Shown here: piece after piece, positions 1 through 64,000 of the stretch
How the letters are laid out: the number at the start of each line of letters is the position of its first letter
Numbering within the stretch: position 1 is the first letter of the stretch
NCBI GenBank assembly: GCA_964469335.1
Contig: CAYXYK010000003.1
Coordinates: forward strand, 132,674-196,673
Origin: an uncultured Candidatus Saccharibacteria bacterium
GTDB taxonomy: Bacteria; Patescibacteriota; Minisyncoccia; Phycocordibacterales; UBA6899
Direction of reading: 5' to 3'
Length of the DNA: 64,000 nucleotides
Made by a program: the position numbers and the translations under genes
Notes under the pieces: generated by a model
What the model was told of the DNA's origin: nothing
Seen by the model: the letters and a program-made list of their open reading frames with translations, nothing else
Databases searched by the model: none

Positions 1-581
1 CGGGTCGAACGACCCCTTGAGGTAAGGCGGCCGAGGAGGGGCCGCACGCTTTGTAGGCATAGCAGCACTCCAAGAAAACATGTGAATGAACGAATTCCAC
101 TGTAGGCAGCCGGGAAGCATCACACTATCAGGTAACTCCAACCGCCGAAACGGAGGAGACATTAACACCCACAGTGAATGCGGGGGATTCGCCTTCGTGG
201 CCAGGTGTTGACACCGACTCGAGCGAAGCGCTGGTCCGAGCTCGCGCAGGGCGCCAGCGGAGGCACCGCAGTCACCGCGGACCACTCTGTCCCGAAGGAC
301 GAGCAGACCGACGCATAGCTTGCGCTATGAGGGAGACAGATTTCTCCCTACCTACCACCATACCTACCGAAGTAGGCTTACTATGATAGGACTTTTCATC
401 GACGAAAAAGGATCGTGACAATATGACGTGCATTCAAGCAGCTTCCCGGCTACCTTTGATCCGTGCTTACCCTAACAAATAGTGCGAAAAAAGGAAACAG
501 CACCACGATCCTCGACTTTTGTGTAGTCCCATAGTAGTTTCAGGTACGGAACAAGGGTCCTTTGATCGAAAGGAAAGTGAC

Positions 582-1106
582 ATGACAGGAATCGAAACGG
601 CAATCAAGCAGATGGGGGTGCCGATGTTCATCGCACAAGCGAAGAACGCATTCTTCGACGCGATGCTGGCGGGGTATGCGAGGAAAGGGGTCAAGGCGCG
701 ACCGATCGCACGACTTCCGGGCTCGCATGTGATCGAGTTCAAGAACGGCCCGTGGAAGGTCGTGGACGTTTACCACACCACGGTCGGCGAGATGAGCTAC
801 GGTACTACCCATCTCTCGTTCGAGGACACGCCGGTCTGGATGATGCAGTACTGGGGTGAATATCCGGAAGAGATGATCGCGACGCTGAAGCGCGCACTCT
901 CGCAGTCATACGTGAACGGCTTCTGGAACGGTGGCCGCGGTCCTGAGTGGTTCAAGGACGATGAGTTCGAATATCACAACGTCGTGGAGCGTGGCAGTTG
1001 CTTCGAAGTGAGCTCCACCGGCAAGGAGACCATCGTGCGGCGCGGAGAAGAACGCAGCGCCGACGGCTGGCACCGATACAACTCGCTCTGGCTGCTTCAG
1101 CTCTAG
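582..1106 (+). CDS. hypothetical protein
   Basis: Long ORF in frame with table ORF 519..1106. ATG at 582 sits 5 nt after AGGAAAG. No domain recognised. Confidence 0.45.
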   Translation: MTGIETAIKQMGVPMFIAQAKNAFFDAMLAGYARKGVKARPIARLPGSHVIEFKNGPWKVVDVYHTTVGEMSYGTTHLSFEDTPVWMMQYWGEYPEEMIATLKRALSQSYVNGFWNGGRGPEWFKDDEFEYHNVVERGSCFEVSSTGKETIVRRGEERSADGWHRYNSLWLLQL

Positions 1107-1189
1107 CGGTCACATCACGTTTTATTGACAGAAGGTCTCGCGACATATCGCGGGCCTTTTCTTTTTCTATGCCATGCTATACTTTTTTC

Positions 1190-1852
1190 ATGAAATTCCT
1201 CCTTACCTCATCCGGGCTCAAGAACGAGCGCCTCGCCAAGGCACTCGAAGAACTCGTCGGGAAACCACTCACCGAGACCTCACTTCTGTTCATTCCGACC
1301 GCAGGGAACACCTCGGTCGACGATCAGAACTGGCTGATCACCAACATCCTCGAGTTCCGCAAACATAACTTCAAGAATATCTCGATCATCGACATCGCAA
1401 TCCCGAAGGAGATGTGGGCACCACACTTCAAGAATGTCGACGTGATCTGCTTCGGCGGGGGCAATGAGAAGTACCTCGCGCGCATCATGGAGGAGCAGGG
1501 ATTCAAGGAGTACATCCTGCCGCACCTCGAGCACAAGGTATATATGGGTATCAGCGCAGGGAGCATGGTCGCCGGACATTTCCTCGAAGGTGGACTCACC
1601 AACGAACTGTTCCCGGAGGAAGATTTTGGGAGTGAGAACGGCAACCCGATGGGCATTCTCGACCTCATCTTCATTCCGCATATGAACTCGCAATTCTTCG
1701 AGAACGTACGGATCGACTTCCTCGAGAGCATCAAAGTGAAATTCAACAAACCGACCTATGCGACCGACGACGAGACCGCACTTTCGATCGATGGAACTTC
1801 CGTCACGATCGTCGGAGGGGGAGCGAGCTGGGTATATAAATCGGGCGAGTGA
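1190..1852 (+). CDS. peptidase S51 family protein (dipeptidase E / cyanophycinase-like)
   Basis: Motifs LLFIPTAG, ICFGGGNE and GISAGSMV are typical of S51 serine peptidases. ATG at 1190 is in frame with table ORF 998..1852. Confidence 0.55.
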   Translation: MKFLLTSSGLKNERLAKALEELVGKPLTETSLLFIPTAGNTSVDDQNWLITNILEFRKHNFKNISIIDIAIPKEMWAPHFKNVDVICFGGGNEKYLARIMEEQGFKEYILPHLEHKVYMGISAGSMVAGHFLEGGLTNELFPEEDFGSENGNPMGILDLIFIPHMNSQFFENVRIDFLESIKVKFNKPTYATDDETALSIDGTSVTIVGGGASWVYKSGE

Positions 1853-1872
1853 TCGGGGTAAACGGGAAAATG

Positions 1873-1900
1873 AAAAACCGCGATGGTGTCGCGGTCTTTT
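1873..1900. terminator. intrinsic terminator hairpin ACCGCGA-tggtg-TCGCGGT flanked by an A-run and a T-run (bidirectional)
   Basis: Perfect 7-bp stem with 5-nt loop between convergent genes. T-run follows on + strand and A-run precedes. Confidence 0.55.
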
Positions 1901-1917
1901 CGAACGGTCGAAGCCGG

Positions 1918-2298
1918 TCAAAGCGGAAGCAGGATGTCCACGCTCGCAGCGTGTAGTGCTTCACGAACCAGGTGTTCGATCTCGGCGGGAGTCTCATCTT
2001 CGCGGAGGATGATGACGTACTCCTCTCGTGCACCGATCCCGATCAGTGCCGAGCGAAGGTTTGCGGCGCGGGTCGCGCGGTCTTCGCCGCGATCGGCACC
2101 GGTCGAAGCGTAGCCACCGATGAGGATCATCACGTCGCGGTTGTTCTGTCTGACGTAGCGCCCGACGAGCTTGTCGCTCATCTGGAACAGGAGTCCTGAA
2201 ACGCCCCAGTACTCCGCGGACTCGGAGAGGAGTGCGAAGCGTTCGTGATTGGCCGGGTTCTCCTCGAGCACGACGATGTCAGTGATGGGGTAGTCCAT
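1918..2298 (-). CDS. hypothetical small protein, paralog A of a tandem pair
   Basis: 126-aa ORF. C-terminus (...VDILLPL) is similar to the downstream paralog (...VDVPLPL). Confidence 0.5.
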   Translation of the reverse strand: MDYPITDIVVLEENPANHERFALLSESAEYWGVSGLLFQMSDKLVGRYVRQNNRDVMILIGGYASTGADRGEDRATRAANLRSALIGIGAREEYVIILREDETPAEIEHLVREALHAASVDILLPL

Positions 2299-2394
2299 TG
2301 CAGTTTCCTTTTGGGTTGTGGGGGAATGAAAGAGCGGGTGTTTCCGCTAGTACTTATAACATTGTTTCTTGTTAAGTCAATCTCCATGAAAAAC

Positions 2395-2420
2395 GAAAAC
2401 CGCGATGGTGTCGCGGTTTC
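2395..2420. terminator. second copy of the hairpin AAAACCGCGATGGTGTCGCGGT
   Basis: Identical 22-nt core to the hairpin at 1873-1895, immediately downstream of paralog B. Confidence 0.5.
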
Positions 2421-2435
2421 GGGCGGGCGGGTCGA

Positions 2436-2810
2436 CTAGAGCGGAAGGGGCACGTCGACTTCGAGTGGGGTGCCGGTGTGGGCACAGATCTTGTGGCGCA
2501 TCAGCGCGGTGACCTCGTCCGGGCTTTCGTCGCCGGAGAGAGTGAGCACCTGGTGCGGCGACATCTTCCATGCGCCGGTGAGGAGTTGTTCGAACTCCCT
2601 GACGGCTTCCGGTCTGCCGGTACATGCGATGACGGCGAATGCCTGTTCGTGCCCGATGCGGCGGATGTCTTCGAGGCCGTCGCTCCGAGATGGGGCAAGC
2701 AGGAATCCGAGCTCGAAGGAGTTCGCGGCCCTGATGACCGAAGCCACCAGAGAGGAGTTCACCGGGCGGGAGTCGAAGTAGATGACGGAGAGCAGTCGGT
2801 AATTGGACAT
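2436..2810 (-). CDS. hypothetical small protein, paralog B of a tandem pair
   Basis: 124-aa ORF with the same length and C-terminal LPL ending as paralog A. Confidence 0.5.
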   Translation of the reverse strand: MSNYRLLSVIYFDSRPVNSSLVASVIRAANSFELGFLLAPSRSDGLEDIRRIGHEQAFAVIACTGRPEAVREFEQLLTGAWKMSPHQVLTLSGDESPDEVTALMRHKICAHTGTPLEVDVPLPL

Positions 2811-2862
2811 GGGTCGACCTTCCTTTCTTGGAGCGAGTTATTCAGAACAGAGACCTGACGAA

Positions 2863-2890
2863 ACTCTACAGTGGTATTTTGGTTCGTCAA
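2863..2890 (-). promoter_or_regulatory. putative sigma70-type promoter for paralog B
   Basis: Read on the minus strand: -35 TTGACG (2885-2890), 16-nt spacer, -10 TAGAGT (2863-2868). Confidence 0.3.
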
Positions 2891-2901
2891 GGTTATGAAA
2901 A

Positions 2902-2925
2902 GCCGCCACGAAGGTTCGTGGCGGC
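2902..2925 (-). terminator. intrinsic terminator for gene 2930..3520
   Basis: Hairpin GCCGCCACGAA-gg-TTCGTGGCGGC followed by a T-run on the minus strand. Confidence 0.5.
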
Positions 2926-2929
2926 GATG

Positions 2930-3520
2930 CTACTTGGTTTTGAAGTAGCGGTCGATACAAAAGGTCGTTCCGTCCGAGGTCGGCGTGAGCGCATAGCCCT
3001 CTTCGTGGCCGATCTCTTCCGAGAGCATCATCGGTGCACCGGGCACCATCGGGCGGAGCCAGAGCCTGTGTCTCCTGCACATCGACTCGAGTTCGTCGAC
3101 GAACGCGGTGACACTCAGGGCGGCGCTGTCGCGCCAGGGAAGTTCCGGCCACAGTACTTCGGCGATCTTGCGCGCCGCACGGATCATGTAGAAGATGCGC
3201 TCTTCCGGTTCTTCGTCGCGGATGAGGTCGAAGTCGCGCACCTCACGGGTCACCGCGGGAAGCGGCAGTCCGAAGGTCTTGCACACCTCCTCGGCCGTGG
3301 TCGCACCGCAGACATCGCGGAGGAGTCCGCCGGGTTCGCGCACGAGTGCATGGCGGATCACGTCGCCTTCCATCAGCCCGATGAGCGGCCAGCCGAGTCC
3401 TTCGTGGAGGGCGCGTGCGAATGCGTAGCACTCGCCGTCGAGATACCGCGCAACAGCGATATGGTGCAGGCATTCCCAGGCCTCCGTGTCTTCTTTGAGT
3501 GGGTGGATCTTTGTCGGCAT
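2930..3520 (-). CDS. hypothetical protein
   Basis: 196-aa ORF, probably co-transcribed with 3537..3809. No domain recognised. Confidence 0.5.
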   Translation of the reverse strand: MPTKIHPLKEDTEAWECLHHIAVARYLDGECYAFARALHEGLGWPLIGLMEGDVIRHALVREPGGLLRDVCGATTAEEVCKTFGLPLPAVTREVRDFDLIRDEEPEERIFYMIRAARKIAEVLWPELPWRDSAALSVTAFVDELESMCRRHRLWLRPMVPGAPMMLSEEIGHEEGYALTPTSDGTTFCIDRYFKTK

Positions 3521-3536
3521 CTTGCCTCCCTGTTGT

Positions 3537-3809
3537 TCAGGTCTCGATCAGTTCGCAGTCGGTCTTCTTGAAGCTCGCGATGCGGCCGAAGTGCTTCTTC
3601 CAGTAATCGGCGGCGCTTTGCCGGTCGGCTTTCGCCATCGCGATCACCACGTCGAGCGGCATCACGTAGTAGCGGCCGTCGTCGGGAACTTTGCCAAGCT
3701 CGCGTCGCACTGCTGCTTCATCGATCGGGACGGTGATCCCGACGAACGCTCTGCGCTTGTCCTCTGGGTGATCGCTTTCGGGGAGTCGGATGATGTGGAT
3801 GTTGTACAT
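3537..3809 (-). CDS. hypothetical small protein
   Basis: 90-aa ORF upstream of 2930..3520 on the same strand. Confidence 0.45.
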   Translation of the reverse strand: MYNIHIIRLPESDHPEDKRRAFVGITVPIDEAAVRRELGKVPDDGRYYVMPLDVVIAMAKADRQSAADYWKKHFGRIASFKKTDCELIET

Positions 3810-3854
3810 CGCAATCCTTTCTTTTGCAGTTGATTAGAACAGTATGCTGCTCGA

Positions 3855-3883
3855 AAACTACCACACATTTATGGTCCGTCAAT
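3855..3883 (-). promoter_or_regulatory. putative sigma70-type promoter for 3537..3809
   Basis: Minus strand: -35 TTGACG (3878-3883), 17-nt spacer, -10 TAGTTT (3855-3860). The flank CCGTCAATCT recurs at 5996 and 8216. Confidence 0.3.
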
Positions 3884-3917
3884 CTGCGGGATGCGGCGGA
3901 GCGTGTAGGATGGGGGA

Positions 3918-4334
3918 ATGAATGTCGAAGTAACTAAGGTTCCGCTCGTCGACTCGCTCGCATCCGGGAATGATTTCCTCGAAGCGGAGCATACCCTCGC
4001 GATGATACCGATACCGTCGAAGATGCTGAAGCACGGCGAGAAGTATTTCCTCGTGCGCGCCGAAGACCACTCGCTCAACCTTGCCGAAGTCGGTGGCACC
4101 AAAGTGAAGATCTTCACCTATGCGCTCGTGCGTCGTACCCGCACCGCAGAGCATGGAGACATAGTAGTGGCATGCCATAAAGGTGCGCTTACGATACGTG
4201 TGTACGAGAACGCGCACGGCATCGAGATCCTCCGTCCACGCTCGAGTGATGAAACGTTCGTCACCACCGTCCTCACCGAGCTGTGCGATGTGAAGGGTGT
4301 GGTCGTTGCCATTCTCCCTTCAAACCTCTATTAA
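3918..4334 (+). CDS. hypothetical protein
   Basis: 138-aa ORF. A -10-like TGTAGGAT box (3904-3911) lies 6 nt before the ATG, suggesting a leaderless mRNA. Confidence 0.5.
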   Translation: MNVEVTKVPLVDSLASGNDFLEAEHTLAMIPIPSKMLKHGEKYFLVRAEDHSLNLAEVGGTKVKIFTYALVRRTRTAEHGDIVVACHKGALTIRVYENAHGIEILRPRSSDETFVTTVLTELCDVKGVVVAILPSNLY

Positions 4335-4512
4335 GGACCTTTGTGCATGGCGAACTCCTTTGTTATAAGACGAAACACTTATGCCTCTGCCTCCTTACAG
4401 GAGCTGTACACCTTTTGGATTTCTCAGAAGAAATCTCATAAGGTCTTGAGGAATGGGTCCCAGCCCATTCCCTCACTCCGTGCCTCGGATTTCACTCATT
4501 TACAAAGGTCCT
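4333..4512. repeat. MITE-like element with 11-bp terminal inverted repeats AGGACCTTTGT ... ACAAAGGTCCT
   Basis: Inverted repeats at 4334-4344 and 4502-4512 flank 155 bp that contain two internal hairpins (GATTTCT/AGAAATC and GAATGGG/CCCATTC). Lies between a stop codon and the next promoter. Confidence 0.4.
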
Positions 4513-4570
4513 GCAGATAATAAACAAAAACCTTCGCGACGAGTGCTACGTGTTTCGCTATAATTAACTT

Positions 4571-5335
4571 ATGAAAAATTCTTTTGCAAAGGTCATTCCG
4601 ATGTTGGTAGCATTCTTTGCGGTAGTTGTGCTTGGAGTGTACGTCTATCTCTCGCAGCATCCAGAGCTCACTAATCCTCCGGTCATTATTTCGACAATGC
4701 CGCCCAGCGAAGAACCGGTCGCAAATGATCCGTCGACTTCGACTCCTCCCGTTACAGTGCGACCACCGACACCGCCGACACAGACGCCGTTCCTTCCGTA
4801 TGGCGATGTCACGCTCAAGCTCGGGCAGCTTGCGGTGTTCAAAGATATCACTGTGCGCGCAGTTGAAGTTGTAGAAGACAGTCGCTGCCCGAAGGACGTG
4901 CAGTGTATTCAAGCGGGGACCGTGCGCCTCAAGGTTGATATTGCTGCAGCTCTGGGGACTGCTCCGAGCATTATCACGCTCGGCAGAGTCTTTACCACCG
5001 AAGGAGAAGCAATCACGCTCTCGGCAGTGACGCCCGAAAAGAATTCGAAGGTCACGATTGGGAATTCCGATTATCGCTTCACTCTCCATGTCGTCAAACA
5101 GTCTGTTGTGGTGACTCCAACTCCCGATCAGAAAGGGAAGTGCTATGTCGGTGGCTGCTCAGCGCAACTGTGTACCGACCAGCCTGATATGGTATCGAAC
5201 TGTATGTATACCGCCGCCTATGCCTGCTACAAAACTGCTTCTTGTGAGCGCCAGCCAAGCGGCCAATGCGGATGGACTCCATCGAAAGAACTCTCCGCCT
5301 GCCTCCTCGAAGCTGACGGAAAGGCAACGATGTAA
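4571..5335 (+). CDS. membrane-anchored secreted protein with Pro/Thr-rich linker and Cys-rich C-terminal domain
   Basis: N-terminal hydrophobic segment followed by a PT-rich stretch and 9 Cys in the last 60 aa. TATAAT (4559-4564) lies 6 nt before the ATG. Confidence 0.55.
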   Translation: MKNSFAKVIPMLVAFFAVVVLGVYVYLSQHPELTNPPVIISTMPPSEEPVANDPSTSTPPVTVRPPTPPTQTPFLPYGDVTLKLGQLAVFKDITVRAVEVVEDSRCPKDVQCIQAGTVRLKVDIAAALGTAPSIITLGRVFTTEGEAITLSAVTPEKNSKVTIGNSDYRFTLHVVKQSVVVTPTPDQKGKCYVGGCSAQLCTDQPDMVSNCMYTAAYACYKTASCERQPSGQCGWTPSKELSACLLEADGKATM

Positions 5336-5413
5336 ATCTGTTTTTTGCAGCAACTCTTCGCCCCAAACTCTGCATCCAAAACTGCCAACGACAAGTTCGC
5401 TAGGGAAAAGAGC

Positions 5414-5436
5414 AACCCGCCGTTGTGGGGCGGGTT
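5414..5436 (-). terminator. intrinsic terminator for 5443..5919
   Basis: Hairpin AACCCGCC-gttgtgg-GGCGGGTT with a T-rich tract on the minus strand. Confidence 0.45.
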
Positions 5437-5442
5437 GTGAAA

Positions 5443-5919
5443 TCATGCAAGACGTTCGAGGAATCCCTGAACGATGCGATCGTATGCAGGACGGAACGGA
5501 GCGAAGAACGGGTCGTCGGGCGTCGAAGTGACAAAGATGCCGAAACCGAACTCATCGGCGGGTCGCTCATGATGAACGCTGATCTTCACCTCTGTGACGG
5601 TCGCCAGAGGCGAGATGGCGTGCAGTTTGACCTGCGTCAGGAACTTCTCTGCCATGCCTCCGCGCGTTTCCCACTTGCCGAGCTTGGGCCCGCGCAGGAA
5701 ACGTGCGATGCGTCCCTGTTCACGGAAGTAGACAGGGGTTGCGATCACGCCTTGATCGGGGACGTACGTGTCGCCTTCGTGCGCTGTCCCTCGCGCGGTG
5801 TTGTAGCTTTGTGCCTGCCACTTGGTGCTGTAGTCGACACTGAACGTGGCAGAATTGCGGAATGCGTCGAGGATCTCGCGCCCGAGAAATGGGCGGGGGA
5901 GTCGGATGATGACGGCCAT
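5443..5919 (-). CDS. hypothetical protein
   Basis: Table ORF 5443..5961. Internal Met (MAVIIRL) at 5919 is the preferred start. Confidence 0.4.
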   Translation of the reverse strand: MAVIIRLPRPFLGREILDAFRNSATFSVDYSTKWQAQSYNTARGTAHEGDTYVPDQGVIATPVYFREQGRIARFLRGPKLGKWETRGGMAEKFLTQVKLHAISPLATVTEVKISVHHERPADEFGFGIFVTSTPDDPFFAPFRPAYDRIVQGFLERLA

Positions 5920-5974
5920 GGAAAGATCTCCTATTGTTGTTGTATGCATGTGTGGGTGCATACTCCCGATTTCA

Positions 5975-6002
5975 TAATAACACTAAAATATAGACCCGTC
6001 AA
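5975..6002 (-). promoter_or_regulatory. putative sigma70-type promoter for 5443..5919
   Basis: Minus strand: -35 TTGACG (5997-6002), 16-nt spacer, -10 TATTTT (5975-5980). Confidence 0.3.
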
Positions 6003-6032
6003 TCTCAACGAGTCCAATTCTGAGGTGAATTA

Positions 6033-6061
6033 TTGACGAAAGCGGTAGAATATGATATAAA
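6033..6061 (+). promoter_or_regulatory. sigma70-type promoter TTGACG-N17-TATAAA for 6088..6363
   Basis: Near-consensus boxes. AGGAGG lies 2 nt before the ATG at 6088. Confidence 0.4.
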
Positions 6062-6087
6062 ACTATCAGTCTACACCACAGGAGGCC

Positions 6088-6363
6088 ATGATGGCACGTC
6101 AGACGATCGAAACCCGCGCCCTCGAACGGTACTACCAGTTCCTGCGGCGCCTCGAGGCGGAAGACCTCGCGAACGACGACCTCGACGCTCCGTGCGATCG
6201 GGCCGAGCGGCGCACGCGCGCGCTGAAGCACTCGAACCAGCTCAGGCTCGCCTGGCACGTGCGCGACCGACACGGACGCGACGCACTCGAGGAGTTCTCG
6301 TTCTGGATGGAAGCGATGGCCGGAATGGCGGTCATGCTCGAAGTCTCGCTCATGGCAGCGTGA
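6088..6363 (+). CDS. hypothetical small Arg-rich protein
   Basis: 91-aa ORF with its own promoter, SD and strong terminator. Confidence 0.45.
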   Translation: MMARQTIETRALERYYQFLRRLEAEDLANDDLDAPCDRAERRTRALKHSNQLRLAWHVRDRHGRDALEEFSFWMEAMAGMAVMLEVSLMAA

Positions 6364-6367
6364 CAAC

Positions 6368-6403
6368 GGGGTAGGTCAGACGACCTACCCCGATTCTTTT
6401 TTT
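6368..6403 (+). terminator. intrinsic terminator
   Basis: Hairpin GGGGTAGGTC-agac-GACCTACCCC followed by T8. Confidence 0.6.
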
Positions 6404-6465
6404 ATATCGCCAACCCAAACACGAACCCACCCCAATAACCCCAACCCAACCGCCTTCGCAACTTC
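6404..6465. repeat. C/A-rich low-complexity tract with AACCC/CCCAA-type repeats
   Basis: Sequence caacccaaacacgaacccaccccaataaccccaacccaacc lies between terminator and promoter. Confidence 0.3.
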
Positions 6466-6503
6466 GATTCGGGGGTGTAGGATTGGGTGAAATAATACTG
6501 TAT

Positions 6504-7016
6504 ATGAAATTCATCCAGATCAACGGGCCATCGTGTGTGGGAAAAAGCACCATCGTGAAGCATATCCTCGATGAGAAGCCGCATTACTACAAAGTCTCGT
6601 ATGATGCGCTCAAGTGGGGGTTCTCTCAGTACAAAGCGGACGAACACTTTGACGATGTGCGTGCATTGGTCCGCGGTCTCGCCGAAGCAGTTTGCAAGAT
6701 CGAGTACAATATCGTCTGTGACTCCGGCATGCATCTCGCGACTCGCGAACAACTATTCGAAATCGCACGACGCTACAACTACGAGATCATCGAAATAAAC
6801 CTCGAAGCGGAGTATGATGTACTTCGCCAACGCTTTGAGGCGCGAATGGAGAGCGCAGCGGCAGATCCCGCGAGAAAGATCTCGAACAAGAATCCTGAGC
6901 GCCACCGCGAACTCTTCGATATCTATCAGGCTGAGAAGAATCCGAATGCGATCACACTGCGCACCGACCTTCTGAGCGAAGACGAGATCGCCAAACAAGT
7001 CCTCGCCCTCGCATAA
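6504..7016 (+). CDS. P-loop NTPase / small-molecule kinase-like protein (AAA_33 / zeta-toxin-like fold)
   Basis: Walker A motif INGPSCVGKST near the N-terminus. ATG at 6504 is preferred over TTG at 6483. Confidence 0.5.
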   Translation: MKFIQINGPSCVGKSTIVKHILDEKPHYYKVSYDALKWGFSQYKADEHFDDVRALVRGLAEAVCKIEYNIVCDSGMHLATREQLFEIARRYNYEIIEINLEAEYDVLRQRFEARMESAAADPARKISNKNPERHRELFDIYQAEKNPNAITLRTDLLSEDEIAKQVLALA

Positions 7017-7021
7017 AAGAA

Positions 7022-7043
7022 CTGCCCCGCGGGTGCGGGGCAG
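7022..7043. terminator. hairpin CTGCCCCGC-gggt-GCGGGGCAG (family copy 1)
   Basis: Functions as a terminator for minus-strand gene 7057..7335 (a T-rich tract follows on the minus strand). A near-identical copy lies at 7727-7748. Confidence 0.5.
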
Positions 7044-7056
7044 TGGGGGGGGCGGG

Positions 7057-7335
7057 TCAGGAGAACAAGCTGGTGAACCAGTTCCGGAAGGAGAACGCAA
7101 AGCGCTCTTCCGCGATGCGGGGCCGGAATTCACTCTCGGCGCGAGCAACGATGTCGGCAACGTCTTCCATCAGCGCGTTGCGGTCGGCTTCGCTCATGGC
7201 CGAGATGACGGCTTCGAAGCGCGGATCACGGGCGAGTTTCCCGTACAGCGTGAACGATGCCGATTCAGCGGCGGTCTGCGGCTGGAACTTGGCTTCGCCG
7301 CAGCTGCGCATGAGGTAGCGGTTGAACAGATTCAT
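7057..7335 (-). CDS. hypothetical small protein
   Basis: 92-aa ORF. Confidence 0.4.
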   Translation of the reverse strand: MNLFNRYLMRSCGEAKFQPQTAAESASFTLYGKLARDPRFEAVISAMSEADRNALMEDVADIVARAESEFRPRIAEERFAFSFRNWFTSLFS

Positions 7336-7354
7336 CGAACTCTCCTTCGGTAGG

Positions 7355-7588
7355 TCAGCGGTGGATCTTGGCAGGCACGAGCTTCTTGGCGCGGCTGCGT
7401 GCGCGGCAGATCATCTCGGTCGAGAGCGAGAGCGCGCCGGGCAGGATCGCGAGCGACAGGAATGGCGCAGCGGCGGCCGAGTTCGCCGTGACGAAGTAGT
7501 AGCCGGCGATGAGGCCGAGCACAGCGAAGCAGGCGAAGAAGATGACCGAGATGCGATTGAAGCCGTAGATCGTCGGGTAGTGGTCCAT
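7355..7588 (-). CDS. small membrane protein (2 predicted TM helices)
   Basis: 77-aa hydrophobic ORF directly upstream of 7057..7335. Confidence 0.4.
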   Translation of the reverse strand: MDHYPTIYGFNRISVIFFACFAVLGLIAGYYFVTANSAAAAPFLSLAILPGALSLSTEMICRARSRAKKLVPAKIHR

Positions 7589-7726
7589 GGAGTCTCCTTG
7601 GAAAGAGCATTCATTGGCGACATGCCGATGAGTCAGCTCGGTTGATGACGTATGAATAATAACACTTTATTATCCATACGTCAATTGTCTCACTTCGCTC
7701 ATGTCCCAACCTTATATATAAAAGAA

Positions 7727-7748
7727 CTGCCCCGCGGATGCGGGGCAG
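7727..7748. terminator. hairpin CTGCCCCGC-ggat-GCGGGGCAG (family copy 2)
   Basis: About 35 nt (ataaaagaactgccccgcgg.tgcggggcag) match the copy at 7014-7048. Overlaps the end of 7762..8148. Confidence 0.5.
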
Positions 7749-7761
7749 GGGGTGAATGTGG

Positions 7762-8148
7762 TCAGTGCCAGTAGAGAATGATGGTGGTCTGTGGCGGAAG
7801 TGCATCGAGGTACGCTTTGACGGCGCGGTGCTGCGGGTCGTCGTCGACCTTGAAGCGTTCGCCTTGGAGCTGCAGTGCGGTCACGAACGTGAGCGGCTCA
7901 CCGAATGTGCCGTCGACCTTGGTGTCTCTGCCGCCTTCTTCGTGGTCGACCCACAGACGGACACGGTCCGGCAGGAGCCAGGTGTCGACAGTAGGTGCCG
8001 GACAATCCTCGAAACGGCGCAACTGCGAAAAGATGCTGTAGGTGCCGGAGCTCCAGCCGAGGATGGTGCGCGGAACGATGCGGCCGCTCGTCTTGACGAG
8101 GCTTCTCATTCCTTCATCGATCGGGATCATGTTGAGGTCGATGGTCAT
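7762..8148 (-). CDS. hypothetical protein
   Basis: 128-aa ORF. Start, stop and frame were verified. Confidence 0.45.
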   Translation of the reverse strand: MTIDLNMIPIDEGMRSLVKTSGRIVPRTILGWSSGTYSIFSQLRRFEDCPAPTVDTWLLPDRVRLWVDHEEGGRDTKVDGTFGEPLTFVTALQLQGERFKVDDDPQHRAVKAYLDALPPQTTIILYWH

Positions 8149-8193
8149 TGGCTGCCTTTCAAAAGAGGTGAGAGGTCGAAACTTCTGCCCAAA

Positions 8194-8222
8194 ACTCTAC
8201 ATTTCAAACCCCCACCCGTCAA
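8194..8222 (-). promoter_or_regulatory. putative sigma70-type promoter for 7762..8148
   Basis: Minus strand: -35 TTGACG (8217-8222), 17-nt spacer, -10 TAGAGT (8194-8199). Confidence 0.3.
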
Positions 8223-8261
8223 CCTCCGCTTCTTCCATTCCGCGGTGTAGGATGATGAATC

Positions 8262-8960
8262 ATGGAGCATGAAATTGAAATCGAATTTATATATCGCAAA
8301 AGAAAATTATTAAATTTTTGGAAGGGAGATTTAATTCAAACTAAGCCTTTTGAAATTGGTTTCTTACTTAGAAATCGTGGGAATACTCCGCTGTTGGGCG
8401 CAACATTAAGTGGAATAAGATGGTCATCAGCAGCAGGTCAGCAAATGTTTTCTAGTATCGATAAAAGTTTTCATATTGACAGCCTGAACCCTGGAGAAGA
8501 AAGAAAGATATGGATAGAGAAAGCTGGAACATATGTCTACGGTCTCTGCCACATTGATCTCAACATTAGCTCTGACACGGTTGGACAGACAATTAAAACT
8601 TACCAAGTAAACCCATTTACAAAAGAAGTTACATTTTTTGGCACAAATGTTTGGTCAGATTTCTTTTTTATTCGGAACATAAATGAATATCAACAAGGCA
8701 TAACAAATTCATTTCTGTTTTATTTTTCAGTTATTACTGTCGTGCTTTCTATTCAGACTTGGAAACTAACTCAACTGCAAACGTACTACTCTGAAGTTCA
8801 AAGCAGAGCTGAGCGCATCCACCAGGCTCAAGCAGAAAGTAATGCAATCGAGTTATGCAAGCAAAATCCTGATCTAAATGACTCTGGGCTGAGCAATCTA
8901 CAAAGTGGTGCTTCAGTTTCATGTGCACAGGTGCGAGAAGTATATAAAGATAGATTCTGA
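8262..8960 (+). CDS. hypothetical protein encoded by a strongly AT-rich gene (compositional island)
   Basis: 232-aa ORF. The first 60 nt are about 23% GC against roughly 58% in the flanks. TGTAGGAT -10 box lies 8 nt before the ATG. One hydrophobic segment. Confidence 0.5.
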   Translation: MEHEIEIEFIYRKRKLLNFWKGDLIQTKPFEIGFLLRNRGNTPLLGATLSGIRWSSAAGQQMFSSIDKSFHIDSLNPGEERKIWIEKAGTYVYGLCHIDLNISSDTVGQTIKTYQVNPFTKEVTFFGTNVWSDFFFIRNINEYQQGITNSFLFYFSVITVVLSIQTWKLTQLQTYYSEVQSRAERIHQAQAESNAIELCKQNPDLNDSGLSNLQSGASVSCAQVREVYKDRF

Positions 8961-9112
8961 AATTTTTTAGTATACGTCAGCCTCGCGGGATTTGAGATGA
9001 GATGCGAGGAGCGGGCGAGTACGCGCCCGAGGCGTACGTGCTGGTACGGTGAGGGCGGGGCGGAGCCCGCGACAATGCAGGTCGCTCAAATCACGTGAGG
9101 TGTGAACAGGCG

Positions 9113-12100
9113 TTATTCTAACGCCTTCACTTTCTCCGCGATAACAGAGGGCGAATCATTCCGTCTCGAAAACTTCCCCTTAATCGCCACCATCTTATCC
9201 ACCACCAAAAACTCCTTCACCTCGGTGAAGGTGCGCGGGAACACCACAACTTCGATCGAGCCGGTGAAATCGGCCACCCGAAGGAACGCCATATGCTCGT
9301 TCTTTTTGGTGATCACCAGTTTGTGTTCTTCGATGATGCCGGCAAGGATCGTTGCCATGCCGTCACGGGTCTCTTCGTTCAGTTTCTTTATCGAACTACC
9401 ACTCTTCTCGATCTTCTCGCGGTGCTTCTCCAAGGGGTGCCCGGAAATATAGAGGCCGAGGAGTTCCTTCTCCCAGGCGAGCTTCGATTCTTGTGAGATC
9501 TCAGGAGCAGGGCGCATGCGTAGCGTCGGCATCGCGTGGGTGGTGCTCATCACGGAGAACAGCGACTCCTGATTGGAGGCTTTCTCGCGCGCATGTGCCT
9601 TGTGATACTCGAGTGCATCGTCGACATTGTGGAGGAGCACTCCGCGCTCTTCGCCCAAAGTATCGAAGCAGCCGGCGCGAATGAGCGACTCGAGTGACTT
9701 CTTGTTGAGGTCCTTGTGAGTGACACGCTCGAGGAATTCGGTGTAGCTCTTGTACGGACCATTCATATCTCGTTCCGCAATAATGGCATCACTTATCGCC
9801 TCACCCAAATTTTTAATTGTGTGTAGTCCAAAACGAATCTCATCTTTATTTACTGCTACGTCAGATTTGGATGAAGAGTGAGGCGCGGAGGAGGCGTCTT
9901 CGGGAGCTGTACGGGATGGTACTGCGACCGATGCGCCGACGCTTAGAGCGCAGCTATTCGCCAAATCTGGCTTAGCTTTGATGACGGTGAAGTCGGCTTG
10001 TGACTGATTGATGTCCGGAGGAAGCACATTAATCTTCATCCGCTTACACTCGGCGATCATCACCGCGATGGTGTCAGTGTCGCCACTTTCAGCCGTGAGG
10101 ACGGCGGTCATGTATTCGGCGGGGAAGTTGGCCTTCATGTATGCGGTCTGATAGGCGACGCGCCCATAGCAGGCGGCGTGCGCTTTGTTGAAACCGTACC
10201 CTTGGAACGGCTCGAAGAGTGCCCAAATAGCTTCAGCTTCTTCTTTCTTCATGCCGCTATGCGACTGACAGCCGTCGACGAAGATGACATGCTGCTTTGC
10301 CATTTCGGCGGGAATCTTCTTGCCGACCGCTTTGCGGAACTTGTCGACACCTTCCCAGTTGTATCCTGCGAGTTCGAGTGCGGTATAGAGGAGGTCGTCC
10401 TGATAGACGAGCACGCCGTAGCTCTTCGCGAGGAACGACTCTGCCTTGGGGTGGAAGTATTCGATCTTGCTGCGACCCTGCTTGCGCGCAATGTACTCGG
10501 GGATGTTGTTCATCGGACCCGGGCGATAGAGTGCGACCATCGCGTTGATGTCGTGGATGGTGGTCGGCTTGAGGTCGATCAAGTGTTTGGTCATGCCGGT
10601 ACCGTTCAATTGGAAGAGTCCTTCGGTCGCGCCGACGGCGAGCATCGCGAAGGTCTTCTTGTCGTCGAACGGAATCTTCTCGATCTCGATATCGATATTG
10701 CGATGCTCTTTCACCAGGCGTACCGCGTCACCGAGGATCGCGAGGTTTCGGATACCGAGGAAGTCGAGCTTGGTGAGGCCGACACCGTCTTCACCGACGG
10801 TGTACATGTCGTACTGGGTGATGAGCTTGCCACCCTTGGGGTCGAACTGGGTCGGCACGTATTCGATGAGGGGTTTCGGTGCGATCACCACACCCGCGGC
10901 ATGCACCGAGACATGGCGGACACATCCTTCGAGCTTCTTGGCGAGGTCGAGGATCTCGCGCGCCTCGGGGTCGGTGCCGTACATCTTCTTGAGGTCGGGT
11001 TCGAGGTCGAGCGCATGCTCGATGGTCATCGGGAATCCTTGCGAACCCATCGGGATGAGTTTCGAGATCTTGTCGCCGACGTCGTAGGGTTTGCCGAGCG
11101 CACGTGCGACGTCGCGCACCGAGCCGCGCGCCATCATGGTTCCGAAGGTACCGATCTGTGCGACCTTGTCTGCGCCGTACTTTCTTTTCGCGTACTCGAT
11201 CACTTCTTCGCGGCGGTTATCGGCGAAGTCCATATCGATATCGGGAGCGGACGGGCGGAACGGATTGAGGAAGCGCTCGAACGGCAGCTGGAATTCGATC
11301 GGGTCGACGTTGGTGATCCCCGAGAGGTACGCGACGTGCGAACCTGCCGCCGAACCACGCACGGTGGTGTAGATGCCGGCTTCGCGGGCAAAGCGCAAGA
11401 GGTCAGCGACCACGAGGAAGTACGGCGCGTAGTTCTTGTTCTTGATCACCTCGAGTTCGTACTTGCGGCGCTCCTCGGAGACCGTGTCGTTCGAGAGGCC
11501 GCGCTCCTTGGCGCCCTTCTGAGTGAGTTCGTCCAGCATCTGGTCCGCGGTCTTGCCGGGTTCGAGCGCGAAGTCAGGGAAGATGAATTTGCCGAGCGTG
11601 AGTTCGACGTTGCACTCTGCGGCGATCTTCGCGGTGTTGTATACCGCGTCAGGAGTCTTGGGGAAGAGGGCGAGCGCCTCTTTGGTCGAGATGAAGCTCG
11701 CGTCGAATTCGAACTTCATACCGTCGTCGACTCCGCCCACGCCGCCGGTCTGGATGCCAAGGAGGGTCTCGTGTGCTTTCTTGTCTTCCTTGTGGAGGTA
11801 GTGCGAGTCGTGGGTCGCGACGAGGGGAATATCGAGTTCGCGCGCGAGTGCGACCAGTGCGTCTTCGACCTCGTCATGTCCCTCGATCTCGGGCTTGTGC
11901 ATGATCTCGATGTAGTAGTTCTCCTTGCCGAAGATCTCCTGATACTCGAGTGCGATCGCGACCGCGCGGTCGTGGTCGCGACTACGCAGCGCTCGCGACA
12001 GCTCTCCGCCGAAACAGCCCGAGAGTGCGATCACGCCTTCCGAATACATCCGTAGCAAGTCTTTGTCGACGCGCGGTTTGTAGTAGTAGCCCTCGAGGTG

Positions 12101-12439
12101 CGCTTTGGTCACCAGCGAGATGAGGTTCTGGTAGCCTTTATTGTTCTTCGCGAGGAGGGTGAGGTGGTAGATCTTGTTGTCGATACCCGGCTCTTTGTCG
12201 TGGCGGGTGCGGAAGGCGACATAGGTCTCGACCCCGAGAATGGGCTTCACTCCGGCCTTCACCGCGGTCTGATAGAAGTCGATCGCGCCGTACATCGCGC
12301 CGTGGTCGGTGAGTGCGACCGCGGGCATATTGTGCTCCTTCGCGAGCGCGATCATCTTGTCGACTTTCGAGAGTCCGTCGAGGAGGGAATAGTGCGAGTG
12401 GGTGTGCAGGTGTACGAAGTGGACGGGTTCCTTTTCCAT
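9113..12439 (-). CDS. dnaE: DNA polymerase III alpha subunit
   Basis: PHP-domain N-terminus (HLHTHSHYSLLDG) and polymerase core motifs. Met at 12439 (MEKEPVHFVHLHTHS) is the likely start. Confidence 0.9.
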   Translation of the reverse strand: MEKEPVHFVHLHTHSHYSLLDGLSKVDKMIALAKEHNMPAVALTDHGAMYGAIDFYQTAVKAGVKPILGVETYVAFRTRHDKEPGIDNKIYHLTLLAKNNKGYQNLISLVTKAHLEGYYYKPRVDKDLLRMYSEGVIALSGCFGGELSRALRSRDHDRAVAIALEYQEIFGKENYYIEIMHKPEIEGHDEVEDALVALARELDIPLVATHDSHYLHKEDKKAHETLLGIQTGGVGGVDDGMKFEFDASFISTKEALALFPKTPDAVYNTAKIAAECNVELTLGKFIFPDFALEPGKTADQMLDELTQKGAKERGLSNDTVSEERRKYELEVIKNKNYAPYFLVVADLLRFAREAGIYTTVRGSAAGSHVAYLSGITNVDPIEFQLPFERFLNPFRPSAPDIDMDFADNRREEVIEYAKRKYGADKVAQIGTFGTMMARGSVRDVARALGKPYDVGDKISKLIPMGSQGFPMTIEHALDLEPDLKKMYGTDPEAREILDLAKKLEGCVRHVSVHAAGVVIAPKPLIEYVPTQFDPKGGKLITQYDMYTVGEDGVGLTKLDFLGIRNLAILGDAVRLVKEHRNIDIEIEKIPFDDKKTFAMLAVGATEGLFQLNGTGMTKHLIDLKPTTIHDINAMVALYRPGPMNNIPEYIARKQGRSKIEYFHPKAESFLAKSYGVLVYQDDLLYTALELAGYNWEGVDKFRKAVGKKIPAEMAKQHVIFVDGCQSHSGMKKEEAEAIWALFEPFQGYGFNKAHAACYGRVAYQTAYMKANFPAEYMTAVLTAESGDTDTIAVMIAECKRMKINVLPPDINQSQADFTVIKAKPDLANSCALSVGASVAVPSRTAPEDASSAPHSSSKSDVAVNKDEIRFGLHTIKNLGEAISDAIIAERDMNGPYKSYTEFLERVTHKDLNKKSLESLIRAGCFDTLGEERGVLLHNVDDALEYHKAHAREKASNQESLFSVMSTTHAMPTLRMRPAPEISQESKLAWEKELLGLYISGHPLEKHREKIEKSGSSIKKLNEETRDGMATILAGIIEEHKLVITKKNEHMAFLRVADFTGSIEVVVFPRTFTEVKEFLVVDKMVAIKGKFSRRNDSPSVIAEKVKALE

Positions 12440-12445
12440 GCGCCA

Positions 12446-12451
12446 ATTATA
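12446..12451 (-). promoter_or_regulatory. -10 box TATAAT 6 nt upstream of the dnaE ATG (leaderless)
   Basis: Minus strand reads gctATAATtggcgcATG. Confidence 0.3.
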
Positions 12452-12463
12452 GCCTAGATAGAT

Positions 12464-12472
12464 TATCCACAC
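12464..12472. promoter_or_regulatory. perfect DnaA-box 9-mer TTATCCACA upstream of the dnaE promoter
   Basis: Exact consensus match. A 6-2-6 palindrome ATTGTGccCACAAT (12495-12508) lies nearby. Confidence 0.3.
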
Positions 12473-12529
12473 GTATTGCCGAGGGGTGGTATCTATTGTG
12501 CCCACAATCTCGCATCATAGATACAAAAA

Positions 12530-12552
12530 ACCCGCCGGTGGGCGGGTTTTCT
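12530..12552. terminator. intrinsic terminator (bidirectional) for 12579..13160
   Basis: Hairpin ACCCGCC-ggtg-GGCGGGT flanked by an A-run and a T-run. Confidence 0.5.
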
Positions 12553-12578
12553 CTCATACGAATGACTCGAATGATGGA

Positions 12579-13160
12579 TCAGGTGACGCGCACAACAATC
12601 GACATGACGATGAGTGCGCCGCCGAATTCGACGGCACGCTTGATGTCCGAGAACGGGCTGTCGATGTATTCCGGGCCTTCTGTTTTCTGTTGTCGTAACA
12701 CTGACACAACTCCCTCGATGACGAGATATAGAAAGAAGAAAGCGAGGAGGGCCCCTTGAGGCTTCACCAGGTCGGGGAACAGCCCGCCGAGGAGTCCAAG
12801 TGTGAAGCCGAACTGCGCTTCACTCCGAAGTTTTTCCATGCTCGGGAGCGTGAGATGCATGACCCGAGGCTGACCGCGTTGAGTTGGGTAGTAGGAGAGC
12901 CGCGAGCGATTCTCCGACTGCGCGAGTGCCGGACAGCGCGCGAGCAGGAACGGGCCGATCAGGCGCTGCCAGGTTTGCCCTGCGATGATGGGGAAGCTGA
13001 ACGACAGGATCGCCGACCATGCGACGCACATCCATGAGTTCAGAATGGCGATCGCAATCACCGCAATCGGGTCGACGAGTGCGCTCGCCGCTGCGGGTGA
13101 CGCGACGGGTGCGAGTAGGGCATTGTCCACGTGTGACTCCTCGATAGTGTTGATGAACAA
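12579..13160 (-). CDS. integral membrane protein, function unknown
   Basis: 193-aa ORF with several hydrophobic helices. Confidence 0.5.
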   Translation of the reverse strand: MFINTIEESHVDNALLAPVASPAAASALVDPIAVIAIAILNSWMCVAWSAILSFSFPIIAGQTWQRLIGPFLLARCPALAQSENRSRLSYYPTQRGQPRVMHLTLPSMEKLRSEAQFGFTLGLLGGLFPDLVKPQGALLAFFFLYLVIEGVVSVLRQQKTEGPEYIDSPFSDIKRAVEFGGALIVMSIVVRVT

Positions 13161-13355
13161 GTGAAACCGCTTTTTTCAAACTACTATACGAATGAAAAAT
13201 GTCTACAGTGTTCGTATTTAACTGCTCAGTAAAGCCACCGAAGGGGGATTGACGGATATCATTTTTCATGATAGAGTATTCACAGCTGAGCCGTCAAAAA
13301 CCAAGCTCATGCTCCTCGTCATTGTTTCTGCAACAACCCCCTGAAGGAGTTCTCC

Positions 13356-14279
13356 ATGGCCAAGACCCAATCGCAACGCCAACCCCTCGCCCTCCTGCTC
13401 GCGGTCATCCCGCCGCTGCCGGAGCCGATGTCCATCAACTTCCGCGAGTACTACGACCCGGCCGCCGACTGCCTGTCGTTCATCACCATGACCCGGCCGC
13501 AGCGCGCGCACGAGAACGCGGGACACAACCCGCTCGCGGTCTGGGTGACCGACAACGGCCGCCCCATCACCGTGTGGGAACGCGAGTGGAACGGCGGCAT
13601 CCCGTACCTGTGCGAGATCCCCGCCGGCGTCGAACGCGAACTCGTGATCGCCGTCATGGGCGAGGACAACGACCTGATCGACGTCATCGCCATCCGTGAC
13701 CGCCTCCTCGACAAGGAGCGCGACACCGGTGCGATGCTCGCCACCAAGGCCGCCACCCAGAAGGCGATGGGCGCCACGCGCTTCTGGCGCAACCGGCATG
13801 AAGAGCAGTTCGAGGCACACGCCGTCGATCTGCTGGCCGCGAAGTCCACCGCCTCGGCGGCACACGCCACCGAGTCGGTCATCGAGGTCCTGACCCCGAC
13901 TGCCGCCGCGGCACCCGTGAGGGCCCCGCAACCGGCACCCGCCGCCAAGAAGGAAGTCGCCGCTCCGTCCACGCCGAAGCCGGTCGACCCCGCCGCCCTT
14001 GCCCGCCGCGCCGCGCTCACCGAGCGTCCGGCCAGCACGGTCTACGACATCAAGTCGGGCGCCGAGCTGGTCGGCATCCCGGTCCGCACGAAGGAGTTCA
14101 ACTTCCTCACCGTCGGCACGGCGTACGTCGAGCTGTCCAACAAGGGGCGTCCGAAGGCCCACTTCGTCTGCGTGCGTACCGAAGGCTGCCCGTACGACGA
14201 GCACACCGAGGTGACCGACATCGCGCCGGCCCGCGCCGCCGCCGAAGGCACCGGCGCCCAGCCCGGCATGTTGCACTGA
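13356..14279 (+). CDS. hypothetical protein encoded by a very GC-rich gene (compositional island)
   Basis: 307-aa ORF. SD AAGGAG lies 8 nt before the ATG and a TTGACG/TAGAGT promoter lies upstream. The region is about 70% GC and has long antisense ORFs typical of a GC-rich coding region. Confidence 0.5.
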   Translation: MAKTQSQRQPLALLLAVIPPLPEPMSINFREYYDPAADCLSFITMTRPQRAHENAGHNPLAVWVTDNGRPITVWEREWNGGIPYLCEIPAGVERELVIAVMGEDNDLIDVIAIRDRLLDKERDTGAMLATKAATQKAMGATRFWRNRHEEQFEAHAVDLLAAKSTASAAHATESVIEVLTPTAAAAPVRAPQPAPAAKKEVAAPSTPKPVDPAALARRAALTERPASTVYDIKSGAELVGIPVRTKEFNFLTVGTAYVELSNKGRPKAHFVCVRTEGCPYDEHTEVTDIAPARAAAEGTGAQPGMLH

Positions 14280-14305
14280 TCTTTCCACCCAGGCCTTTTG
14301 GCCGA

Positions 14306-14328
14306 CCGCCCCTCGGGGCGGTTTTTTC
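14306..14328 (+). terminator. intrinsic terminator
   Basis: Hairpin CCGCCCC-tc-GGGGCGG followed by T6. Confidence 0.6.
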
Positions 14329-14357
14329 TTGTTGGTAATTCCATAAATGACAAACTT

Positions 14358-14425
14358 TTTCGTTGTGGGTCCCTGTCGCCTCATCACCATACTCCGAGTA
14401 TGGCTCTTTCGGCGACCACCCACGC
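14358..14425 (+). repeat. extended palindromic intergenic element (copy R1 of the recurrent family)
   Basis: Inner hairpin CCATAC-tccga-GTATGG is nested in outer stems GTGGGT..GTCGCC / GGCGAC..ACCCAC. Its 5' flank resembles copy R6. Confidence 0.4.
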
Positions 14426-14478
14426 CTCAAATTTTGTACATTTCTGAAATTCCACAGCAGGAACTGTGACAGAGAAAA

Positions 14479-14507
14479 TTGACAAACACAGATTTATTAA
14501 GCAATAT
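14479..14507 (+). promoter_or_regulatory. sigma70-type promoter TTGACA-N17-CAATAT
   Basis: Consensus -35 box. AGGAGG lies 6 nt before the ATG at 14552. Confidence 0.35.
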
Positions 14508-14551
14508 GCGAAATAGAAGCTTTTTTCTGGAACAACAATAGGAGGCGCCAC

Positions 14552-15157
14552 ATGGGCCAACTTTTCACTTTCACCGGCTACGCCGAATCAGGGGTGATGA
14601 CCGTCATCCGGCGTTTCTGCAAGGTGCACCCCGAAGCGGTGATCATCAAGAGTACGACCACCAAGGCGCCGACCAGTTCGGATATCCCTGGCATGTACGA
14701 ATATGTCACCGAGCTGGCGTTCACCACCCTCGAATGGCTGGGCAAACTCTCGTGGGGGATCCTCTATCGTGGTTGGCGTGACGATTCGGCTCGCTATGGC
14801 ACCACTCGCAAAGCGCTCGCCGACATCGACAAGGTCATCGCGACAGAGGGTGCCATCGGCATCATGCATCTTTCGCCCGAAGGCGTTGAGAAACTGCGCG
14901 AGTATCTCGTCGCAAAGAAATGTGAGGATGCGCACGTGCCGATCTTCCTTTCACCACCACCTGAGCACATCCACCGCACCCGACTCATGAGCCGCGGTGC
15001 AAGCCCTCTCGCCATCACCCGCGCGCTCCACAAGGGCGCCGAGTGGAAAGACCTCGCCGAGAAGGCAAAAAATGAGGGGAAGGTGCCGTATCACTTCATC
15101 CCCAATTCCAGTTCAGTCAAACGCACAATAAGAGCGGTGCGTCAGTTCCTTGTTTGA
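14552..15157 (+). CDS. guanylate kinase-like protein with degenerate P-loop (probable pseudoenzyme)
   Basis: Segments align to the guanylate kinase (Gmk) regions TTR.P...YhF and PPS..L..RL.GRG, but Walker A GPSGVGKST is replaced by [10 protein letters not shown]. Confidence 0.5.
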   Translation: [201 protein letters not shown]

Positions 15158-15168
15158 TCAATTCAATG

Positions 15169-15200
15169 GCGGCCTGCATTTGCAGGCCGTTTTCTTTTTA
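15169..15200 (+). terminator. intrinsic terminator
   Basis: Hairpin GGCCTGCA/TGCAGGCC followed by a T-rich tract. Confidence 0.5.
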
Positions 15201-15223
15201 TCAAAGTCCTACATAATGAAGGA

Positions 15224-15811
15224 ATGAAACGTGCGCGATACATCATTGGAATAGACGAAGTCGGTCGTGGGCCCTTAGCCGGTCCCGTCGCAGTCGGTGC
15301 GGTCGCTGCAACCCCAAGGGTGCTGAAAAAATTTCGCACCATCAAAGAGTCCAAGCAACTCAGCGAAGCGAAGAGAGAAGAGTGGAATAAAAGAATGCAT
15401 GATCTCGCATCGCCCGACCTGCGTCTTGCCGTGTCGATGGTATCGGCGAAAGAGATCGACCGCATCGGTATCGCCCCCGCGATCCGGAAAGCGCTTGCCG
15501 CTTCACTCAAGAAACTTTCGATCGACCCGGATGCATGCGAGGTGCTACTCGACGGGGGACTCAAGGCTCCTCCCGAGTACATGAAGCAAAAGACCATCAT
15601 CCGTGGTGACGCATCCGAGACTGTTATCGCGATGGCGTCGGTGATCGCCAAGGTCAAGCGTGACCGATTGATGGTTGCACTCGATAAATCCCATCCGCTC
15701 TACGGTTTCGCCCGCCACAAAGGCTACGGCACTCGCACACATATGGCGGCACTCCGGAAACACGGCTTCACCGAGCTCCACCGAACGTCGTTCTGCTCCT
15801 TTCTCTCATAG
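15224..15811 (+). CDS. rnhB: ribonuclease HII
   Basis: Motif GIDEVGRGPLAGPVV and the RNase HII fold pattern. Confidence 0.8.
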   Translation: MKRARYIIGIDEVGRGPLAGPVAVGAVAATPRVLKKFRTIKESKQLSEAKREEWNKRMHDLASPDLRLAVSMVSAKEIDRIGIAPAIRKALAASLKKLSIDPDACEVLLDGGLKAPPEYMKQKTIIRGDASETVIAMASVIAKVKRDRLMVALDKSHPLYGFARHKGYGTRTHMAALRKHGFTELHRTSFCSFLS

Positions 15812-15870
15812 CTTGACCTTGTGTTCGGGAAGCGTAATGTAAGAACAGAACTATTAGGAGGTACGTTACT

Positions 15871-23431: not shown

Positions 23432-25209
23432 TGCCCATGATGTCGAGGAAGAGACTGATCGTATGTAGTGTCGCTCTCGCGGCAGTACTCGGGATATCAT
23501 GGTTCGTGCGTGCTTATCCTTTCCCGGGGCAGACTTCTACGCAGTCGCACGGGCGAGTGCATTATTCCTACTACGCAGATAAGGAAGATTATCGCTTCGT
23601 GGAGCGACCGGAATACACCAAGAAGATCGACGAGCATATCTTCGGCGGCATCGTTTCGCATCATCTCTTGGATGAGTCTGATATCAGCGACTTCTTTGCT
23701 GAGCTGAGACCGCAGTCACCACGCACGATCGTCATTATCGGACCGAATCATTTCGGAATCGGTGCGAGTGATGTCCTTGTTTCGAAGCTTCCATACGAGA
23801 CTCCGTGGGGGAACGTATACCCCGACATCGGGATCATCGACGCGCTTGTCGACACCTCGGCGCTCACCGTCGACGAATTACCGTTCACCAAAGAGCATGC
23901 CGTCTCCGCACTTGTCGCGCAAATAGCATATAACTTCCCGAAAGCAAGACTTGTGCCGATCATCATTCGCCATGGAACGGACGAATCGGAACTTCGACTG
24001 CTGACGCGACGATTGGACGAAATCCTCCCCGAAGACGCTGTTGTTATCGCAAGTGTGGATTTCTCGCATCATCTCGATCATCGGAGTGCCGAATTCCACG
24101 ATCGTCTCGCGCTCTCGGCGATCCGGGACTTCGACCTGGAGCGAGTGTCTCGGGCCGAGATAGACAGTCCCGAATCGATCAAGATCCTGCTCGGGTACCT
24201 CACGGCTCGCGATGCAAAGAAGATGACATACAAGAGGACTGATGCCGCGGAGGTCATCGGTGACCTTTCCAATCTAGATGTCACCAGCTATGTTTTCGCA
24301 CATTTCACCAAGGGGGAACAAGAGCATCCGCGCGTCGTGACCACGCTCCATTTCGGAGACATGATGTTCGATCGCGGAGTGAAGACATTCATCGACCGGG
24401 GAGGAGATCCGTTCGCACGGATCCGCGGCGTCGAGTCACATTTCCTCAAAGGGGTCGATATCATCACCGCGAACCTCGAAGGTCCGATCAGTGACTCGCA
24501 CCGATGTAAAGCAAAGGAGTACCTTTTTCGGTTCGCACCGAACATCGCGCGCCTGCTTGCGAAAGAAGGATTCCATGCGCTTAATATCGCGAATAACCAC
24601 AGTGCGGATTGTTATGGTGACGGGGTAGATGATACCCGCAAGCATCTCAGTGCTTCAGGGTTAGGCACATTCGGCGGCGATACAGCCACATCGAGCTATC
24701 TCATCAAGAAGGAGGGCGGAGCGAGTGTCGTGTTGATGGGGATAGACGAAACATCTTCGACTGACGAGCAACTCGAAGAGTACTATGCGACCATCACTGA
24801 ACTCAAAAGAACCAATGACCATGTCATCGTGCACATCCACTGGGGGACTGAATACGATACCAAGCCAGGGAATCGACAACGGTCGATCGGGCACAGACTC
24901 ATCGATAGCGGTGCCGATGTGGTGATCGGTCATCACCCGCATGTGATCCAGCCGGTCGAAGTATACAAAGGCGGTGCGATCTTCTATTCACTCGGGAATT
25001 TCGTTTTTGACCAGACCCTCGCATCGACCAGGCGGGGACTCGGTGTCGGTGTGGTGTGGAGTGAGCAGGAGCTTGAGTTCACCTTGTTCCCACATGCTGA
25101 CGACGGACATGGTCCCGCGCTGTTGCCATATGGTGAGACAAAGGATTTTTGTGCCTCGTTCCTCTTGGGGATCGAGACGATCGATGACTGTCGTTTTCGC
25201 ACCAGATGA
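23431..25209 (+). CDS. fusion protein: MEMO1-like (AmmeMemoRadiSam system protein B-like) N-domain + CapA/PgsA-type metallophosphatase C-domain
   Basis: N-terminal half has IIGPNHFG, LPFTKEHAVSALVAQIAY and VVIASVDFSHHL. C-terminal half has NNHSADCYG, HWGTEY and DSGADVVIGHHPHVIQPVEVYKGGAIFYSLGNFVFDQ. N-terminal signal anchor. Confidence 0.5.
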   Translation: MPMMSRKRLIVCSVALAAVLGISWFVRAYPFPGQTSTQSHGRVHYSYYADKEDYRFVERPEYTKKIDEHIFGGIVSHHLLDESDISDFFAELRPQSPRTIVIIGPNHFGIGASDVLVSKLPYETPWGNVYPDIGIIDALVDTSALTVDELPFTKEHAVSALVAQIAYNFPKARLVPIIIRHGTDESELRLLTRRLDEILPEDAVVIASVDFSHHLDHRSAEFHDRLALSAIRDFDLERVSRAEIDSPESIKILLGYLTARDAKKMTYKRTDAAEVIGDLSNLDVTSYVFAHFTKGEQEHPRVVTTLHFGDMMFDRGVKTFIDRGGDPFARIRGVESHFLKGVDIITANLEGPISDSHRCKAKEYLFRFAPNIARLLAKEGFHALNIANNHSADCYGDGVDDTRKHLSASGLGTFGGDTATSSYLIKKEGGASVVLMGIDETSSTDEQLEEYYATITELKRTNDHVIVHIHWGTEYDTKPGNRQRSIGHRLIDSGADVVIGHHPHVIQPVEVYKGGAIFYSLGNFVFDQTLASTRRGLGVGVVWSEQELEFTLFPHADDGHGPALLPYGETKDFCASFLLGIETIDDCRFRTR

Positions 25210-25304
25210 TACCGCCCTCGCGGTGTGTCGGCTGGGGACAATCACTTCGGCCTTTGTGGTATCATGGGCGCATCAGCGCGCTTCGCGCGCTCGTGTACAT
25301 CGAT

Positions 25305-26474
25305 ATGGGAGAGCACGTCGTCGTTATTAACGGAGGTTCGTCGAGCATCAAGTTCGCGCTCTTTGCTCGTGACGGCATGGCGAGGCTCTGGGGCGGAAAG
25401 ATCGATCGCATCGGGCTACCTGGTGCAACGCTCACACTCACGGACGGCGAGGGGAAGGAAGACGTGCTCACGATAGAGATACCCGATGTCCGCACCGCGG
25501 TCGAGGTCCTCATCGCGGTGCTCACCGATCGCGTCGACGTAGCAAAGGTGGAGGCGATCGGACACCGTTTCGTGCACGGTATGGATATTGCCGAACACGC
25601 TCCCATCACGAATCAGCTCCTCGCACGTATCCGCTCGTATGCAGACATCGATCCCGAACATCTCCCGATGCAACTCGCCATCGTCGACGCATGCAAAGCG
25701 GCATTTCCCGCACTCATGCAGGTCGCGTGTTTCGATACGGTGTTCCATCATGACATGCCGCGCGTCGCACAACTCTTGCCGCTCCCGCGTCGCTACGAGG
25801 CGAAAGGAGTGCGTCGGTACGGTTTCCACGGACTCTCGTGCGCATATCTCATCGAAGAGCTTCGCCGTATCGACCCAAAGCATGCGGACGGGAAGGTCAT
25901 TATCCTCCATCTCGGTAGTGGCGCAAGCGTCACCGCGGTAAGTGGGGGAAAGAGTATCGATACCTCGATGGGCTTCACTCCCGCAGGCGGCATTCCGATG
26001 AGTTCACGCGCAGGCGACCTCGATCCAGGCGCACTCAGCTATATCATGCGAGAGGACGATCTCACTCCGCTCGCACTCGAACACCTCATCAACTACGGTT
26101 CGGGGCTTCTTGGTGTCTCCGAGACCACCGCCGACATGTACGACTTGCTGCAGATAGAAGCGACCGACATCCGCGCAAAGGAAGCCATCGACCTCTTCTG
26201 TTATGAAGCAAAGAAACGCATCGGCGCGTACACGGCGGCGCTCGGCGGAGTGGACACGATCATCTTCTCGGGCGGAATCGGTGCGGTCGCTCCCGGTATC
26301 CGTGCGCGGATATGTGGAGGACTGGAAGCCTTTGGTGTTATAATCGAAGAGTCAAAGAATCAGGCGAACGAGAGTCTGATTTCGAGTACCTTAGCGCCGG
26401 TGTATGTACGAGTGATGCATACTGACGAAGAGCGCATGATAGCTCAACTTACTGGAGCAATTAATCGTTCATAA
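25305..26474 (+). CDS. ackA: acetate kinase
   Basis: N-terminus [16 protein letters not shown] and ASKHGT-type fold motifs. Adjacent to phosphoketolase. Confidence 0.8.
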
Positions 26475-26481
26475 TTTCGTC

Positions 26482-28854
26482 ATGCAAAAAAATGAAAGAC
26501 CGCTGTCTCCCGACCTCCTCGCGAGAATGAATGCGTATTGGCGCGCAGCCAACTATCTCTCCGTCGGGCAGATCTATCTGTACGACAACCCGCTCTTGAA
26601 GCGTCCGCTCGAACTGTCCCATATCAAACCGACGCTCCTCGGTCACTGGGGGACTACACCCGGGCAGAATTTCATCTACGTCCACCTCAACCGCGTGATC
26701 AAGAATCATGACCTCAATATGATCTACGTCTCCGGTCCTGGACACGGCGGGCCTGCGCTTGTCGCCAACACCTACCTCGAAGGCACCTACAGCGAGATCT
26801 ATCCCAACATCAGTCAGAGCGAAGAGGGTATGAAGAAACTCTTCACCCAGTTCTCGTTCCCGGGCGGTATCCCGAGCCATGTCTCTCCCGAGTGTCCCGG
26901 TTCCATCCATGAGGGCGGCGAGCTCGGCTATTCGCTCAGTCACTCGTTCGGTGCGGTGTTCGACAACCCGTCACTCGTCGTTGCATGTGTCGTCGGTGAC
27001 GGTGAAGCCGAGACCGGACCGCTCGCGACCGCATGGCATTCCAATAAATTCCTCAATCCGATCTCGGACGGCGCAGTACTCCCGATCTTCCATTTGAACG
27101 GGTACAAGATCGCGAACCCGACCATCTTCGCCCGCATGGAGCGCGAAGAGCTCGAGCAGCTGTTCCGCGGCTATGGCTGGGATCCGCACTTCGTCGAAGG
27201 GGACGATCCCGAAGAGATGCATCAGTTGATGGCATTCGCGCTCGACAAATCGATCAGCGAGATCAAGCGCATCCAGACCCATGCCCGGAACGCAAAGGAT
27301 CCGTCGCGCCCGCGCTGGCCGATGATCGTCCTGCGCTCGCCGAAAGGTTGGACCGGACCGAAGATCGTCGACGGACTCCCGAACGAAGACTCGTTCCGCT
27401 CGCACCAAGTGCCGCTTTCTGTCGACAAGGATCATCCCGAGCATCTCACACTGCTTGAAGCATGGATGAAGAGCTACAAGCCCGAAGAGTTGTTCGACGA
27501 CAGCGGCAAGCTCAAAGAAGAGATCGCCTCGCTCGCTCCGAGCGGAGAGCAGCGCATGGGCGCGAACCCGAACGCCAACGGCGGACTCCTCTTGAAGGAT
27601 CTCCTCATGCCGGACTTCCGTAACTATGCGGTGCAGGTCTCGAAACCCGGTGCGGTGATGGCGGCAGACACTCAGGAGCTCGGCAAATTCTTCCGCGACA
27701 TCATCACGATGAACAAGGACGCGCGCAACTTCCGCATCTTCGGCCCCGACGAGACCCAGTCGAACAGACTCGGCTCAGTCTTCGAAGTAACCAACCGCCA
27801 ATGGAACGCGCGCAAATACCAAAGCGACGAATTCCTTGAGACCGACGGACGAGTGATGGAGATGCTCAGTGAACATCAGTGCGAAGGCTGGCTCGAAGGA
27901 TACCTCCTCACCGGTCGCCATGGCGTGTTCAACAGCTACGAAGCGTTCATCCATATCGTCGACTCGATGTTCAATCAGCATGCCAAGTGGCTCAAGGTGA
28001 CGCTCAAGCTCCCATGGCGCCGCAAGATCGCATCGCTCAACTACCTCCTTGCGTCACACGTGTGGCAGCAGGCGCACAACGGCTTCACTCATCAGGACCC
28101 GGGCTTCCTCGATACTGTCGTGAACAAGAAAGCCGAGATCGTGCGCGTCTACCTTCCACCCGATGCCAACTGCCTCCTTTCCGTCTATGATCACTGTCTC
28201 AAGAGTCGCCACTATGTGAACGTCGTCGTCGCTGGGAAATACATGGCGCCACAATGGCTCACCATGGACGAAGCGATCGCACATACCACCAAGGGCATCA
28301 GTATCTGGCCGTGGGCAAGTAGCGATCAGGGGTCCGAGCCCGACGTCGTGATGGTCGCCTGTGGTGACGTGCCGACCCGCGAGATACTCGCTGCGATCAT
28401 GATCCTGCGCGAGCATTTGCCGGAGATCAAGATCCGCATGATCAACGTCGTCGACCTGATGAAGCTCGTCCCGAGCACCGAACATCCGCACGGTCTCTCC
28501 GACATTGATTTCGAATCGCTGTTCACGAAGGACAAGCAGGTGATGTTCGCATTCCACGGCTACCCATGGCTCATTCACCGCCTGACCTACCGCAGAAAGG
28601 GTCACACCAACATCCATGTCCGCGGCTACAAGGAAGAGGGGACCATCACCACCAATTTCGACATGACGGTCTTGAACGAAATGGACCGCTTCCACCTCGT
28701 CATCGATGTCATCGACCGCCTACCGCAGCTCGGTTCGCGTGGCGCATACGTGAAACAGATGGCAGAGAATAAATTGGTTGAGCATCGACACTATATCGAT
28801 ACGCATGGCGAGGATCTCCCCGAGATCCGCGACTGGAAATGGAACGCCCTATAA
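26482..28854 (+). CDS. xfp: xylulose-5-phosphate/fructose-6-phosphate phosphoketolase
   Basis: 790 aa. Hallmark N-terminus ...[12 protein letters not shown]...GHWGTTPG and TPP-binding motifs. Confidence 0.85.
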
Positions 28855-28855
28855 G

Positions 28856-29030
28856 TTCAGCAAATAAACCCTGTCTGCGGCGTTGCGGAGCCTCAGCGAT
28901 TTCAGTCGCCGTACTGTGAGTACGACTTCTTCATCGCTACTCCGCGCCTTGCATCCAAGGTCTCTTTGCAGAACTTATGCTTCTCAGCCTAGACGAAATC
29001 AGTTCTCGCTGATCGATACTTCAAAAATGC
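28856..29030 (+). repeat. intergenic element, family copy R4
   Basis: Begins right after the xfp stop. Central hairpin CGTACT-gtg-AGTACG (28910-28924). Boxes gttcagcaaat and cgccttgcatccaa are shared with R2, R5 and R9. Confidence 0.4.
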
Positions 29031-29039
29031 ATAAGGAAA

Positions 29040-29063
29040 GGCGCACCGTGGGGTGCGCCTTTT
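29040..29063. terminator. bidirectional terminator hairpin GGCGCACC-gtgg-GGTGCGCC
   Basis: Same stem as at 20870. A-run and T-run flank it. Confidence 0.55.
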
Positions 29064-29064
29064 G

Positions 29065-29514
29065 TCACTTCGCTCGTCGTGCAGAGAAGCTGATGGTGAA
29101 CGAATGTTCCTCGTCCTTAAGTGTGCCGGCGGTGCGAACGACCCGACGCGCCTTCCATGCCTCTTCCATCCACGGGGCGGCTTTCCTGACCCACATCATC
29201 ACTTCGCGTGTGGTGATGAGCACGTCCACTTGGCTCGACCCCTCCGGCTGCGGGATGAAGGCGAATCTGAGCGTCACCCGCTCGGCGTTTTCCGACGCGA
29301 CTTCGGTTGCATACAGCGTGCACTCTTCGCACTCGGGAAGCATCTTCGGTCTGCCTTCCAGTGGAATGGTGACTTCGAGGAAGAACGGATACAATCCCGT
29401 CCTCCTGTTCTTGCGCTCTCGAACGAACTTGAGGGTAACAGGGACTTGGTCCATTGTGACTCCGGTTGTGACAGAACGATGACGTGAAATTACCACAAAT
29501 AGCTGCTTCGTCAA
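29065..29514 (-). CDS. hypothetical protein
   Basis: 149-aa ORF. Start uncertain (an internal Met at 29454 is also possible). Confidence 0.4.
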   Translation of the reverse strand: MTKQLFVVISRHRSVTTGVTMDQVPVTLKFVRERKNRRTGLYPFFLEVTIPLEGRPKMLPECEECTLYATEVASENAERVTLRFAFIPQPEGSSQVDVLITTREVMMWVRKAAPWMEEAWKARRVVRTAGTLKDEEHSFTISFSARRAK

Positions 29515-29584
29515 GACATCGAACGCGAGAAAAGTGGGATAAGCCCTGATTTTACCTGATTTCGCATGCTACAATGTGAGGGTA

Positions 29585-31855
29585 ATGAGGTTGAAACGGT
29601 TGGAAATCTTTGGATTCAAATCCTTCGGCAAGAAGGCTGTTCTCGAGTTCTCCTCACAGATCACCTCGGTCGTCGGTCCGAATGGTTCCGGCAAATCCAA
29701 TGTCGCAGAAGGTATCCGTTTCGTACTCGGTGAACAGTCGATGAAATCGATGCGCGGTAAACGCGGAGAGGACCTCATCTTCAACGGCTCACAGTCGACC
29801 GGCCGCGCCAACCGTGCGAGTGTTGCGATCGTGTTCGACAACTCGAAGCGCGAATTTCCACTCGACTTCGACGAAGTCTCCGTCTCGCGTGAAGTCTATC
29901 GCGACGGCTCCAATCAGTATTTCATCAACGGCTCACAGGTCCGCCTCAAGGACGTGTTCGAGCTCCTCGCTTCAGTCCACATCGGCGCCTCGGGCCATCA
30001 CATGATCTCACAAGGTGAAGCAGACCGTATCTTGAATGCAAACCCGAAGGAGCGCCGCGAGATGCTCGAAGACGCGCTCGGTCTCAAGGTCTACCAATAC
30101 AAGCGCGCCGAGAGTGAACGCCGACTCGAGAAGACCGAAGAGAACCTGAAGGAGGCAGAGGCACTTCGCCGCGAGATCGCTCCGCACCTGCGCTTCCTCA
30201 AGAAGCAGGTAGAGAAGGTCAACGAAGGCAAAGCCCTGCGCGAGCGCCTGATCGGACTCTATCGTGAATATCTGAAGCGTGAAGAGATCTATATCACCCG
30301 AAAGAAAGAAGAGATCGCCGGGAAGCGTGCGGATCCCGCAGCTGAACTCGCCGACCTCATGATCAAAATAGCGCATGCGCGCGAACTCCTCGCAGGCGAG
30401 AATGCCGGCGACGAAAAGAGCCAGCGCCTCCTCGCGGTGGACGCCAAACTGCGCGAAGTGCGCCAGCGCCACGACGAACATTCCCGCACCGCAGGCCGTA
30501 TCGACGGTATGATCGAGTTCGAGGAGAAGCAGCTCAAGAAAAAGCAGGAAGCCCTCGAACACAAAGAAGATATTCCCATTCGCCTCGGCGACGTCGAAGG
30601 GCTCGAGAGTACAATCGCACAGGAAATAGCCATCGCTGAGAATTCCGACGACCTCCATGTCATCCGCGGTGTGTTCGGTCGTGTTCGCGCAGCGGTTCGC
30701 GACTTCATCAATCATCACAAGGTACAGGCAGGCGAAAAGACCCTCACCCAAGAAGACTATCGCGAGCTCGAGGAGCTAAAGGCGGAGCGTGCCCGCGCAG
30801 AGGATTCGCTCCGTGCGGTTTCCGAGGAGTCGGCACAAATGGAACGCGAGTATCAGGCAGTGAAGGCAGAGATCGACGCCGAGAAGCAGCACTCACGCGA
30901 GACCGAGCGTGCACTCTTCGAGATGATGAACCGCCGCGGTGAGCTGCAGTCTGTGCTCGACCGGATCAAGAACGAAGAGGACAACATTCTGCGCGAAGGG
31001 CGCCGCCTCGAAGAAGAACTCGGCGAAGCCGGCATCCTGCTTGGCCGTGCGGTGCTCGACTATTCCAATATTGAGCTTTCGATCGAAGAGGTCATGGGTG
31101 AACCGCGTGATTCCCAGGAGCAGCGTCGCCGTGAGATCGAACGCGGCAAGATCCGTCTCGAGGACATCGGTGCCCAGGGTGGGGAAGATGTCGAGAAGGA
31201 ATTCGCCGAGACGACCGAACGCGACAAATACCTCGAGAATGAGATCGCCGATCTGGTGAAGACCCAAGAGTCCCTCTACTCACTCATCGCCGAACTCAAT
31301 GAGAAGCTCAACAACGAATTCCGCGACGGCGTGAAGAAGATCAACAAGCAGTTCAGCGACTTCTTTACCTTGATGTTCGGTGGCGGTGTCGCAGAGCTGT
31401 TCGTGGTGAAGATCGAGAAACGCGGCAAGAAGAAGGACACCGAACTCGATCTCTCTGATCTTCCGGGAGAAGCAGTGGACGGAGAAGAGGAAGAGGACGA
31501 AGAGGGTATCGACATTGCCGTCTCACTTCCGCACAAGAAGACCAAGGGGCTCGTCATGCTCTCCGGCGGTGAGCGCGCACTCACATCAATTGCACTTCTC
31601 TTTGCAATCTCTCAGGTTAACCCGCCGCCGTTCATGGTGCTCGATGAGACCGATGCTGCCCTCGACGAAGCAAACTCACGCAAGTATGGCGACATGATCG
31701 AGAATCTCGCCAAACTCTCGCAGCTGATGGTGATTACCCACAACCGCGAGACCATGTCACGCGCTGGCACTATTTATGGGATCACGATGGGGGCGGATGC
31801 GGTGTCGAAGGTGCTTTCGATCTCCTTTGACGACGCCTCAGCTGTCGCGAAGTAA
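29585..31855 (+). CDS. smc: SMC-like chromosome segregation ATPase, short (about 756 aa) and lacking a recognisable hinge
   Basis: N-terminus MRLKRLEIFGFKSFGK..GPNGSGKSN. C-terminal signature LSGGERALTSIALLFAI and D-loop MVLDETDAALDE. TACAAT box lies 9 nt before ATG 29585, with an in-frame GTG at 29576. Confidence 0.7.
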   Translation: MRLKRLEIFGFKSFGKKAVLEFSSQITSVVGPNGSGKSNVAEGIRFVLGEQSMKSMRGKRGEDLIFNGSQSTGRANRASVAIVFDNSKREFPLDFDEVSVSREVYRDGSNQYFINGSQVRLKDVFELLASVHIGASGHHMISQGEADRILNANPKERREMLEDALGLKVYQYKRAESERRLEKTEENLKEAEALRREIAPHLRFLKKQVEKVNEGKALRERLIGLYREYLKREEIYITRKKEEIAGKRADPAAELADLMIKIAHARELLAGENAGDEKSQRLLAVDAKLREVRQRHDEHSRTAGRIDGMIEFEEKQLKKKQEALEHKEDIPIRLGDVEGLESTIAQEIAIAENSDDLHVIRGVFGRVRAAVRDFINHHKVQAGEKTLTQEDYRELEELKAERARAEDSLRAVSEESAQMEREYQAVKAEIDAEKQHSRETERALFEMMNRRGELQSVLDRIKNEEDNILREGRRLEEELGEAGILLGRAVLDYSNIELSIEEVMGEPRDSQEQRRREIERGKIRLEDIGAQGGEDVEKEFAETTERDKYLENEIADLVKTQESLYSLIAELNEKLNNEFRDGVKKINKQFSDFFTLMFGGGVAELFVVKIEKRGKKKDTELDLSDLPGEAVDGEEEEDEEGIDIAVSLPHKKTKGLVMLSGGERALTSIALLFAISQVNPPPFMVLDETDAALDEANSRKYGDMIENLAKLSQLMVITHNRETMSRAGTIYGITMGADAVSKVLSISFDDASAVAK

Positions 31856-31960
31856 TTTTGGCGCCCTCCTCGTCCTTCCTTCGGCGAACTTCGTCACCGT
31901 ACACCGCGTACGGCTCCGAAGTATCACCTCAGTCCAGGACTTCGGATTGCATCCAAAATT
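31854..31960 (+). repeat. MITE-like intergenic element, family copy R5
   Basis: Terminal inverted repeats AATTTTGG/CCAAAATT. Central hairpin CCGTAC-accgc-GTACGG (31897-31913) covaries with the R2 hairpin. Confidence 0.5.
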
Positions 31961-32441
31961 CCTTCGCTCCAGGGGACGGGGGATAAGTGTGGTGGAGAGA
32001 GCACAGAAGCGGAACGTCCTCTGAAAGAAACTCATGGAGCAAAATCTCATACTTTGACAATCCGTGGACGGTGGAGTAGTTTTCTCTTCGGAGAGGTAAC
32101 AGACGGATAGTGGCATTTGCCCCAAGAAGTGAAGGTGACTCTTGGTCCAGAGATCGCTGACTCCTGCGGGGGAAGGCGTGAGGCAAGGAGGTTCGACCCC
32201 TCCCCGTTGCGAACGTACTAGGATGTACTGTGTAGGATAGGTCTGAGGCTTTGAAGTGGTGTCGCCAGGCATCATGGAGCCACCGTTGAAATAAGACCCT
32301 GTATGTCTGAAGAGCGAAAGTTCTGAGCATTGCAATCCGACGTCGATGGCACTCTCGACAACACCCAGCACCGTTAGGTGTGCGGTAGTGATGCGTTGAC
32401 CGAATGATCGCGTACATAGTAGCCCTCTCCACCCCATACCA
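31961..32441 (+). other. unassigned noncoding region (candidate structured RNA or decayed element) ending at a + strand terminator
   Basis: No credible ORF on either strand. Contains a UUCG-loop hairpin (tTCTCttcgGAGAg) and a tRNA-like T-arm. A + strand terminator lies at 32442-32467. Confidence 0.25.
32166..32214 (+). other. fragment resembling a tRNA 3' end (T-arm GGAGG-TTCGACC-CCTCC + acceptor strand CCGTTGC + G) with a possible 7-nt partner GCGGGGG
   Basis: Canonical T-loop TTCGACC. Position 70 of the acceptor strand is U. No D or anticodon arm could be folded upstream. Confidence 0.3.
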
Positions 32442-32467
32442 CCGCCGTGCTCAGCACGGCGGTTTTT
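32442..32467 (+). terminator. intrinsic terminator
   Basis: Hairpin CCGCCGTGC-tca-GCACGGCGG followed by T5. Confidence 0.55.
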
Positions 32468-32481
32468 CATTTTTCGGTATA

Positions 32482-32509
32482 GAAAAAAGCGGCCGAGGGT
32501 TCGGCCGCT
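32482..32509 (-). terminator. intrinsic terminator for 32533..32727
   Basis: Hairpin AGCGGCCGA-gggt-TCGGCCGCT with T6 on the minus strand. Confidence 0.5.
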
Positions 32510-32532
32510 TTGCGTGCGGGGGGGCTGGGTGC

Positions 32533-32727
32533 TCAGCGCCGCCGGTGCGGATGTCCGTAGTACGGCCCGTAGTAGTACGGGTAGTAGCACGAATAGCAGT
32601 AGAGCGGCAGGTAGATCACCGGGGCGTCCACCGCCACTTGTCGCGGATCGTGCACCGGGACCGGCGTGAAGGCGCAGCCGCCGAGGGCGAGGAAGACGAG
32701 GAGCGAAGCGATGGATCGGACGAGCAT
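32533..32727 (-). CDS. small putative lipoprotein with Tyr-rich C-terminus
   Basis: Signal peptide with lipobox-like LGGC. Tail YCYSCYYPYYYGPYYG. Confidence 0.45.
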   Translation of the reverse strand: MLVRSIASLLVFLALGGCAFTPVPVHDPRQVAVDAPVIYLPLYCYSCYYPYYYGPYYGHPHRRR

Positions 32728-32819
32728 GGCAGTCTCCGGAAGTTGAACAGCTACAATAATTGTACATATTTATATCATTTTGTCAAAGTCTACCTAGAGC
32801 ACGACCAAACGGCGGTAAA

Positions 32820-32848
32820 TTGACTTAGCATGCTAACTTTGCTATATT
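32820..32848 (+). promoter_or_regulatory. promoter TTGACT-N17-TATATT
   Basis: Near-consensus boxes upstream of 32898. Confidence 0.35.
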
Positions 32849-32897
32849 GCACAGGCACGTATTTGTGTACGCATCGAACAATCCAAAGGAGTCTCAC

Positions 32898-33104
32898 TTG
32901 AGTGCCATTCACGAACTACTCGTCCTTGGTCGAGCGCGGGGGATCATCGGCATCACTGCCGGTATGTCCTCAGAAGTCGAACCCACACCGGAGCCCGTCT
33001 CGGGTACTGGTCATGTCCGACGAGAACCGCAACAACAACAGCAGGGTACCCGTTACTCCGCCGAGCACATCCGCCAGCAGCAGGCGCAGCAGCAAGGCCA
33101 GTAG
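32898..33104 (+). CDS. small protein with Gln-rich C-terminus
   Basis: TTG start 6 nt after AAGGAG. 68 aa. Followed by a terminator. Confidence 0.4.
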   Translation: MSAIHELLVLGRARGIIGITAGMSSEVEPTPEPVSGTGHVRREPQQQQQGTRYSAEHIRQQQAQQQGQ

Positions 33105-33136
33105 TCTTCTATTCGTGCGCATCACGTGCACCCACG

Positions 33137-33164
33137 CTCCCGGAACTCCCGGGGCGTTTTTTTT
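33137..33164 (+). terminator. intrinsic terminator
   Basis: Hairpin CCCGG-aactc-CCGGG followed by T8. Confidence 0.45.
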
Positions 33165-33240
33165 GCGCCTTTGACTAAATCATTTTTCATATGTAGTTTA
33201 CAGGACGGAGTATCAGTCGTTTCCACAACAAGGAGTGTTC

Positions 33241-33567
33241 ATGCAGAAATACCGTTACCGCGTCGACGAGAACGAAGGCAAGCTTCCCGAGGGCAATGTC
33301 CCTGTGGTCCAGGCATCAGACCCGATCACCGTCGGCGTTCGTTCCGTCTACACCCTTCGCGTCTTGCATGTCTTCATGCGCGATCCGTTCGGCGTCGCTC
33401 GGCGTGGCTTCATTCCGAGCATCAAGGCGAACTGCCTTCCGGAAGAACGCGGCGAAGTCCATTTCGGCGAAGATGGCGTCGCCTATGGCATGGCGGTGGG
33501 CAGCGGCCTCCTCATGATCGACAAGAAGTCGCAGGAAGTCAGTGGCCTCGCTGTGGTCGCCAACTAG
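33241..33567 (+). CDS. hypothetical protein
   Basis: AGGAG lies 5 nt before ATG 33241. 108 aa. Confidence 0.5.
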   Translation: MQKYRYRVDENEGKLPEGNVPVVQASDPITVGVRSVYTLRVLHVFMRDPFGVARRGFIPSIKANCLPEERGEVHFGEDGVAYGMAVGSGLLMIDKKSQEVSGLAVVAN

Positions 33568-33585
33568 TTTCCGGTACTCGTAGAA

Positions 33586-33610
33586 AGGCCTGCCTCGCGC
33601 AGGCCTTTTC
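33586..33610 (+). terminator. intrinsic terminator
   Basis: Hairpin AGGCCTGC-ctcgc-GCAGGCCT followed by TTTT. Confidence 0.55.
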
Positions 33611-33701
33611 CTTTGTACCTGCGCGAAGAACTTGAGCAAAAATAGAACGATGCTATCATGAAAATAGCTGCTCATCCCACTAACCCCGAAGGAGGAATGC
33701 C

Positions 33702-33860
33702 ATGCGTTTGAACCCGCGACACAGTGGAGAAAGACTCTCGCGATCGGCCCTCAATCAAGAACTGCGCGCTCAGCTGTCCGAACTGCGCGCACTCCTCCTC
33801 TACTTCGGTTCCGCCGAGATCGTGGTGCTTCACTACTACGACTTCGTGCGGTATGCATGA
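33702..33860 (+). CDS. unlisted 52-aa small ORF
   Basis: GAAGGAGG lies 6 nt before the ATG. Promoter TTGAGC-N16-TATCAT upstream. Hairpin GGAGCC/GGCTCC downstream. Product MRLNPRHSGERLS... Confidence 0.3.
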   Translation: MRLNPRHSGERLSRSALNQELRAQLSELRALLLYFGSAEIVVLHYYDFVRYA

Positions 33861-33882
33861 CCCCACACCCACCAGCACAAGC

Positions 33883-33913
33883 GGAGCCCCATGGCTCCGC
33901 TTCGCTCGTTTTC
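33883..33913 (+). terminator. putative terminator for the small ORF
   Basis: Hairpin GGAGCC-ccat-GGCTCC followed by a T-rich tract. Confidence 0.35.
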
Positions 33914-33918
33914 TGTAA

Positions 33919-33950
33919 TAAAAAAGCAGGGCCCGGGGGCCCGCTTCAGT
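33919..33950 (-). terminator. intrinsic terminator for 33960..34256
   Basis: GC-rich hairpin (GCGGGCCC/GGGCCC..GC) with T6 on the minus strand. Confidence 0.4.
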
Positions 33951-33959
33951 ACGGTGTGT

Positions 33960-34256
33960 TCAGCCTTGTTGCTGCTGCACACGGTTCGGTTGGAGTGAGG
34001 TCGCTTCGACGACGAGCGGAGTCCGTCTCCGGAACTGGATCAGGATTTCGCGGTACGCTGCGGGCGTGGGAGTGCCTTCCGGGGTTGCGAGTTGTGCTTC
34101 GCAGGACTGCTGATCGTAGTGGACCAGCCGCACCGTTCCCGAGAGATGTGCGACGCTCGCATCGACCCGATCGACGACCTGTGCTGCGGTCGTTTCATTT
34201 GTTCCGGGTGCGAATGCGACCCGGATCGGCAGCGAAGGATCTTCAGCTTGGTACAT
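33960..34256 (-). CDS. hypothetical small protein
   Basis: 98-aa ORF. Confidence 0.45.
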   Translation of the reverse strand: MYQAEDPSLPIRVAFAPGTNETTAAQVVDRVDASVAHLSGTVRLVHYDQQSCEAQLATPEGTPTPAAYREILIQFRRRTPLVVEATSLQPNRVQQQQG

Positions 34257-34407
34257 GGCGAACTCCTTTCAGTAGTGAACGCCTGTTATCGTTATATTCC
34301 TATTGGGAAAAACGTCAATGAGCTTTCAATGAAAAAGGTGCATATCGCTCCTCTTCTTTGTCGAGAAAGGAGTACAATGGGGAGATAATAACTAATCTCA
34401 ACGATCT

Positions 34408-34677
34408 ATGACCGTAGTCATGAAAGAGCAGGGATGTGTGGCATCGACCATCGGCTATTACTTGGTCATCATCGGTGCGATCAATTGGGGCCTCGTCGGG
34501 CTCAGTGATTTCACAATGATGAATCTCAATGTCGTGAACCTTCTCGTCGGGGGAATGCCGACGCTCGAGTCACTCGTCTATATTGCCGTCGGAGTCGCCG
34601 GAGTGATGACACTCATCGGGTGCAGATGCTCTACCTGCAAGGCCTGCCGCGTCGAAGGGGGAAACCCACAAAAATAG
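34408..34677 (+). CDS. DUF378-family small membrane protein
   Basis: Motif IIGAINWGLVGL and a 2-TM layout typical of the YuiB/DUF378 family. Confidence 0.55.
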   Translation: MTVVMKEQGCVASTIGYYLVIIGAINWGLVGLSDFTMMNLNVVNLLVGGMPTLESLVYIAVGVAGVMTLIGCRCSTCKACRVEGGNPQK

Positions 34678-34679
34678 CG

Positions 34680-34790
34680 AGCTTCTTCGTTGCGGGTCCC
34701 AACCTACTCAGTCAACATAGGAAGACTACGTCTTCTTCGCAGGTATTCCCGCGTCTCGAATCTCATCAATTTTTGCGAGTTTCAAGATAA
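34680..34790 (+). repeat. intergenic element, family copy R6
   Basis: Hairpin ACATAG-gaaga-CTACGT (34715-34731, one mismatch) enclosed by GCGGG/CCCGC. Flanks resemble R1 and R8. Confidence 0.45.
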
Positions 34791-34806
34791 GTAATTGTTT
34801 GCAAAC

Positions 34807-34834
34807 AAAAACTCCCGCAGTTAGCGGGAGTTTT
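34807..34834. terminator. bidirectional terminator hairpin CTCCCGC-agtta-GCGGGAG
   Basis: A-run before and T-run after. Serves the convergent rnr gene. Confidence 0.55.
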
Positions 34835-34840
34835 CTGTAT

Positions 34841-36913
34841 TTAGAGCAATTGCATTGCGATAAGTTTGCGATTCATATCCACCGCGCTTACCTTTGCACG
34901 AAGTTTGTCGCCGAGGCGATAGATCTTTCCATGGGTTTTGCCGACGATGCGATAGTTCTTCTCTTCGAAGAAATAGAAATCGTTCGGGATATCCTTCACA
35001 TGGATCATGCCTTCCGCCTTGGTGACCTCGTCCTCGACATAGATGCCCCATTCGGTCACTCCCGAGATGGTGCCGTTTATCTCCGTGCCGATACGGTCAT
35101 AGAAGTACTCGCACTGCTTGTATTTGATCGACGAACGCTCCGCGTCCGCAGCCTGCACTTCCATCTGCGAGCAGTAGCGCGCGAGCCGTTCTTGTTCCTC
35201 GAGCGATTTCTTCGGAACCGGTTTGCCTTCGAGGTAGTGCTGGAGGAGTCGATGGACCATCAGGTCGGGGTAGCGTCGGATAGGGGAAGTGAAGTGGGTA
35301 TAGTGCTCGAACCCGAGTCCGTAGTGACCGATGTTCTTGGTGGTATAAACGGCCTTCGCCATCGCGCGTACGGTCGCCATCTGGATCATCGACTCTTCCG
35401 CCTTCCCGCGGATATCCTCGAGCATCTGATTGATCGCGGTCGATGTGACCTGCATATGTTTATCGAGTTTGAGGTCGACTCCGACGCCGTGAAGGAAGTC
35501 TCGTAGGTCTCGGATCTTGTCTTCGTTCGGTGCATCGTGGACGCGGTAGACGAACACGCTCTCTGCCCGCTTGTCCTTCGTGGCGATCAGTCGCGCGACG
35601 TGTTTGTTCGCGAGCAGCATGAATTCCTCGATCAGTTTGTTGGTATCTTGGATCTGTTTCTTGTAGACACGGATCGGCTTGCCTTTCTCGTCGAGCTCGA
35701 ATCGCACCTCTTCCGCTTCGAATGCGATCGCTCCATTCTGGAGTCGTGCTTTGCGCAGTTCTTTTGCTGTCCGGTCGAGCGAGATGAGTGAGTCAGTGAG
35801 TGCTTTCTCGTATTTGTGTCCGAGGATCGGACTCTTCTTCGATTTGTCCGTCACTGCATCGAGCACCGCCTGTGCCTCTTCATAGTAGAAACGTTTCGCT
35901 GAGTGGATGATGGTACGTCCGAACCATTCATTTATCACATCGCCCTTCTCGTTCATTTCGAACACCGCGCCGAAGGTGAGTCGGTCTTCGTTCGGCACGA
36001 GTGAGCAGATGCCGTTCGAAAGGCGCTCAGGGAGCATCGGGATGGTGCGGTCGACGAGGTAGACACTCGTTGCACGCTCGACCGCTTCTTTGTCGATGGT
36101 CGAGTGGGGGGTGACATAGTAGGAGACATCGGCGATATGTACGCCGACCTCGATATTGCCGTTCGGGAGTTTCTGCCACGAGAGTGCGTCATCGAAGTCT
36201 TTCGCGTCCTTCGGGTCGATGGTATGTGTGAGGATGTCGCGGAAGTCTCTGCGTTTCTTGATCTCATCTTCGGGGATCTGAAGCGGGATCGCTTCGGCTG
36301 CCGCCTCGACTTCGGGAGGGAACGAGGTCTCGAATCCGCGCTCCAAGACGATCGCTTCCATCTCCGCATTGTGCTCATCCGGTGTGCCGAGCACTTTGAG
36401 CACTTCGCCGATCGGCTCTTTCGCAGGGTCGTCCCATTTCGTCATCGCGACGAACACTTTATCTCCGAGTTTCGCGCCATGGAGCATGTGCTTCGGGATC
36501 AGCATGCTGCGGTATACGCGATGGTCGTCCGCTTCGAAGAAGAAGCTACCTTCCTGCTGTTCGATCCGTCCCGCGAAACGAGTCTTGTTTCGGACGAGGA
36601 CCTTGGTCACTTCGCCTCCTTGTTTCGCGCCGGCGCGTTTGCTGTACAGAGTCACTTCGACGCGGTCACGGTCGAGCGCGCAGTTGAGCCCGCGAGGATC
36701 GATCTCGACATCTTCTTTCATGCCTTCTACTTCGACATAGCCGACACCCTTCGCAGTGATGCGGATGGTACCCTCGACCTGATGCTGTGGAGGGAATTTC
36801 GGATGGGAGTGCTGTCCGGATTGTGGCCGTGCGGATTGCTTCGCACGCCGGTCATCCTTCTCTTTCTTCGCTTCTTCTTTTGGTCGATACTGTTTCTTGA
36901 TGAATTTGGTCAT
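34841..36913 (-). CDS. rnr: ribonuclease R (RNase II family 3'-5' exoribonuclease)
   Basis: 690 aa with cold-shock, RNB and S1 domain motifs and a basic N-terminal tail. Confidence 0.85.
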   Translation of the reverse strand: MTKFIKKQYRPKEEAKKEKDDRRAKQSARPQSGQHSHPKFPPQHQVEGTIRITAKGVGYVEVEGMKEDVEIDPRGLNCALDRDRVEVTLYSKRAGAKQGGEVTKVLVRNKTRFAGRIEQQEGSFFFEADDHRVYRSMLIPKHMLHGAKLGDKVFVAMTKWDDPAKEPIGEVLKVLGTPDEHNAEMEAIVLERGFETSFPPEVEAAAEAIPLQIPEDEIKKRRDFRDILTHTIDPKDAKDFDDALSWQKLPNGNIEVGVHIADVSYYVTPHSTIDKEAVERATSVYLVDRTIPMLPERLSNGICSLVPNEDRLTFGAVFEMNEKGDVINEWFGRTIIHSAKRFYYEEAQAVLDAVTDKSKKSPILGHKYEKALTDSLISLDRTAKELRKARLQNGAIAFEAEEVRFELDEKGKPIRVYKKQIQDTNKLIEEFMLLANKHVARLIATKDKRAESVFVYRVHDAPNEDKIRDLRDFLHGVGVDLKLDKHMQVTSTAINQMLEDIRGKAEESMIQMATVRAMAKAVYTTKNIGHYGLGFEHYTHFTSPIRRYPDLMVHRLLQHYLEGKPVPKKSLEEQERLARYCSQMEVQAADAERSSIKYKQCEYFYDRIGTEINGTISGVTEWGIYVEDEVTKAEGMIHVKDIPNDFYFFEEKNYRIVGKTHGKIYRLGDKLRAKVSAVDMNRKLIAMQLL

Positions 36914-36971
36914 TCTGGATGTATTCGTTTTTTTTTGCTTATCGTTTATATCTTACTTCTACTTTCCGTCT

Positions 36972-37601
36972 TTACATCCCTTTATCGACGAAGCTTCCGA
37001 GCGGTGTCCCAGATCCCGCGCGCTCATCTCGAGATGGCGGAACGATGCGATCGAGCGTGGAGGGATGGAGGTGTACTTCCTGCGAGCGGAGCATCTCACC
37101 GTCCTGCATGTCATCGATCAGTTTTTTGATGTCATTGGGTCTCGCGATGTATGCGGCGATGAGGTTGATGTTCTCTCCGGCGGTCTCGAAATGTACGGTC
37201 CCGAAATTGAGCAGCGTCTGGATCACACCGGACTGGGTCACTGACACGTTCTGGATATGATCGATACGGAACGACGAGGACTTCCGTCGGAAGAATCCCT
37301 TCTGCTCGATATCGAAGATGCGGATATCGGTGATCAGAAGCACATTGAGGAAGTAGTTCGTCCAGATGTTCCATCCCATGATCCAGACGATGATCAGCCA
37401 TGCGACCAAGAAGAAGGTGCTTGCCGCCGCGTTACTACCTTCGAGGATGATAAATTTGCCAACCGGGATGATATTGAGGAGGAATATCCCGACCACAGGT
37501 ATCGCGACCGCAAAGATGAGCATGAAGATCTTCCCGAGCAGCACGAACCAGTGGTCCCACACCACCTTCACTACTTGCTCGTGGTCATCGATCTCGATCA
37601 T
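36972..37601 (-). CDS. YdbT-like membrane protein with bacterial PH (bPH_2) domain
   Basis: Two TM helices followed by a PH-like domain. Overlaps the upstream gene (ATGA). Confidence 0.5.
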   Translation of the reverse strand: MIEIDDHEQVVKVVWDHWFVLLGKIFMLIFAVAIPVVGIFLLNIIPVGKFIILEGSNAAASTFFLVAWLIIVWIMGWNIWTNYFLNVLLITDIRIFDIEQKGFFRRKSSSFRIDHIQNVSVTQSGVIQTLLNFGTVHFETAGENINLIAAYIARPNDIKKLIDDMQDGEMLRSQEVHLHPSTLDRIVPPSRDERAGSGTPLGSFVDKGM

Positions 37602-37852
37602 ACGCTCACGGTTGAAGTCGAATAAGCGATCAAGGAGAGTGCAAGCGCGCCGAACAGGATCGCGGACCCGATGAAATAGTAGATATTCATCCGCACCACC
37701 TTGAGCTTGTCGTTGCCGTAATGTTTCCAGTGATAGCGCACCACGATCATATGGATGAGCCAGATGACGAGCAGGAAGACGAATACCCCGACAAGGAAGT
37801 TTCCTGAGAGCGGGATGTGCACGGTAAGGTCGCTGGAAAGCAGTGATTCCAC
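37598..37852 (-). CDS. YdbS-like small membrane protein (start uncertain; GTG at 37852 or ORF-table start 37999)
   Basis: Hydrophobic 2-TM ORF in operon with 36972..37601. The upstream part of table ORF 37598..37999 overlaps the rpsP promoter. Confidence 0.3.
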   Translation of the reverse strand: MESLLSSDLTVHIPLSGNFLVGVFVFLLVIWLIHMIVVRYHWKHYGNDKLKVVRMNIYYFIGSAILFGALALSLIAYSTSTVSV

Positions 37853-37953
37853 ACCCTTAGTATAGCGGAAAACGGCGATTTTGGAACCAAACGGCTTTGT
37901 TGAGAGATTTTTGAGTAAAAGTGGGGATAATCGGAAGGATTCGTGCGAAAAGT

Positions 37954-37981
37954 TGACCAAATACAGCGCCTCTGCTAATAT
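37954..37981 (+). promoter_or_regulatory. promoter TTGACC-N16-TAATAT for rpsP
   Basis: The -10 box ends 8 nt before ATG 37990, giving a leaderless or very short leader. Confidence 0.4.
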
Positions 37982-37989
37982 CCTCCTAC

Positions 37990-38394
37990 ATGTTAGCAAT
38001 CAGATTAAAGCGCGTCGGCCGCACCAATGACCCTTCATTCCGCATCATCGTGCAGGATCATCGCCGTTCACCAAAGAAGACCCGCGGCGTCGCAGAGTAC
38101 GTCGGTTCGTATGACGCACGCAAAGGCAAGCCGCAGATCGATGCAGAGCGCGTGAAGTACTGGATCAGTATGGGCGCTCAGCCTTCGGACACCGTGCACA
38201 ATCTCCTTGTCGGAGCAAAGATCATCGAAGGCAAGAAGGTCAACGCAATGAACAAGAAGACAAAGCCGGTCAAGGAAGTTCCGAAGGAAGAAGCAAAGAA
38301 AGCAGCCCCCGCAGCACCCGCCGCAGAAGCCGCTCCCGCTCCAGTGGAGGAAGCTCCCGCAGAAGCAGCAGCAGAGGCCACTCCCGCCGCATAA
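37990..38394 (+). CDS. rpsP: ribosomal protein S16 (bS16) with Ala/Pro/Glu-rich C-terminal extension
   Basis: N-terminus MLAIRLKRVGRTNDPSFRIIV. The tail is KKAAPAAPAAEAAPAPVEEAP.... Confidence 0.8.
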   Translation: MLAIRLKRVGRTNDPSFRIIVQDHRRSPKKTRGVAEYVGSYDARKGKPQIDAERVKYWISMGAQPSDTVHNLLVGAKIIEGKKVNAMNKKTKPVKEVPKEEAKKAAPAAPAAEAAPAPVEEAPAEAAAEATPAA

Positions 38395-38413
38395 CTTACG
38401 AAATGAAAACAAA

Positions 38414-38441
38414 ACACCCCCTGCGTGGGGTGTTTTGTTTT
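38414..38441 (+). terminator. intrinsic terminator
   Basis: Hairpin ACACCCC-ctgcgt-GGGGTGT followed by a T-run. Confidence 0.55.
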
Positions 38442-38560
38442 GTCTCGGGGTGCACATGGTTATTATTTCCGTTATCGGCTGGGGCTAACCCCTCTCGCTT
38501 GTGGGTGTGCATTCTCTCTGCCTCACATATAATAGTGAAATTACGATTCAATTTAATTCC

Positions 38561-41500
38561 ATGAGATCATCTCGCCTGTTCGTGCTGCTTCTTCTTTCGA
38601 TCATGCCACTCCTGGCATCGACTCCGTTCGTCTTTGCGCAGTCTGAGACGGTGACAATGGGGGAGACCGCACTCGTCAGTGACGATGATTCTGGAAATGG
38701 AGGGCTTCTGCTTGCGCAGCAGGCGACACTCGCCCAATCAGGCACACTCCAGTCACTCTCGTTCTATGTAGCAGGGGCGAGCGGCAAGCTTAGGCTCGGA
38801 GTCTATGATGCGACAGGACCGGGCGGCGGACCGGGAGCTAAGCTCGCGGAAGCCGCAGAGATCACTCCGGTAGTCGGGTGGAACACCGCACCAGTCGTGA
38901 CTCCTGTCGCGCTCGCCGCAGGGACATATTGGCTCGCGTATGCACCCGAGAGCAGCAGTCTTCATTTTCGGCTTGTACAAGGGGTAGGCACACTTCGCTA
39001 CTACACGAAGGCGTACGGAGTGATGCCAACAACATTTTCAACTTCCCCGACTTCGTATAGTGGGCACTGGTCTTTCTACGCGACACTTGCAACTTCCGGC
39101 ACCCCGACACCTCCTCCCGCACCAACCCCTGTGAACGGCTCATGTGGAACTGCCAACAATGTCTCGGTCACTTCGATCCCCACGAGCAATCTCTGCAGCG
39201 TCGGCACTGCGTCAAGTGTCTCAGGAACAGGACCATGGAGTTGGACCTGTGCAGGAACGAATGGGGGAACCACAGCGAGTTGTGTTGCACCACTTACGGT
39301 CGTGACTCCTCCTGCTCCGACACCGACACCCAGCCCGTCTCCGTCCCCGGCACCTACTCCCGCTCCCTCCGGTAGCAACCCCCTCTCGACGCTCGCGGCG
39401 AGCATGACCCCCGGCACTTGGGCGCAACTTCCCGTGTCGAATCAAAATAGTGTTCTCGGCGTAGGTAGTGTTTCGGGAAGTATGATCCACTTTGTGAATT
39501 CCATGCCGTGGAATCCGATCAATAAACAGATCGAGATCATCGGGCAGGATCACGGTTACCCCGGCATGCGGCATGTGCGTTACGACTCTATTGCGAATCA
39601 GTTCGTGCTCGTTGCAGACAACGCGGGTATTCCTAATTCCGGTCACGGCTATGATCATATGTCGGTGAATCCGAACACGGGCGATCTCTATGTGCGACTT
39701 TACGGTGCCTTTAGTGGTGTGATCTCGTCCGTGAAGAAAACTTACGGAACATCAAACTTTGTGAGTATTCCTGATGTGCCCGCGTCAGCACAGGTGGCGA
39801 TCGGCACCGTGTGGTGGTCGGGGCCATTTATCGGTGGGGGAAGTCAGGGCTCATTCATGGTGTTCAACAGTGGCAATGCAGATATTTACAATGCAGGTGG
39901 ACTTGCATCTGATGGGCAGATCGTCGCATACAATCCGCTTACGAACTCTTGGTTCTACAATCAAACAGGGAGGTCACCATTTTATAGCAACGGGGGCAGT
40001 TATACGTATCACAGCATTATGGAATATAGTCCCATAAAGAATGTTGCTGTATATGGTGGCGGAAATGAGGCAAACAATAAACTCTGGCGGATGGATTCAA
40101 CCGGCGCAGTACAAGCAATGCCCAATGTCCCCACAGGTACCGCTGTTGGTATTCAGCAGGGCAATCTTGTGAACGACCCGGTTACTGGCAATTTCCTCCT
40201 TCTTTCTGGCGGACAACTTTGGGAGCTAAATCCTGATGGCGCTGGGACTTGGACGAAGAAAACCTCGCCCCCAAGCGGAGTCGGTGATCCGAAGGCACCA
40301 GCGGGAGTTGTTTCATCATCGATCACTGATTACGGTGTGGTGGCATACATATCGCAAACAAGTGGAACTGGTGGAACCTTCTTTCTCTATAAGCCGGCAA
40401 CATCAGGCGGCACTCCAACTCCCACCCCGCCACCACCCCCTCCTCCCGCCCCAACTCCGACACCTACGCCAACACCAACTCCACCCCCGCCGCCTCCACC
40501 ATCACCAACTCCCGCACCATCGACCAAGTTCACTATTGGTGCCCGTGTGCAGGTCTCGTCGGGTCCACTTAACGTACGCAGCACTGCGAACACCGTAGGC
40601 GCATTGCTCGGTACTCAGCAAACAGGGGCACTCGGTACGGTCACGTCCGGACCAACTGCACAAGGAGGATACAACTGGTGGAACGTGAACTTCGATAGTG
40701 GAGTTGATGGTTGGAGTGTTGAAGATTTTATGGTGACCTACGTGCCTCCACCAACACCACCGCCAGCCCAAACACCCTCTCCCACGCCGCCAGTCAGTAG
40801 CGCAGATTTCACAACGCGTTGTAGCGCTGCGGGGGTCGTGAAGTGTGTCGGATTTGATTCAGCATCCGACTTCAATACGGGCACCGGTGGGACAAATGGT
40901 GCATACGGACAAAACTACGGCATCTTTCCTCCTTCGGGAACTTCAGACTATACACGTGCCACTCAAGACACCGCACTCAAAGCCTCAGGCAATGGGTCAC
41001 TGAAATTTACCATCCCTTCAAATTCGGGTTCAGACACATCGGGTTCTTGGTTCACCAATTTTTCGAGTGACCTCAATACCCAATTTGATGGTGGCGAAGA
41101 ATTTTATGTGCAGTGGCGCCAGCGCTTTAGTCCGGAGTATTTGACGACAAGTTATGCAGGTAGTGGTGGCTGGAAGCAGGTCATTATCGGTACTGGTGAC
41201 AAACCGGGACAGCCTTACTCTTCCTGTTCTTCGCTCGAACTCCCTGTGCAGAATACGTACCTCCGAGGTTTTCCAGTTATGTACAACTCGTGCAGCGGCT
41301 CCACCTCACACGGCCCTTATAATCCTTTTGAAGAGCCATTTGGGAATTATGATTTTAAACTCCAGAATGCACGACCTGCACCGTACTGTCTCTACTCACA
41401 AAGCAGTACCGGATACTTTCCTCCTAACGGAAATTGTTTCGGTTACGTCGCGAACGAATGGATGACATTCCAAGTACATGTGAAGCTCGGTGCCCGCATT

Positions 41501-43936
41501 GGAGACGAATTCAAGAATAGTTATGTTGAGCTTTGGCTCGCACGTGAAGGTCAGCCTTCCCAGCAGTTGTTCAATTGGGGTCCATACAATTTGACCGCAG
41601 GCTCGTTAACTGAAAATCAAAAATTTGGAAAGGTGTGGTTGCTTCCGTATCAAACAGGGAAGTCCTCAGCGCAGTCGCACCCCACCGCATACACGTGGTA
41701 CGACGAACTCATCATCTCGCGCAACAAGATCGCTGATCCGACTGTTACAGGCGGCACCCCAACTCCAACCCCTCCACCACCACCCCCTCCTGCACCAACC
41801 CCAACTCCAACTCCCACACCTCCGCCAAGCCTCACCCCCGCACCATCAACAAAGTTCGCACTGAACGATCGCATTCAAATGACCGAGAATGTGAATGTAC
41901 GCGCAACGGCAAACACTGCCGGCACACTCTTGGGTACACAAACAACAGGCACTCTTGGCACCATCATTGGTGGTCCTATCGCACAAGGAGGATACAACTG
42001 GTGGAACGTGAACTTCGATAGTGGAGCCGACGGTTATGCAGCGGAAGACTTTATGTTAAAGTATGTCGTACCCGTTACTCCGCCGACAGCACCTTCCTCA
42101 GGCGCGACAGCGCTCTCAACGCTTGCTGCAGGAATGACCCCCGGCACTTGGGCGCAGCTCACTCCTTCGAATCAGAACTTCGTACTCGGCGTTGGCAACA
42201 TCTCCGGATCGATGATCCACTACATGAACTCTGCCGCCTGGAATCCGATCACGAAGAAGCTCGAGATCATCGGGATGGATCACAATTGGGGAAGCGAGCG
42301 CTACGCGCAGTATGACGCGATGACCAATGCATTCGTACTCGTCTCGAACGACGTCGGTTTCGGAAGCAGTGTCCGTCACGGCTACGACCACAATGCGGTG
42401 AACCCGTACACCGGCGTCGTGTATAACCGACTCTCGAACATCGCTTCCGGGGTTCTTTCTATCCGCTATACCAACTCCGGTTCGGCGAGTTTTGCCTCAA
42501 CTCCCGACATCGCAACCGGCTATGATCAGATCGCCGTAGGCTCCGCATGGTGGTCGGGCTCGTTCACCGGAGCGGGAAGTCAGGGTGCGTTCTTCATCTA
42601 CAATAGCGGTGACTCGAACGGCTCCGCCACGGACGGACATATGGTCGCGTACGACCCGGTGAAGAATTCATGGATATTGAACAAACACGGTGTCTCGCCG
42701 AACTACTCCGTTACTGGCAGCACCTATCACAGTGTGATGGAATACAGCCCAGTGAAGAATGTTGCGGTCTACGGCGGCGGCAACGATGCAACGACGAGAC
42801 TCTGGAAGATGGATTCGACCGGTACGGTCACTGCGATGCCGAATGTCCCGACAGGGAAGGGCGTCGGCATTCAGCAAGGCAATCTTGTGAATGATCCGGT
42901 CACCGGCAACTTCCTGCTGCTCTCGGCGGGGGAGCTCTGGCAGCTCAACCCCGACGGCGCGGGCACTTGGACGAAGCTTGCGAATCCTCCCTCGGGAGTC
43001 GGAATTCCCGGACCTTCAGTCACCGACGGCGTCATCTCTTCCGCGATATCGGAATACGGAGTCATCGTCTACGTGAAACAGACTTCTTCGACCGGTGGAA
43101 CGTTCTATCTCTACAAACCCGCAAGCGGAGGCACTGTCACCCCGTCACCAACTCCTTCTCCAACCCCGACTCCCACTCCGACTCCGTCCCCATCACCAAC
43201 TCCAACCCCCGCACCCTCCACCAAATTCACACTGAGCACACGCATCCAAGTCTCCTCAGGACCTCTCAACGTCCGCAGTACGGCCAATACCTCGGGCACC
43301 CTCCTTGGTACACAAGCCACCAATGCACTCGGTACCATCTCGGGAGGACCCACCGCACAAGGAGGATATAGCTGGTGGAATGTGAACTTCGATAGTGGTG
43401 TCGACGGCTACGTGGCAGAAGACTTCCTGGTGACATACACTGCACCGACACCTGCACCAGTTACACCTCCAACTCCCGCACCAGTCTCCCCACCCGCAGC
43501 AACACCACCAACGCCAACTCCTCCCGCATCCGGCGGAGGCGGCGGGGGAGGTGGCAGTACGCCAACCCCACCACCCACTCCTCCTTCCTCTGGAGGTGGG
43601 GGAGTCGGATCATACGGAGGCGGCGGCAGTGTCTATACTCCTCCTGCTCCCGTCACTCCGGTCGCTACTTCCACCAAAGCAACCACCACTCCGAAGCTCA
43701 CCCTCACCAAGAACCTCTACCGCGGTCTCAAACACGCAGAGGTACTCAAGCTTCAGAACTTCCTCATCACACTCGGCTACCTTGCCAAAGACTCTGCCAC
43801 CGGGTACTACGGACCACTCACGCAGAAGGCAGTACAAACGTACCAGTGTGCAAGCCTGAAGCTGTGTTCCGGTACTCCTCAATCGAACGGCTATGGCAAT
43901 GTCGGACCCAAGACCAGGAAGCAGATGGCTGGGTAG
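38561..43936 (+). CDS. giant secreted modular cell-surface protein (1791 aa from Met 38561)
   Basis: Signal peptide MRSSRLFVLLLLSIMPLLASTPFVFA. Modules in order: a Cys-containing small module, beta-propeller-like domain A (about 39370-40390), Pro/Thr linkers, SH3b-like module 1 (about 40514-40740), ConA-like lectin/lyase-like domain (about 40800-41740), SH3b 2 (about 41845-42064), duplicate domain A' (about 42101-43120), SH3b 3 (about 43213-43440), poly-Gly/PT region, and a C-terminal PG_binding_1-like domain. Confidence 0.7.
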   Translation: MRSSRLFVLLLLSIMPLLASTPFVFAQSETVTMGETALVSDDDSGNGGLLLAQQATLAQSGTLQSLSFYVAGASGKLRLGVYDATGPGGGPGAKLAEAAEITPVVGWNTAPVVTPVALAAGTYWLAYAPESSSLHFRLVQGVGTLRYYTKAYGVMPTTFSTSPTSYSGHWSFYATLATSGTPTPPPAPTPVNGSCGTANNVSVTSIPTSNLCSVGTASSVSGTGPWSWTCAGTNGGTTASCVAPLTVVTPPAPTPTPSPSPSPAPTPAPSGSNPLSTLAASMTPGTWAQLPVSNQNSVLGVGSVSGSMIHFVNSMPWNPINKQIEIIGQDHGYPGMRHVRYDSIANQFVLVADNAGIPNSGHGYDHMSVNPNTGDLYVRLYGAFSGVISSVKKTYGTSNFVSIPDVPASAQVAIGTVWWSGPFIGGGSQGSFMVFNSGNADIYNAGGLASDGQIVAYNPLTNSWFYNQTGRSPFYSNGGSYTYHSIMEYSPIKNVAVYGGGNEANNKLWRMDSTGAVQAMPNVPTGTAVGIQQGNLVNDPVTGNFLLLSGGQLWELNPDGAGTWTKKTSPPSGVGDPKAPAGVVSSSITDYGVVAYISQTSGTGGTFFLYKPATSGGTPTPTPPPPPPPAPTPTPTPTPTPPPPPPPSPTPAPSTKFTIGARVQVSSGPLNVRSTANTVGALLGTQQTGALGTVTSGPTAQGGYNWWNVNFDSGVDGWSVEDFMVTYVPPPTPPPAQTPSPTPPVSSADFTTRCSAAGVVKCVGFDSASDFNTGTGGTNGAYGQNYGIFPPSGTSDYTRATQDTALKASGNGSLKFTIPSNSGSDTSGSWFTNFSSDLNTQFDGGEEFYVQWRQRFSPEYLTTSYAGSGGWKQVIIGTGDKPGQPYSSCSSLELPVQNTYLRGFPVMYNSCSGSTSHGPYNPFEEPFGNYDFKLQNARPAPYCLYSQSSTGYFPPNGNCFGYVANEWMTFQVHVKLGARIGDEFKNSYVELWLAREGQPSQQLFNWGPYNLTAGSLTENQKFGKVWLLPYQTGKSSAQSHPTAYTWYDELIISRNKIADPTVTGGTPTPTPPPPPPPAPTPTPTPTPPPSLTPAPSTKFALNDRIQMTENVNVRATANTAGTLLGTQTTGTLGTIIGGPIAQGGYNWWNVNFDSGADGYAAEDFMLKYVVPVTPPTAPSSGATALSTLAAGMTPGTWAQLTPSNQNFVLGVGNISGSMIHYMNSAAWNPITKKLEIIGMDHNWGSERYAQYDAMTNAFVLVSNDVGFGSSVRHGYDHNAVNPYTGVVYNRLSNIASGVLSIRYTNSGSASFASTPDIATGYDQIAVGSAWWSGSFTGAGSQGAFFIYNSGDSNGSATDGHMVAYDPVKNSWILNKHGVSPNYSVTGSTYHSVMEYSPVKNVAVYGGGNDATTRLWKMDSTGTVTAMPNVPTGKGVGIQQGNLVNDPVTGNFLLLSAGELWQLNPDGAGTWTKLANPPSGVGIPGPSVTDGVISSAISEYGVIVYVKQTSSTGGTFYLYKPASGGTVTPSPTPSPTPTPTPTPSPSPTPTPAPSTKFTLSTRIQVSSGPLNVRSTANTSGTLLGTQATNALGTISGGPTAQGGYSWWNVNFDSGVDGYVAEDFLVTYTAPTPAPVTPPTPAPVSPPAATPPTPTPPASGGGGGGGGSTPTPPPTPPSSGGGGVGSYGGGGSVYTPPAPVTPVATSTKATTTPKLTLTKNLYRGLKHAEVLKLQNFLITLGYLAKDSATGYYGPLTQKAVQTYQCASLKLCSGTPQSNGYGNVGPKTRKQMAG

Positions 43937-44032
43937 CTGAATTCGTTGACCAAAACGCCTCAATAGCCCATAATTGGACTTGCAATGGAGCGATCCAGAG
44001 CAGCGCACATTTAACAGGTAGCAAGTAAAGAT

Positions 44033-44359
44033 ATGGCTGAAACATTCAGTGACAAGGAGTTCCTCGAATTCGTGGTGAAGAACCTTGTCGATAAACCGGA
44101 CGCAGTCAAAGTGACTCGTGTGGTAGACGAAATGGGAGTATTACTGACACTCGATATCGATCCTGAAGACATGGGCAAGGTGATCGGACGCATGGGCAAC
44201 ACTGCCAAGGCGGTCCGCACTCTGCTTCGCGTCGTCGGAATGAAGAACAATGCGCGTGTGAACCTGAAGATCAACGAGCCTGAGGGCGGCAAGCGTGCCG
44301 GACAGGTGGCATCGGATTCGTCGGACGTATCTGACATCATCGCCGATCTCAAAGCTTAA
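44033..44359 (+). CDS. KH-domain RNA-binding protein (UPF0109 family)
   Basis: Motif VIGRMGNTAKAVRTLL. Normally lies between rpsP and rimM/trmD. Confidence 0.7.
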   Translation: MAETFSDKEFLEFVVKNLVDKPDAVKVTRVVDEMGVLLTLDIDPEDMGKVIGRMGNTAKAVRTLLRVVGMKNNARVNLKINEPEGGKRAGQVASDSSDVSDIIADLKA

Positions 44360-44552
44360 ATTTCCAAATCGAGCTTCTCGCTCGAGTTTCTCAAAACAGA
44401 CCCAGTCGTCGTACTCCGAGTACGCCTTCCGGGTCTGTTTTGCTATTACTCTCGAGATGTATCTCGATTAGGTATCTTCACAATGAGTCAACTCAAGGAT
44501 TCGCTTTTGATCTAAAATTTCTTCGAGTCTTCAAGTGATGGAATTTGGAAAT
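44360..44552 (+). repeat. composite MITE-like element, family copy R7, with 10-bp terminal inverted repeats ATTTCCAAAT/ATTTGGAAAT
   Basis: Terminal inverted repeats at 44360-44369 and 44543-44552. Nested hairpin: outer AACAGACCC/GGGTCTGTT, inner CGTAC-tccga-GTACG (44395-44441), followed by a T-run. Second hairpin CTCGAGAT/ATCTCGA. Confidence 0.45.
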
Positions 44553-44771
44553 GCCCTGGTGGTGCATTCAAAATATCGCTCCTGGTATATCAACGCAAAC
44601 AGGGAATTTTGAATGAAAGACTCACTTCATGAAGCGTGTTTTTCGCTCGATTCGAAATTGTTGGATCCCTCTGTCCCCACATGGCAAGAAGTTCGTGAAC
44701 TTTCCCAGTAAAAAATTTGCTACACTGAGGAAGTAAAATATTGTTCATAAAGTCTCCATTTCCCAACTTCG

Positions 44772-47492
44772 ATGTTACGATCACTCCGTACAAGGGTCAT
44801 CTTGCTCATAGTCGCTGCTGTCACAGTATGTCTCTTTTTTTTCTTTTTTCTAGAGATTAGCATTAATACGAAGCTGTATAGTGCGCAGATGGAAAAAGAA
44901 ATTCTCGTGTCAGTGAAAATGAGCATAGAGAAAGTGGACCACTACACTCATGTAATGGAACAAAAATCGACCGACCTTGCGCGTACGGGTGAATTTTTCT
45001 ACACACTTCGCAAAGATTCTCCAAAAAAGAACCTTGATGCTGAGATGGAAAAATATCTTACTGAGAATTTTTCCACGTTCCGCGAAGCGATCGGCGGCGG
45101 AATATGGTACGAACCATATAAATTTTCTGCAGATAAGCAATATTATGGTCCCTATGCATTCTGGAATAAAGAGAAGGTGATATTCACCTGGGACCTCACC
45201 GCGCCGGAATATGATTATCTTACACAAGACTGGTACACCATCGCGCTTCCGCCAGATTGGAGTAGGTCAAAGAAGCGTGCACAAGATCATTATTGGACAG
45301 CACCATATTATGACGAAGCTGGGACATTCCAACTTATGATCACCGTCGATGCTTTTATGTATGACGAAAAAGGGATGATCATCGGAATCACCACAGCAGA
45401 TTGGTCAATAGAAAAAATGGTCAACTTCCTTCGAGAATCGAAAATCACCGAGGATAGTGGGATTTTTCTTGTAGAAGGTGGTTCAAATATGGTCATGACC
45501 AACACACTCGCGCCAGAATCAGTGATGAAAGATGCGAACACCGTTCCGTGGATGAAGCTTCTCGTTTCACCCGAGAAAGGCAACATCAAAGAAACAGCAG
45601 TGAGCATTGGTGGAACGTCATACTATGCGTACTACGCCTTAACAGATGCGGGAATGCTGTATGGCACATTGGTCCCACATCACGTATTGTCTGACCCTGC
45701 GAATAAACTACTCACGATAAGTATCGGTATGAGTATATTTTTTGGAGTACTCCTGATCATTGTTTTGTATTTTATCTTATCAACGGTGACCAATCCCATC
45801 ATTGCGTTAACAAAAGTAGTGACGCGAGTTGCCGGTGGAGATCTCTCCTCACAAATAAAAATATCCTCAGAAGATGAGATCGGCCAACTCGCAACATCAT
45901 TCAACTCTATGACTCAGAAATTGGCCGAAATGTACGCAAATTTAGACGAGAAGGTGAAAGAAAAGACCTCCCAACTCACTCAGCAGATACATGAAACGAA
46001 AATGCACGCTGAGGAGCTCAGGAAATTCCAACTAGCAGTAGAAAATACTTCCCAACATATTATTATAACCGACAGAGATGGCACCGTTCTCTATGCAAAT
46101 CCGGCGGTCGCCTCCACAACCGGATTTGCTCGGGAAGAAGTGATTGGCAACAATCCTTCGTTGTGGGGGAAACAAATGTCTAAAGAGTTTTATGAACAAT
46201 TATGGCATACGATTCTTGTCGAGAAAAAGACATTTACAGGTGAGGTACAAAACAAGCGCAAGAATGGTGAGCACTATATTGCCTTAGCGATTATTTCTCC
46301 GATCGTCGACAATACTGGCGAAGTAAAATTCTTCATCGGAATTGAGACGGATATCACCAGACAGAAAGAGTTTGAAAAAATGCTTGCAGATGAAAAAGAC
46401 CATGTCGACAAACTGGTCATCGAGAGGACAAGAGAGCTCAAGCAAGAACATGCACGCCTACTTTCTTCGATCAACAGTCTCTCATTTGGGTTCATTGTTG
46501 CCGACACGGAAGACCGGATAATCCTCAAGAACAAAGCTATGAGTCAACTTTTCGAGTTTCGTGAGGGTGATGTGCTGAGCATTGAGCGTATTTCTTCACT
46601 GCTTGGTGAACATTTTGATCTGAGAATGAGGGTTGAACAATGCTTCAGAGATAAGGCGGCGTGCGAGATAAAAGAAATTGTTTTTGGTAAGCGTTTCTTG
46701 CGCGGGATTATTGCGCCGGTCATGACCGAAGATAATATGGAGAAACTCGGCTACGTCCTTCTTCTCGAAGATATTACCGAGGCAAAGGTGATGGAGCGCA
46801 GCCGTGACGAATTCTTTGCAGTTGCGTCGCATGAGCTTCGCACGCCGCTTACTGCCATTCGGGGGAATGCAGACATGTTGCTGGACTTGCCCGCTGATCA
46901 AAAAATAGATGCGGACATGAGAGGTATGCTCAGTGATATCAATGCGTCGAGTATCCGACTCATCGAGATAGTTAATGATTTTCTTGAAGTATCACGCCTT
47001 GAGCAGGGAAAATTCAATATGAAGAAAGAGTGTTTCCCCGCAGTACTTGTGGTCGAAAAGGTGGTCAGAGATTTGGGGGAGATGATCGGCAAAAAAGGTA
47101 TCTCACTCCGATTTGCTCCACCAAGCTCGCCACTGCCGGATGTATTAGCGGATAAAGATCGTTTCGAACAGGTGTTGCTCAACTTGGTCGGGAATTCCGC
47201 AAAATTCACAAAAGAAGGCAGTGTGACTATAGAGCTGGAACAACAGGACAAATTCATTAAAGTTCGCGTCACTGACACGGGGATTGGCATATCGCAACAG
47301 AATCAGACCTTACTGTTCCGCAAGTTCCAACAGGCCGGTGAGAGTGTACTCGCAAGGGATATTGCACAGGGCACAGGTCTGGGTTTGTATATATGCAAGA
47401 TTATTGTCAATGCTATGGGTGGAGAGATTGGTATCGAGCGTAGCGAGCTCGATAAAGGGAGCACCTTTTTCTTTACGCTTCCGATATCATAG
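44772..47492 (+). CDS. sensor histidine kinase (TM - double-Cache-like periplasmic domain - TM - HAMP - PAS x2 - HisKA - HATPase_c)
   Basis: HisKA H-box AVASHELRTPLTAIRGNADML and GxGxG HATPase motifs. PAS-like NTSQHIIITDRDGTVLYAN. No response regulator gene nearby. The gene is distinctly lower in GC than its neighbours. Confidence 0.75.
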   Translation: MLRSLRTRVILLIVAAVTVCLFFFFFLEISINTKLYSAQMEKEILVSVKMSIEKVDHYTHVMEQKSTDLARTGEFFYTLRKDSPKKNLDAEMEKYLTENFSTFREAIGGGIWYEPYKFSADKQYYGPYAFWNKEKVIFTWDLTAPEYDYLTQDWYTIALPPDWSRSKKRAQDHYWTAPYYDEAGTFQLMITVDAFMYDEKGMIIGITTADWSIEKMVNFLRESKITEDSGIFLVEGGSNMVMTNTLAPESVMKDANTVPWMKLLVSPEKGNIKETAVSIGGTSYYAYYALTDAGMLYGTLVPHHVLSDPANKLLTISIGMSIFFGVLLIIVLYFILSTVTNPIIALTKVVTRVAGGDLSSQIKISSEDEIGQLATSFNSMTQKLAEMYANLDEKVKEKTSQLTQQIHETKMHAEELRKFQLAVENTSQHIIITDRDGTVLYANPAVASTTGFAREEVIGNNPSLWGKQMSKEFYEQLWHTILVEKKTFTGEVQNKRKNGEHYIALAIISPIVDNTGEVKFFIGIETDITRQKEFEKMLADEKDHVDKLVIERTRELKQEHARLLSSINSLSFGFIVADTEDRIILKNKAMSQLFEFREGDVLSIERISSLLGEHFDLRMRVEQCFRDKAACEIKEIVFGKRFLRGIIAPVMTEDNMEKLGYVLLLEDITEAKVMERSRDEFFAVASHELRTPLTAIRGNADMLLDLPADQKIDADMRGMLSDINASSIRLIEIVNDFLEVSRLEQGKFNMKKECFPAVLVVEKVVRDLGEMIGKKGISLRFAPPSSPLPDVLADKDRFEQVLLNLVGNSAKFTKEGSVTIELEQQDKFIKVRVTDTGIGISQQNQTLLFRKFQQAGESVLARDIAQGTGLGLYICKIIVNAMGGEIGIERSELDKGSTFFFTLPIS

Positions 47493-47556
47493 CTATTCGG
47501 GCTATGGAGCATCGAAATGACATCGGGGAAACGGGCATCGGATTTCATTCAAAGAA

Positions 47557-47586
47557 CCCCCGCTCGAAAGGCGGGTATTCTTTTTG
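47557..47586 (+). terminator. intrinsic terminator
   Basis: Hairpin CCCGC-tcgaaag-GCGGG followed by a T-rich tract. Confidence 0.5.
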
Positions 47587-47587
47587 C

Positions 47588-47615
47588 TTGACCTCAGAAC
47601 GGATGTGAGTATTCT
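47588..47615 (+). promoter_or_regulatory. putative promoter TTGACC-N16-TATTCT
   Basis: Upstream of 47654. AAGGAG lies 6 nt before the ATG. Confidence 0.3.
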
Positions 47616-47653
47616 CAATGCTAGCGTTCTGTTCTATCGAGAAGGAGACACTC

Positions 47654-47941
47654 ATGAAGAATATCACCAACGCCCTGAAGGAATTTTTCGCATACTGCAT
47701 GTGGCCGGCGATACTGCTCTTCGAGATCGGTAACTTCCCACCGCGCTATCGGACCGAAGCGCGCTGGTGCGTGTTCTGGGTCGTCGTCGCCACCGCACTC
47801 CTCTTTGCCCTCGTCTGCTATCTGGATTCGTGGTGGGTCAAGGTCCCGCTCGCGATCGTCTCGATCATCCTCTACTTCGTTGCCGGACTTTTCCTCGCGA
47901 TCGGCCTCATTGCTGCCGTGACACCTGAGGAGGAATATTGA
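47654..47941 (+). CDS. small membrane protein
   Basis: 95 aa with 2-3 TM helices. Confidence 0.5.
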   Translation: MKNITNALKEFFAYCMWPAILLFEIGNFPPRYRTEARWCVFWVVVATALLFALVCYLDSWWVKVPLAIVSIILYFVAGLFLAIGLIAAVTPEEEY

Positions 47942-47946
47942 ATCGA

Positions 47947-47976
47947 CCGCAGCTTCGGCTGCGGTTTCTCTTTTTC
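47947..47976 (+). terminator. intrinsic terminator
   Basis: Hairpin CCGCAGC-ttcg-GCTGCGG followed by a T-rich tract. Confidence 0.5.
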
Positions 47977-47999
47977 ATAAATTACGCTAGTCTGTATGC

Positions 48000-48683
48000 A
48001 TGATCCGTTTTCATGTCGTTTCACTCTTCCCGGAGACCGTCGAGCCCTACGTCACGAGCTCGATTTTGGGGCGTGCGATCGAGGACAAGAAGATGTCCGT
48101 GAAGTATTACAATCCGCGCGATTTCACCCGCGATAAATGGCGCCGCATCGATCGCCGTCCGTATGCGGGCGGACCCGGTATGGTGATCGAAGCCGAACCG
48201 TTCTTGAAGGCGGTCGCAAAAGCGAAAGGAAAAAAAGAGAAGCGGGTGAAGACCGTGTTCTTCGCCACCGACGGGAAACAATTCACCAACACGCTCGCAC
48301 GTAAATGGGCAAAGGACTACGACGATATCATTTTCATCTGCGGTCGCTACGAGGGTATCGATGCACGTGTGCAAAAGATCACGAAGGCAGAGAAGATCTC
48401 GATCGGTCCGGTCGTGTTAACCGGGGGAGAGATCCCCGCGATGCTCGTGATCGATGCAGTCGCGCGTCAGGTGCCCGGCATTCTCGGTTCATTTGAGTCG
48501 GTCGAGGAGGAGCGCACTGCTTCTCCCGACGTCTATACTCGCCCCGAAGTCTTTGTGTGGAAGAAAAAAAAGTATGCTGTGCCCAAGGTGTTACTGGGAG
48601 GAAACCATAAGGAAATTGAACTTTGGAAGAAAAAACAGCTCGACCGCAAGAAGCCGAAACCAAGCGTAGAAACAATCTCCTAA
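48000..48683 (+). CDS. trmD: tRNA (guanine37-N1)-methyltransferase
   Basis: TrmD motifs FHVVSLFPE and GRYEGIDARV. Has a Lys-rich C-terminal tail. Confidence 0.85.
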   Translation: MIRFHVVSLFPETVEPYVTSSILGRAIEDKKMSVKYYNPRDFTRDKWRRIDRRPYAGGPGMVIEAEPFLKAVAKAKGKKEKRVKTVFFATDGKQFTNTLARKWAKDYDDIIFICGRYEGIDARVQKITKAEKISIGPVVLTGGEIPAMLVIDAVARQVPGILGSFESVEEERTASPDVYTRPEVFVWKKKKYAVPKVLLGGNHKEIELWKKKQLDRKKPKPSVETIS

Positions 48684-48685
48684 CT

Positions 48686-49984
48686 ATGTCCGAGGAACTC
48701 CGTCACGAAAATGTCGAAGAGACTCCGGTCGAAGCGGAAGTTGTCGACCCGTACCTTGCGTTCCGCGATGAGCGAATGAGGTCATGGCGTGAGGGTGATG
48801 CGCCTATCGTCGAACGAGCGGAATTCGAGCGCCAGTCGTATCAGAACAGCCTCGAGAATATGCAGCACTTCAGTGAGCAATTCGAAAAGCGCGCAGAGTC
48901 ATTACGAGGTGATATTGATGAGAAAAAATCCGGTCTGCTCTCACGCATCCTCCATTTCAGGCAGATCCGTGACCTCGAGTCCGAGCTTGGTATCACCGAG
49001 CACCAGGCACGTCGCTCGCGAGAGATGGCAGATGAACGTGCACAGCTCATCGCTCAGTATGACCGTATCATCGCCGAAGAGAACGAACTCGGTGCGCTGA
49101 TGGAAGAGGCGCAAAAGGAGAATGAAGCCTGGGACGAGGAGAAACGCCATGACTACCTTGAGAGTGAACGGAGACGTGATCTCACACAGCTCTCTCGCGA
49201 ACACAAGACATTTTTCGTGCATGACATCGTGACTGCGGCATGGAAACCATCCGAGAACAACGAGGCAGTGAATACCAAACAAATGGACTGGGGTGATCAG
49301 TTCGACGTCTTGCTCGGACTGGAGCCGACGATTGCCGCATCGACACTCGATCATGCACATGGAGGGGAACAACGGACCTTTGGTCAACAGAGTTGGGGTG
49401 TGTTTCTTTCGGGGGGACGTGTGCTCGGCGGCAATGTTGTCGATGCGGGCACACGCGCATACGGTCTCTATGATCGCGTGGTGCCGAAAGGGAAGGATGA
49501 CCCCGATGCGATCGAGCACGCGATCACCGGCCGCGGAGAAGGACACAATGAACTTATCATCGAGAAGCCAGAGATCGCCGGAGTGTATGCGAAATGGTTC
49601 CCAGATATCCCGCTTCTCCCGGAAATGTCACTCCAGAACACCAAGTCGGTTGGCTATGACGGATGGTGGAAGAACATGCGAAAGGTGATGGATCGCAATG
49701 TCCCTGTTTTTGTACTTACACAGGACGGCAGGACCAAGATGCTTTACGACATCGACCCCGAATCCCGCACCTTCAAGGTCACTGATGCGGAGTTCGAGCC
49801 CGAGCACCTGAGCGACCTCCCTGGCATCTATAAACAGCATCTTGGGGAAGAGGAGCGAAAGAAAGCGGTCATGCGTGTGTTCGACAAGGTCTCGGGTGCG
49901 CTCACCGAGGACCAGAGGGAACAGTTCGCTCCGGACAGCAGCGAGCATACTCCTGACGATTCGCCATACCGACTCCATCAGTGA
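48686..49984 (+). CDS. hypothetical acidic protein
   Basis: 432 aa. Starts 2 nt after the trmD stop. Confidence 0.5.
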   Translation: MSEELRHENVEETPVEAEVVDPYLAFRDERMRSWREGDAPIVERAEFERQSYQNSLENMQHFSEQFEKRAESLRGDIDEKKSGLLSRILHFRQIRDLESELGITEHQARRSREMADERAQLIAQYDRIIAEENELGALMEEAQKENEAWDEEKRHDYLESERRRDLTQLSREHKTFFVHDIVTAAWKPSENNEAVNTKQMDWGDQFDVLLGLEPTIAASTLDHAHGGEQRTFGQQSWGVFLSGGRVLGGNVVDAGTRAYGLYDRVVPKGKDDPDAIEHAITGRGEGHNELIIEKPEIAGVYAKWFPDIPLLPEMSLQNTKSVGYDGWWKNMRKVMDRNVPVFVLTQDGRTKMLYDIDPESRTFKVTDAEFEPEHLSDLPGIYKQHLGEEERKKAVMRVFDKVSGALTEDQREQFAPDSSEHTPDDSPYRLHQ

Positions 49985-50074
49985 CCACTGTAGCGGTGCA
50001 TTCGCCATTTCTCCGAAACCGCGATATAAATCTCTTAACGACTGACCGTCGTGGTCTTACTGCAACGAACCATC

Positions 50075-51151
50075 ATGTCAAAGAAGCACAAACACAAGCA
50101 CAAGAAAAAACATCACCAAGAACAAGTGGAGCAAGCGAGCACCACCGCACTTACTCTTCCGGAATCAACACAGCTCGTTGTCACCTCCACACCCAAAGAA
50201 GGGAAGCAGTCGGGAGCACTGCTTCCGCTCCTCGTCTTTCTCCTCGGCATCTTTCTGGGAGTTATTGGCACGCTTGCGGTACTCCATGATCCGTCACCTT
50301 GGGCGATGATCGAACAGGTGCTCGCGGCCGACGAGACCGAAGTCGACGCACTCGAGCGCGGTATCACTGTCGAAGGTGTGGGCATGGCGCACTCCGGGGC
50401 AACGACAACGCTCGCTTTCATCTACAGCAGTTCCACCCGTGCTAGCGCTACCTCATCTGCATTCTCGATCAAGGTTCCGGTGATGATCTATCACAGCGTT
50501 CGACCGTACAAAGAAGGGGAGTCAGAGTACCAGGATCTCTATGACGTCACCCCCGAACTTCTCGACCAGGAACTCAGCTACATCAAGGAGAACGGTTATC
50601 ATCCGATCCTGATGCGCGATGTCGACGCTTATTGGCGCGGGGCCACCTCCTCGCTCCCCGAGAAGCCGGTCATTCTTTCGTTCGACGATGGATGGAAGAA
50701 TCAATTCGAATATGCATACCCGCTCCTCAAGAAACACGACATGAAAGCCGTGTTCTATATCTTCACCAATCCGATGGACACCAATAACCCTCGCTGGATG
50801 AGCTGGGAAAATATCATCGAGCTCGATCGTGCCGGCATGGAGATCGGCGGACACACCCGCACCCATCCGTACCTCACACAGATCTCCCATGACGACAAGA
50901 AGCTCGATAGTGAGATCACCGAATCCAAGCGGATCATCGAACAGAGGATCGGACACCCGATCGTCTCGTTCGCTTATCCGTTCGGACTTACCAACGAGGC
51001 GGTCTCTGTTGCGGTCGCCCGAGCGGGGTATCAAACAGCCCGTACCACTGTTTCCGGTGTGTGGAATGACCCGCAGCACCGCCTCGAGTTCCACGGCACA
51101 CTTTCCTCTGATAAACTGAAACAGTTCGAAGCCTTGCTTCACAGGAATTGA
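50075..51151 (+). CDS. polysaccharide deacetylase (NodB-homology domain) with N-terminal basic tail and TM anchor
   Basis: Motifs ILSFDDGW, GHTRTHP and FAYPFG of the NodB/CE4 family. Confidence 0.7.
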   Translation: MSKKHKHKHKKKHHQEQVEQASTTALTLPESTQLVVTSTPKEGKQSGALLPLLVFLLGIFLGVIGTLAVLHDPSPWAMIEQVLAADETEVDALERGITVEGVGMAHSGATTTLAFIYSSSTRASATSSAFSIKVPVMIYHSVRPYKEGESEYQDLYDVTPELLDQELSYIKENGYHPILMRDVDAYWRGATSSLPEKPVILSFDDGWKNQFEYAYPLLKKHDMKAVFYIFTNPMDTNNPRWMSWENIIELDRAGMEIGGHTRTHPYLTQISHDDKKLDSEITESKRIIEQRIGHPIVSFAYPFGLTNEAVSVAVARAGYQTARTTVSGVWNDPQHRLEFHGTLSSDKLKQFEALLHRN

Positions 51152-51154
51152 TCC

Positions 51155-51367
51155 ATGACAGAATACGTCGCAAACGAAATAAACAAACTCCGTATCGCGA
51201 GCGGTGTCACCCAAGAGGAGCTCGCCGATGCGGTTGGAGTCTCGCGCCAGACCATCATTGCGATCGAACGCGGCAAATATACGCCGTCGGTCCTTCTTGC
51301 ACTCAAGCTCGGGAAATACTTCGCTACTCCTGTTGAAAAACTATTCACCATTCGTCATGAAAAATAA
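51155..51367 (+). CDS. XRE-family helix-turn-helix transcriptional regulator
   Basis: 70 aa. Motif [29 protein letters not shown] (Cro/C1-type HTH). Confidence 0.7.
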
Positions 51368-51815
51368 TCAACAAATCACAAAGGAGTCTCTTGCTCCGTC
51401 GTCACTCGGCCGAAATGAGAAAGAAGACTCTCTCACTCCAGGCCTCGCTAGCCGGAGTAATCTCATCATCGAAACACTCGTCGGTTCCATCCTGATCGCC
51501 ATCGTCATCCTGATCCTCAACCCGATGGACTTCTGGATGCCGGATATGGCACACGTCACCGCACTCACGATGCTTCTGGTCGTTTTCGTACTCTATGCCT
51601 CGTTCATTCTGCGCGAGAAAGCGCGCGACGAGCGTGACGTACTGCACCGCATGTTCGCCGCCCGCGCCGCGTTCTTCACCGGCACCGCACTTCTCACGCT
51701 TGGGGTATTCTTCGGCGCCCTAAAGGGTGATATCGACATGTGGCTGGTCATTTCTCTTGTCGGAATGATACTCGCGAAGCTTGTTGCCCGCTTCTACTCA
51801 GACAAAAACCTTTAG
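51357..51815 (+). CDS. membrane protein partner of the XRE regulator
   Basis: 152 aa with 4 TM helices. Its start overlaps the XRE gene by 11 nt. Confidence 0.5.
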
Positions 51816-51819
51816 AACG

Positions 51820-51960
51820 GGCGGATTTCTTTGTTGTAAGGCGAAGCACTTATCCCCAGCTAATTCAATCAACGTAGGAGGACTACGTCTTTTTCGTGAA
51901 CTATCCCGCGCCGCGAACTCCATCCCGTTCTATGGGTTTTAGAGATAGGTATTCTATGTA
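51820..51960 (+). repeat. intergenic element, family copy R8
   Basis: Hairpin ACGTAG-gagga-CTACGT (51872-51888). 5' box gggcggatttctttgttg resembles R3 and R1. Confidence 0.4.
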
Positions 51961-51968
51961 AAGTAGGC

Positions 51969-51996
51969 TTTACATTATTTTGGAAAGGTATATACT
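51969..51996 (+). promoter_or_regulatory. promoter TTTACA-N16-TATACT, leaderless
   Basis: The -10 box ends 6 nt before ATG 52003. Confidence 0.4.
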
Positions 51997-52002
51997 GTCT
52001 GC

Positions 52003-53889
52003 ATGTCTTTATTGATCATTGCATTCATTGCGGGAATACTCACCGTTTTAGCGCCGTGCATCTTGCCGCTCCTACCTGTCGTAGTTGGCGGTTCTTTAGA
52101 CAATAAGGGTGGGGGAGTTTCGCTCAAGCGCGCCTTTGTTGTGATCGTTTCGCTTTCACTCTCGCTCATCGTCTTCACGCTCCTCCTCAAGGTGTCGACG
52201 CTCTTTATCAATATTCCTCCGGATACGTGGAAGTGGGTTTCGGGTTCAATCATCATTTTCTTCGGGCTCATCTCGATCTTCCCGAAGTTGTGGGAGAGTC
52301 TGCCGTTCGTCGCGCGCTGGAGCCAGGAGTCGAATATGGCACTCGGCAAAGGCTATCAGAAGAAGAATGTCTGGGGCGATATCATCATCGGGGCATCACT
52401 TGGTCCGGTGTTCTCAACCTGCTCACCGACATACTTCGTCATTCTTGCGACCGTCCTCCCGGTCTCGTTCGCACTCGGTCTTGTGTACCTAGCCGCGTAT
52501 GTCGTCGGCCTCTCGCTTTCACTGCTTGCGATCGCATTCGTCGGACAGAAGCTGATGGGCAAGCTTGGTGTCGTTGCTGATCCGCACGGCAAGTTTAAAC
52601 GTGGGCTCGGCGTGCTGTTCCTCTTGGTAGGTATCGCGATCCTCACCGGCTATGACAAACAGCTGCAGCTCAATATCTTGAACTCCGGATTTTACGATGT
52701 CACCCAAGTCGAACAAAAACTACTCGAGCAAAATGACATGCAGGTTGCGCCAATCACTCAGCCGCTCGGACCGAGCGAGGACATGCCGGTGGATGTTGGC
52801 AGCGCATCATCGACTAGCGTGGTTCCCGGTTCGTCTCTCGGGGAAACAGCGACGAAGAAGCCCGCGGTACGTTATCTTTCAGAGACCGAAAAGGCAGTGC
52901 TCTACAAAAAAACTGCCGAACTCACCGGTATCGACGGTTACATCAATACGAACGGCCAGCCGATCAAGATCGCAGACTACAAAGGCAAGGCGGTCGTCCT
53001 GATCGATATCTGGACTTACAGCTGCATCAACTGCCAGCGTACGCTTCCATATGTGACGAGTTGGTACGGCAAGTACAAAGACAAAGGTCTCGTCATCATC
53101 GGTGTGCATACTCCCGAATTCGCATTCGAACAGGTACAGAAGAACGTCGAAGCAGCGATGAAGAAAGACGGCATCCTGTATCCGGTCGTGCTCGACAACA
53201 AATACGCGACCTGGAACGCATTCGGCAATCGTTACTGGCCGAGGAAGTACCTCATCGATATCGACGGCTACATCGTCTACGATCATGCGGGTGAGGGTGC
53301 GTATGAGGAGGCAGAGATGGCGATCCAAAAAGCATTGATGGAACGCAACGACAGACTTGGTCTCGATGAAAGCGGTATCGCGGTAGCAACGACCAAGATC
53401 GACGCGGCGTCGACGAACGCAGGCAGCCCCGAGACGTACTTCGGTGCCGCGCGCAACGAATACTTCAGCAACGGCAAACAGGGGAGGACCGGAGAGCAGA
53501 CACTGATGGAGCCGCTCTCGGTCGCTCCGAACATGCTCTATCTCATCGGTAAATGGAATATCCAAGATGAGTTCGCGGAGACGAGCGCGGATGTCGGTTC
53601 GGGTAGTGTTGGCAGTGATCGAGTAGACTATCTCTACAACGCCAAAGGTGTCTACTTCGTTGCTGGTGCGAAGTCTGGTTCCGTGACGATGGAGGTCGCT
53701 GTCGACAGTAAGCCGATAGACACTGCTATGCGCGGCGCGGATGTATTCGAAAAAGACGGCCGCACCTATGTCACTGTTACGGAGAATCGCCTCTACCGCA
53801 TCATCGACGCGAAAACCGCAGAGAAACATTTGCTCGAGTTCATCATCAGTTCGCCAGGACTACAAGCCTACACCTTCACCTTCGGTTAA
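52003..53889 (+). CDS. CcdA/DsbD-like transmembrane electron transporter fused to a TlpA/ResA-like thioredoxin domain and a C-terminal extracytoplasmic domain
   Basis: CcdA motif LAPCILPLLP. Thioredoxin CxxC site WTYSCINCQ. 628 aa. Confidence 0.65.
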   Translation: MSLLIIAFIAGILTVLAPCILPLLPVVVGGSLDNKGGGVSLKRAFVVIVSLSLSLIVFTLLLKVSTLFINIPPDTWKWVSGSIIIFFGLISIFPKLWESLPFVARWSQESNMALGKGYQKKNVWGDIIIGASLGPVFSTCSPTYFVILATVLPVSFALGLVYLAAYVVGLSLSLLAIAFVGQKLMGKLGVVADPHGKFKRGLGVLFLLVGIAILTGYDKQLQLNILNSGFYDVTQVEQKLLEQNDMQVAPITQPLGPSEDMPVDVGSASSTSVVPGSSLGETATKKPAVRYLSETEKAVLYKKTAELTGIDGYINTNGQPIKIADYKGKAVVLIDIWTYSCINCQRTLPYVTSWYGKYKDKGLVIIGVHTPEFAFEQVQKNVEAAMKKDGILYPVVLDNKYATWNAFGNRYWPRKYLIDIDGYIVYDHAGEGAYEEAEMAIQKALMERNDRLGLDESGIAVATTKIDAASTNAGSPETYFGAARNEYFSNGKQGRTGEQTLMEPLSVAPNMLYLIGKWNIQDEFAETSADVGSGSVGSDRVDYLYNAKGVYFVAGAKSGSVTMEVAVDSKPIDTAMRGADVFEKDGRTYVTVTENRLYRIIDAKTAEKHLLEFIISSPGLQAYTFTFG

Positions 53890-54010
53890 AACTTTTGATT
53901 TTGGCAGTCTACTGCGTTGGCTGCGTCGCGAATCTGTTAACGTACAATGAGTACGTCTCACAGGGCTCGCTTCCCTGGCGCCTTGTATCCAATCCAAAAT
54001 CAAAAGTTTT
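53888..54010 (+). repeat. MITE-like element, family copy R9, with perfect 17-bp terminal inverted repeats AAAACTTTTGATTTTGG / CCAAAATCAAAAGTTTT
   Basis: Terminal inverted repeats at 53888-53904 and 53994-54010 (verified as exact reverse complements). Central hairpin ACGTAC-aatga-GTACGT (53940-53956). Internal boxes align with R2. Confidence 0.55.
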
Positions 54011-54061
54011 CGAGGCGGCAAATACGAAATTCTCATCAAGTGATAAACTAATATTAATCTC

Positions 54062-54625
54062 ATGAAAAACGAAATTGCCATTTTTGGAGGAGGATGCTTC
54101 TGGTGCACCGAAGCAGTGTTTCAGATGATGAAGGGCGTCAGCGCCGTAAAGCCAGGCTATGCCGGCGGCGAGAAAGCGAACCCTACCTATCAAGAAGTTT
54201 CTTCTGGTATGACCGGCCACGCCGAAGTCATTCATATCACCTATGACCCAAGCGTGGTGAAGTACACCGACCTCCTCACGGTATTCTTTGGTTCACATGA
54301 TCCGACCACCAAGAATAGACAAGGTGCCGATGTCGGTACCCAGTATCGCTCGATCATCCTCACCACGAGCGATGAACAAGCAACAGAAGCCAAGAAGTTC
54401 ATCGAAGAACTCAACACCTCGAGCGAATTCGGTGACCCGATCGTCACTGAAGTGGAGCCGCTCAAAGAGTTCTACGGCGCCGAGGACTATCACAAGAATT
54501 ATTTCCGTGACAATCCGAACCAAGGCTACTGCCAGATTGTCATCAATCCGAAACTCGAAAAAGTGAAAAAGAATTTTGCAGCGTTGTTGGACAGCACGTA
54601 CGCAAATAGCGCACTTCAGCGTTGA
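54062..54625 (+). CDS. msrA: peptide methionine sulfoxide reductase A
   Basis: Active-site motif GGGCFWCTE. Confidence 0.85.
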   Translation: MKNEIAIFGGGCFWCTEAVFQMMKGVSAVKPGYAGGEKANPTYQEVSSGMTGHAEVIHITYDPSVVKYTDLLTVFFGSHDPTTKNRQGADVGTQYRSIILTTSDEQATEAKKFIEELNTSSEFGDPIVTEVEPLKEFYGAEDYHKNYFRDNPNQGYCQIVINPKLEKVKKNFAALLDSTYANSALQR

Positions 54626-54746
54626 CCGCGCCGTCGAGTCCCCTCAACGTACCAATGTGTACGCCTCGCGGACATCTCGGCTTGTCGCCTCGAATTGCAT
54701 CTATTTGCTTAAGTGCTCAATGATTTAACAAATAAACAAAACTAAT

Positions 54747-55124
54747 ATGGATGAAAATGAGATCAAGGCGAAATTAACCCCCGAGGAGTACCACGTGCTG
54801 CGCGAGAAAGGCACCGAAGCACCAGGAACAGGGAAGTATCTTCACGAGAAAGCAGAGGGGACATATAAATGCAAAGTCTGCGGCAATCCGCTCTTCGCTT
54901 CGGACGCGAAGTTCGAGTCCGGCACCGGCTGGCCGTCGTTCGATCAGGCACTCGAGGGCGCAGTGAAGTATGAGCACGACAACAAGTATGGCATGGAGCG
55001 TACTGAAGTCTTGTGCGCCAAATGCGAGTCGCATCTCGGTCACGTCTTCGACGACGGCCCTGAGACGACAGGCAAGCGCTACTGTATGAACTCGGTCTGT
55101 CTCGATCTTGAGGCGAAGAAATAG
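54747..55124 (+). CDS. msrB: peptide methionine sulfoxide reductase B
   Basis: SelR/MsrB motifs CKVCGNPLF, CAKCESHLGHVF and RYCMNS. Confidence 0.85.
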   Translation: MDENEIKAKLTPEEYHVLREKGTEAPGTGKYLHEKAEGTYKCKVCGNPLFASDAKFESGTGWPSFDQALEGAVKYEHDNKYGMERTEVLCAKCESHLGHVFDDGPETTGKRYCMNSVCLDLEAKK

Positions 55125-55156
55125 AAAAAGACCACGCACCGAGCGTGGTCTTTTTC
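55125..55156. terminator. bidirectional terminator hairpin GACCACGC-accga-GCGTGGTC
   Basis: A5 before and T5 after. Sits between the convergent msrB and 55162..55902. Confidence 0.55.
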
Positions 55157-55161
55157 TGCTG

Positions 55162-55902
55162 CTACTGACTGACTGTTCCTGAGATGGTCGTACTTGCGAG
55201 TACTCCACACTTCTCAGGGTGCCAACCGCAGCGATTGTCACGCGGCATCATGGTGCCGTCCGGGCACATCCGAGCTTCCATGGTGCAGTGAATCGGAAGT
55301 CTGTCATCCGGGTTCCACGTTGTCGTTCCCATTGGTGGGATAGGTTTTCCGCCGCACGGTAGACATTCAGTGCCTTCCTTGCATGCCATCATCGGACAAG
55401 GATAAGGCTTACTAGAGGTGCTTGTCCCACCACCGTTACCTATGCCGAGTCCTCCTCCGCAGCCTTTCTCGTGCTGTTTGCGCGAGAGTTCACCGAAATA
55501 TCCAGTGGGAGTGATCCCTCCCTCCTTCTGGAACCTCATTACTGCGGCCTTGGTCATCGGGCCGAAGTATCCAGTCGATGAGGCGGCGAGGAAACCCTTC
55601 TCACGGAGCATCTCTTGTAATTCTTTCACGTCGTCACCGCGGAGTCCGAGTGCGAGTCCGCGAGAGAACTTCTTGCACATAGGAGTGCCTGAGCCCATCA
55701 TCGGCATCGAAGTGCTCGAGAAGATGATGTGATCGGGCTTCCCGAACATCGGCGGAATGCCGCTCCCCATTGGAGTGGCAGTTCCCATCACTCCTGGTCC
55801 TCCGCGCATCCAGGTCGGATCGATCCGCTCCTCTGCGTGTGCGATGCTTGCGACGAATAAACTGGCAATGAATGCGGTAAAGAATATGTTTCTCATAGAC
55901 AA
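55162..55902 (-). CDS. secreted Met-rich protein with peptidoglycan-binding (PG_binding_1-like) domain and Cys-rich C-terminus
   Basis: Signal peptide. About 20 Met in the mature protein (PMGSGIPPMFG, MPMMGSG). PG_binding_1-like LRGDDVKELQEMLREKGF..GYFGPMTKAAVMRFQ. 12 Cys C-terminally. Confidence 0.5.
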   Translation of the reverse strand: MSMRNIFFTAFIASLFVASIAHAEERIDPTWMRGGPGVMGTATPMGSGIPPMFGKPDHIIFSSTSMPMMGSGTPMCKKFSRGLALGLRGDDVKELQEMLREKGFLAASSTGYFGPMTKAAVMRFQKEGGITPTGYFGELSRKQHEKGCGGGLGIGNGGGTSTSSKPYPCPMMACKEGTECLPCGGKPIPPMGTTTWNPDDRLPIHCTMEARMCPDGTMMPRDNRCGWHPEKCGVLASTTISGTVSQ

Positions 55903-55928
55903 CCAGTATATGCCAACTCTCGAGTTGC

Positions 55929-55957
55929 TTGAAGTGTCTCGTGATTTCCCGCATACT
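55929..55957 (+). promoter_or_regulatory. promoter TTGAAG-N17-CATACT, leaderless
   Basis: The -10 box ends 7 nt before ATG 55965. Confidence 0.35.
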
Positions 55958-55964
55958 GAGTGGG

Positions 55965-56357
55965 ATGTCAGTTGATACCCCCATCGATCCGAAGATACAG
56001 ATACTACTGCAATTCGCGGATGAAGCGGTGCTCACGCGTACCGTCTGGTCGCTTACCGCAGAACAGAAGGCATCGCACATCTTCAAGCAGCTCGGCGAAC
56101 AGCGTTATCTCTCGTCACTGCGCGCAGGGAACATCGACAACGCCGAACTCACTAAGGTCGCATTTACCATGGACCCGTATTTCCTCAAGTCGAAGGTCGT
56201 CATCGATGCCGCAAAAGCAGGAGTAATGATGCAGCACGATCTCGGACGACCCGCCGTTGCGAAGAAGATCTGCGACATCATGGGTATTCCCGACGAGCAC
56301 CTCGGCGGCGAGATCGGCGGCCTTCCTCCTCCCGCGACCACTTCGACCGCGTTGTAG
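55965..56357 (+). CDS. hypothetical protein
   Basis: 130 aa from the first ATG of table ORF 55929..56357. Confidence 0.45.
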   Translation: MSVDTPIDPKIQILLQFADEAVLTRTVWSLTAEQKASHIFKQLGEQRYLSSLRAGNIDNAELTKVAFTMDPYFLKSKVVIDAAKAGVMMQHDLGRPAVAKKICDIMGIPDEHLGGEIGGLPPPATTSTAL

Positions 56358-56416
56358 TTGCAAAAAAATTCTCACTTGCTAGCCTGAGCGTAGGTTCAAC
56401 CGCACAGGAGACTTTG

Positions 56417-56848
56417 ATGCAAACCCATCGTTCCTTGGAAAGCCCGCTCGCGAAACCGACGTTCGCACATGTCTCGCGTCACATGGACGTGGCCACGATC
56501 ACCATGATCACCGCGTCCCGTTCGCTCCCCGATGCCTGCGTCGGCTTCACGCATCTCACGCTCGCACACACCCTCTACTGGGCCGAACGCGACCAGGAAG
56601 ACGCCATCAACTGCGCAATCCGCGAAGAGCCGCTCGCTCAGCACCGCTCCGGCTACATTCCGCCGAGTGCCGCCTATCTCGATGCCGTCCGCCACTTCTC
56701 GCAAGAGACCATCGTGATGATCGAGAACTTCCCGGAGCTCCCCGCCGAGTACCTCACTCCGGACCATGCCAAGATCCAGCTCGCGCACCAGCTCTACTGG
56801 GAAGGTCGCCCGCACGTGCGGCCTTCTGTCCTCGAGCATTCGGTCTGA
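56417..56848 (+). CDS. hypothetical protein
   Basis: ACAGGAG lies 8 nt before ATG 56417. 143 aa. Confidence 0.45.
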   Translation: MQTHRSLESPLAKPTFAHVSRHMDVATITMITASRSLPDACVGFTHLTLAHTLYWAERDQEDAINCAIREEPLAQHRSGYIPPSAAYLDAVRHFSQETIVMIENFPELPAEYLTPDHAKIQLAHQLYWEGRPHVRPSVLEHSV

Positions 56849-56855
56849 GCCCGTC

Positions 56856-56890
56856 CCGCCCCGCTTCATGCGGGGCGTTCTTTTTTCTAC
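56856..56890 (+). terminator. intrinsic terminator
   Basis: Hairpin GCCCCGC-ttcat-GCGGGGC followed by T6. Confidence 0.55.
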
Positions 56891-56939
56891 GCAGTGGAGT
56901 CTATCGCCCGTGCCACTTGAGAGGAGTACAATTATTTGT

Positions 56940-57509
56940 ATGAGCGCCGTGGTCAGAAATGCCGTGCCGCGCGATACAAAGGCCATCCGAGAGGTCTATC
57001 ATACGAATTGGTTGGCTACGTATCCGAATGAGGAGCATAAGATCCTTCTCAGTGATATTGAAGCGTGCTGGAGTGGCGCATTCACTCCCGAAAGCATCAA
57101 GAAGGGCGAGCAGCGGATCGCATTCCTCCCACCGCACCAGCAGATGTTCGTCGCAGAAGTGGACGGTGCCGTTGTCGGCGTCGTTGACGCGACAAAAGAC
57201 GACGAGGTGAATATCATCGCCACGCTTTATGTCCTACCCGAGCATCATCGAACGGGGATCGGCACCCGACTCTTCGACGAAGCACTGCGTTTTCTTGGCA
57301 AAGAGCATGATATCGTCGCAGATGTCGCGGTCTACAATATCGGTGCGATCAAGTTCTTCGAGTCACTCGGTTTCATCGTCACGCCGGACATTTTACAAAA
57401 AGAAGTCTTTCGCATGCCCTCGGGCAGTGTCATCACCGAACAGCGCATGCGCAGGGAAGCGAAATATTTCCAACCAAAGAAAACGCCGCCCAAACAGGGC
57501 GGCGCGTGA
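56940..57509 (+). CDS. GNAT-family N-acetyltransferase
   Basis: Acetyl-CoA-binding pattern VGVVDA...RTGIGTRLFDEA. Internal ATG of table ORF 56766..57509. Confidence 0.65.
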   Translation: MSAVVRNAVPRDTKAIREVYHTNWLATYPNEEHKILLSDIEACWSGAFTPESIKKGEQRIAFLPPHQQMFVAEVDGAVVGVVDATKDDEVNIIATLYVLPEHHRTGIGTRLFDEALRFLGKEHDIVADVAVYNIGAIKFFESLGFIVTPDILQKEVFRMPSGSVITEQRMRREAKYFQPKKTPPKQGGA

Positions 57510-57520
57510 AGGCAGGGAGC

Positions 57521-57910
57521 TCAGTCGTGTTCGCCGGGTAGTCCGACCACCAGATAGGCGCGGGGAAGGTGGTAGAAGGGGTAGTCGTGATCGATCGCGA
57601 TGCCGGACACTTTGAAGTTCGCTCCTGCTGCGACCGCACCGGCACACATGAGGGCGACACCGGAAAGCCACATCAGGAGACTCAGCCAACTCAGCGAGAG
57701 CAGTGCCTCGTCGGAGTGGAGTTTCCACGCGATGTCGGCCACCAGGACCAGTAGCGCGAGCAGCGCACAGTTCGTCGCCAGTGCGCGCAGACGCAGATGC
57801 GGCCCGGCCTCCTTGAGGAAGGCATCGTTGCGTTCTGCCCACACGGGGTTCTCCGGGCCGGGGAGCAGCTTTCTTGCGAATTCAGGCAGTTCGAGGCGGG
57901 ACTCGTTCAT
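57521..57910 (-). CDS. membrane protein, function unknown
   Basis: 129 aa with hydrophobic helices. Confidence 0.45.
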   Translation of the reverse strand: MNESRLELPEFARKLLPGPENPVWAERNDAFLKEAGPHLRLRALATNCALLALLVLVADIAWKLHSDEALLSLSWLSLLMWLSGVALMCAGAVAAGANFKVSGIAIDHDYPFYHLPRAYLVVGLPGEHD

Positions 57911-58051
57911 GGCAGCTCCTTGAGGCGAAGTGACAGGGAAGTTCTGGTCTGATTATGCAGTAGTATCTATGGTTGTCAATTGGATAGCTGAGCATGCTAA
58001 GTATTATCCCCAAATTATCCCCAGGTTTATCAACAAGACTTTTTCGGTGAA

Positions 58052-58080
58052 TTGACAGTGAAGAAGGGAAGGAATATACT
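58052..58080 (+). promoter_or_regulatory. consensus promoter TTGACA-N17-TATACT about 280 nt upstream of rpoB
   Basis: Both boxes are perfect or near-perfect. Implies a long AT-rich rpoB leader. Confidence 0.4.
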
Positions 58081-58361
58081 CATTCCACTACGTACTGATT
58101 GAGTTTCTGGAGAACGCGTATAAGTTGTTGGCAGAAGCAAATTTTGCAAAACGTCAATTAACAAGCTTAGGAGAAGAATAAGGCACAACCTTCACAAGGT
58201 GTGTTTTTGCGCGTTATGGGAAAAAATATTTTCTCATACACCATAAAGTTTGCTGGAGGCATTTCCCGGAGACTCAGTTTTGTACCCTACTTGTGAGATC
58301 CAAAACTGAATAGCTGGGGAGTACTTTGTTCGTTGTTCTCAATTAATAGTGTGGAGGATTA

Positions 58362-61300
58362 ATGTTAATTACTCATATTATGGAGGCAATCAATAAGAAG
58401 TATTTCGGTCTGTACAAGGAGCCCTTGGCAGACATCCCGAATCTCGTCGAGATGCAGAAGAAGTCGTACGACTGGCTCGTGAAGTACGGACTCGCGGAAG
58501 TGTTCAAGGAGTTCTCTCCGATCCGCGACTATTCCGGCAAGAAGTTCGAACTCGAGTTCGCGGGCTTCGAGCTCGCCGAGCCGCGCTTCGACGAACATTT
58601 CGCACGCGAGAACAAGCTCTCGTACGAAACCACTCTTCGCGCACGCGTGAAGCTCGTTAACAAGACACTCGGTGTCGAGAAGGAGCAGGAGATCTTCATG
58701 GCGGAATTCCCGGTCGCGACCGACCGCGGTACGTTCATCGTCAACGGCGTCGAGCGCGTCGTCGTCCCTCAGCTCGCTCGCTCATTCGGTATCTTCTTCA
58801 CCGCTCAGGAACTCAAGGCCGGCCGCTTCTTCGGAGCGAAGGTCATCCCGAGCCGTGGTGCATGGATCGAGATCGAGACCGACTCGGACGAGGTCGTCTG
58901 GGTCAAGATCGACCGCAAGCGCAAGTTCCCGGTCACCTCACTCCTGCGCATCTTCGGACAGTGTTCAGACGCTGAGATCCTGAAGGCATACGCCGGAGAT
59001 CCCGAGGCAAAGCGCTACATCGAGAAGACACTTGCGAAGGATCCCGCAAAGAGCCTCGAAGAGTCCTACGTCGAGACCTATCGCCGCCTCCGCGACGGTG
59101 ACGTCACCACCACACAGAACGCACGCGAACTCATCGATGCGATGTTCGCTCGCGAACGCTATGACCTCTCCTCAGTAGGTCGTTTTCGCTTCAACAAACG
59201 CTTCGGGAAGCCGATGACCGACAAGGCGCTCGAAGGCCGCGTTCTCACCTTCGATGACCTCATCACCACCGTCGGACACGTCGCGAAACTCAACCACATG
59301 AAGGGTGCTCAGGAAGATGATATCGATCACCTCGGTTCTCGCCGCGTCCGCTACGTCGGAGAGATGCTCCAGGCAAAGCTCCGCGTCGGTATGACTCAGA
59401 TGAAGCGCAACATCCAGGACCGCATGTCGACCGTTGAGACCGACACCGTCCTCCCGATCAACTTCGTTTCCCCACGACCGCTGCAGGCACGCCTCAAGGA
59501 ATTCTTCACCACCAACCAGCTCTCGCAGCTGATGAGTCAGAAGAACGTCCTCGATGAGGTCGAGCACCTCCGCACCTGTTCTGCGATGGGTCCCGGCGGA
59601 CTCACCAAGGAGCGTGCAGGCCTCGAGGTCCGCGACGTGCATCCGTCACACTACGGACGCCTCTGCCCGATCCACACTCCGGAAGGTCCGAACATCGGTC
59701 TCGTCCTCCGTCTTTCCGCATACGCCCGCGTCAACGACTTCGGTGTCATCGAGACTCCGTACGTCCGCGTCGAGAAGGGACAGATCACCGGCAAGATCGA
59801 ATACTTGAATGCGCTCGAAGAAGAGCAATACACCATCGCACACGCAGCGACTCCGTATGATGACAAGAAGTTCATCATTTCCCCTCGTGTCGAAGCACGT
59901 GTCGCAGGTTCTCCGGGTATGGTCGACCGCGACAAGGTCGATTTCATCGACGTCGCGACCAACCAGGCATTCTCGACCGCAACTTCGTCGATTCCGTTCC
60001 TCGAACACAACGACGCCAACCGCGCACTCATGGGTTCCAACATGCAGAAGCAAGCGACCCCGGTCATCATCCCGCAGGCTCCGATCGTCGCGACCGGTAT
60101 GGAGGCACGCATCGCGCGTGACTCAGGCCGCGTCATCCTCGCAGAGAGTGACGGTACCATCAAAGAAGTCGACGCGAAGCACATCGTCTTCAAGGCGAAC
60201 AACGGCAACGAAAAGGAGTACAAGCTCATCAATTTCGTGATGACCAACGACGCCACCGTCTTCCATCAGCGCCCGATCGTCTCGGTCGGCGACAAGGTGA
60301 AGAAGGGCGACGTCCTCGCAGACACCTCCACTTCGGATCGCGGAGAGATGGCACTCGGACAGAACCTCCTCGTCGCATTCATGTCATGGGGCGGTGCGAA
60401 CTACGAAGACGCCATCATCCTTTCAGAGCGTCTCGTTCGTGAGTCGATCCTCACTTCCATTCATATAGAGAAATTCGTCGTCAATGTGCGCGACACCAAG
60501 CTTGGACCCGAAATCACCACTCCTGATATCCCCAATGTCGGTGAAGCAAAGCTCAAGGATCTCGATCACGAAGGTATCGTGCGCATCGGTGCAGAAGTGC
60601 GCCCGGGCGACATCCTCGTCGGTAAGATCACTCCGAAGGGTGAAGCACAGCTCACTCCTGAAGAGCGCCTTCTTCGCTCCATCTTCGGAGAGAAGGCACG
60701 CGACGTGAAGGACACCTCACTCCGCATGGAGCACGGCAAGCGCGGTCGCGTCATCGGCGTGAAGGTTTTCACTCGCGAGAAGGGTGACAACCTCGAGTCC
60801 GGCATCATCAAGCGTATCTACATCGAAGTCGCACAGCTCCGCAACATCTCGGTCGGTGACAAGCTCGCAGGTCGCCACGGTAACAAGGGTGTGATCTCAA
60901 AGAGCCTCCCGATCGAAGAGATGCCGTACATGGCAGACGGTACTCCTGTCGACGTGATCCTCACGCCGCTCGGTGTTCCTTCCCGTATGAACCTCGGACA
61001 GATCTTCGAGCTTCACCTCGGACTCGCAGCAGCAAAGCACGGCTACCAGGCGATCACTCCTTCATTCCTCGGTGTTACCGAAGAGGAGATCCGCGCTGAG
61101 CTCAAATCGGCCGGTTACCGCGAGGACGGCAAGATGAAACTCTTCGATGGCCGCACCGGCGAAGCGTTCGAACAGGACATTTCAGTCGGCTACATGTATA
61201 TCTTGAAACTGCACCACATGGTGGAGGACAAGATCCACATGCGCTCGATCGGCCCGTACTCACTCATCACGCAGCAGCCGCTCGGTGGTAAAGCACAAGG

Positions 61301-61553
61301 CGGAGGCCAGCGTTTCGGTGAAATGGAAGTGTGGGCGCTCCAGGGCTATGGTGCCGCTCATATTCTCCGCGAAATGCTCACCGTTAAATCGGATGATATT
61401 CTCGGTCGCTCCGCAGCCTTCGACGCGATAGTCAAAGGCCGTAATATCCGCGAACCGAACCTTCCGGCAACATTCCACGTATTACTCAACTCACTTCGCG
61501 GGCTCGCGCTCGATGTCGACCTGGTGAAAGAAGATAGAGACGAAGTCGTCTAA
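58362..61553 (+). CDS. rpoB: DNA-directed RNA polymerase subunit beta (compact, 1063 aa)
   Basis: Rif-cluster region and conserved blocks GMEVWALQGYGAAHILREMLTVKSDD and NLLVAFM.WGGANYEDAI. GGAGG lies 4 nt before the ATG. Confidence 0.9.
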   Translation: MLITHIMEAINKKYFGLYKEPLADIPNLVEMQKKSYDWLVKYGLAEVFKEFSPIRDYSGKKFELEFAGFELAEPRFDEHFARENKLSYETTLRARVKLVNKTLGVEKEQEIFMAEFPVATDRGTFIVNGVERVVVPQLARSFGIFFTAQELKAGRFFGAKVIPSRGAWIEIETDSDEVVWVKIDRKRKFPVTSLLRIFGQCSDAEILKAYAGDPEAKRYIEKTLAKDPAKSLEESYVETYRRLRDGDVTTTQNARELIDAMFARERYDLSSVGRFRFNKRFGKPMTDKALEGRVLTFDDLITTVGHVAKLNHMKGAQEDDIDHLGSRRVRYVGEMLQAKLRVGMTQMKRNIQDRMSTVETDTVLPINFVSPRPLQARLKEFFTTNQLSQLMSQKNVLDEVEHLRTCSAMGPGGLTKERAGLEVRDVHPSHYGRLCPIHTPEGPNIGLVLRLSAYARVNDFGVIETPYVRVEKGQITGKIEYLNALEEEQYTIAHAATPYDDKKFIISPRVEARVAGSPGMVDRDKVDFIDVATNQAFSTATSSIPFLEHNDANRALMGSNMQKQATPVIIPQAPIVATGMEARIARDSGRVILAESDGTIKEVDAKHIVFKANNGNEKEYKLINFVMTNDATVFHQRPIVSVGDKVKKGDVLADTSTSDRGEMALGQNLLVAFMSWGGANYEDAIILSERLVRESILTSIHIEKFVVNVRDTKLGPEITTPDIPNVGEAKLKDLDHEGIVRIGAEVRPGDILVGKITPKGEAQLTPEERLLRSIFGEKARDVKDTSLRMEHGKRGRVIGVKVFTREKGDNLESGIIKRIYIEVAQLRNISVGDKLAGRHGNKGVISKSLPIEEMPYMADGTPVDVILTPLGVPSRMNLGQIFELHLGLAAAKHGYQAITPSFLGVTEEEIRAELKSAGYREDGKMKLFDGRTGEAFEQDISVGYMYILKLHHMVEDKIHMRSIGPYSLITQQPLGGKAQGGGQRFGEMEVWALQGYGAAHILREMLTVKSDDILGRSAAFDAIVKGRNIREPNLPATFHVLLNSLRGLALDVDLVKEDRDEVV

Positions 61554-61579
61554 AAGTTATTCATTAAATCAACATCCAT

Positions 61580-64000
61580 ATGAAAAACCCAATCACAGAC
61601 TTCAACGCAATCTCCATTCGCCTCGCATCGCCGGAGCGCATGAAAGAATGGTCGTACGGTGAGATCACCAAGCCGGAGACCATCAACTACCGCACCCAGC
61701 GCTCAGAGCGCGGAGGCCTCTTCGACGAGAGAATATTCGGACCTGAAAAGGATTTCGAATGCTACTGCGGTAAGTATCGCGGTATCCGCTTCAAGGGCAT
61801 CATTTGTGAGAAGTGTGGTGTCGAGATCACTCGCGCCATCGTTCGCCGTGAGCGCATGGGCCACATCGAGCTCGCAGCTCCGGTCTCACACATCTGGTTC
61901 CTGCGCGGTATTCCGTCACGTATCGGACTCCTCCTCAATCTTCCGGTCGCTGAACTCGAGAAGGTCATCTACTTCGCTGCCTACGTCATCACCAACGTGA
62001 ACGAGACAGAGAAGGCGAACCTCCTCAAGGAACTCGACAGCGAGTACAAGTCGAAGGTGAAGTCACTCGAAGCAAAGGGCGCAAAGGACAAGATGAAGGA
62101 GCTCCTCACTGCAGCAAAGAAAGAGATCGAGTCGATCAAGGTCGGACTTATCCTCGACGAGATGACCTACCACAAGTACTCACTCAAGTATTCGTCCGCA
62201 TTCGAAGCTGGCATCGGCGCAGAAGCGGTCTTCCAGATGTTCAAGCGCATCGACCTCAAGAAGCTCGAAGCAGCACTCGAGACATCACTCGAGAAGGCTG
62301 GTGCAGTCGAGCGTGCAAAGCTGTACAAGCGCCTCGCGCTCGTCCGTGCAATGCTTCGCTCAGGTGTTCGCCCAGAGTGGATGTTCCTCTCCGTCATTCC
62401 GGTCATCCCTCCAGGACTTCGCCCGATGGTCGCTCTCGAAGGAGGCCGCCATGCAACTTCTGACGTGAACGATCTTTATCGCCGCGTCATCAACCGCAAC
62501 AACCGCTTGAAGAAACTCCTCGAGATCGACGCACCTGAAGTCATTCTCCGCAACGAGAAGCGTATCCTCCAGGAAGCAGTCGATGCCCTGATCGACAACT
62601 CGATCCGCCACGGCTCGACCTCGGCAGCTATGTCGCAGACCCAGCGCCGCCAGCTCAAGTCCCTCGCAGATACGCTTAAGGGTAAGTCGGGTCTCTTCCG
62701 CCAGAACCTCTTGGGTAAGCGTGTCGACTACTCAGGCCGCTCCGTCATCGTCGTCGGTCCTGACCTCAAGCTCAATCAGTGTGGTCTTCCGAAGCACATG
62801 GCACTCGAACTCTTCCGTCCGTTCGTGATCGCCAAGCTCCTCGAGCAAGGTCTCGCATTCAACATCCGTGGTGCCAACCGTCTCATCGACGAAGGTATCC
62901 CTGAAGTGTGGGCGAACCTCGAGACCGTCATCAAGGGTAAGTATGTCCTCCTCAACCGCGCACCGACACTGCACCGCCTCGGTATCCAGGCATTCAACCC
63001 GACGCTGATCGAAGGCAACGCGATCCAGGTCCATCCGCTCGTCTGTTCCGCGTTCAACGCAGACTTCGACGGAGACCAGATGGCCGTTCACGTTCCGCTC
63101 TCGGATCAAGCACAGGCAGAGGCACGCGAACTCATGGCCGCCAACAAGAACCTCCTCAAACCAGGTTCCGGCGACCCTGTGGTGAACCCAGGCCTCGACA
63201 TCGTGCTCGGCTGCTACTGGATGACCAAGGAAGTCACAGGTGAGAAGGGAGAAGGCAAGATCTTCCCGACACCGAACTCGGCGATCACCGCATATGATTT
63301 CGGTGTGGTCGGATTCCGCGCCAAGATCAAGGTGCTTGGTACCGATTCTCCGAAGTATGGCGCATTCGAAGGAAAGCCGTTCGACACCACCGTCGGTCGC
63401 CTCCTCTTCAACTCTGTCCTTCCGAAGGATTTCCCGTTCGTGAACAAAGAGGTGACCAAGAAGGATCTCGCCAACATGGTGGACGATCTCATCACCCGCT
63501 ATGGTATCGACGGCACTCCTGACGCACTCGACAAGATCAAGGCGTTCGGATACAAGTACGTCACCAAATCCGGTATCACCTGGTCACTCTCGGACGTGAA
63601 GGTCCCGGAAGAGAAGAAAGGCATCGTCGCTGCAGCCCGCAAGGCAGAGCAGGAGATCGTCGCCAACTGGTCTGAAGGTTTGCTTTCCAACGACGAGCGC
63701 TACGATCGCATCATCGAGATCTGGAAGAAGGTCGAGATCGATATCGAGAAGTTCGTTCCGAACGGTCTTCCGGTCAACGGTCCGGTCATGGACATGCTCT
63801 CCTCAGGTGCCCGCGGTAACATCAAGCAGGTGACCAAGATGGTCGGTATCAAGGGTCTTACCCAGGGTCCGTCCGGTCGTGTCATCGACTTCCCGATGGT
63901 GCCGTCACTCAAGGAAGGTCTCTCACCGCTCGAGTACTTCATCTCGACCCACGGTTCTCGTAAGGGTCTCACCGACACCGCGCTCAACACTGCGAAAGCA
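61580..64000 (+). CDS. rpoC: DNA-directed RNA polymerase subunit beta' (5' partial, continues past the window end)
   Basis: Starts 27 nt after rpoB. Zinc-binding CYCGKYRGIRFKGIICEKCGV and the catalytic NADFDGDQMAVH motif. Confidence 0.9.
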   Translation, partial: MKNPITDFNAISIRLASPERMKEWSYGEITKPETINYRTQRSERGGLFDERIFGPEKDFECYCGKYRGIRFKGIICEKCGVEITRAIVRRERMGHIELAAPVSHIWFLRGIPSRIGLLLNLPVAELEKVIYFAAYVITNVNETEKANLLKELDSEYKSKVKSLEAKGAKDKMKELLTAAKKEIESIKVGLILDEMTYHKYSLKYSSAFEAGIGAEAVFQMFKRIDLKKLEAALETSLEKAGAVERAKLYKRLALVRAMLRSGVRPEWMFLSVIPVIPPGLRPMVALEGGRHATSDVNDLYRRVINRNNRLKKLLEIDAPEVILRNEKRILQEAVDALIDNSIRHGSTSAAMSQTQRRQLKSLADTLKGKSGLFRQNLLGKRVDYSGRSVIVVGPDLKLNQCGLPKHMALELFRPFVIAKLLEQGLAFNIRGANRLIDEGIPEVWANLETVIKGKYVLLNRAPTLHRLGIQAFNPTLIEGNAIQVHPLVCSAFNADFDGDQMAVHVPLSDQAQAEARELMAANKNLLKPGSGDPVVNPGLDIVLGCYWMTKEVTGEKGEGKIFPTPNSAITAYDFGVVGFRAKIKVLGTDSPKYGAFEGKPFDTTVGRLLFNSVLPKDFPFVNKEVTKKDLANMVDDLITRYGIDGTPDALDKIKAFGYKYVTKSGITWSLSDVKVPEEKKGIVAAARKAEQEIVANWSEGLLSNDERYDRIIEIWKKVEIDIEKFVPNGLPVNGPVMDMLSSGARGNIKQVTKMVGIKGLTQGPSGRVIDFPMVPSLKEGLSPLEYFISTHGSRKGLTDTALNTAKA

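Follow-up and report, generated by a model that had tools for sequence, protein, structure and literature searches.

What lies between the stop codon of khpA and the next gene, and does it end the khpA transcript? A first-pass annotation of the window (the whole 64-kb stretch of DNA analysed here) had read positions 44360-44552 as a composite repeat called R7, 193 bp long, bounded by 10-bp terminal inverted repeats, and co-opted as the transcription terminator of a KH-protein gene in the rpsP locus. Our reading is that R7 is a diverged full-length copy of an interspersed palindrome family, and that this family is a non-autonomous mobile or recombining DNA palindrome that was not built as a terminator; we give this reading a probability of about 0.65. 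The gene itself is as described: rpsP occupies 37990-38394, the KH gene matches PF13083, and the order in the window is rpsP, a gene for an 1811-aa wall protein, khpA, a gene for a 906-aa PAS/HAMP histidine kinase, and trmD at 48000. The closest genomes are Candidatus Paceibacterota metagenome-assembled genomes (nearest KhpA identity 98%), and contigs encoding an identical KhpA protein usually have the order rpsP, khpA, a 114-aa gene, a 95-aa gene, and trmD. In exact-protein look-ups, the kinase, a NusB/Nudix ORF, a DUF378 ORF, and a 203-aa ORF of the window had no record, and the window's MsrA was on record in its own strain only. The features of the khpA locus are as follows.

44033-44359, plus strand: khpA, KH-domain RNA-binding protein, 108 aa (Pfam PF13083, E 3e-21; stop TAA at 44357-44359)
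44358-47557, plus strand: strain-specific 3.2-kb segment with R7, palindrome debris, and the kinase gene at 44772-47492 (blastn against the related locus L002, GC profile, Pfam)
44360-44369, unstranded: left arm of the first-pass annotation, ATTTCCAAAT, overlapping the 5′ outer stem of the family unit
44364-44471, plus strand: R7, full-length copy of the ~110-nt palindromic repeat family (model R2, 76.4 bits, E 6e-16, model positions 1-110)
44392-44442, plus strand: middle and apical part of the R7 rod, a 12-bp lower stem enclosing the conserved CGTAC-TCCGA-GTACG, with TTTT at 44438-44441
44484-44520, plus strand: possible remnant of the family 3′ block, GAGTCAACTCAAGGATTCGCTTTTGATCTAAAATTTC (a weak, by-eye likeness to the 3′ blocks of the L001 copy and the copy at 17531)
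44543-44552, unstranded: right arm of the first-pass annotation, ATTTGGAAAT, outside the family unit and without counterpart in other copies
44603-44660, plus strand: mini-palindrome with inverted repeats, GGAATTTTGAATGA...TCGATTCGAAATTG (weakly supported, covariance model 5.8 bits, E 0.39)
47559-47575, plus strand: first canonical intrinsic terminator 3′ of khpA, behind the kinase gene, CCCGCTCGAAAGGCGGG then TATTCTTTTT

Membership of R7 in a real interspersed repeat family, as first proposed, is borne out by covariance models. The first family alignment held 10 copies; model R1 was built from 5 copies and model R2 then from 23, and together they detect 12 separate copies in the window with E values of at most 3e-4, R7 scoring 76.4 bits on the plus strand versus only 21.9 bits on the minus strand. 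The other 11 copies are these.

8988-9094, minus strand: copy just past the dnaE stop, which lies 18 nt upstream (model R2, 61.4 bits)
9862-9970, minus strand: copy in frame inside dnaE (model R2, 71.9 bits)
14341-14446, plus strand: copy labelled R1 in the first-pass annotation, loop TCCGA (model R2, 39.6 bits)
17531-17640, plus strand: copy in which the upstream gene's stop TAA forms model positions 2-4 (model R2, 106.6 bits)
20352-20459, plus strand: copy behind rnc, followed by a 3′-block remnant at 20482-20510 (model R2)
28860-28968, plus strand: copy behind a phosphoketolase gene (model R2, 28.1 bits, E 3e-4)
31852-31961, plus strand: copy overlapping the smc stop codon (model R2, 114 bits)
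34668-34775, plus strand: copy overlapping the stop of the DUF378 gene (model R2, 68.4 bits)
51812-51932, plus strand: copy overlapping the stop of the 203-aa ORF (model R2, 44.8 bits)
53895-54002, plus strand: copy behind a DsbD/thioredoxin gene, with an ortholog in L009 (model R2 and blastn)
54600-54709, plus strand: copy entered 26 nt deep by the msrA ORF (model R2)

The family unit is one long rod hairpin of ~110 nt that folds end to end, with termini TAATTTTGG ... CCAAAAT. Its outer stem is 7-16 bp long and differs in sequence from copy to copy; a conserved lower block pairs GGCG..CT.C with TCG.A...CAUCC (CATCC in DNA); the tip is a conserved apical hairpin, TCA-CGTAC-N5-GTACG-CTC; and the stems between lower block and tip vary in sequence while keeping their complementarity, with some conserved unpaired bases also present in the family alignment. 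In the 23-sequence alignment, 87.3% of cells are paired compared with 59.6% in column shuffles and 33-43% when the partners are slid, and 32 of the 36 base pairs have changed on both sides; fitting this alignment to the model favours structure, a bias that the slid-partner controls share. The paired positions hold 17 G-T pairs as against 27 A-C mismatches, and because G-T (G-U) pairs are not in excess, pairing is Watson-Crick only and the complementarity is strand-symmetric, as would be expected of a DNA palindrome and not of a helix selected purely as RNA. Mean pairwise identity among copies is 47% and the maximum 75%, and the nearest relative of R7, the khpA copy of L009, is only 52% identical to it, so that the copies are old and diverse and do not reflect a recent burst. 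A scan of the window with Rfam 15 at gathering thresholds returned only an LSU fragment elsewhere, Rfam E-value scans of 31800-32000 and 44300-44800 gave chance-level matches only, and our literature search found no account of such repeats in Patescibacteria. We conclude that the family is a previously undescribed palindromic repeat of ~110 bases in Paceibacterota, a lineage of the candidate phyla radiation.

Where does R7 end? Its outer stem, CCAAATCGAG (44364-44373) with CTCGATTAGG (44463-44472), is complementary at 9 of 10 positions and extends imperfectly to 44360-44476, and the covariance-model unit stops at ~44472 rather than at 44552, so the proposed 193-bp element with terminal inverted repeats does not hold as a unit. 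The arms themselves are where they were said to be, as are all the other strings quoted for this region: ATTTGGAAAT is the exact complement of ATTTCCAAAT, the 10-mer arm occurs at only these two sites in 64 kb (0.1 expected), and its reverse complement lies within 300 nt in 0.18% of dinucleotide shuffles (P = 0.0018, in a test made post hoc). The right arm, however, begins 71 nt past the end of the family unit, and a distal second arm of at least 9 nt is found in none of the other 35 copies examined (36 including R7). Because that arm is outside the unit and unique to R7, the 193 bp are best described as a full copy plus palindrome-rich debris and not as one bounded element. The region is composite as claimed, and a stretch with many inverted repeats (44472-44771) follows the full copy. 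Within this stretch, the possible 3′-block remnant is not significant by nhmmer with a 3′-block profile, and model searches of 44473-44780 gave partial matches at chance level only; the mini-palindrome is possibly an internally deleted copy, and the right arm may mark where an older or partial copy ended. Trails of partial copies do occur in the family, since a clear, lone 3′-block remnant (E 0.004, nhmmer with the same profile) lies behind the copy at 20352.

The hairpin within R7 is of the family type, and the TCCGA loop does recur in the copy labelled R1, as CCATAC-TCCGA-GTATGG at 14387-14403. At R7, AACAGACCC (44395-44403) and GGGTCTGTT (44431-44439) flank CGTAC-TCCGA-GTACG (44410-44424), and the T-run is 44438-44441, followed by GC. 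The first-pass annotation had taken the flanking strings for a 9-bp outer stem and TTTTGC for the sequence after it. Both strings are present, but the lower stem is really 12 bp, CAAAACAGACCC/GGGTCTGTTTTG at 44392-44403 and 44431-44442, and since it spans the T-run, TTTT belongs to the paired 3′ strand, matched with an upstream AAAA in the full rod, and is not a free tail. The 51-nt hairpin 44392-44442 has a folding energy of -25.3 kcal/mol, and the 126-nt region around it a folding z of -6.7.

Close relatives show what the khpA site looks like with and without an element. By blastn against L002, 44004-44358 is an island of 99.7% identity containing khpA up to its last codon, flanked by two strain-specific replacements, 38379-44004 and 44358-47557. 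The second of these begins at the khpA stop codon, has a GC content of ~0.44 versus 0.55 elsewhere, and takes the position that in L002 is occupied by a terminator and the 114-aa gene. Members of one species-level lineage differ from the window in khpA by 9 sites (L003) or by only 2-3 (L002 and L004-L007). In the latter five the site is empty, and their stop, TAG, runs straight into the terminator AAAAGAACACCCACTC-AAAC-GAGTGGGTGTTCTTT. The L003 site is filled: the last 40 nt of khpA contain every one of the 9 nucleotide differences, the stop TAA belongs to the element, and what is left of the former gene end, ATCTCAAGGCATAG, persists behind the element and ahead of an L002-type terminator, so that the filled allele looks like an import by recombination. 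L001 and L009 have the L003-like layout with different versions of the element, and in L003 and L001 the element is flanked by an imperfect duplication, ~14 nt long, of the end of khpA. Three very different versions also follow rnc behind an identical RNase III protein. We had considered rapid turnover at that site, and have downgraded it: between those lineages rnc has changed at 4-10% of its sites, always synonymously, and ordinary divergence and recombination may explain the versions.

These comparisons bear directly on the terminator question. A stem followed by TTTT does recur, in about 8 of the 36 copies, because the middle helix of the rod is sometimes A4:T4; this variant includes the khpA copies of L065, L071, and L073, each of which is still followed by a canonical terminator. 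Indeed, each of the 10 copies next to khpA in relatives is followed, 19-81 nt on, by a canonical GC hairpin and T-run, so the family is not a terminator as such or by design. R7 has no canonical terminator within 260 nt downstream, nor is there one anywhere between khpA and the kinase gene. The 3.2-kb kinase-bearing segment has replaced the canonical khpA terminator in this strain, which makes R7 the sole terminator-like structure before the kinase gene. It is thus conceivable, although on balance doubtful, that R7 has been co-opted as a Rho-independent terminator of khpA, its 12-bp GC-containing stem forming during transcription and TTTT 44438-44441 releasing the transcript. R7 resembles the genome's canonical terminators in placing a GC-containing stem between an A-run and a T-run, in a comparable free energy (-15 to -20 kcal/mol for the canonical terminators in the window), and in its tail, TTTTGCTATT, which is like that of the 29037 terminator, TTTTGTCA; this strain lacks the ancestral khpA terminator; and repeats that look like terminators have a precedent in SPRITE of S. 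pneumoniae (PMC10969869). It differs from them in that canonical terminators (for instance 29037, 34808, and 47945) have perfect stems of 7-11 bp, loops of 4-5 nt, and 4-8 T's, whereas R7 is an interrupted 51-nt hairpin with only 4 T's, all of them paired in the full rod, and two simple terminator scans do not flag it. Moreover, the A4:T4 variant precedes canonical terminators in L065, L071, and L073, and many copies between co-transcribed genes, such as those at 53895 and 54600, lack a T-run altogether. The hairpin with TTTT is ordinary family architecture in which the middle helix happens to be A4:T4. R7 probably has no dedicated terminator role; judged from its sequence, it may be a fortuitous or partial terminator at which some transcripts happen to end. 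The comparison with relatives carries a more general lesson, that a hairpin and a few T's inside a repeat are no evidence of a co-opted terminator.

How widely is the family distributed, and where does it sit? A model search finds it in 11 of 80 Paceibacterota species loci. The family 3′-block pattern occurs in only 4 metagenome contigs and in 0 viral contigs, and the R7 hairpin, searched as an exact string, has 0 matches among metagenome contigs. An unfiltered search of 66.6 kb from seven other species found 8 copies, 7 of them directly behind khpA, making the khpA stop the most constant home of the family; in most of the remaining species a canonical terminator lies 10-40 nt past the khpA stop. 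AT-rich sequence after khpA in L016, L017, L021, L030, and L048 is vaguely similar, is undetected by the model, and was not counted. The family has expanded in the lineages of the window and L009 to about one copy per 4-5 kb, and over the 64 kb it occupies about 1 gene end in 5.

Copies are positioned with some precision relative to genes. In 27 of the 36 copies from the window and its relatives, a co-oriented ORF of at least 90 codons stops close to model position 1, its stop codon ending at a distance of -10 to +18 nt; 10 copies have the stop codon itself, TAA or TGA, as model positions 2-4, and at R7 the khpA stop ends 4 nt ahead of position 1. The orientation of a copy is nearly always that of the upstream gene, an exception being the L009 copy at the msrA site, which is oppositely oriented. 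Gene direction and replication direction are inseparable here as the source of this orientation bias. The genes that precede copies are functionally unrelated (dnaE, rnc, smc, phosphoketolase, DsbD-like, msrA, and khpA), and copies have been kept at orthologous sites in the window and L009 (smc, the DsbD gene, and khpA) at 52-67% identity. One copy lies within a protein: DnaE has a 45-aa insert at residues 883-885 of Taq Pol III alpha (2hpi), which has a single residue there, and the copy at 9862-9970 makes up most of that insert.

Taken together, these observations argue for an element of the RPE/ERIC/MITE kind, on the grounds of size, end-to-end hairpin, interspersion, an in-frame copy, polymorphism, partial copies, and strand-symmetric complementarity. 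Specifically, i) as in MITEs, the unit is short (~110 nt, where MITEs are less than ~300 bp), non-coding, multicopy (12 copies in 64 kb), and bounded by terminal inverted repeats; ii) presence/absence polymorphism, another MITE trait, is seen at the khpA site, where L003 is filled and L002 and L004-L007 are empty; and iii) the in-frame insertion in dnaE is a trait of Rickettsia palindromic elements (RPEs). The family is thus probably mobile at the DNA level, and would persist in places that tolerate it: gene ends, operon spacers, and in one case a surface loop of DnaE. We wish to stress that Pfam identified no transposase, integrase, Y1, or RAYT (REP-associated tyrosine transposase) gene among the ~45 ORFs of the window, and that inspection of eight copies by eye (including 17531, 31852, 53895, L001, L003, and L013) revealed no consistent TA, TAA, or other target-site duplication. 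Gene-sense orientation and fidelity to the khpA site fit a selected function in the 3′-UTR as well as, or better than, pure selfishness, and together with the lack of a window transposase or a clear target duplication they keep a 3′-UTR role for the RNA alive.

Such a role would make the family a host-selected RNA module that originated after khpA, with the rod either controlling mRNA decay or processing (as an RNase III substrate, as a block to 3′-exonucleases, or, by analogy with a proposal for ERIC, through ribosome-dependent unmasking) or else binding the KH protein. We regard this as rather unlikely. The stop codon does lie in the base of the rod, with the orientation nearly always gene-sense, but the opposite orientation of the L009 msrA-site copy breaks the pattern, and one copy lies in frame inside dnaE. 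The conserved sequence blocks of lower stem and tip, and the retention of copies at orthologous sites in the window and L009, speak for such a module; the paired positions, with no excess of G-U over A-C, speak against it. The predominance of khpA-adjacent copies in the seven other species also favours it, although the khpA copy is missing in close strains (the L002 type) and in most species, where a terminator directly follows the stop. Genes for RNase III (rnc) and RNase R are present, and a precedent exists in ERIC, whose effects on mRNA stability depend on orientation (PMC2229807).

A broader conjecture, which we consider unlikely, is that the family is no decaying MITE but a hairpin defined by structure and anchored at the khpA stop across Paceibacterota, either as a new kind of mobile DNA that homes to stop codons when some enzyme recognises it as a folded single strand, or as a 3′-UTR module to which the KH protein or RNase III binds and which has since spread to about 1 gene end in 5 in this lineage. 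Very improbable, finally, is a structure-specific recombination site (attC-like, or resembling the hairpin end of IS200/IS605) that acts as folded single-stranded DNA and captures gene segments, the kinase island among them: the structure is kept as the sequence changes, unpaired bases are conserved, copies begin at a stop codon like many attC sites, the orientation bias could follow replication direction, and R7 lies at the exact left edge of the strain-specific 3.2-kb segment with a weak 3′-block-like string (47536-47553) at its right edge, but the window contains no attC core sites, integrase, or HUH enzyme, the elements follow housekeeping genes (dnaE, smc, rnc, and msrA) and not cassette genes, the other island (that of the 1811-aa gene, 38379-44004) has no elements at its edges, and homologous recombination in conserved flanks can explain the kinase island. 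An integron attC site in the strict sense was rejected for want of RYYYAAC / GTTRRRY core sites and of an integrase in the window, as was a REP/RAYT system, since a unit of ~110 nt is the wrong size and the window has no RAYT/Y1 transposase.

Preferring a mobile or recombining DNA palindrome, we see the significance of the locus as coming mainly from the family and less from the proposed terminator. Bacteria of the candidate phyla radiation have very small, gene-dense genomes and are usually deemed poor in repeats. Here a repeat family overlaps stop codons, alters the C-terminus of MsrA, inhabits an essential polymerase, and marks the spots that vary most between strains; gene callers and terminator predictors will misread such sites. 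The khpA-anchored copy, present in at least 10 species, is a handle for distinguishing selfish DNA from an adopted RNA module. If the conjecture of an anchored hairpin were true, the family would be a major and unnoticed organiser of gene ends in the streamlined genomes of the candidate phyla radiation.

Palindromic elements of bacteria, among them RPE, ERIC, Correia, RUP, and REP/BIME, have been reviewed (PMC2229807, PMC10969869), and several resemble the present family in part. REP/BIME and NIME-type mosaic repeats are likewise palindromic and multicopy, occupy operon spacers and 3′ untranslated regions, and combine with partial copies into mosaics, as seen in 44360-44660; roles in termination and in mRNA stability have been proposed for them (PMC3733652, PMC2817692). 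REPs, however, are 20-40 nt long, tagged with GTAG or CGTC, and linked to a RAYT, whereas this family has units of ~110 nt and no RAYT was found. SPRITE has a hairpin resembling an intrinsic terminator, clusters with and inserts into other repeats (PMC10969869), and is the known precedent for the idea of R7 as a terminator; there the terminator-like motif is a feature of the family, while of the 36 copies here only about 8 have a T-run, and the elements are followed by canonical terminators.

ERIC (also called IRU) is an imperfect palindrome of ~127 bp in transcribed intergenic regions that forms an RNA hairpin and has an orientation-dependent effect on the upstream mRNA (PMC2229807). The present family is like ERIC in imperfect palindromy, co-transcription, and adjacency to stop codons, orientation effects being a feature of ERIC; it differs in that ERIC duplicates TA on insertion and has TA at both termini, whereas the family shows no consistent duplication, and in that ERIC copies are far more similar to each other in sequence. 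ERIC copies that adjoin or overlap stop codons reportedly favour one orientation, an observation attributed to De Gregorio et al. in 2005.

RPEs are palindromes of ~100-150 bp that fold end to end into a long hairpin, as the family does. They too are interspersed in a small genome, lack a linked transposase, and are found in frame inside conserved protein genes (PMC2229807, PMC10969869), as here in dnaE. In this family, unlike RPE, most copies are intergenic, lying against stop codons and not within genes, and covariation between copies is strong. Because the host phylum differs, and with no known sequence relationship, we treat RPE as an analogue only. The closest analogues of the palindrome family to which R7 belongs are RPE, for in-frame insertion, and ERIC, for co-transcription, stop adjacency, and orientation effects.

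Duplicated gene ends are recurrent around the family element, the palindromic rod-hairpin repeat of about 110 nt. At L065 (10360-10500), one of the related loci compared with the window, the end of khpA is present a second time as a remnant, GCTGAGAATCTAA, which lies 134 nt past the real stop, resembles the true khpA gene end of another relative, L073, and immediately precedes the element; in L003, L001, and L009 the khpA gene-end remnant is instead placed after the element. The element itself also varies among relatives: in one lineage (L089 2203-2420; also L091, L092, L094, and L096) a version of about 220 nt follows rnc, with the added sequence lying within the 5′ half, and this longer version may be a nested insertion.

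Within the window, khpA is a 355-bp conserved island flanked by two strain-specific segments: i) 38379-44004, with a gene for a proline/threonine-rich SH3/peptidoglycan-binding protein of 1811 aa; and ii) 44358-47557, which is lower in GC and has a PAS/HAMP histidine kinase gene. In related strains the stretches at these positions measure 150 bp and 510 bp, respectively. Immediately 3′ of the kinase stop is a string resembling the conserved 3′ block of the family, CATCGGATTTCATTCAAAG (47536-47553; a weak nhmmer match, E 1.6), followed by a terminator at 47559. Canonical terminator hairpins also recur nearly identically at distant sites in the window, as AAAGGCGCACC-N4-GGTGCGCCTTT at 20867-20892 and 29037-29062, and as ATAAAAGAACTGCCCCGCGG.TGCGGGGCAG at 7013-7060 and 7718-7765.

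At msrA, the reading frame runs on for 26 nt into the repeat copy (54600-54625), so the C-terminal tail of MsrA is element-derived; msrA homology between the window and L009 ends at 54579. The copy in the spacer between msrA and the next gene is inverted in L009 (17371-17474, minus strand) relative to the window (54600-54709, plus strand), and the L009 copy is the single clear exception to the family's orientation on the same strand as the upstream gene. Near 13 kb (13000-14500) minus-strand genes give way to genes on the plus strand, and it is there that the cumulative GC skew reaches its maximum; because the two coincide, element orientation with respect to replication is inseparable in the window from orientation with respect to transcription.

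RNA-gene-like calls in the window include:
32221-32308, plus strand, 88 nt: 23S rRNA L1-stalk match (bacterial 23S rRNA model positions 2127-2214)
49374-49468, plus strand, 95 nt: tRNA-Arg(TCG), ARAGORN call

The former (61.3 bits, E 1e-15) is distant from every gene for rRNA, L11 or L1 and is flanked by ORFs that lack a Pfam match, and nothing in the relative L009 corresponds to the 2.9 kb around it; it is an orphan L1-stalk mimic. The latter lies within a 453-aa ORF (48623-49984) that has no Pfam match, and either the call is false or the ORF is no gene.

One family copy lies within a coding sequence:
9862-9970, minus strand: family copy within dnaE (9113-12505), translated in frame

As a result, the HHH region of the DNA polymerase III alpha subunit carries an insert of 45 residues, at a position occupied in Taq Pol III alpha by a single residue.

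Follow-up and report, generated by a model that had tools for sequence, protein, structure and literature searches.

A perfect inverted repeat behind a ccdA-thioredoxin gene: probably an old copy of a lineage-specific palindromic family kept as a 3'-UTR RNA hairpin

The inverted repeat R9 and its gene setting

The stretch of DNA analysed here (64 kb of the chromosome of a Paceibacterota (CPR) bacterium; hereafter the window) contains an open reading frame at 52003-53889 for a ccdA-thioredoxin fusion (ccdA-trx), in which Pfam recognizes the domains DsbD_TM, Redoxin and Thioredoxin_10, and as the next gene msrA (54062-54625; MsrA according to Pfam). Between them lies the palindromic repeat R9. 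A repeat search recovered its two arms as 17-nt sequences that are 100% complementary and spaced 89 nt apart, and in a window-wide scan for inverted repeats (seed of 10, length of at least 13, arms separated by up to 250 nt) this was the longest perfect repeat; the remaining two perfect ones are 15-bp hairpins of the terminator type (38406-38441 and 55123-55157). With up to three mismatches allowed, the R9 17-mer matches the window only at its own two arm positions; the number of matches expected from 100 shuffles was 0.07, and none of the shuffles contained two. The sequence-only reading that first pointed to R9 was correct in describing a perfect 17-bp inverted repeat here, which by the shuffles is beyond chance, and also in letting its 5' arm begin within the ccdA-trx stop codon, the last two bases of which are the first two of the basal helix. 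The parts of R9 are as follows.

53887-53889, plus strand: TAA stop codon of the ccdA-thioredoxin fusion gene (ORF list, Pfam, sequence)
53884-54016, plus strand: R9 as matched by covariance models R1 and R2, a 45-bp irregular hairpin with four helices
53888-53904, plus strand: 5' arm of the basal helix (left "TIR"), AAAACTTTTGATTTTGG (repeat search, ortholog alignment)
53909-53920, plus strand: conserved 5' box CTACTGCGTTGG, family consensus CTnCTTCGTTG (family consensus, information content)
53940-53956, plus strand: apical hairpin ACGTAC-AATGA-GTACGT (RNAalifold)
53977-53990, plus strand: conserved 3' box GGCGCCTTGTATCC, family consensus GCGCCTCGnATTnCATCC (family alignment)
53994-54010, plus strand: 3' arm of the basal helix (right "TIR"), CCAAAATCAAAAGTTTT (repeat search, ortholog alignment)

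R9 scores 129.8 bits with covariance model R1 and 110.4 bits with model R2, and its fold has a minimum free energy of -42.7 kcal/mol (z = -5.4). The 17-bp "terminal inverted repeat" is the basal helix of a conserved hairpin of about 125 bases. Within the 5' box are an internal loop of pyrimidines and a U.G pair (alignment columns 34/99) that is conserved and does not vary among the seven alleles compared below; the apical hairpin is flanked by the conserved internal-loop bases TCA and CUC. The columns of the apical hairpin are the most conserved of the whole family, with helix 4 paired in 89-95%.

A promoter scan was negative for the interval from R9 to msrA. Scanning 53700-55300 for terminators gave a single match, the hairpin at 55123-55157 located 3' of msrB, which is the first terminator after R9, and revealed no canonical terminator between ccdA-trx and msrA. 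Searching the whole window against Rfam at the gathering threshold yielded one match, a 23S rRNA fragment at 32221-32308, and none for R9; for 53860-54040, matches with E up to 10 were at chance level only, and R9 was assigned to no Rfam family. The viral contigs searched with the R9 apical motif contained no match. A tRNA scan of the window reported one dubious tRNA-Arg, away from and unrelated to R9.

Copies of the family and traces of their insertion

R9 belongs to a family of palindromic repeats of about 125 nt, of which a covariance-model search found 13 copies in the window, amounting to about 2.6% of it. The copies other than R9 are given below; they rest on the covariance models, with additional evidence in brackets.

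4330-4518, plus strand: weaker, longer copy (38.6 bits with model R2) from the stop codon (4332-4334) of a Peptidase_S24 gene (Pfam)
8974-9105, minus strand: copy a few nt after the dnaE stop, in the same orientation as the gene
9848-9981, minus strand: copy in frame within dnaE (ORF 9113-12505, minus strand), adding 42 residues (protein comparison)
14330-14459, plus strand: copy after a canonical terminator-like hairpin, not after a stop codon
17522-17654, plus strand: copy R2, after a NusB/NUDIX gene
20341-20473, plus strand: copy after an RNase III gene, with the TAG stop inside the basal helix (Pfam)
28849-28982, plus strand: copy after a phosphoketolase gene, with the stop inside the basal helix ATAAGTTC..GAACTTAT
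31841-31975, plus strand: copy after an SMC gene, the basal helix extending into its last codons
34657-34789, plus strand: copy after a DUF378 gene, with the TAG stop at the junction with the conserved core
44353-44485, plus strand: copy directly after the KhpA stop codon
51801-51946, plus strand: copy whose basal helix TAGAACGGG/CCCGTTCTA holds the upstream stop codon
54589-54723, plus strand: copy over the msrA 3' end (comparison with L009 and L007)

Each copy is predicted to form an irregular hairpin of about 45 bp, consisting of an apical stem CGTAC-N5-GTACG, two middle helices, internal loops and a basal helix. The pyrimidine-rich internal loops (CTTCG, CCTCG, TCA, CTC) are conserved, and the sequence of the basal helix is free to vary provided that pairing holds; within the family consensus, information content is lowest in the outer-stem columns. 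Element ends read TAAAAC...GTTTTC or TAATTTTGG...CCAAAATAA. Among 34 family copies 86.5% of the cells are paired and double changes occur in 43 of 45 pairs, in an alignment which was fitted to the model and therefore leans towards structure. Identity between any two copies in the window does not exceed 0.67. Copy R2 scores 68-100 bits, and the resemblance of its interior (about 17534-17640) to that of R9, noted before from the sequence, could be reproduced in the common boxes TTTTGGCA..CTACT.CG and AATCT.GT.AACGTA. The copy at 44353 is part of a composite hairpin of about 190 nt extending to about 44550, that at 4330 includes an inverted repeat (4334-4349/4497-4512), and the copy behind the SMC gene has an ortholog in the related genome L001 (223-356).

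Most surviving copies are in sense orientation directly 3' of a gene, with the stop codon in or next to the basal helix. For nine sense copies the stop lies in the basal helix or, at 54589, in the element core, and two further basal helices start directly after a stop (44353) or about 7-10 nt behind it (8974). Genome compaction may explain part of this adjacency, since the starts of canonical terminators are likewise at or close to stop codons. In related genomes, four to five copies are antisense to neighbouring genes and abut a start codon.

A hairpin right behind a stop codon recalls an intrinsic transcription terminator, and R9 as well as its alleles in L009, L091 and L094 begin with AAAA and end with TTTT, as a bidirectional terminator would, in an interval that is itself devoid of a canonical terminator. 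It is nevertheless very unlikely that the long hairpins are the intrinsic terminators of this lineage. Instead of a short GC-rich stem followed by a T-run, they have an irregular helix of about 45 bp, and a T-run after the helix is missing in most copies. Canonical short, GC-rich terminators with a T-run coexist with the family, often just downstream of an element (L001, about 445-495 and about 6270-6300; in the window after 34789; in L007 after 3077), and copies are also found after a terminator, inside dnaE and between msrA and msrB.

Even less credible is a single-strand recombination site of the integron attC or REP/RAYT type. The elements do lie directly after ORFs, their length is within the attC range, their complementary (bottom) strand folds better and some copies have GTAG/CTAC in the apical stem. 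However, the neighbours are housekeeping genes in conserved synteny and not cassettes, the ends show no RYYYAAC/GTTRRRY core sites, and no integrase, RAYT or Y1_Tnp gene was found among about 50 window ORFs scanned. REPs are units of 20-40 nt associated with RAYT transposases and have a GTAG-type head; in contrast, the units described here are three to four times as long (about 125 nt) and comprise four helices with conserved internal loops.

Several loci retain traces of insertion. The copy within dnaE is an in-frame insert of 126 nt, and the residues it encodes (86-127) are without counterpart in Taq Pol III alpha. P0122/L096 also has the insert, whereas P0121, P0125, P0235, P0124, P0126 and P0131 lack it. 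It is decaying as a family copy (48 bits with model R1 in the window, 24 bits in L096), with protein coding dominant there. The msrA-msrB junction is empty in L009 and L007 and filled in the window, where the msrA 3' end has been overwritten: the TGA stop (54623-54625) is inside the conserved CGTTGA box of the element, and relics of the ancestral msrA C-terminal codons and stop follow downstream. This copy is 99% identical to that of L091 in the model alignment (39-40/40 per window of the comparison). The copy at 51801 is absent from strains L091, L092 and L093, and the one at 44353 from L091, in which a canonical terminator takes its place; the strain missing both copies is 96-100% identical to the window. 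At four sites shared by near-identical strains, presence differs at two and the allele at one.

Judging from these comparisons, the family did spread in the past as inserted DNA. No transposase was found among the approximately 50 ORFs of the visible 64 kb that were scanned against Pfam, and the Y1 (IS200-like) transposase of L010 was rejected as the driver, its terminal hairpins being unrelated and L010 having one weak copy. No target-site duplication could be defined in the msrA-msrB, 51801 and dnaE comparisons, the flanks being too diverged or partly replaced.

In its behaviour the family resembles the Rickettsia palindromic elements (RPE), palindromes of about 105-146 bp with long stem-loops which are found in intergenic regions or in frame in conserved protein genes, and of which old, divergent copies and no known transposase have been described (PMC2229807). 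The resemblance, which is one of behaviour only, extends to the size (about 100-150 bp) with a long stem-loop, to the in-frame insert in dnaE and to the low identity among copies. Unlike RPE, the family occurs in an unrelated host phylum, is mostly in sense orientation with the upstream stop in the basal helix, and combines a copy-specific outer stem with dense compensatory change among positional orthologs. A covariance search of 80 metagenome loci (890 kb) with ccdA-trx relatives of about 50% identity gave matches in L026 alone, which indicates that the family is clade-restricted and not a general Paceibacterota RNA; it is specific to a narrow clade of these CPR bacteria.

The R9 site in related genomes

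The site between ccdA-trx and msrA is filled in all seven alleles compared, which come from genomes with 71-100% identity in the flanking protein. In L009, L001, L007, L008, L091 and L094 the element lies right at the stop codon of the ccdA-trx ortholog, and in all orthologs this codon (TAA or TAG) is within the basal helix. The site has been occupied since before the sampled relatives diverged.

Across the seven alleles 91.4% of the cells are paired, compared with 34-47% when the partners are slid against each other, and double changes affect 27 of 45 pairs (62 cells, versus 7-14 in the slid controls), a level reached by none of 500 shuffles. RNAalifold predicted 45 pairs for five orthologs, 25 of them with compensatory changes. 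In helix 1 both sides change while pairing is kept (double changes in 17 of 24 pairs), and the stem of L009 is likewise perfect over 17 bp with two compensated differences from R9. Fourfold degenerate sites of ccdA-trx are saturated between the genomes (identity 0.30-0.45), whereas R9 alleles reach 0.86-0.89; in the comparison of the window with L009, identity is 83-90% within the element and about 60-70% in the coding DNA next to it. Compensatory change has maintained the pairing of R9, the sequence of which exceeds the silent sites of the flanking gene in conservation. A recent recombination patch as the source of the similarity to L009 was ruled out, since high identity does not extend beyond the element and the beginning of msrA. 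The alleles group as window with L009, L091 with L094 and L001 with L007, which is incongruent with both flanking genes, so that part of the apparent conservation could be due to allele exchange between lineages and not to constraint.

Such an exchange may be seen in a strain that is otherwise near-identical to the window:

53845-54090, plus strand: patch about 60-65% identical to L091 (sliding identity)

From the last approximately 40 nt of ccdA-trx the patch runs through R9 and the spacer into the first codons of msrA; sliding identity is 40/40 on either side of it. On this evidence it reads as an allele replacement by recombination; that the difference reaches into both flanking genes fits homologous replacement of an occupied site and not transposition.

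These observations bear on the proposal, made from the sequence, that R9 is a recently transposed MITE whose 17-bp repeats are transposase binding sites and which inserted at the TA or TAA of the stop codon. The inverted repeat is indeed perfect and non-random, the element is short and non-coding, other members of the family show insertion polymorphism and, in dnaE, intragenic insertion, and the different allele in the near-identical L091 points to some recent event at the site. The family also shares with MITEs its multiple copies and the presence of empty and filled sites between related genomes. For R9, we nonetheless regard recent transposition as highly improbable. None of the relatives compared has an empty site here, and their outer repeats have diverged and yet remained complementary, as in L009, where the stem is equally perfect despite the saturated silent sites; filled orthologous loci with diverged repeats are what the sequence-only reading had itself named as contradicting it. 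The closest matches of R9 are its positional orthologs (identity 0.83-0.65) and not its paralogs (at most 0.60), and near-identical copies, which would speak for recent activity, are lacking in the window. Terminal inverted repeats of true MITEs are common to the copies of a family and match the ends of an autonomous IS, whereas the outer stems are the least conserved part here and differ among copies, the R9 17-mer being unique to it in the window. A target-site duplication, which the sequence-only reading could not identify with confidence at R9, was not found by us either. What stands of the proposed mobile element is a multi-copy, non-coding family inserted as DNA, as exemplified by dnaE, msrA and L091; what does not is recent mobility of R9, for which the perfect repeats cannot serve as a mark. 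The filled site in relatives, the variable outer stems and the closer similarity to orthologs than to paralogs instead make R9 an old, fixed hairpin copy.

Retention and possible function of the hairpin

In E. coli, REP/BIME sequences are extragenic palindromes in 3' UTRs or between cistrons that protect the upstream mRNA. According to the account of Liang et al. 2015 given in PMC12306157, a REP no more than 15 nt from a stop codon causes ribosomes to stall and reduces upstream expression, an effect that matches the stop-enclosing position of the family copies. Correia/NEMIS elements of Neisseria and ERIC/IRU of enterobacteria are non-coding palindromes of about 100-170 bp which are co-transcribed with their neighbours, have empty and filled sites between strains and give rise to RNase-processed RNA hairpins that alter mRNA stability, those of Correia/NEMIS being substrates of RNase III (PMC2229807). 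They resemble the present family as short non-coding palindromes with empty as well as filled sites; in contrast to it, they have common terminal repeats, TA termini and target-site duplications, whereas its termini are the least conserved part and no duplication is definable.

Taken together, we consider R9 to be probably an old, fixed copy of a lineage-specific palindromic family which has been kept as a REP- or ERIC-like RNA hairpin of the 3' UTR. The hairpin would be retained because the host benefits from it as RNA, in the 3' UTR or between cistrons, where it might block 3'-to-5' decay of the upstream cistron in the manner of REP, ERIC or Correia elements and, by engulfing the stop codon, might modulate termination or processing there.

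A weaker case, though one to be taken seriously, can be made for a selfish DNA palindrome without host function, forming a single-stranded hairpin or a cruciform for a trans-acting recombinase or nuclease, or being kept symmetrical through repair or gene conversion between its arms; difficulty of deletion, or exchange through recombination, would account for the persistence of the copies. The mismatches in the helices are symmetrical, as expected if neither RNA strand were selected: 62 G.U versus 58 A.C among family copies and 15 versus 10 among R9 alleles, near-equal counts which provide no wobble-pair signal for the transcribed strand. With RNA parameters 22 of 23 copies, and with DNA parameters 28 of 28, are predicted to fold more stably as the complementary strand, which fits a role at the DNA level or in antisense at least as well. 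(The GC-skew profile, examined to assign strands from replication, tracks gene orientation and gave no clear origin.) Both orientations in relatives, the in-frame copy in dnaE, the high turnover among near-identical strains and R9 alleles that move independently of their flanks would also suit selfish DNA. On the other hand, an immobile ortholog would then have no reason to retain 91% compensated pairing or 83-90% identity amid saturated silent sites, nor would the strong preference for sense orientation with the stop enclosed be accounted for; the conserved unpaired boxes resemble recognition sites, and a streamlined genome is expected to shed useless blocks of 125 nt. No candidate enzyme was found among the approximately 50 window ORFs scanned, and the one Y1 transposase seen, that of L010, has unrelated hairpins.

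Returning to retention as an RNA hairpin, a more specific and rather speculative version is that the repeats have been domesticated, i.e. that a palindromic mobile element gave rise to a CPR-specific cis-acting RNA module, the helix of which swallows the upstream stop while its loops dock a dedicated protein. The invariant loops CUUCG, CCUCG, UCA and CUC might then be the docking site for an RNA-binding protein or RNase, for example KhpA/KhpB or RNase III.

From proteobacteria, interspersed palindromic repeats are familiar, REP, ERIC, Correia and RPE among them; our literature search for palindromic elements or MITEs in the candidate phyla radiation found no description. As CPR genomes are tightly packed and of about 1 Mb, the presence of about 2.6% of the window in a single repeat family calls for an explanation. 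The family is an unusually informative case, offering positional orthologs, dense compensatory change, a copy in an essential gene, empty sites and, between near-identical strains, the swap of an allele. There is a practical lesson, too: because a selected helix stays perfect indefinitely, the age of an insertion cannot be read from the perfect terminal inverted repeat of one copy. If the repeats have indeed been domesticated, a minimal genome would have dozens of its housekeeping genes under a single, common post-transcriptional control point, and the conservation of the element above nearby coding sequence as well as the allele swaps would be consequences of this role.

The R9 inverted repeat and its family

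The sequence-only reading had regarded copy R9, a palindromic repeat between the ccdA-thioredoxin fusion gene ccdA-trx and msrA, as a recently mobile MITE. The perfect 17-bp inverted repeat on which this view was built is confirmed: the two arms at 53888-53904 (AAAACTTTTGATTTTGG) and 53994-54010 (CCAAAATCAAAAGTTTT) are 17 nt long, 100% complementary and 89 nt apart, and with up to 3 mismatches allowed the 17-mer matches at these two arm sites only in the entire window, compared with a mean of 0.07 matches, and never 2, in shuffles. It is the longest perfect inverted repeat listed in a window-wide scan; the two other perfect ones are 15-bp terminator-type hairpins. As had been noted, the final two bases of the TAA stop codon (53887-53889) of ccdA-trx are the first two of the 5' arm, and the R9 interior does resemble the copy near 17534.

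Genes on either side of R9
52003-53889, ccdA-trx, ORF with DsbD_TM, Redoxin and Thioredoxin_10 domains
54062-54625, msrA, next gene after ccdA-trx, encoding MsrA

A covariance model made from R9 orthologs and then refined on 23 copies detected 13 family copies in the window and 21 more in related loci.

Family copies in the window
4330-4518, +, begins at the stop of a Peptidase_S24 gene
8974-9105, -, just past the dnaE stop
9848-9981, -, within dnaE, in frame
14330-14459, +, behind a canonical terminator-like hairpin
17522-17654, +, behind the NusB/NUDIX gene
20341-20473, +, behind the RNase III gene
28849-28982, +, behind the phosphoketolase gene
31841-31975, +, behind the SMC gene
34657-34789, +, behind the DUF378 gene
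44353-44485, +, behind the KhpA gene
51801-51946, +, behind ORF 51204-51815
53884-54016, +, R9, behind ccdA-trx
54589-54723, +, overlaps the 3' end of msrA

The family consensus has four parts, namely an outer stem of variable sequence, the 5' box CTnCTTCGTTG, the apical hairpin TCAcCGTAC-N5-GTACGnCTC and the 3' box GCGCCTCGnATTnCATCC; across the family, conservation is lowest in the outer stem and highest in the boxes and the internal-loop bases. No Rfam family matches the repeat, and its assignment as a REP, an attC site, an intrinsic terminator or an Rfam family was rejected. Only one of 80 metagenome loci (890 kb) with ccdA-trx relatives at ~50% identity contains family copies; the repeat family is confined to a narrow clade. 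Behind khpA and rnc, a full hairpin is followed by an extra tail similar to the 3' arm (GTCCAAGACTTCG..ATCCAAAA) of the subfamily to which copies 17522 and 31841 belong. These composite elements (window 44357-44550 and 20474-20516, L009 1344-1560, L001 6068-6240) look like nested or partly overwritten copies.

The window otherwise encodes housekeeping functions (DnaE, SMC, RNase III, RNase R, RNase HII, KhpA, S16, TrmD, RpoB, phosphoketolase, acetate kinase, MsrA/MsrB). A gene for an 1811-residue repeat-rich protein (38501-43936; CCN/ACN repeats that give proline/threonine-type linkers, and C-terminal SH3_3 and PG_binding_1 domains) and one for a 906-residue PAS/HAMP histidine kinase (44772-47492) are both absent in the near-identical locus L091 (window 38380-44003 and 44356-47556 versus L091 1667-1817 and 2170-2680) and thus represent strain-specific islands flanking khpA. 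An 88-nt stretch at 32221-32308 (+), in a region (~31.9-34.3 kb) where scanned ORFs gave no Pfam hit, matches positions 2127-2214 of bacterial 23S rRNA (L1-stalk region; 61 bits, above the gathering score) and may be a candidate L1-binding mRNA leader mimic. The 95-nt tRNA-Arg (TCG) called by ARAGORN at 49374-49468 (+) lies within the 453-codon ORF 48623-49984. This ORF has no Pfam hit, but genes of similar size are called at the corresponding syntenic place in L007 and L091. The tRNA call is probably a false positive, the alternative being an unusual embedded tRNA.

Age of the R9 site and probable replacement of an allele

Orthologous loci were collected via the flanking protein. The closest genome record is the Candidatus Paceibacterota MAG L001 (ccdA-trx protein identity 72%), which is syntenic with window 31.6-64 kb; other homologs carry Paceibacterota or Kaiserbacteria annotation, and L091, L092 and L093 are three independent assemblies with 96-100% nucleotide identity to the window. 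In L009, L001, L007, L008, L094 and L091/L092 (flanking protein 71-100% identical), the ccdA-trx ortholog has an element starting at its stop codon. It is missing in L010 (64%) and L011 (62%), and L095 (65%) shows only a shorter hairpin at this place. The outer stem sequences differ among the R9 orthologs.

Outer stem arms of R9 alleles (5' arm, 3' arm)
Window: AAAACTTTTGATTTTGG, CCAAAATCAAAAGTTTT
L009: AAAACTTTTTATTTCGG, CCGAAATAAAAAGTTTT
L091: AAAATTCATAAATTTGG, CCAAATTAATGAATTTT
L008: GGATTCTCAAAAAGAG, CTCTTTTTGAGAACC

In seven R9 alleles, standard pairs are nevertheless found in 91.4% of cells, compared with 34-47% with slid partners, and both-sided changes affect 27 of 45 pairs (62 cells versus 7-14 cells in slid controls); none of 500 shuffles matched these pairing and double-change values. 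The L009 stem is as perfect as that of the window although the four-fold degenerate sites of ccdA-trx are saturated between these two genomes (identity 0.30). The nearest relatives of R9 are its positional orthologs (identity 0.83 to that in L009 versus 0.60 to the best window paralog), and no two window copies exceed an identity of 0.67. The R9 position is thus ancient and orthologous, its pairing has been maintained by compensatory change, and its supposed transposon termini are the conserved helix of an old element. Recent mobility of R9 is therefore not supported, as orthologous loci are occupied and their outer repeats have diverged yet remained complementary; this is the outcome (relatives' loci all filled, repeats diverged) that the sequence-only reading had itself named as refuting it.

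A recent event did occur at this site, but it was not transposition. Between the window and L091, sliding comparison gives identity at 40 of 40 positions on both sides of the R9 site, whereas a patch at 53845-54090 (L091 ~8760-9010), running from the end of ccdA-trx through R9 and the spacer into the first codons of msrA, is only ~60-65% identical, and the R9 alleles themselves only ~62-69% despite 100% identical flanks. The alleles fall into four groups (window and L009; L091 and L094; L001 and L007; L008 alone) which are incongruent with both flanking genes, and high identity between the window and L009 does not extend beyond the element and the start region of msrA. These groupings suggest allele exchange between lineages; in our reading, homologous recombination exchanged one allele for another at a site that already held an element, on top of strong constraint on the element itself.

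Past mobility of the family

Copy 9848-9981 is located inside the 1130-codon dnaE ORF 9113-12505 (DNA polymerase III alpha), where Taq Pol III alpha 802-883 and 882-970 align on either side of a 42-residue insert without counterpart, which separates the PPDIN..FTV motif from the IRFGL motif. One relative (P0122/L096) has this insert too, whereas six others do not; the hairpin is decaying in L096, where the same model gives the copy 24 bits versus 48 bits in the window. At copy 54589-54723, the msrA frame enters the element and stops at a TGA within the conserved CGTTGA box, so that a new C-terminus (LLDSTYANSALQR) replaces the ancestral one, and remnants of the ancestral last codons and stop survive downstream. 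In L009 (7625-7740) and L007 (11056-11175) the msrA stop adjoins the msrB start and no element is present, the L001 junction (13030-13290) contains a copy in opposite orientation, and L091, L092 and L093 share the window copy (99% identical in the model alignment). These three assemblies are devoid of the 51801 copy and of the copy after KhpA. The family has thus moved as DNA in the past.

In the filled and empty sites compared (msrA-msrB, 51801, dnaE) no target-site duplication could be defined, and no transposase was found among the window ORFs scanned. An IS200-like element in L010 (11850-12390; 126-residue Y1_Tnp gene) was rejected as the family's mobiliser, its GC-rich subterminal hairpins (CCGCGCGCTCCTGCGCGG and ACCGCGGACTCCTGTCCGCGGT) being unrelated to the repeats. 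Of the MITE view, membership of R9 in a once-mobile palindromic repeat family holds, as seen from dnaE, msrA and the strain differences, but its recent mobility with transposase-recognized termini does not; within the window the family also lacks the copy-shared terminal repeats, the matching IS and the near-identical recent copies that define MITEs.

Position relative to genes and a possible role of the hairpin

Most of the elements are co-oriented with the upstream gene and enclose its stop codon, which lies within the basal helix, or within the element core (54589), in nine sense copies; two further basal helices start directly after the stop (44353) or ~7-10 nt after it (8974), and several reach into the last codons of the upstream gene. 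Canonical short GC-rich terminators with T-runs are present in these genomes downstream of the elements, after R9 only past msrB (55123-55157), which places the elements in 3' UTRs or between cistrons; they are not themselves the terminators. The perfect 15-bp hairpins at 38406-38441 and 55123-55157, with A-runs and T-runs on either side, look like bidirectional intrinsic terminators and begin no more than ~12 nt from the stops of rpsP and msrB; hairpins hugging stop codons are thus a general trait of this compact genome.

Four to five antisense copies in relatives end 3 nt from a start codon.

Antisense copies ending exactly 3 nt from the downstream ATG
L007 10426-10558, -
L010 7238-7372, -
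L001 13101-13228, -

The junction in L007 and L001 reads CTAAAC-AYT-ATG, so that the 5' end of the antisense element is GTTTAG and resembles the G-N-Y-TAR that sense copies show at their stop-codon end; TAG/TAA may be part of the element itself.

What has been conserved at these positions is a hairpin of ~45 bp. By analogy with REP, ERIC or Correia hairpins, it would have been kept because its RNA acts where the upstream cistron ends; there it might form a barrier to 3'-to-5' decay and possibly a substrate of RNase III; genes for RNase III and RNase R are both present in the window. It could also modulate termination at the enclosed stop codon, since ribosomes must melt the hairpin base to reach it; REPs within 15 nt of stop codons were reported to do so (Liang et al. 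2015, as cited in PMC12306157). The main alternative is a selfish palindrome that keeps its symmetry as DNA. It is favoured by the strand asymmetry of predicted folding, in which the complement comes out as the better folder for 22 of 23 copies under RNA parameters and for 28 of 28 under DNA parameters, and by the symmetric mismatch spectrum of the helices, in which G.U and A.C are equally common (62 versus 58). Unpaired positions are 71% pyrimidine on the gene-sense strand. On the other side, all seven R9 alleles keep one U.G pair unchanged on the sense strand. A selfish palindrome is at odds with the fact that immobile orthologs are conserved, with the biased orientation of the copies and with the conservation of the loop boxes.

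Literature searches turned up no account of repeats of this sort from CPR bacteria. The size of the family's elements, their long stem-loop and their in-frame insertion into conserved genes recall the Rickettsia palindromic elements, as do the age and divergence of the copies and the lack of a known transposase; with Correia and ERIC elements the family shares presumed co-transcription and sites that are filled in some genomes and empty in others (PMC2229807). This is a familiar type of element, well documented here in an under-studied phylum, and we infer its function.
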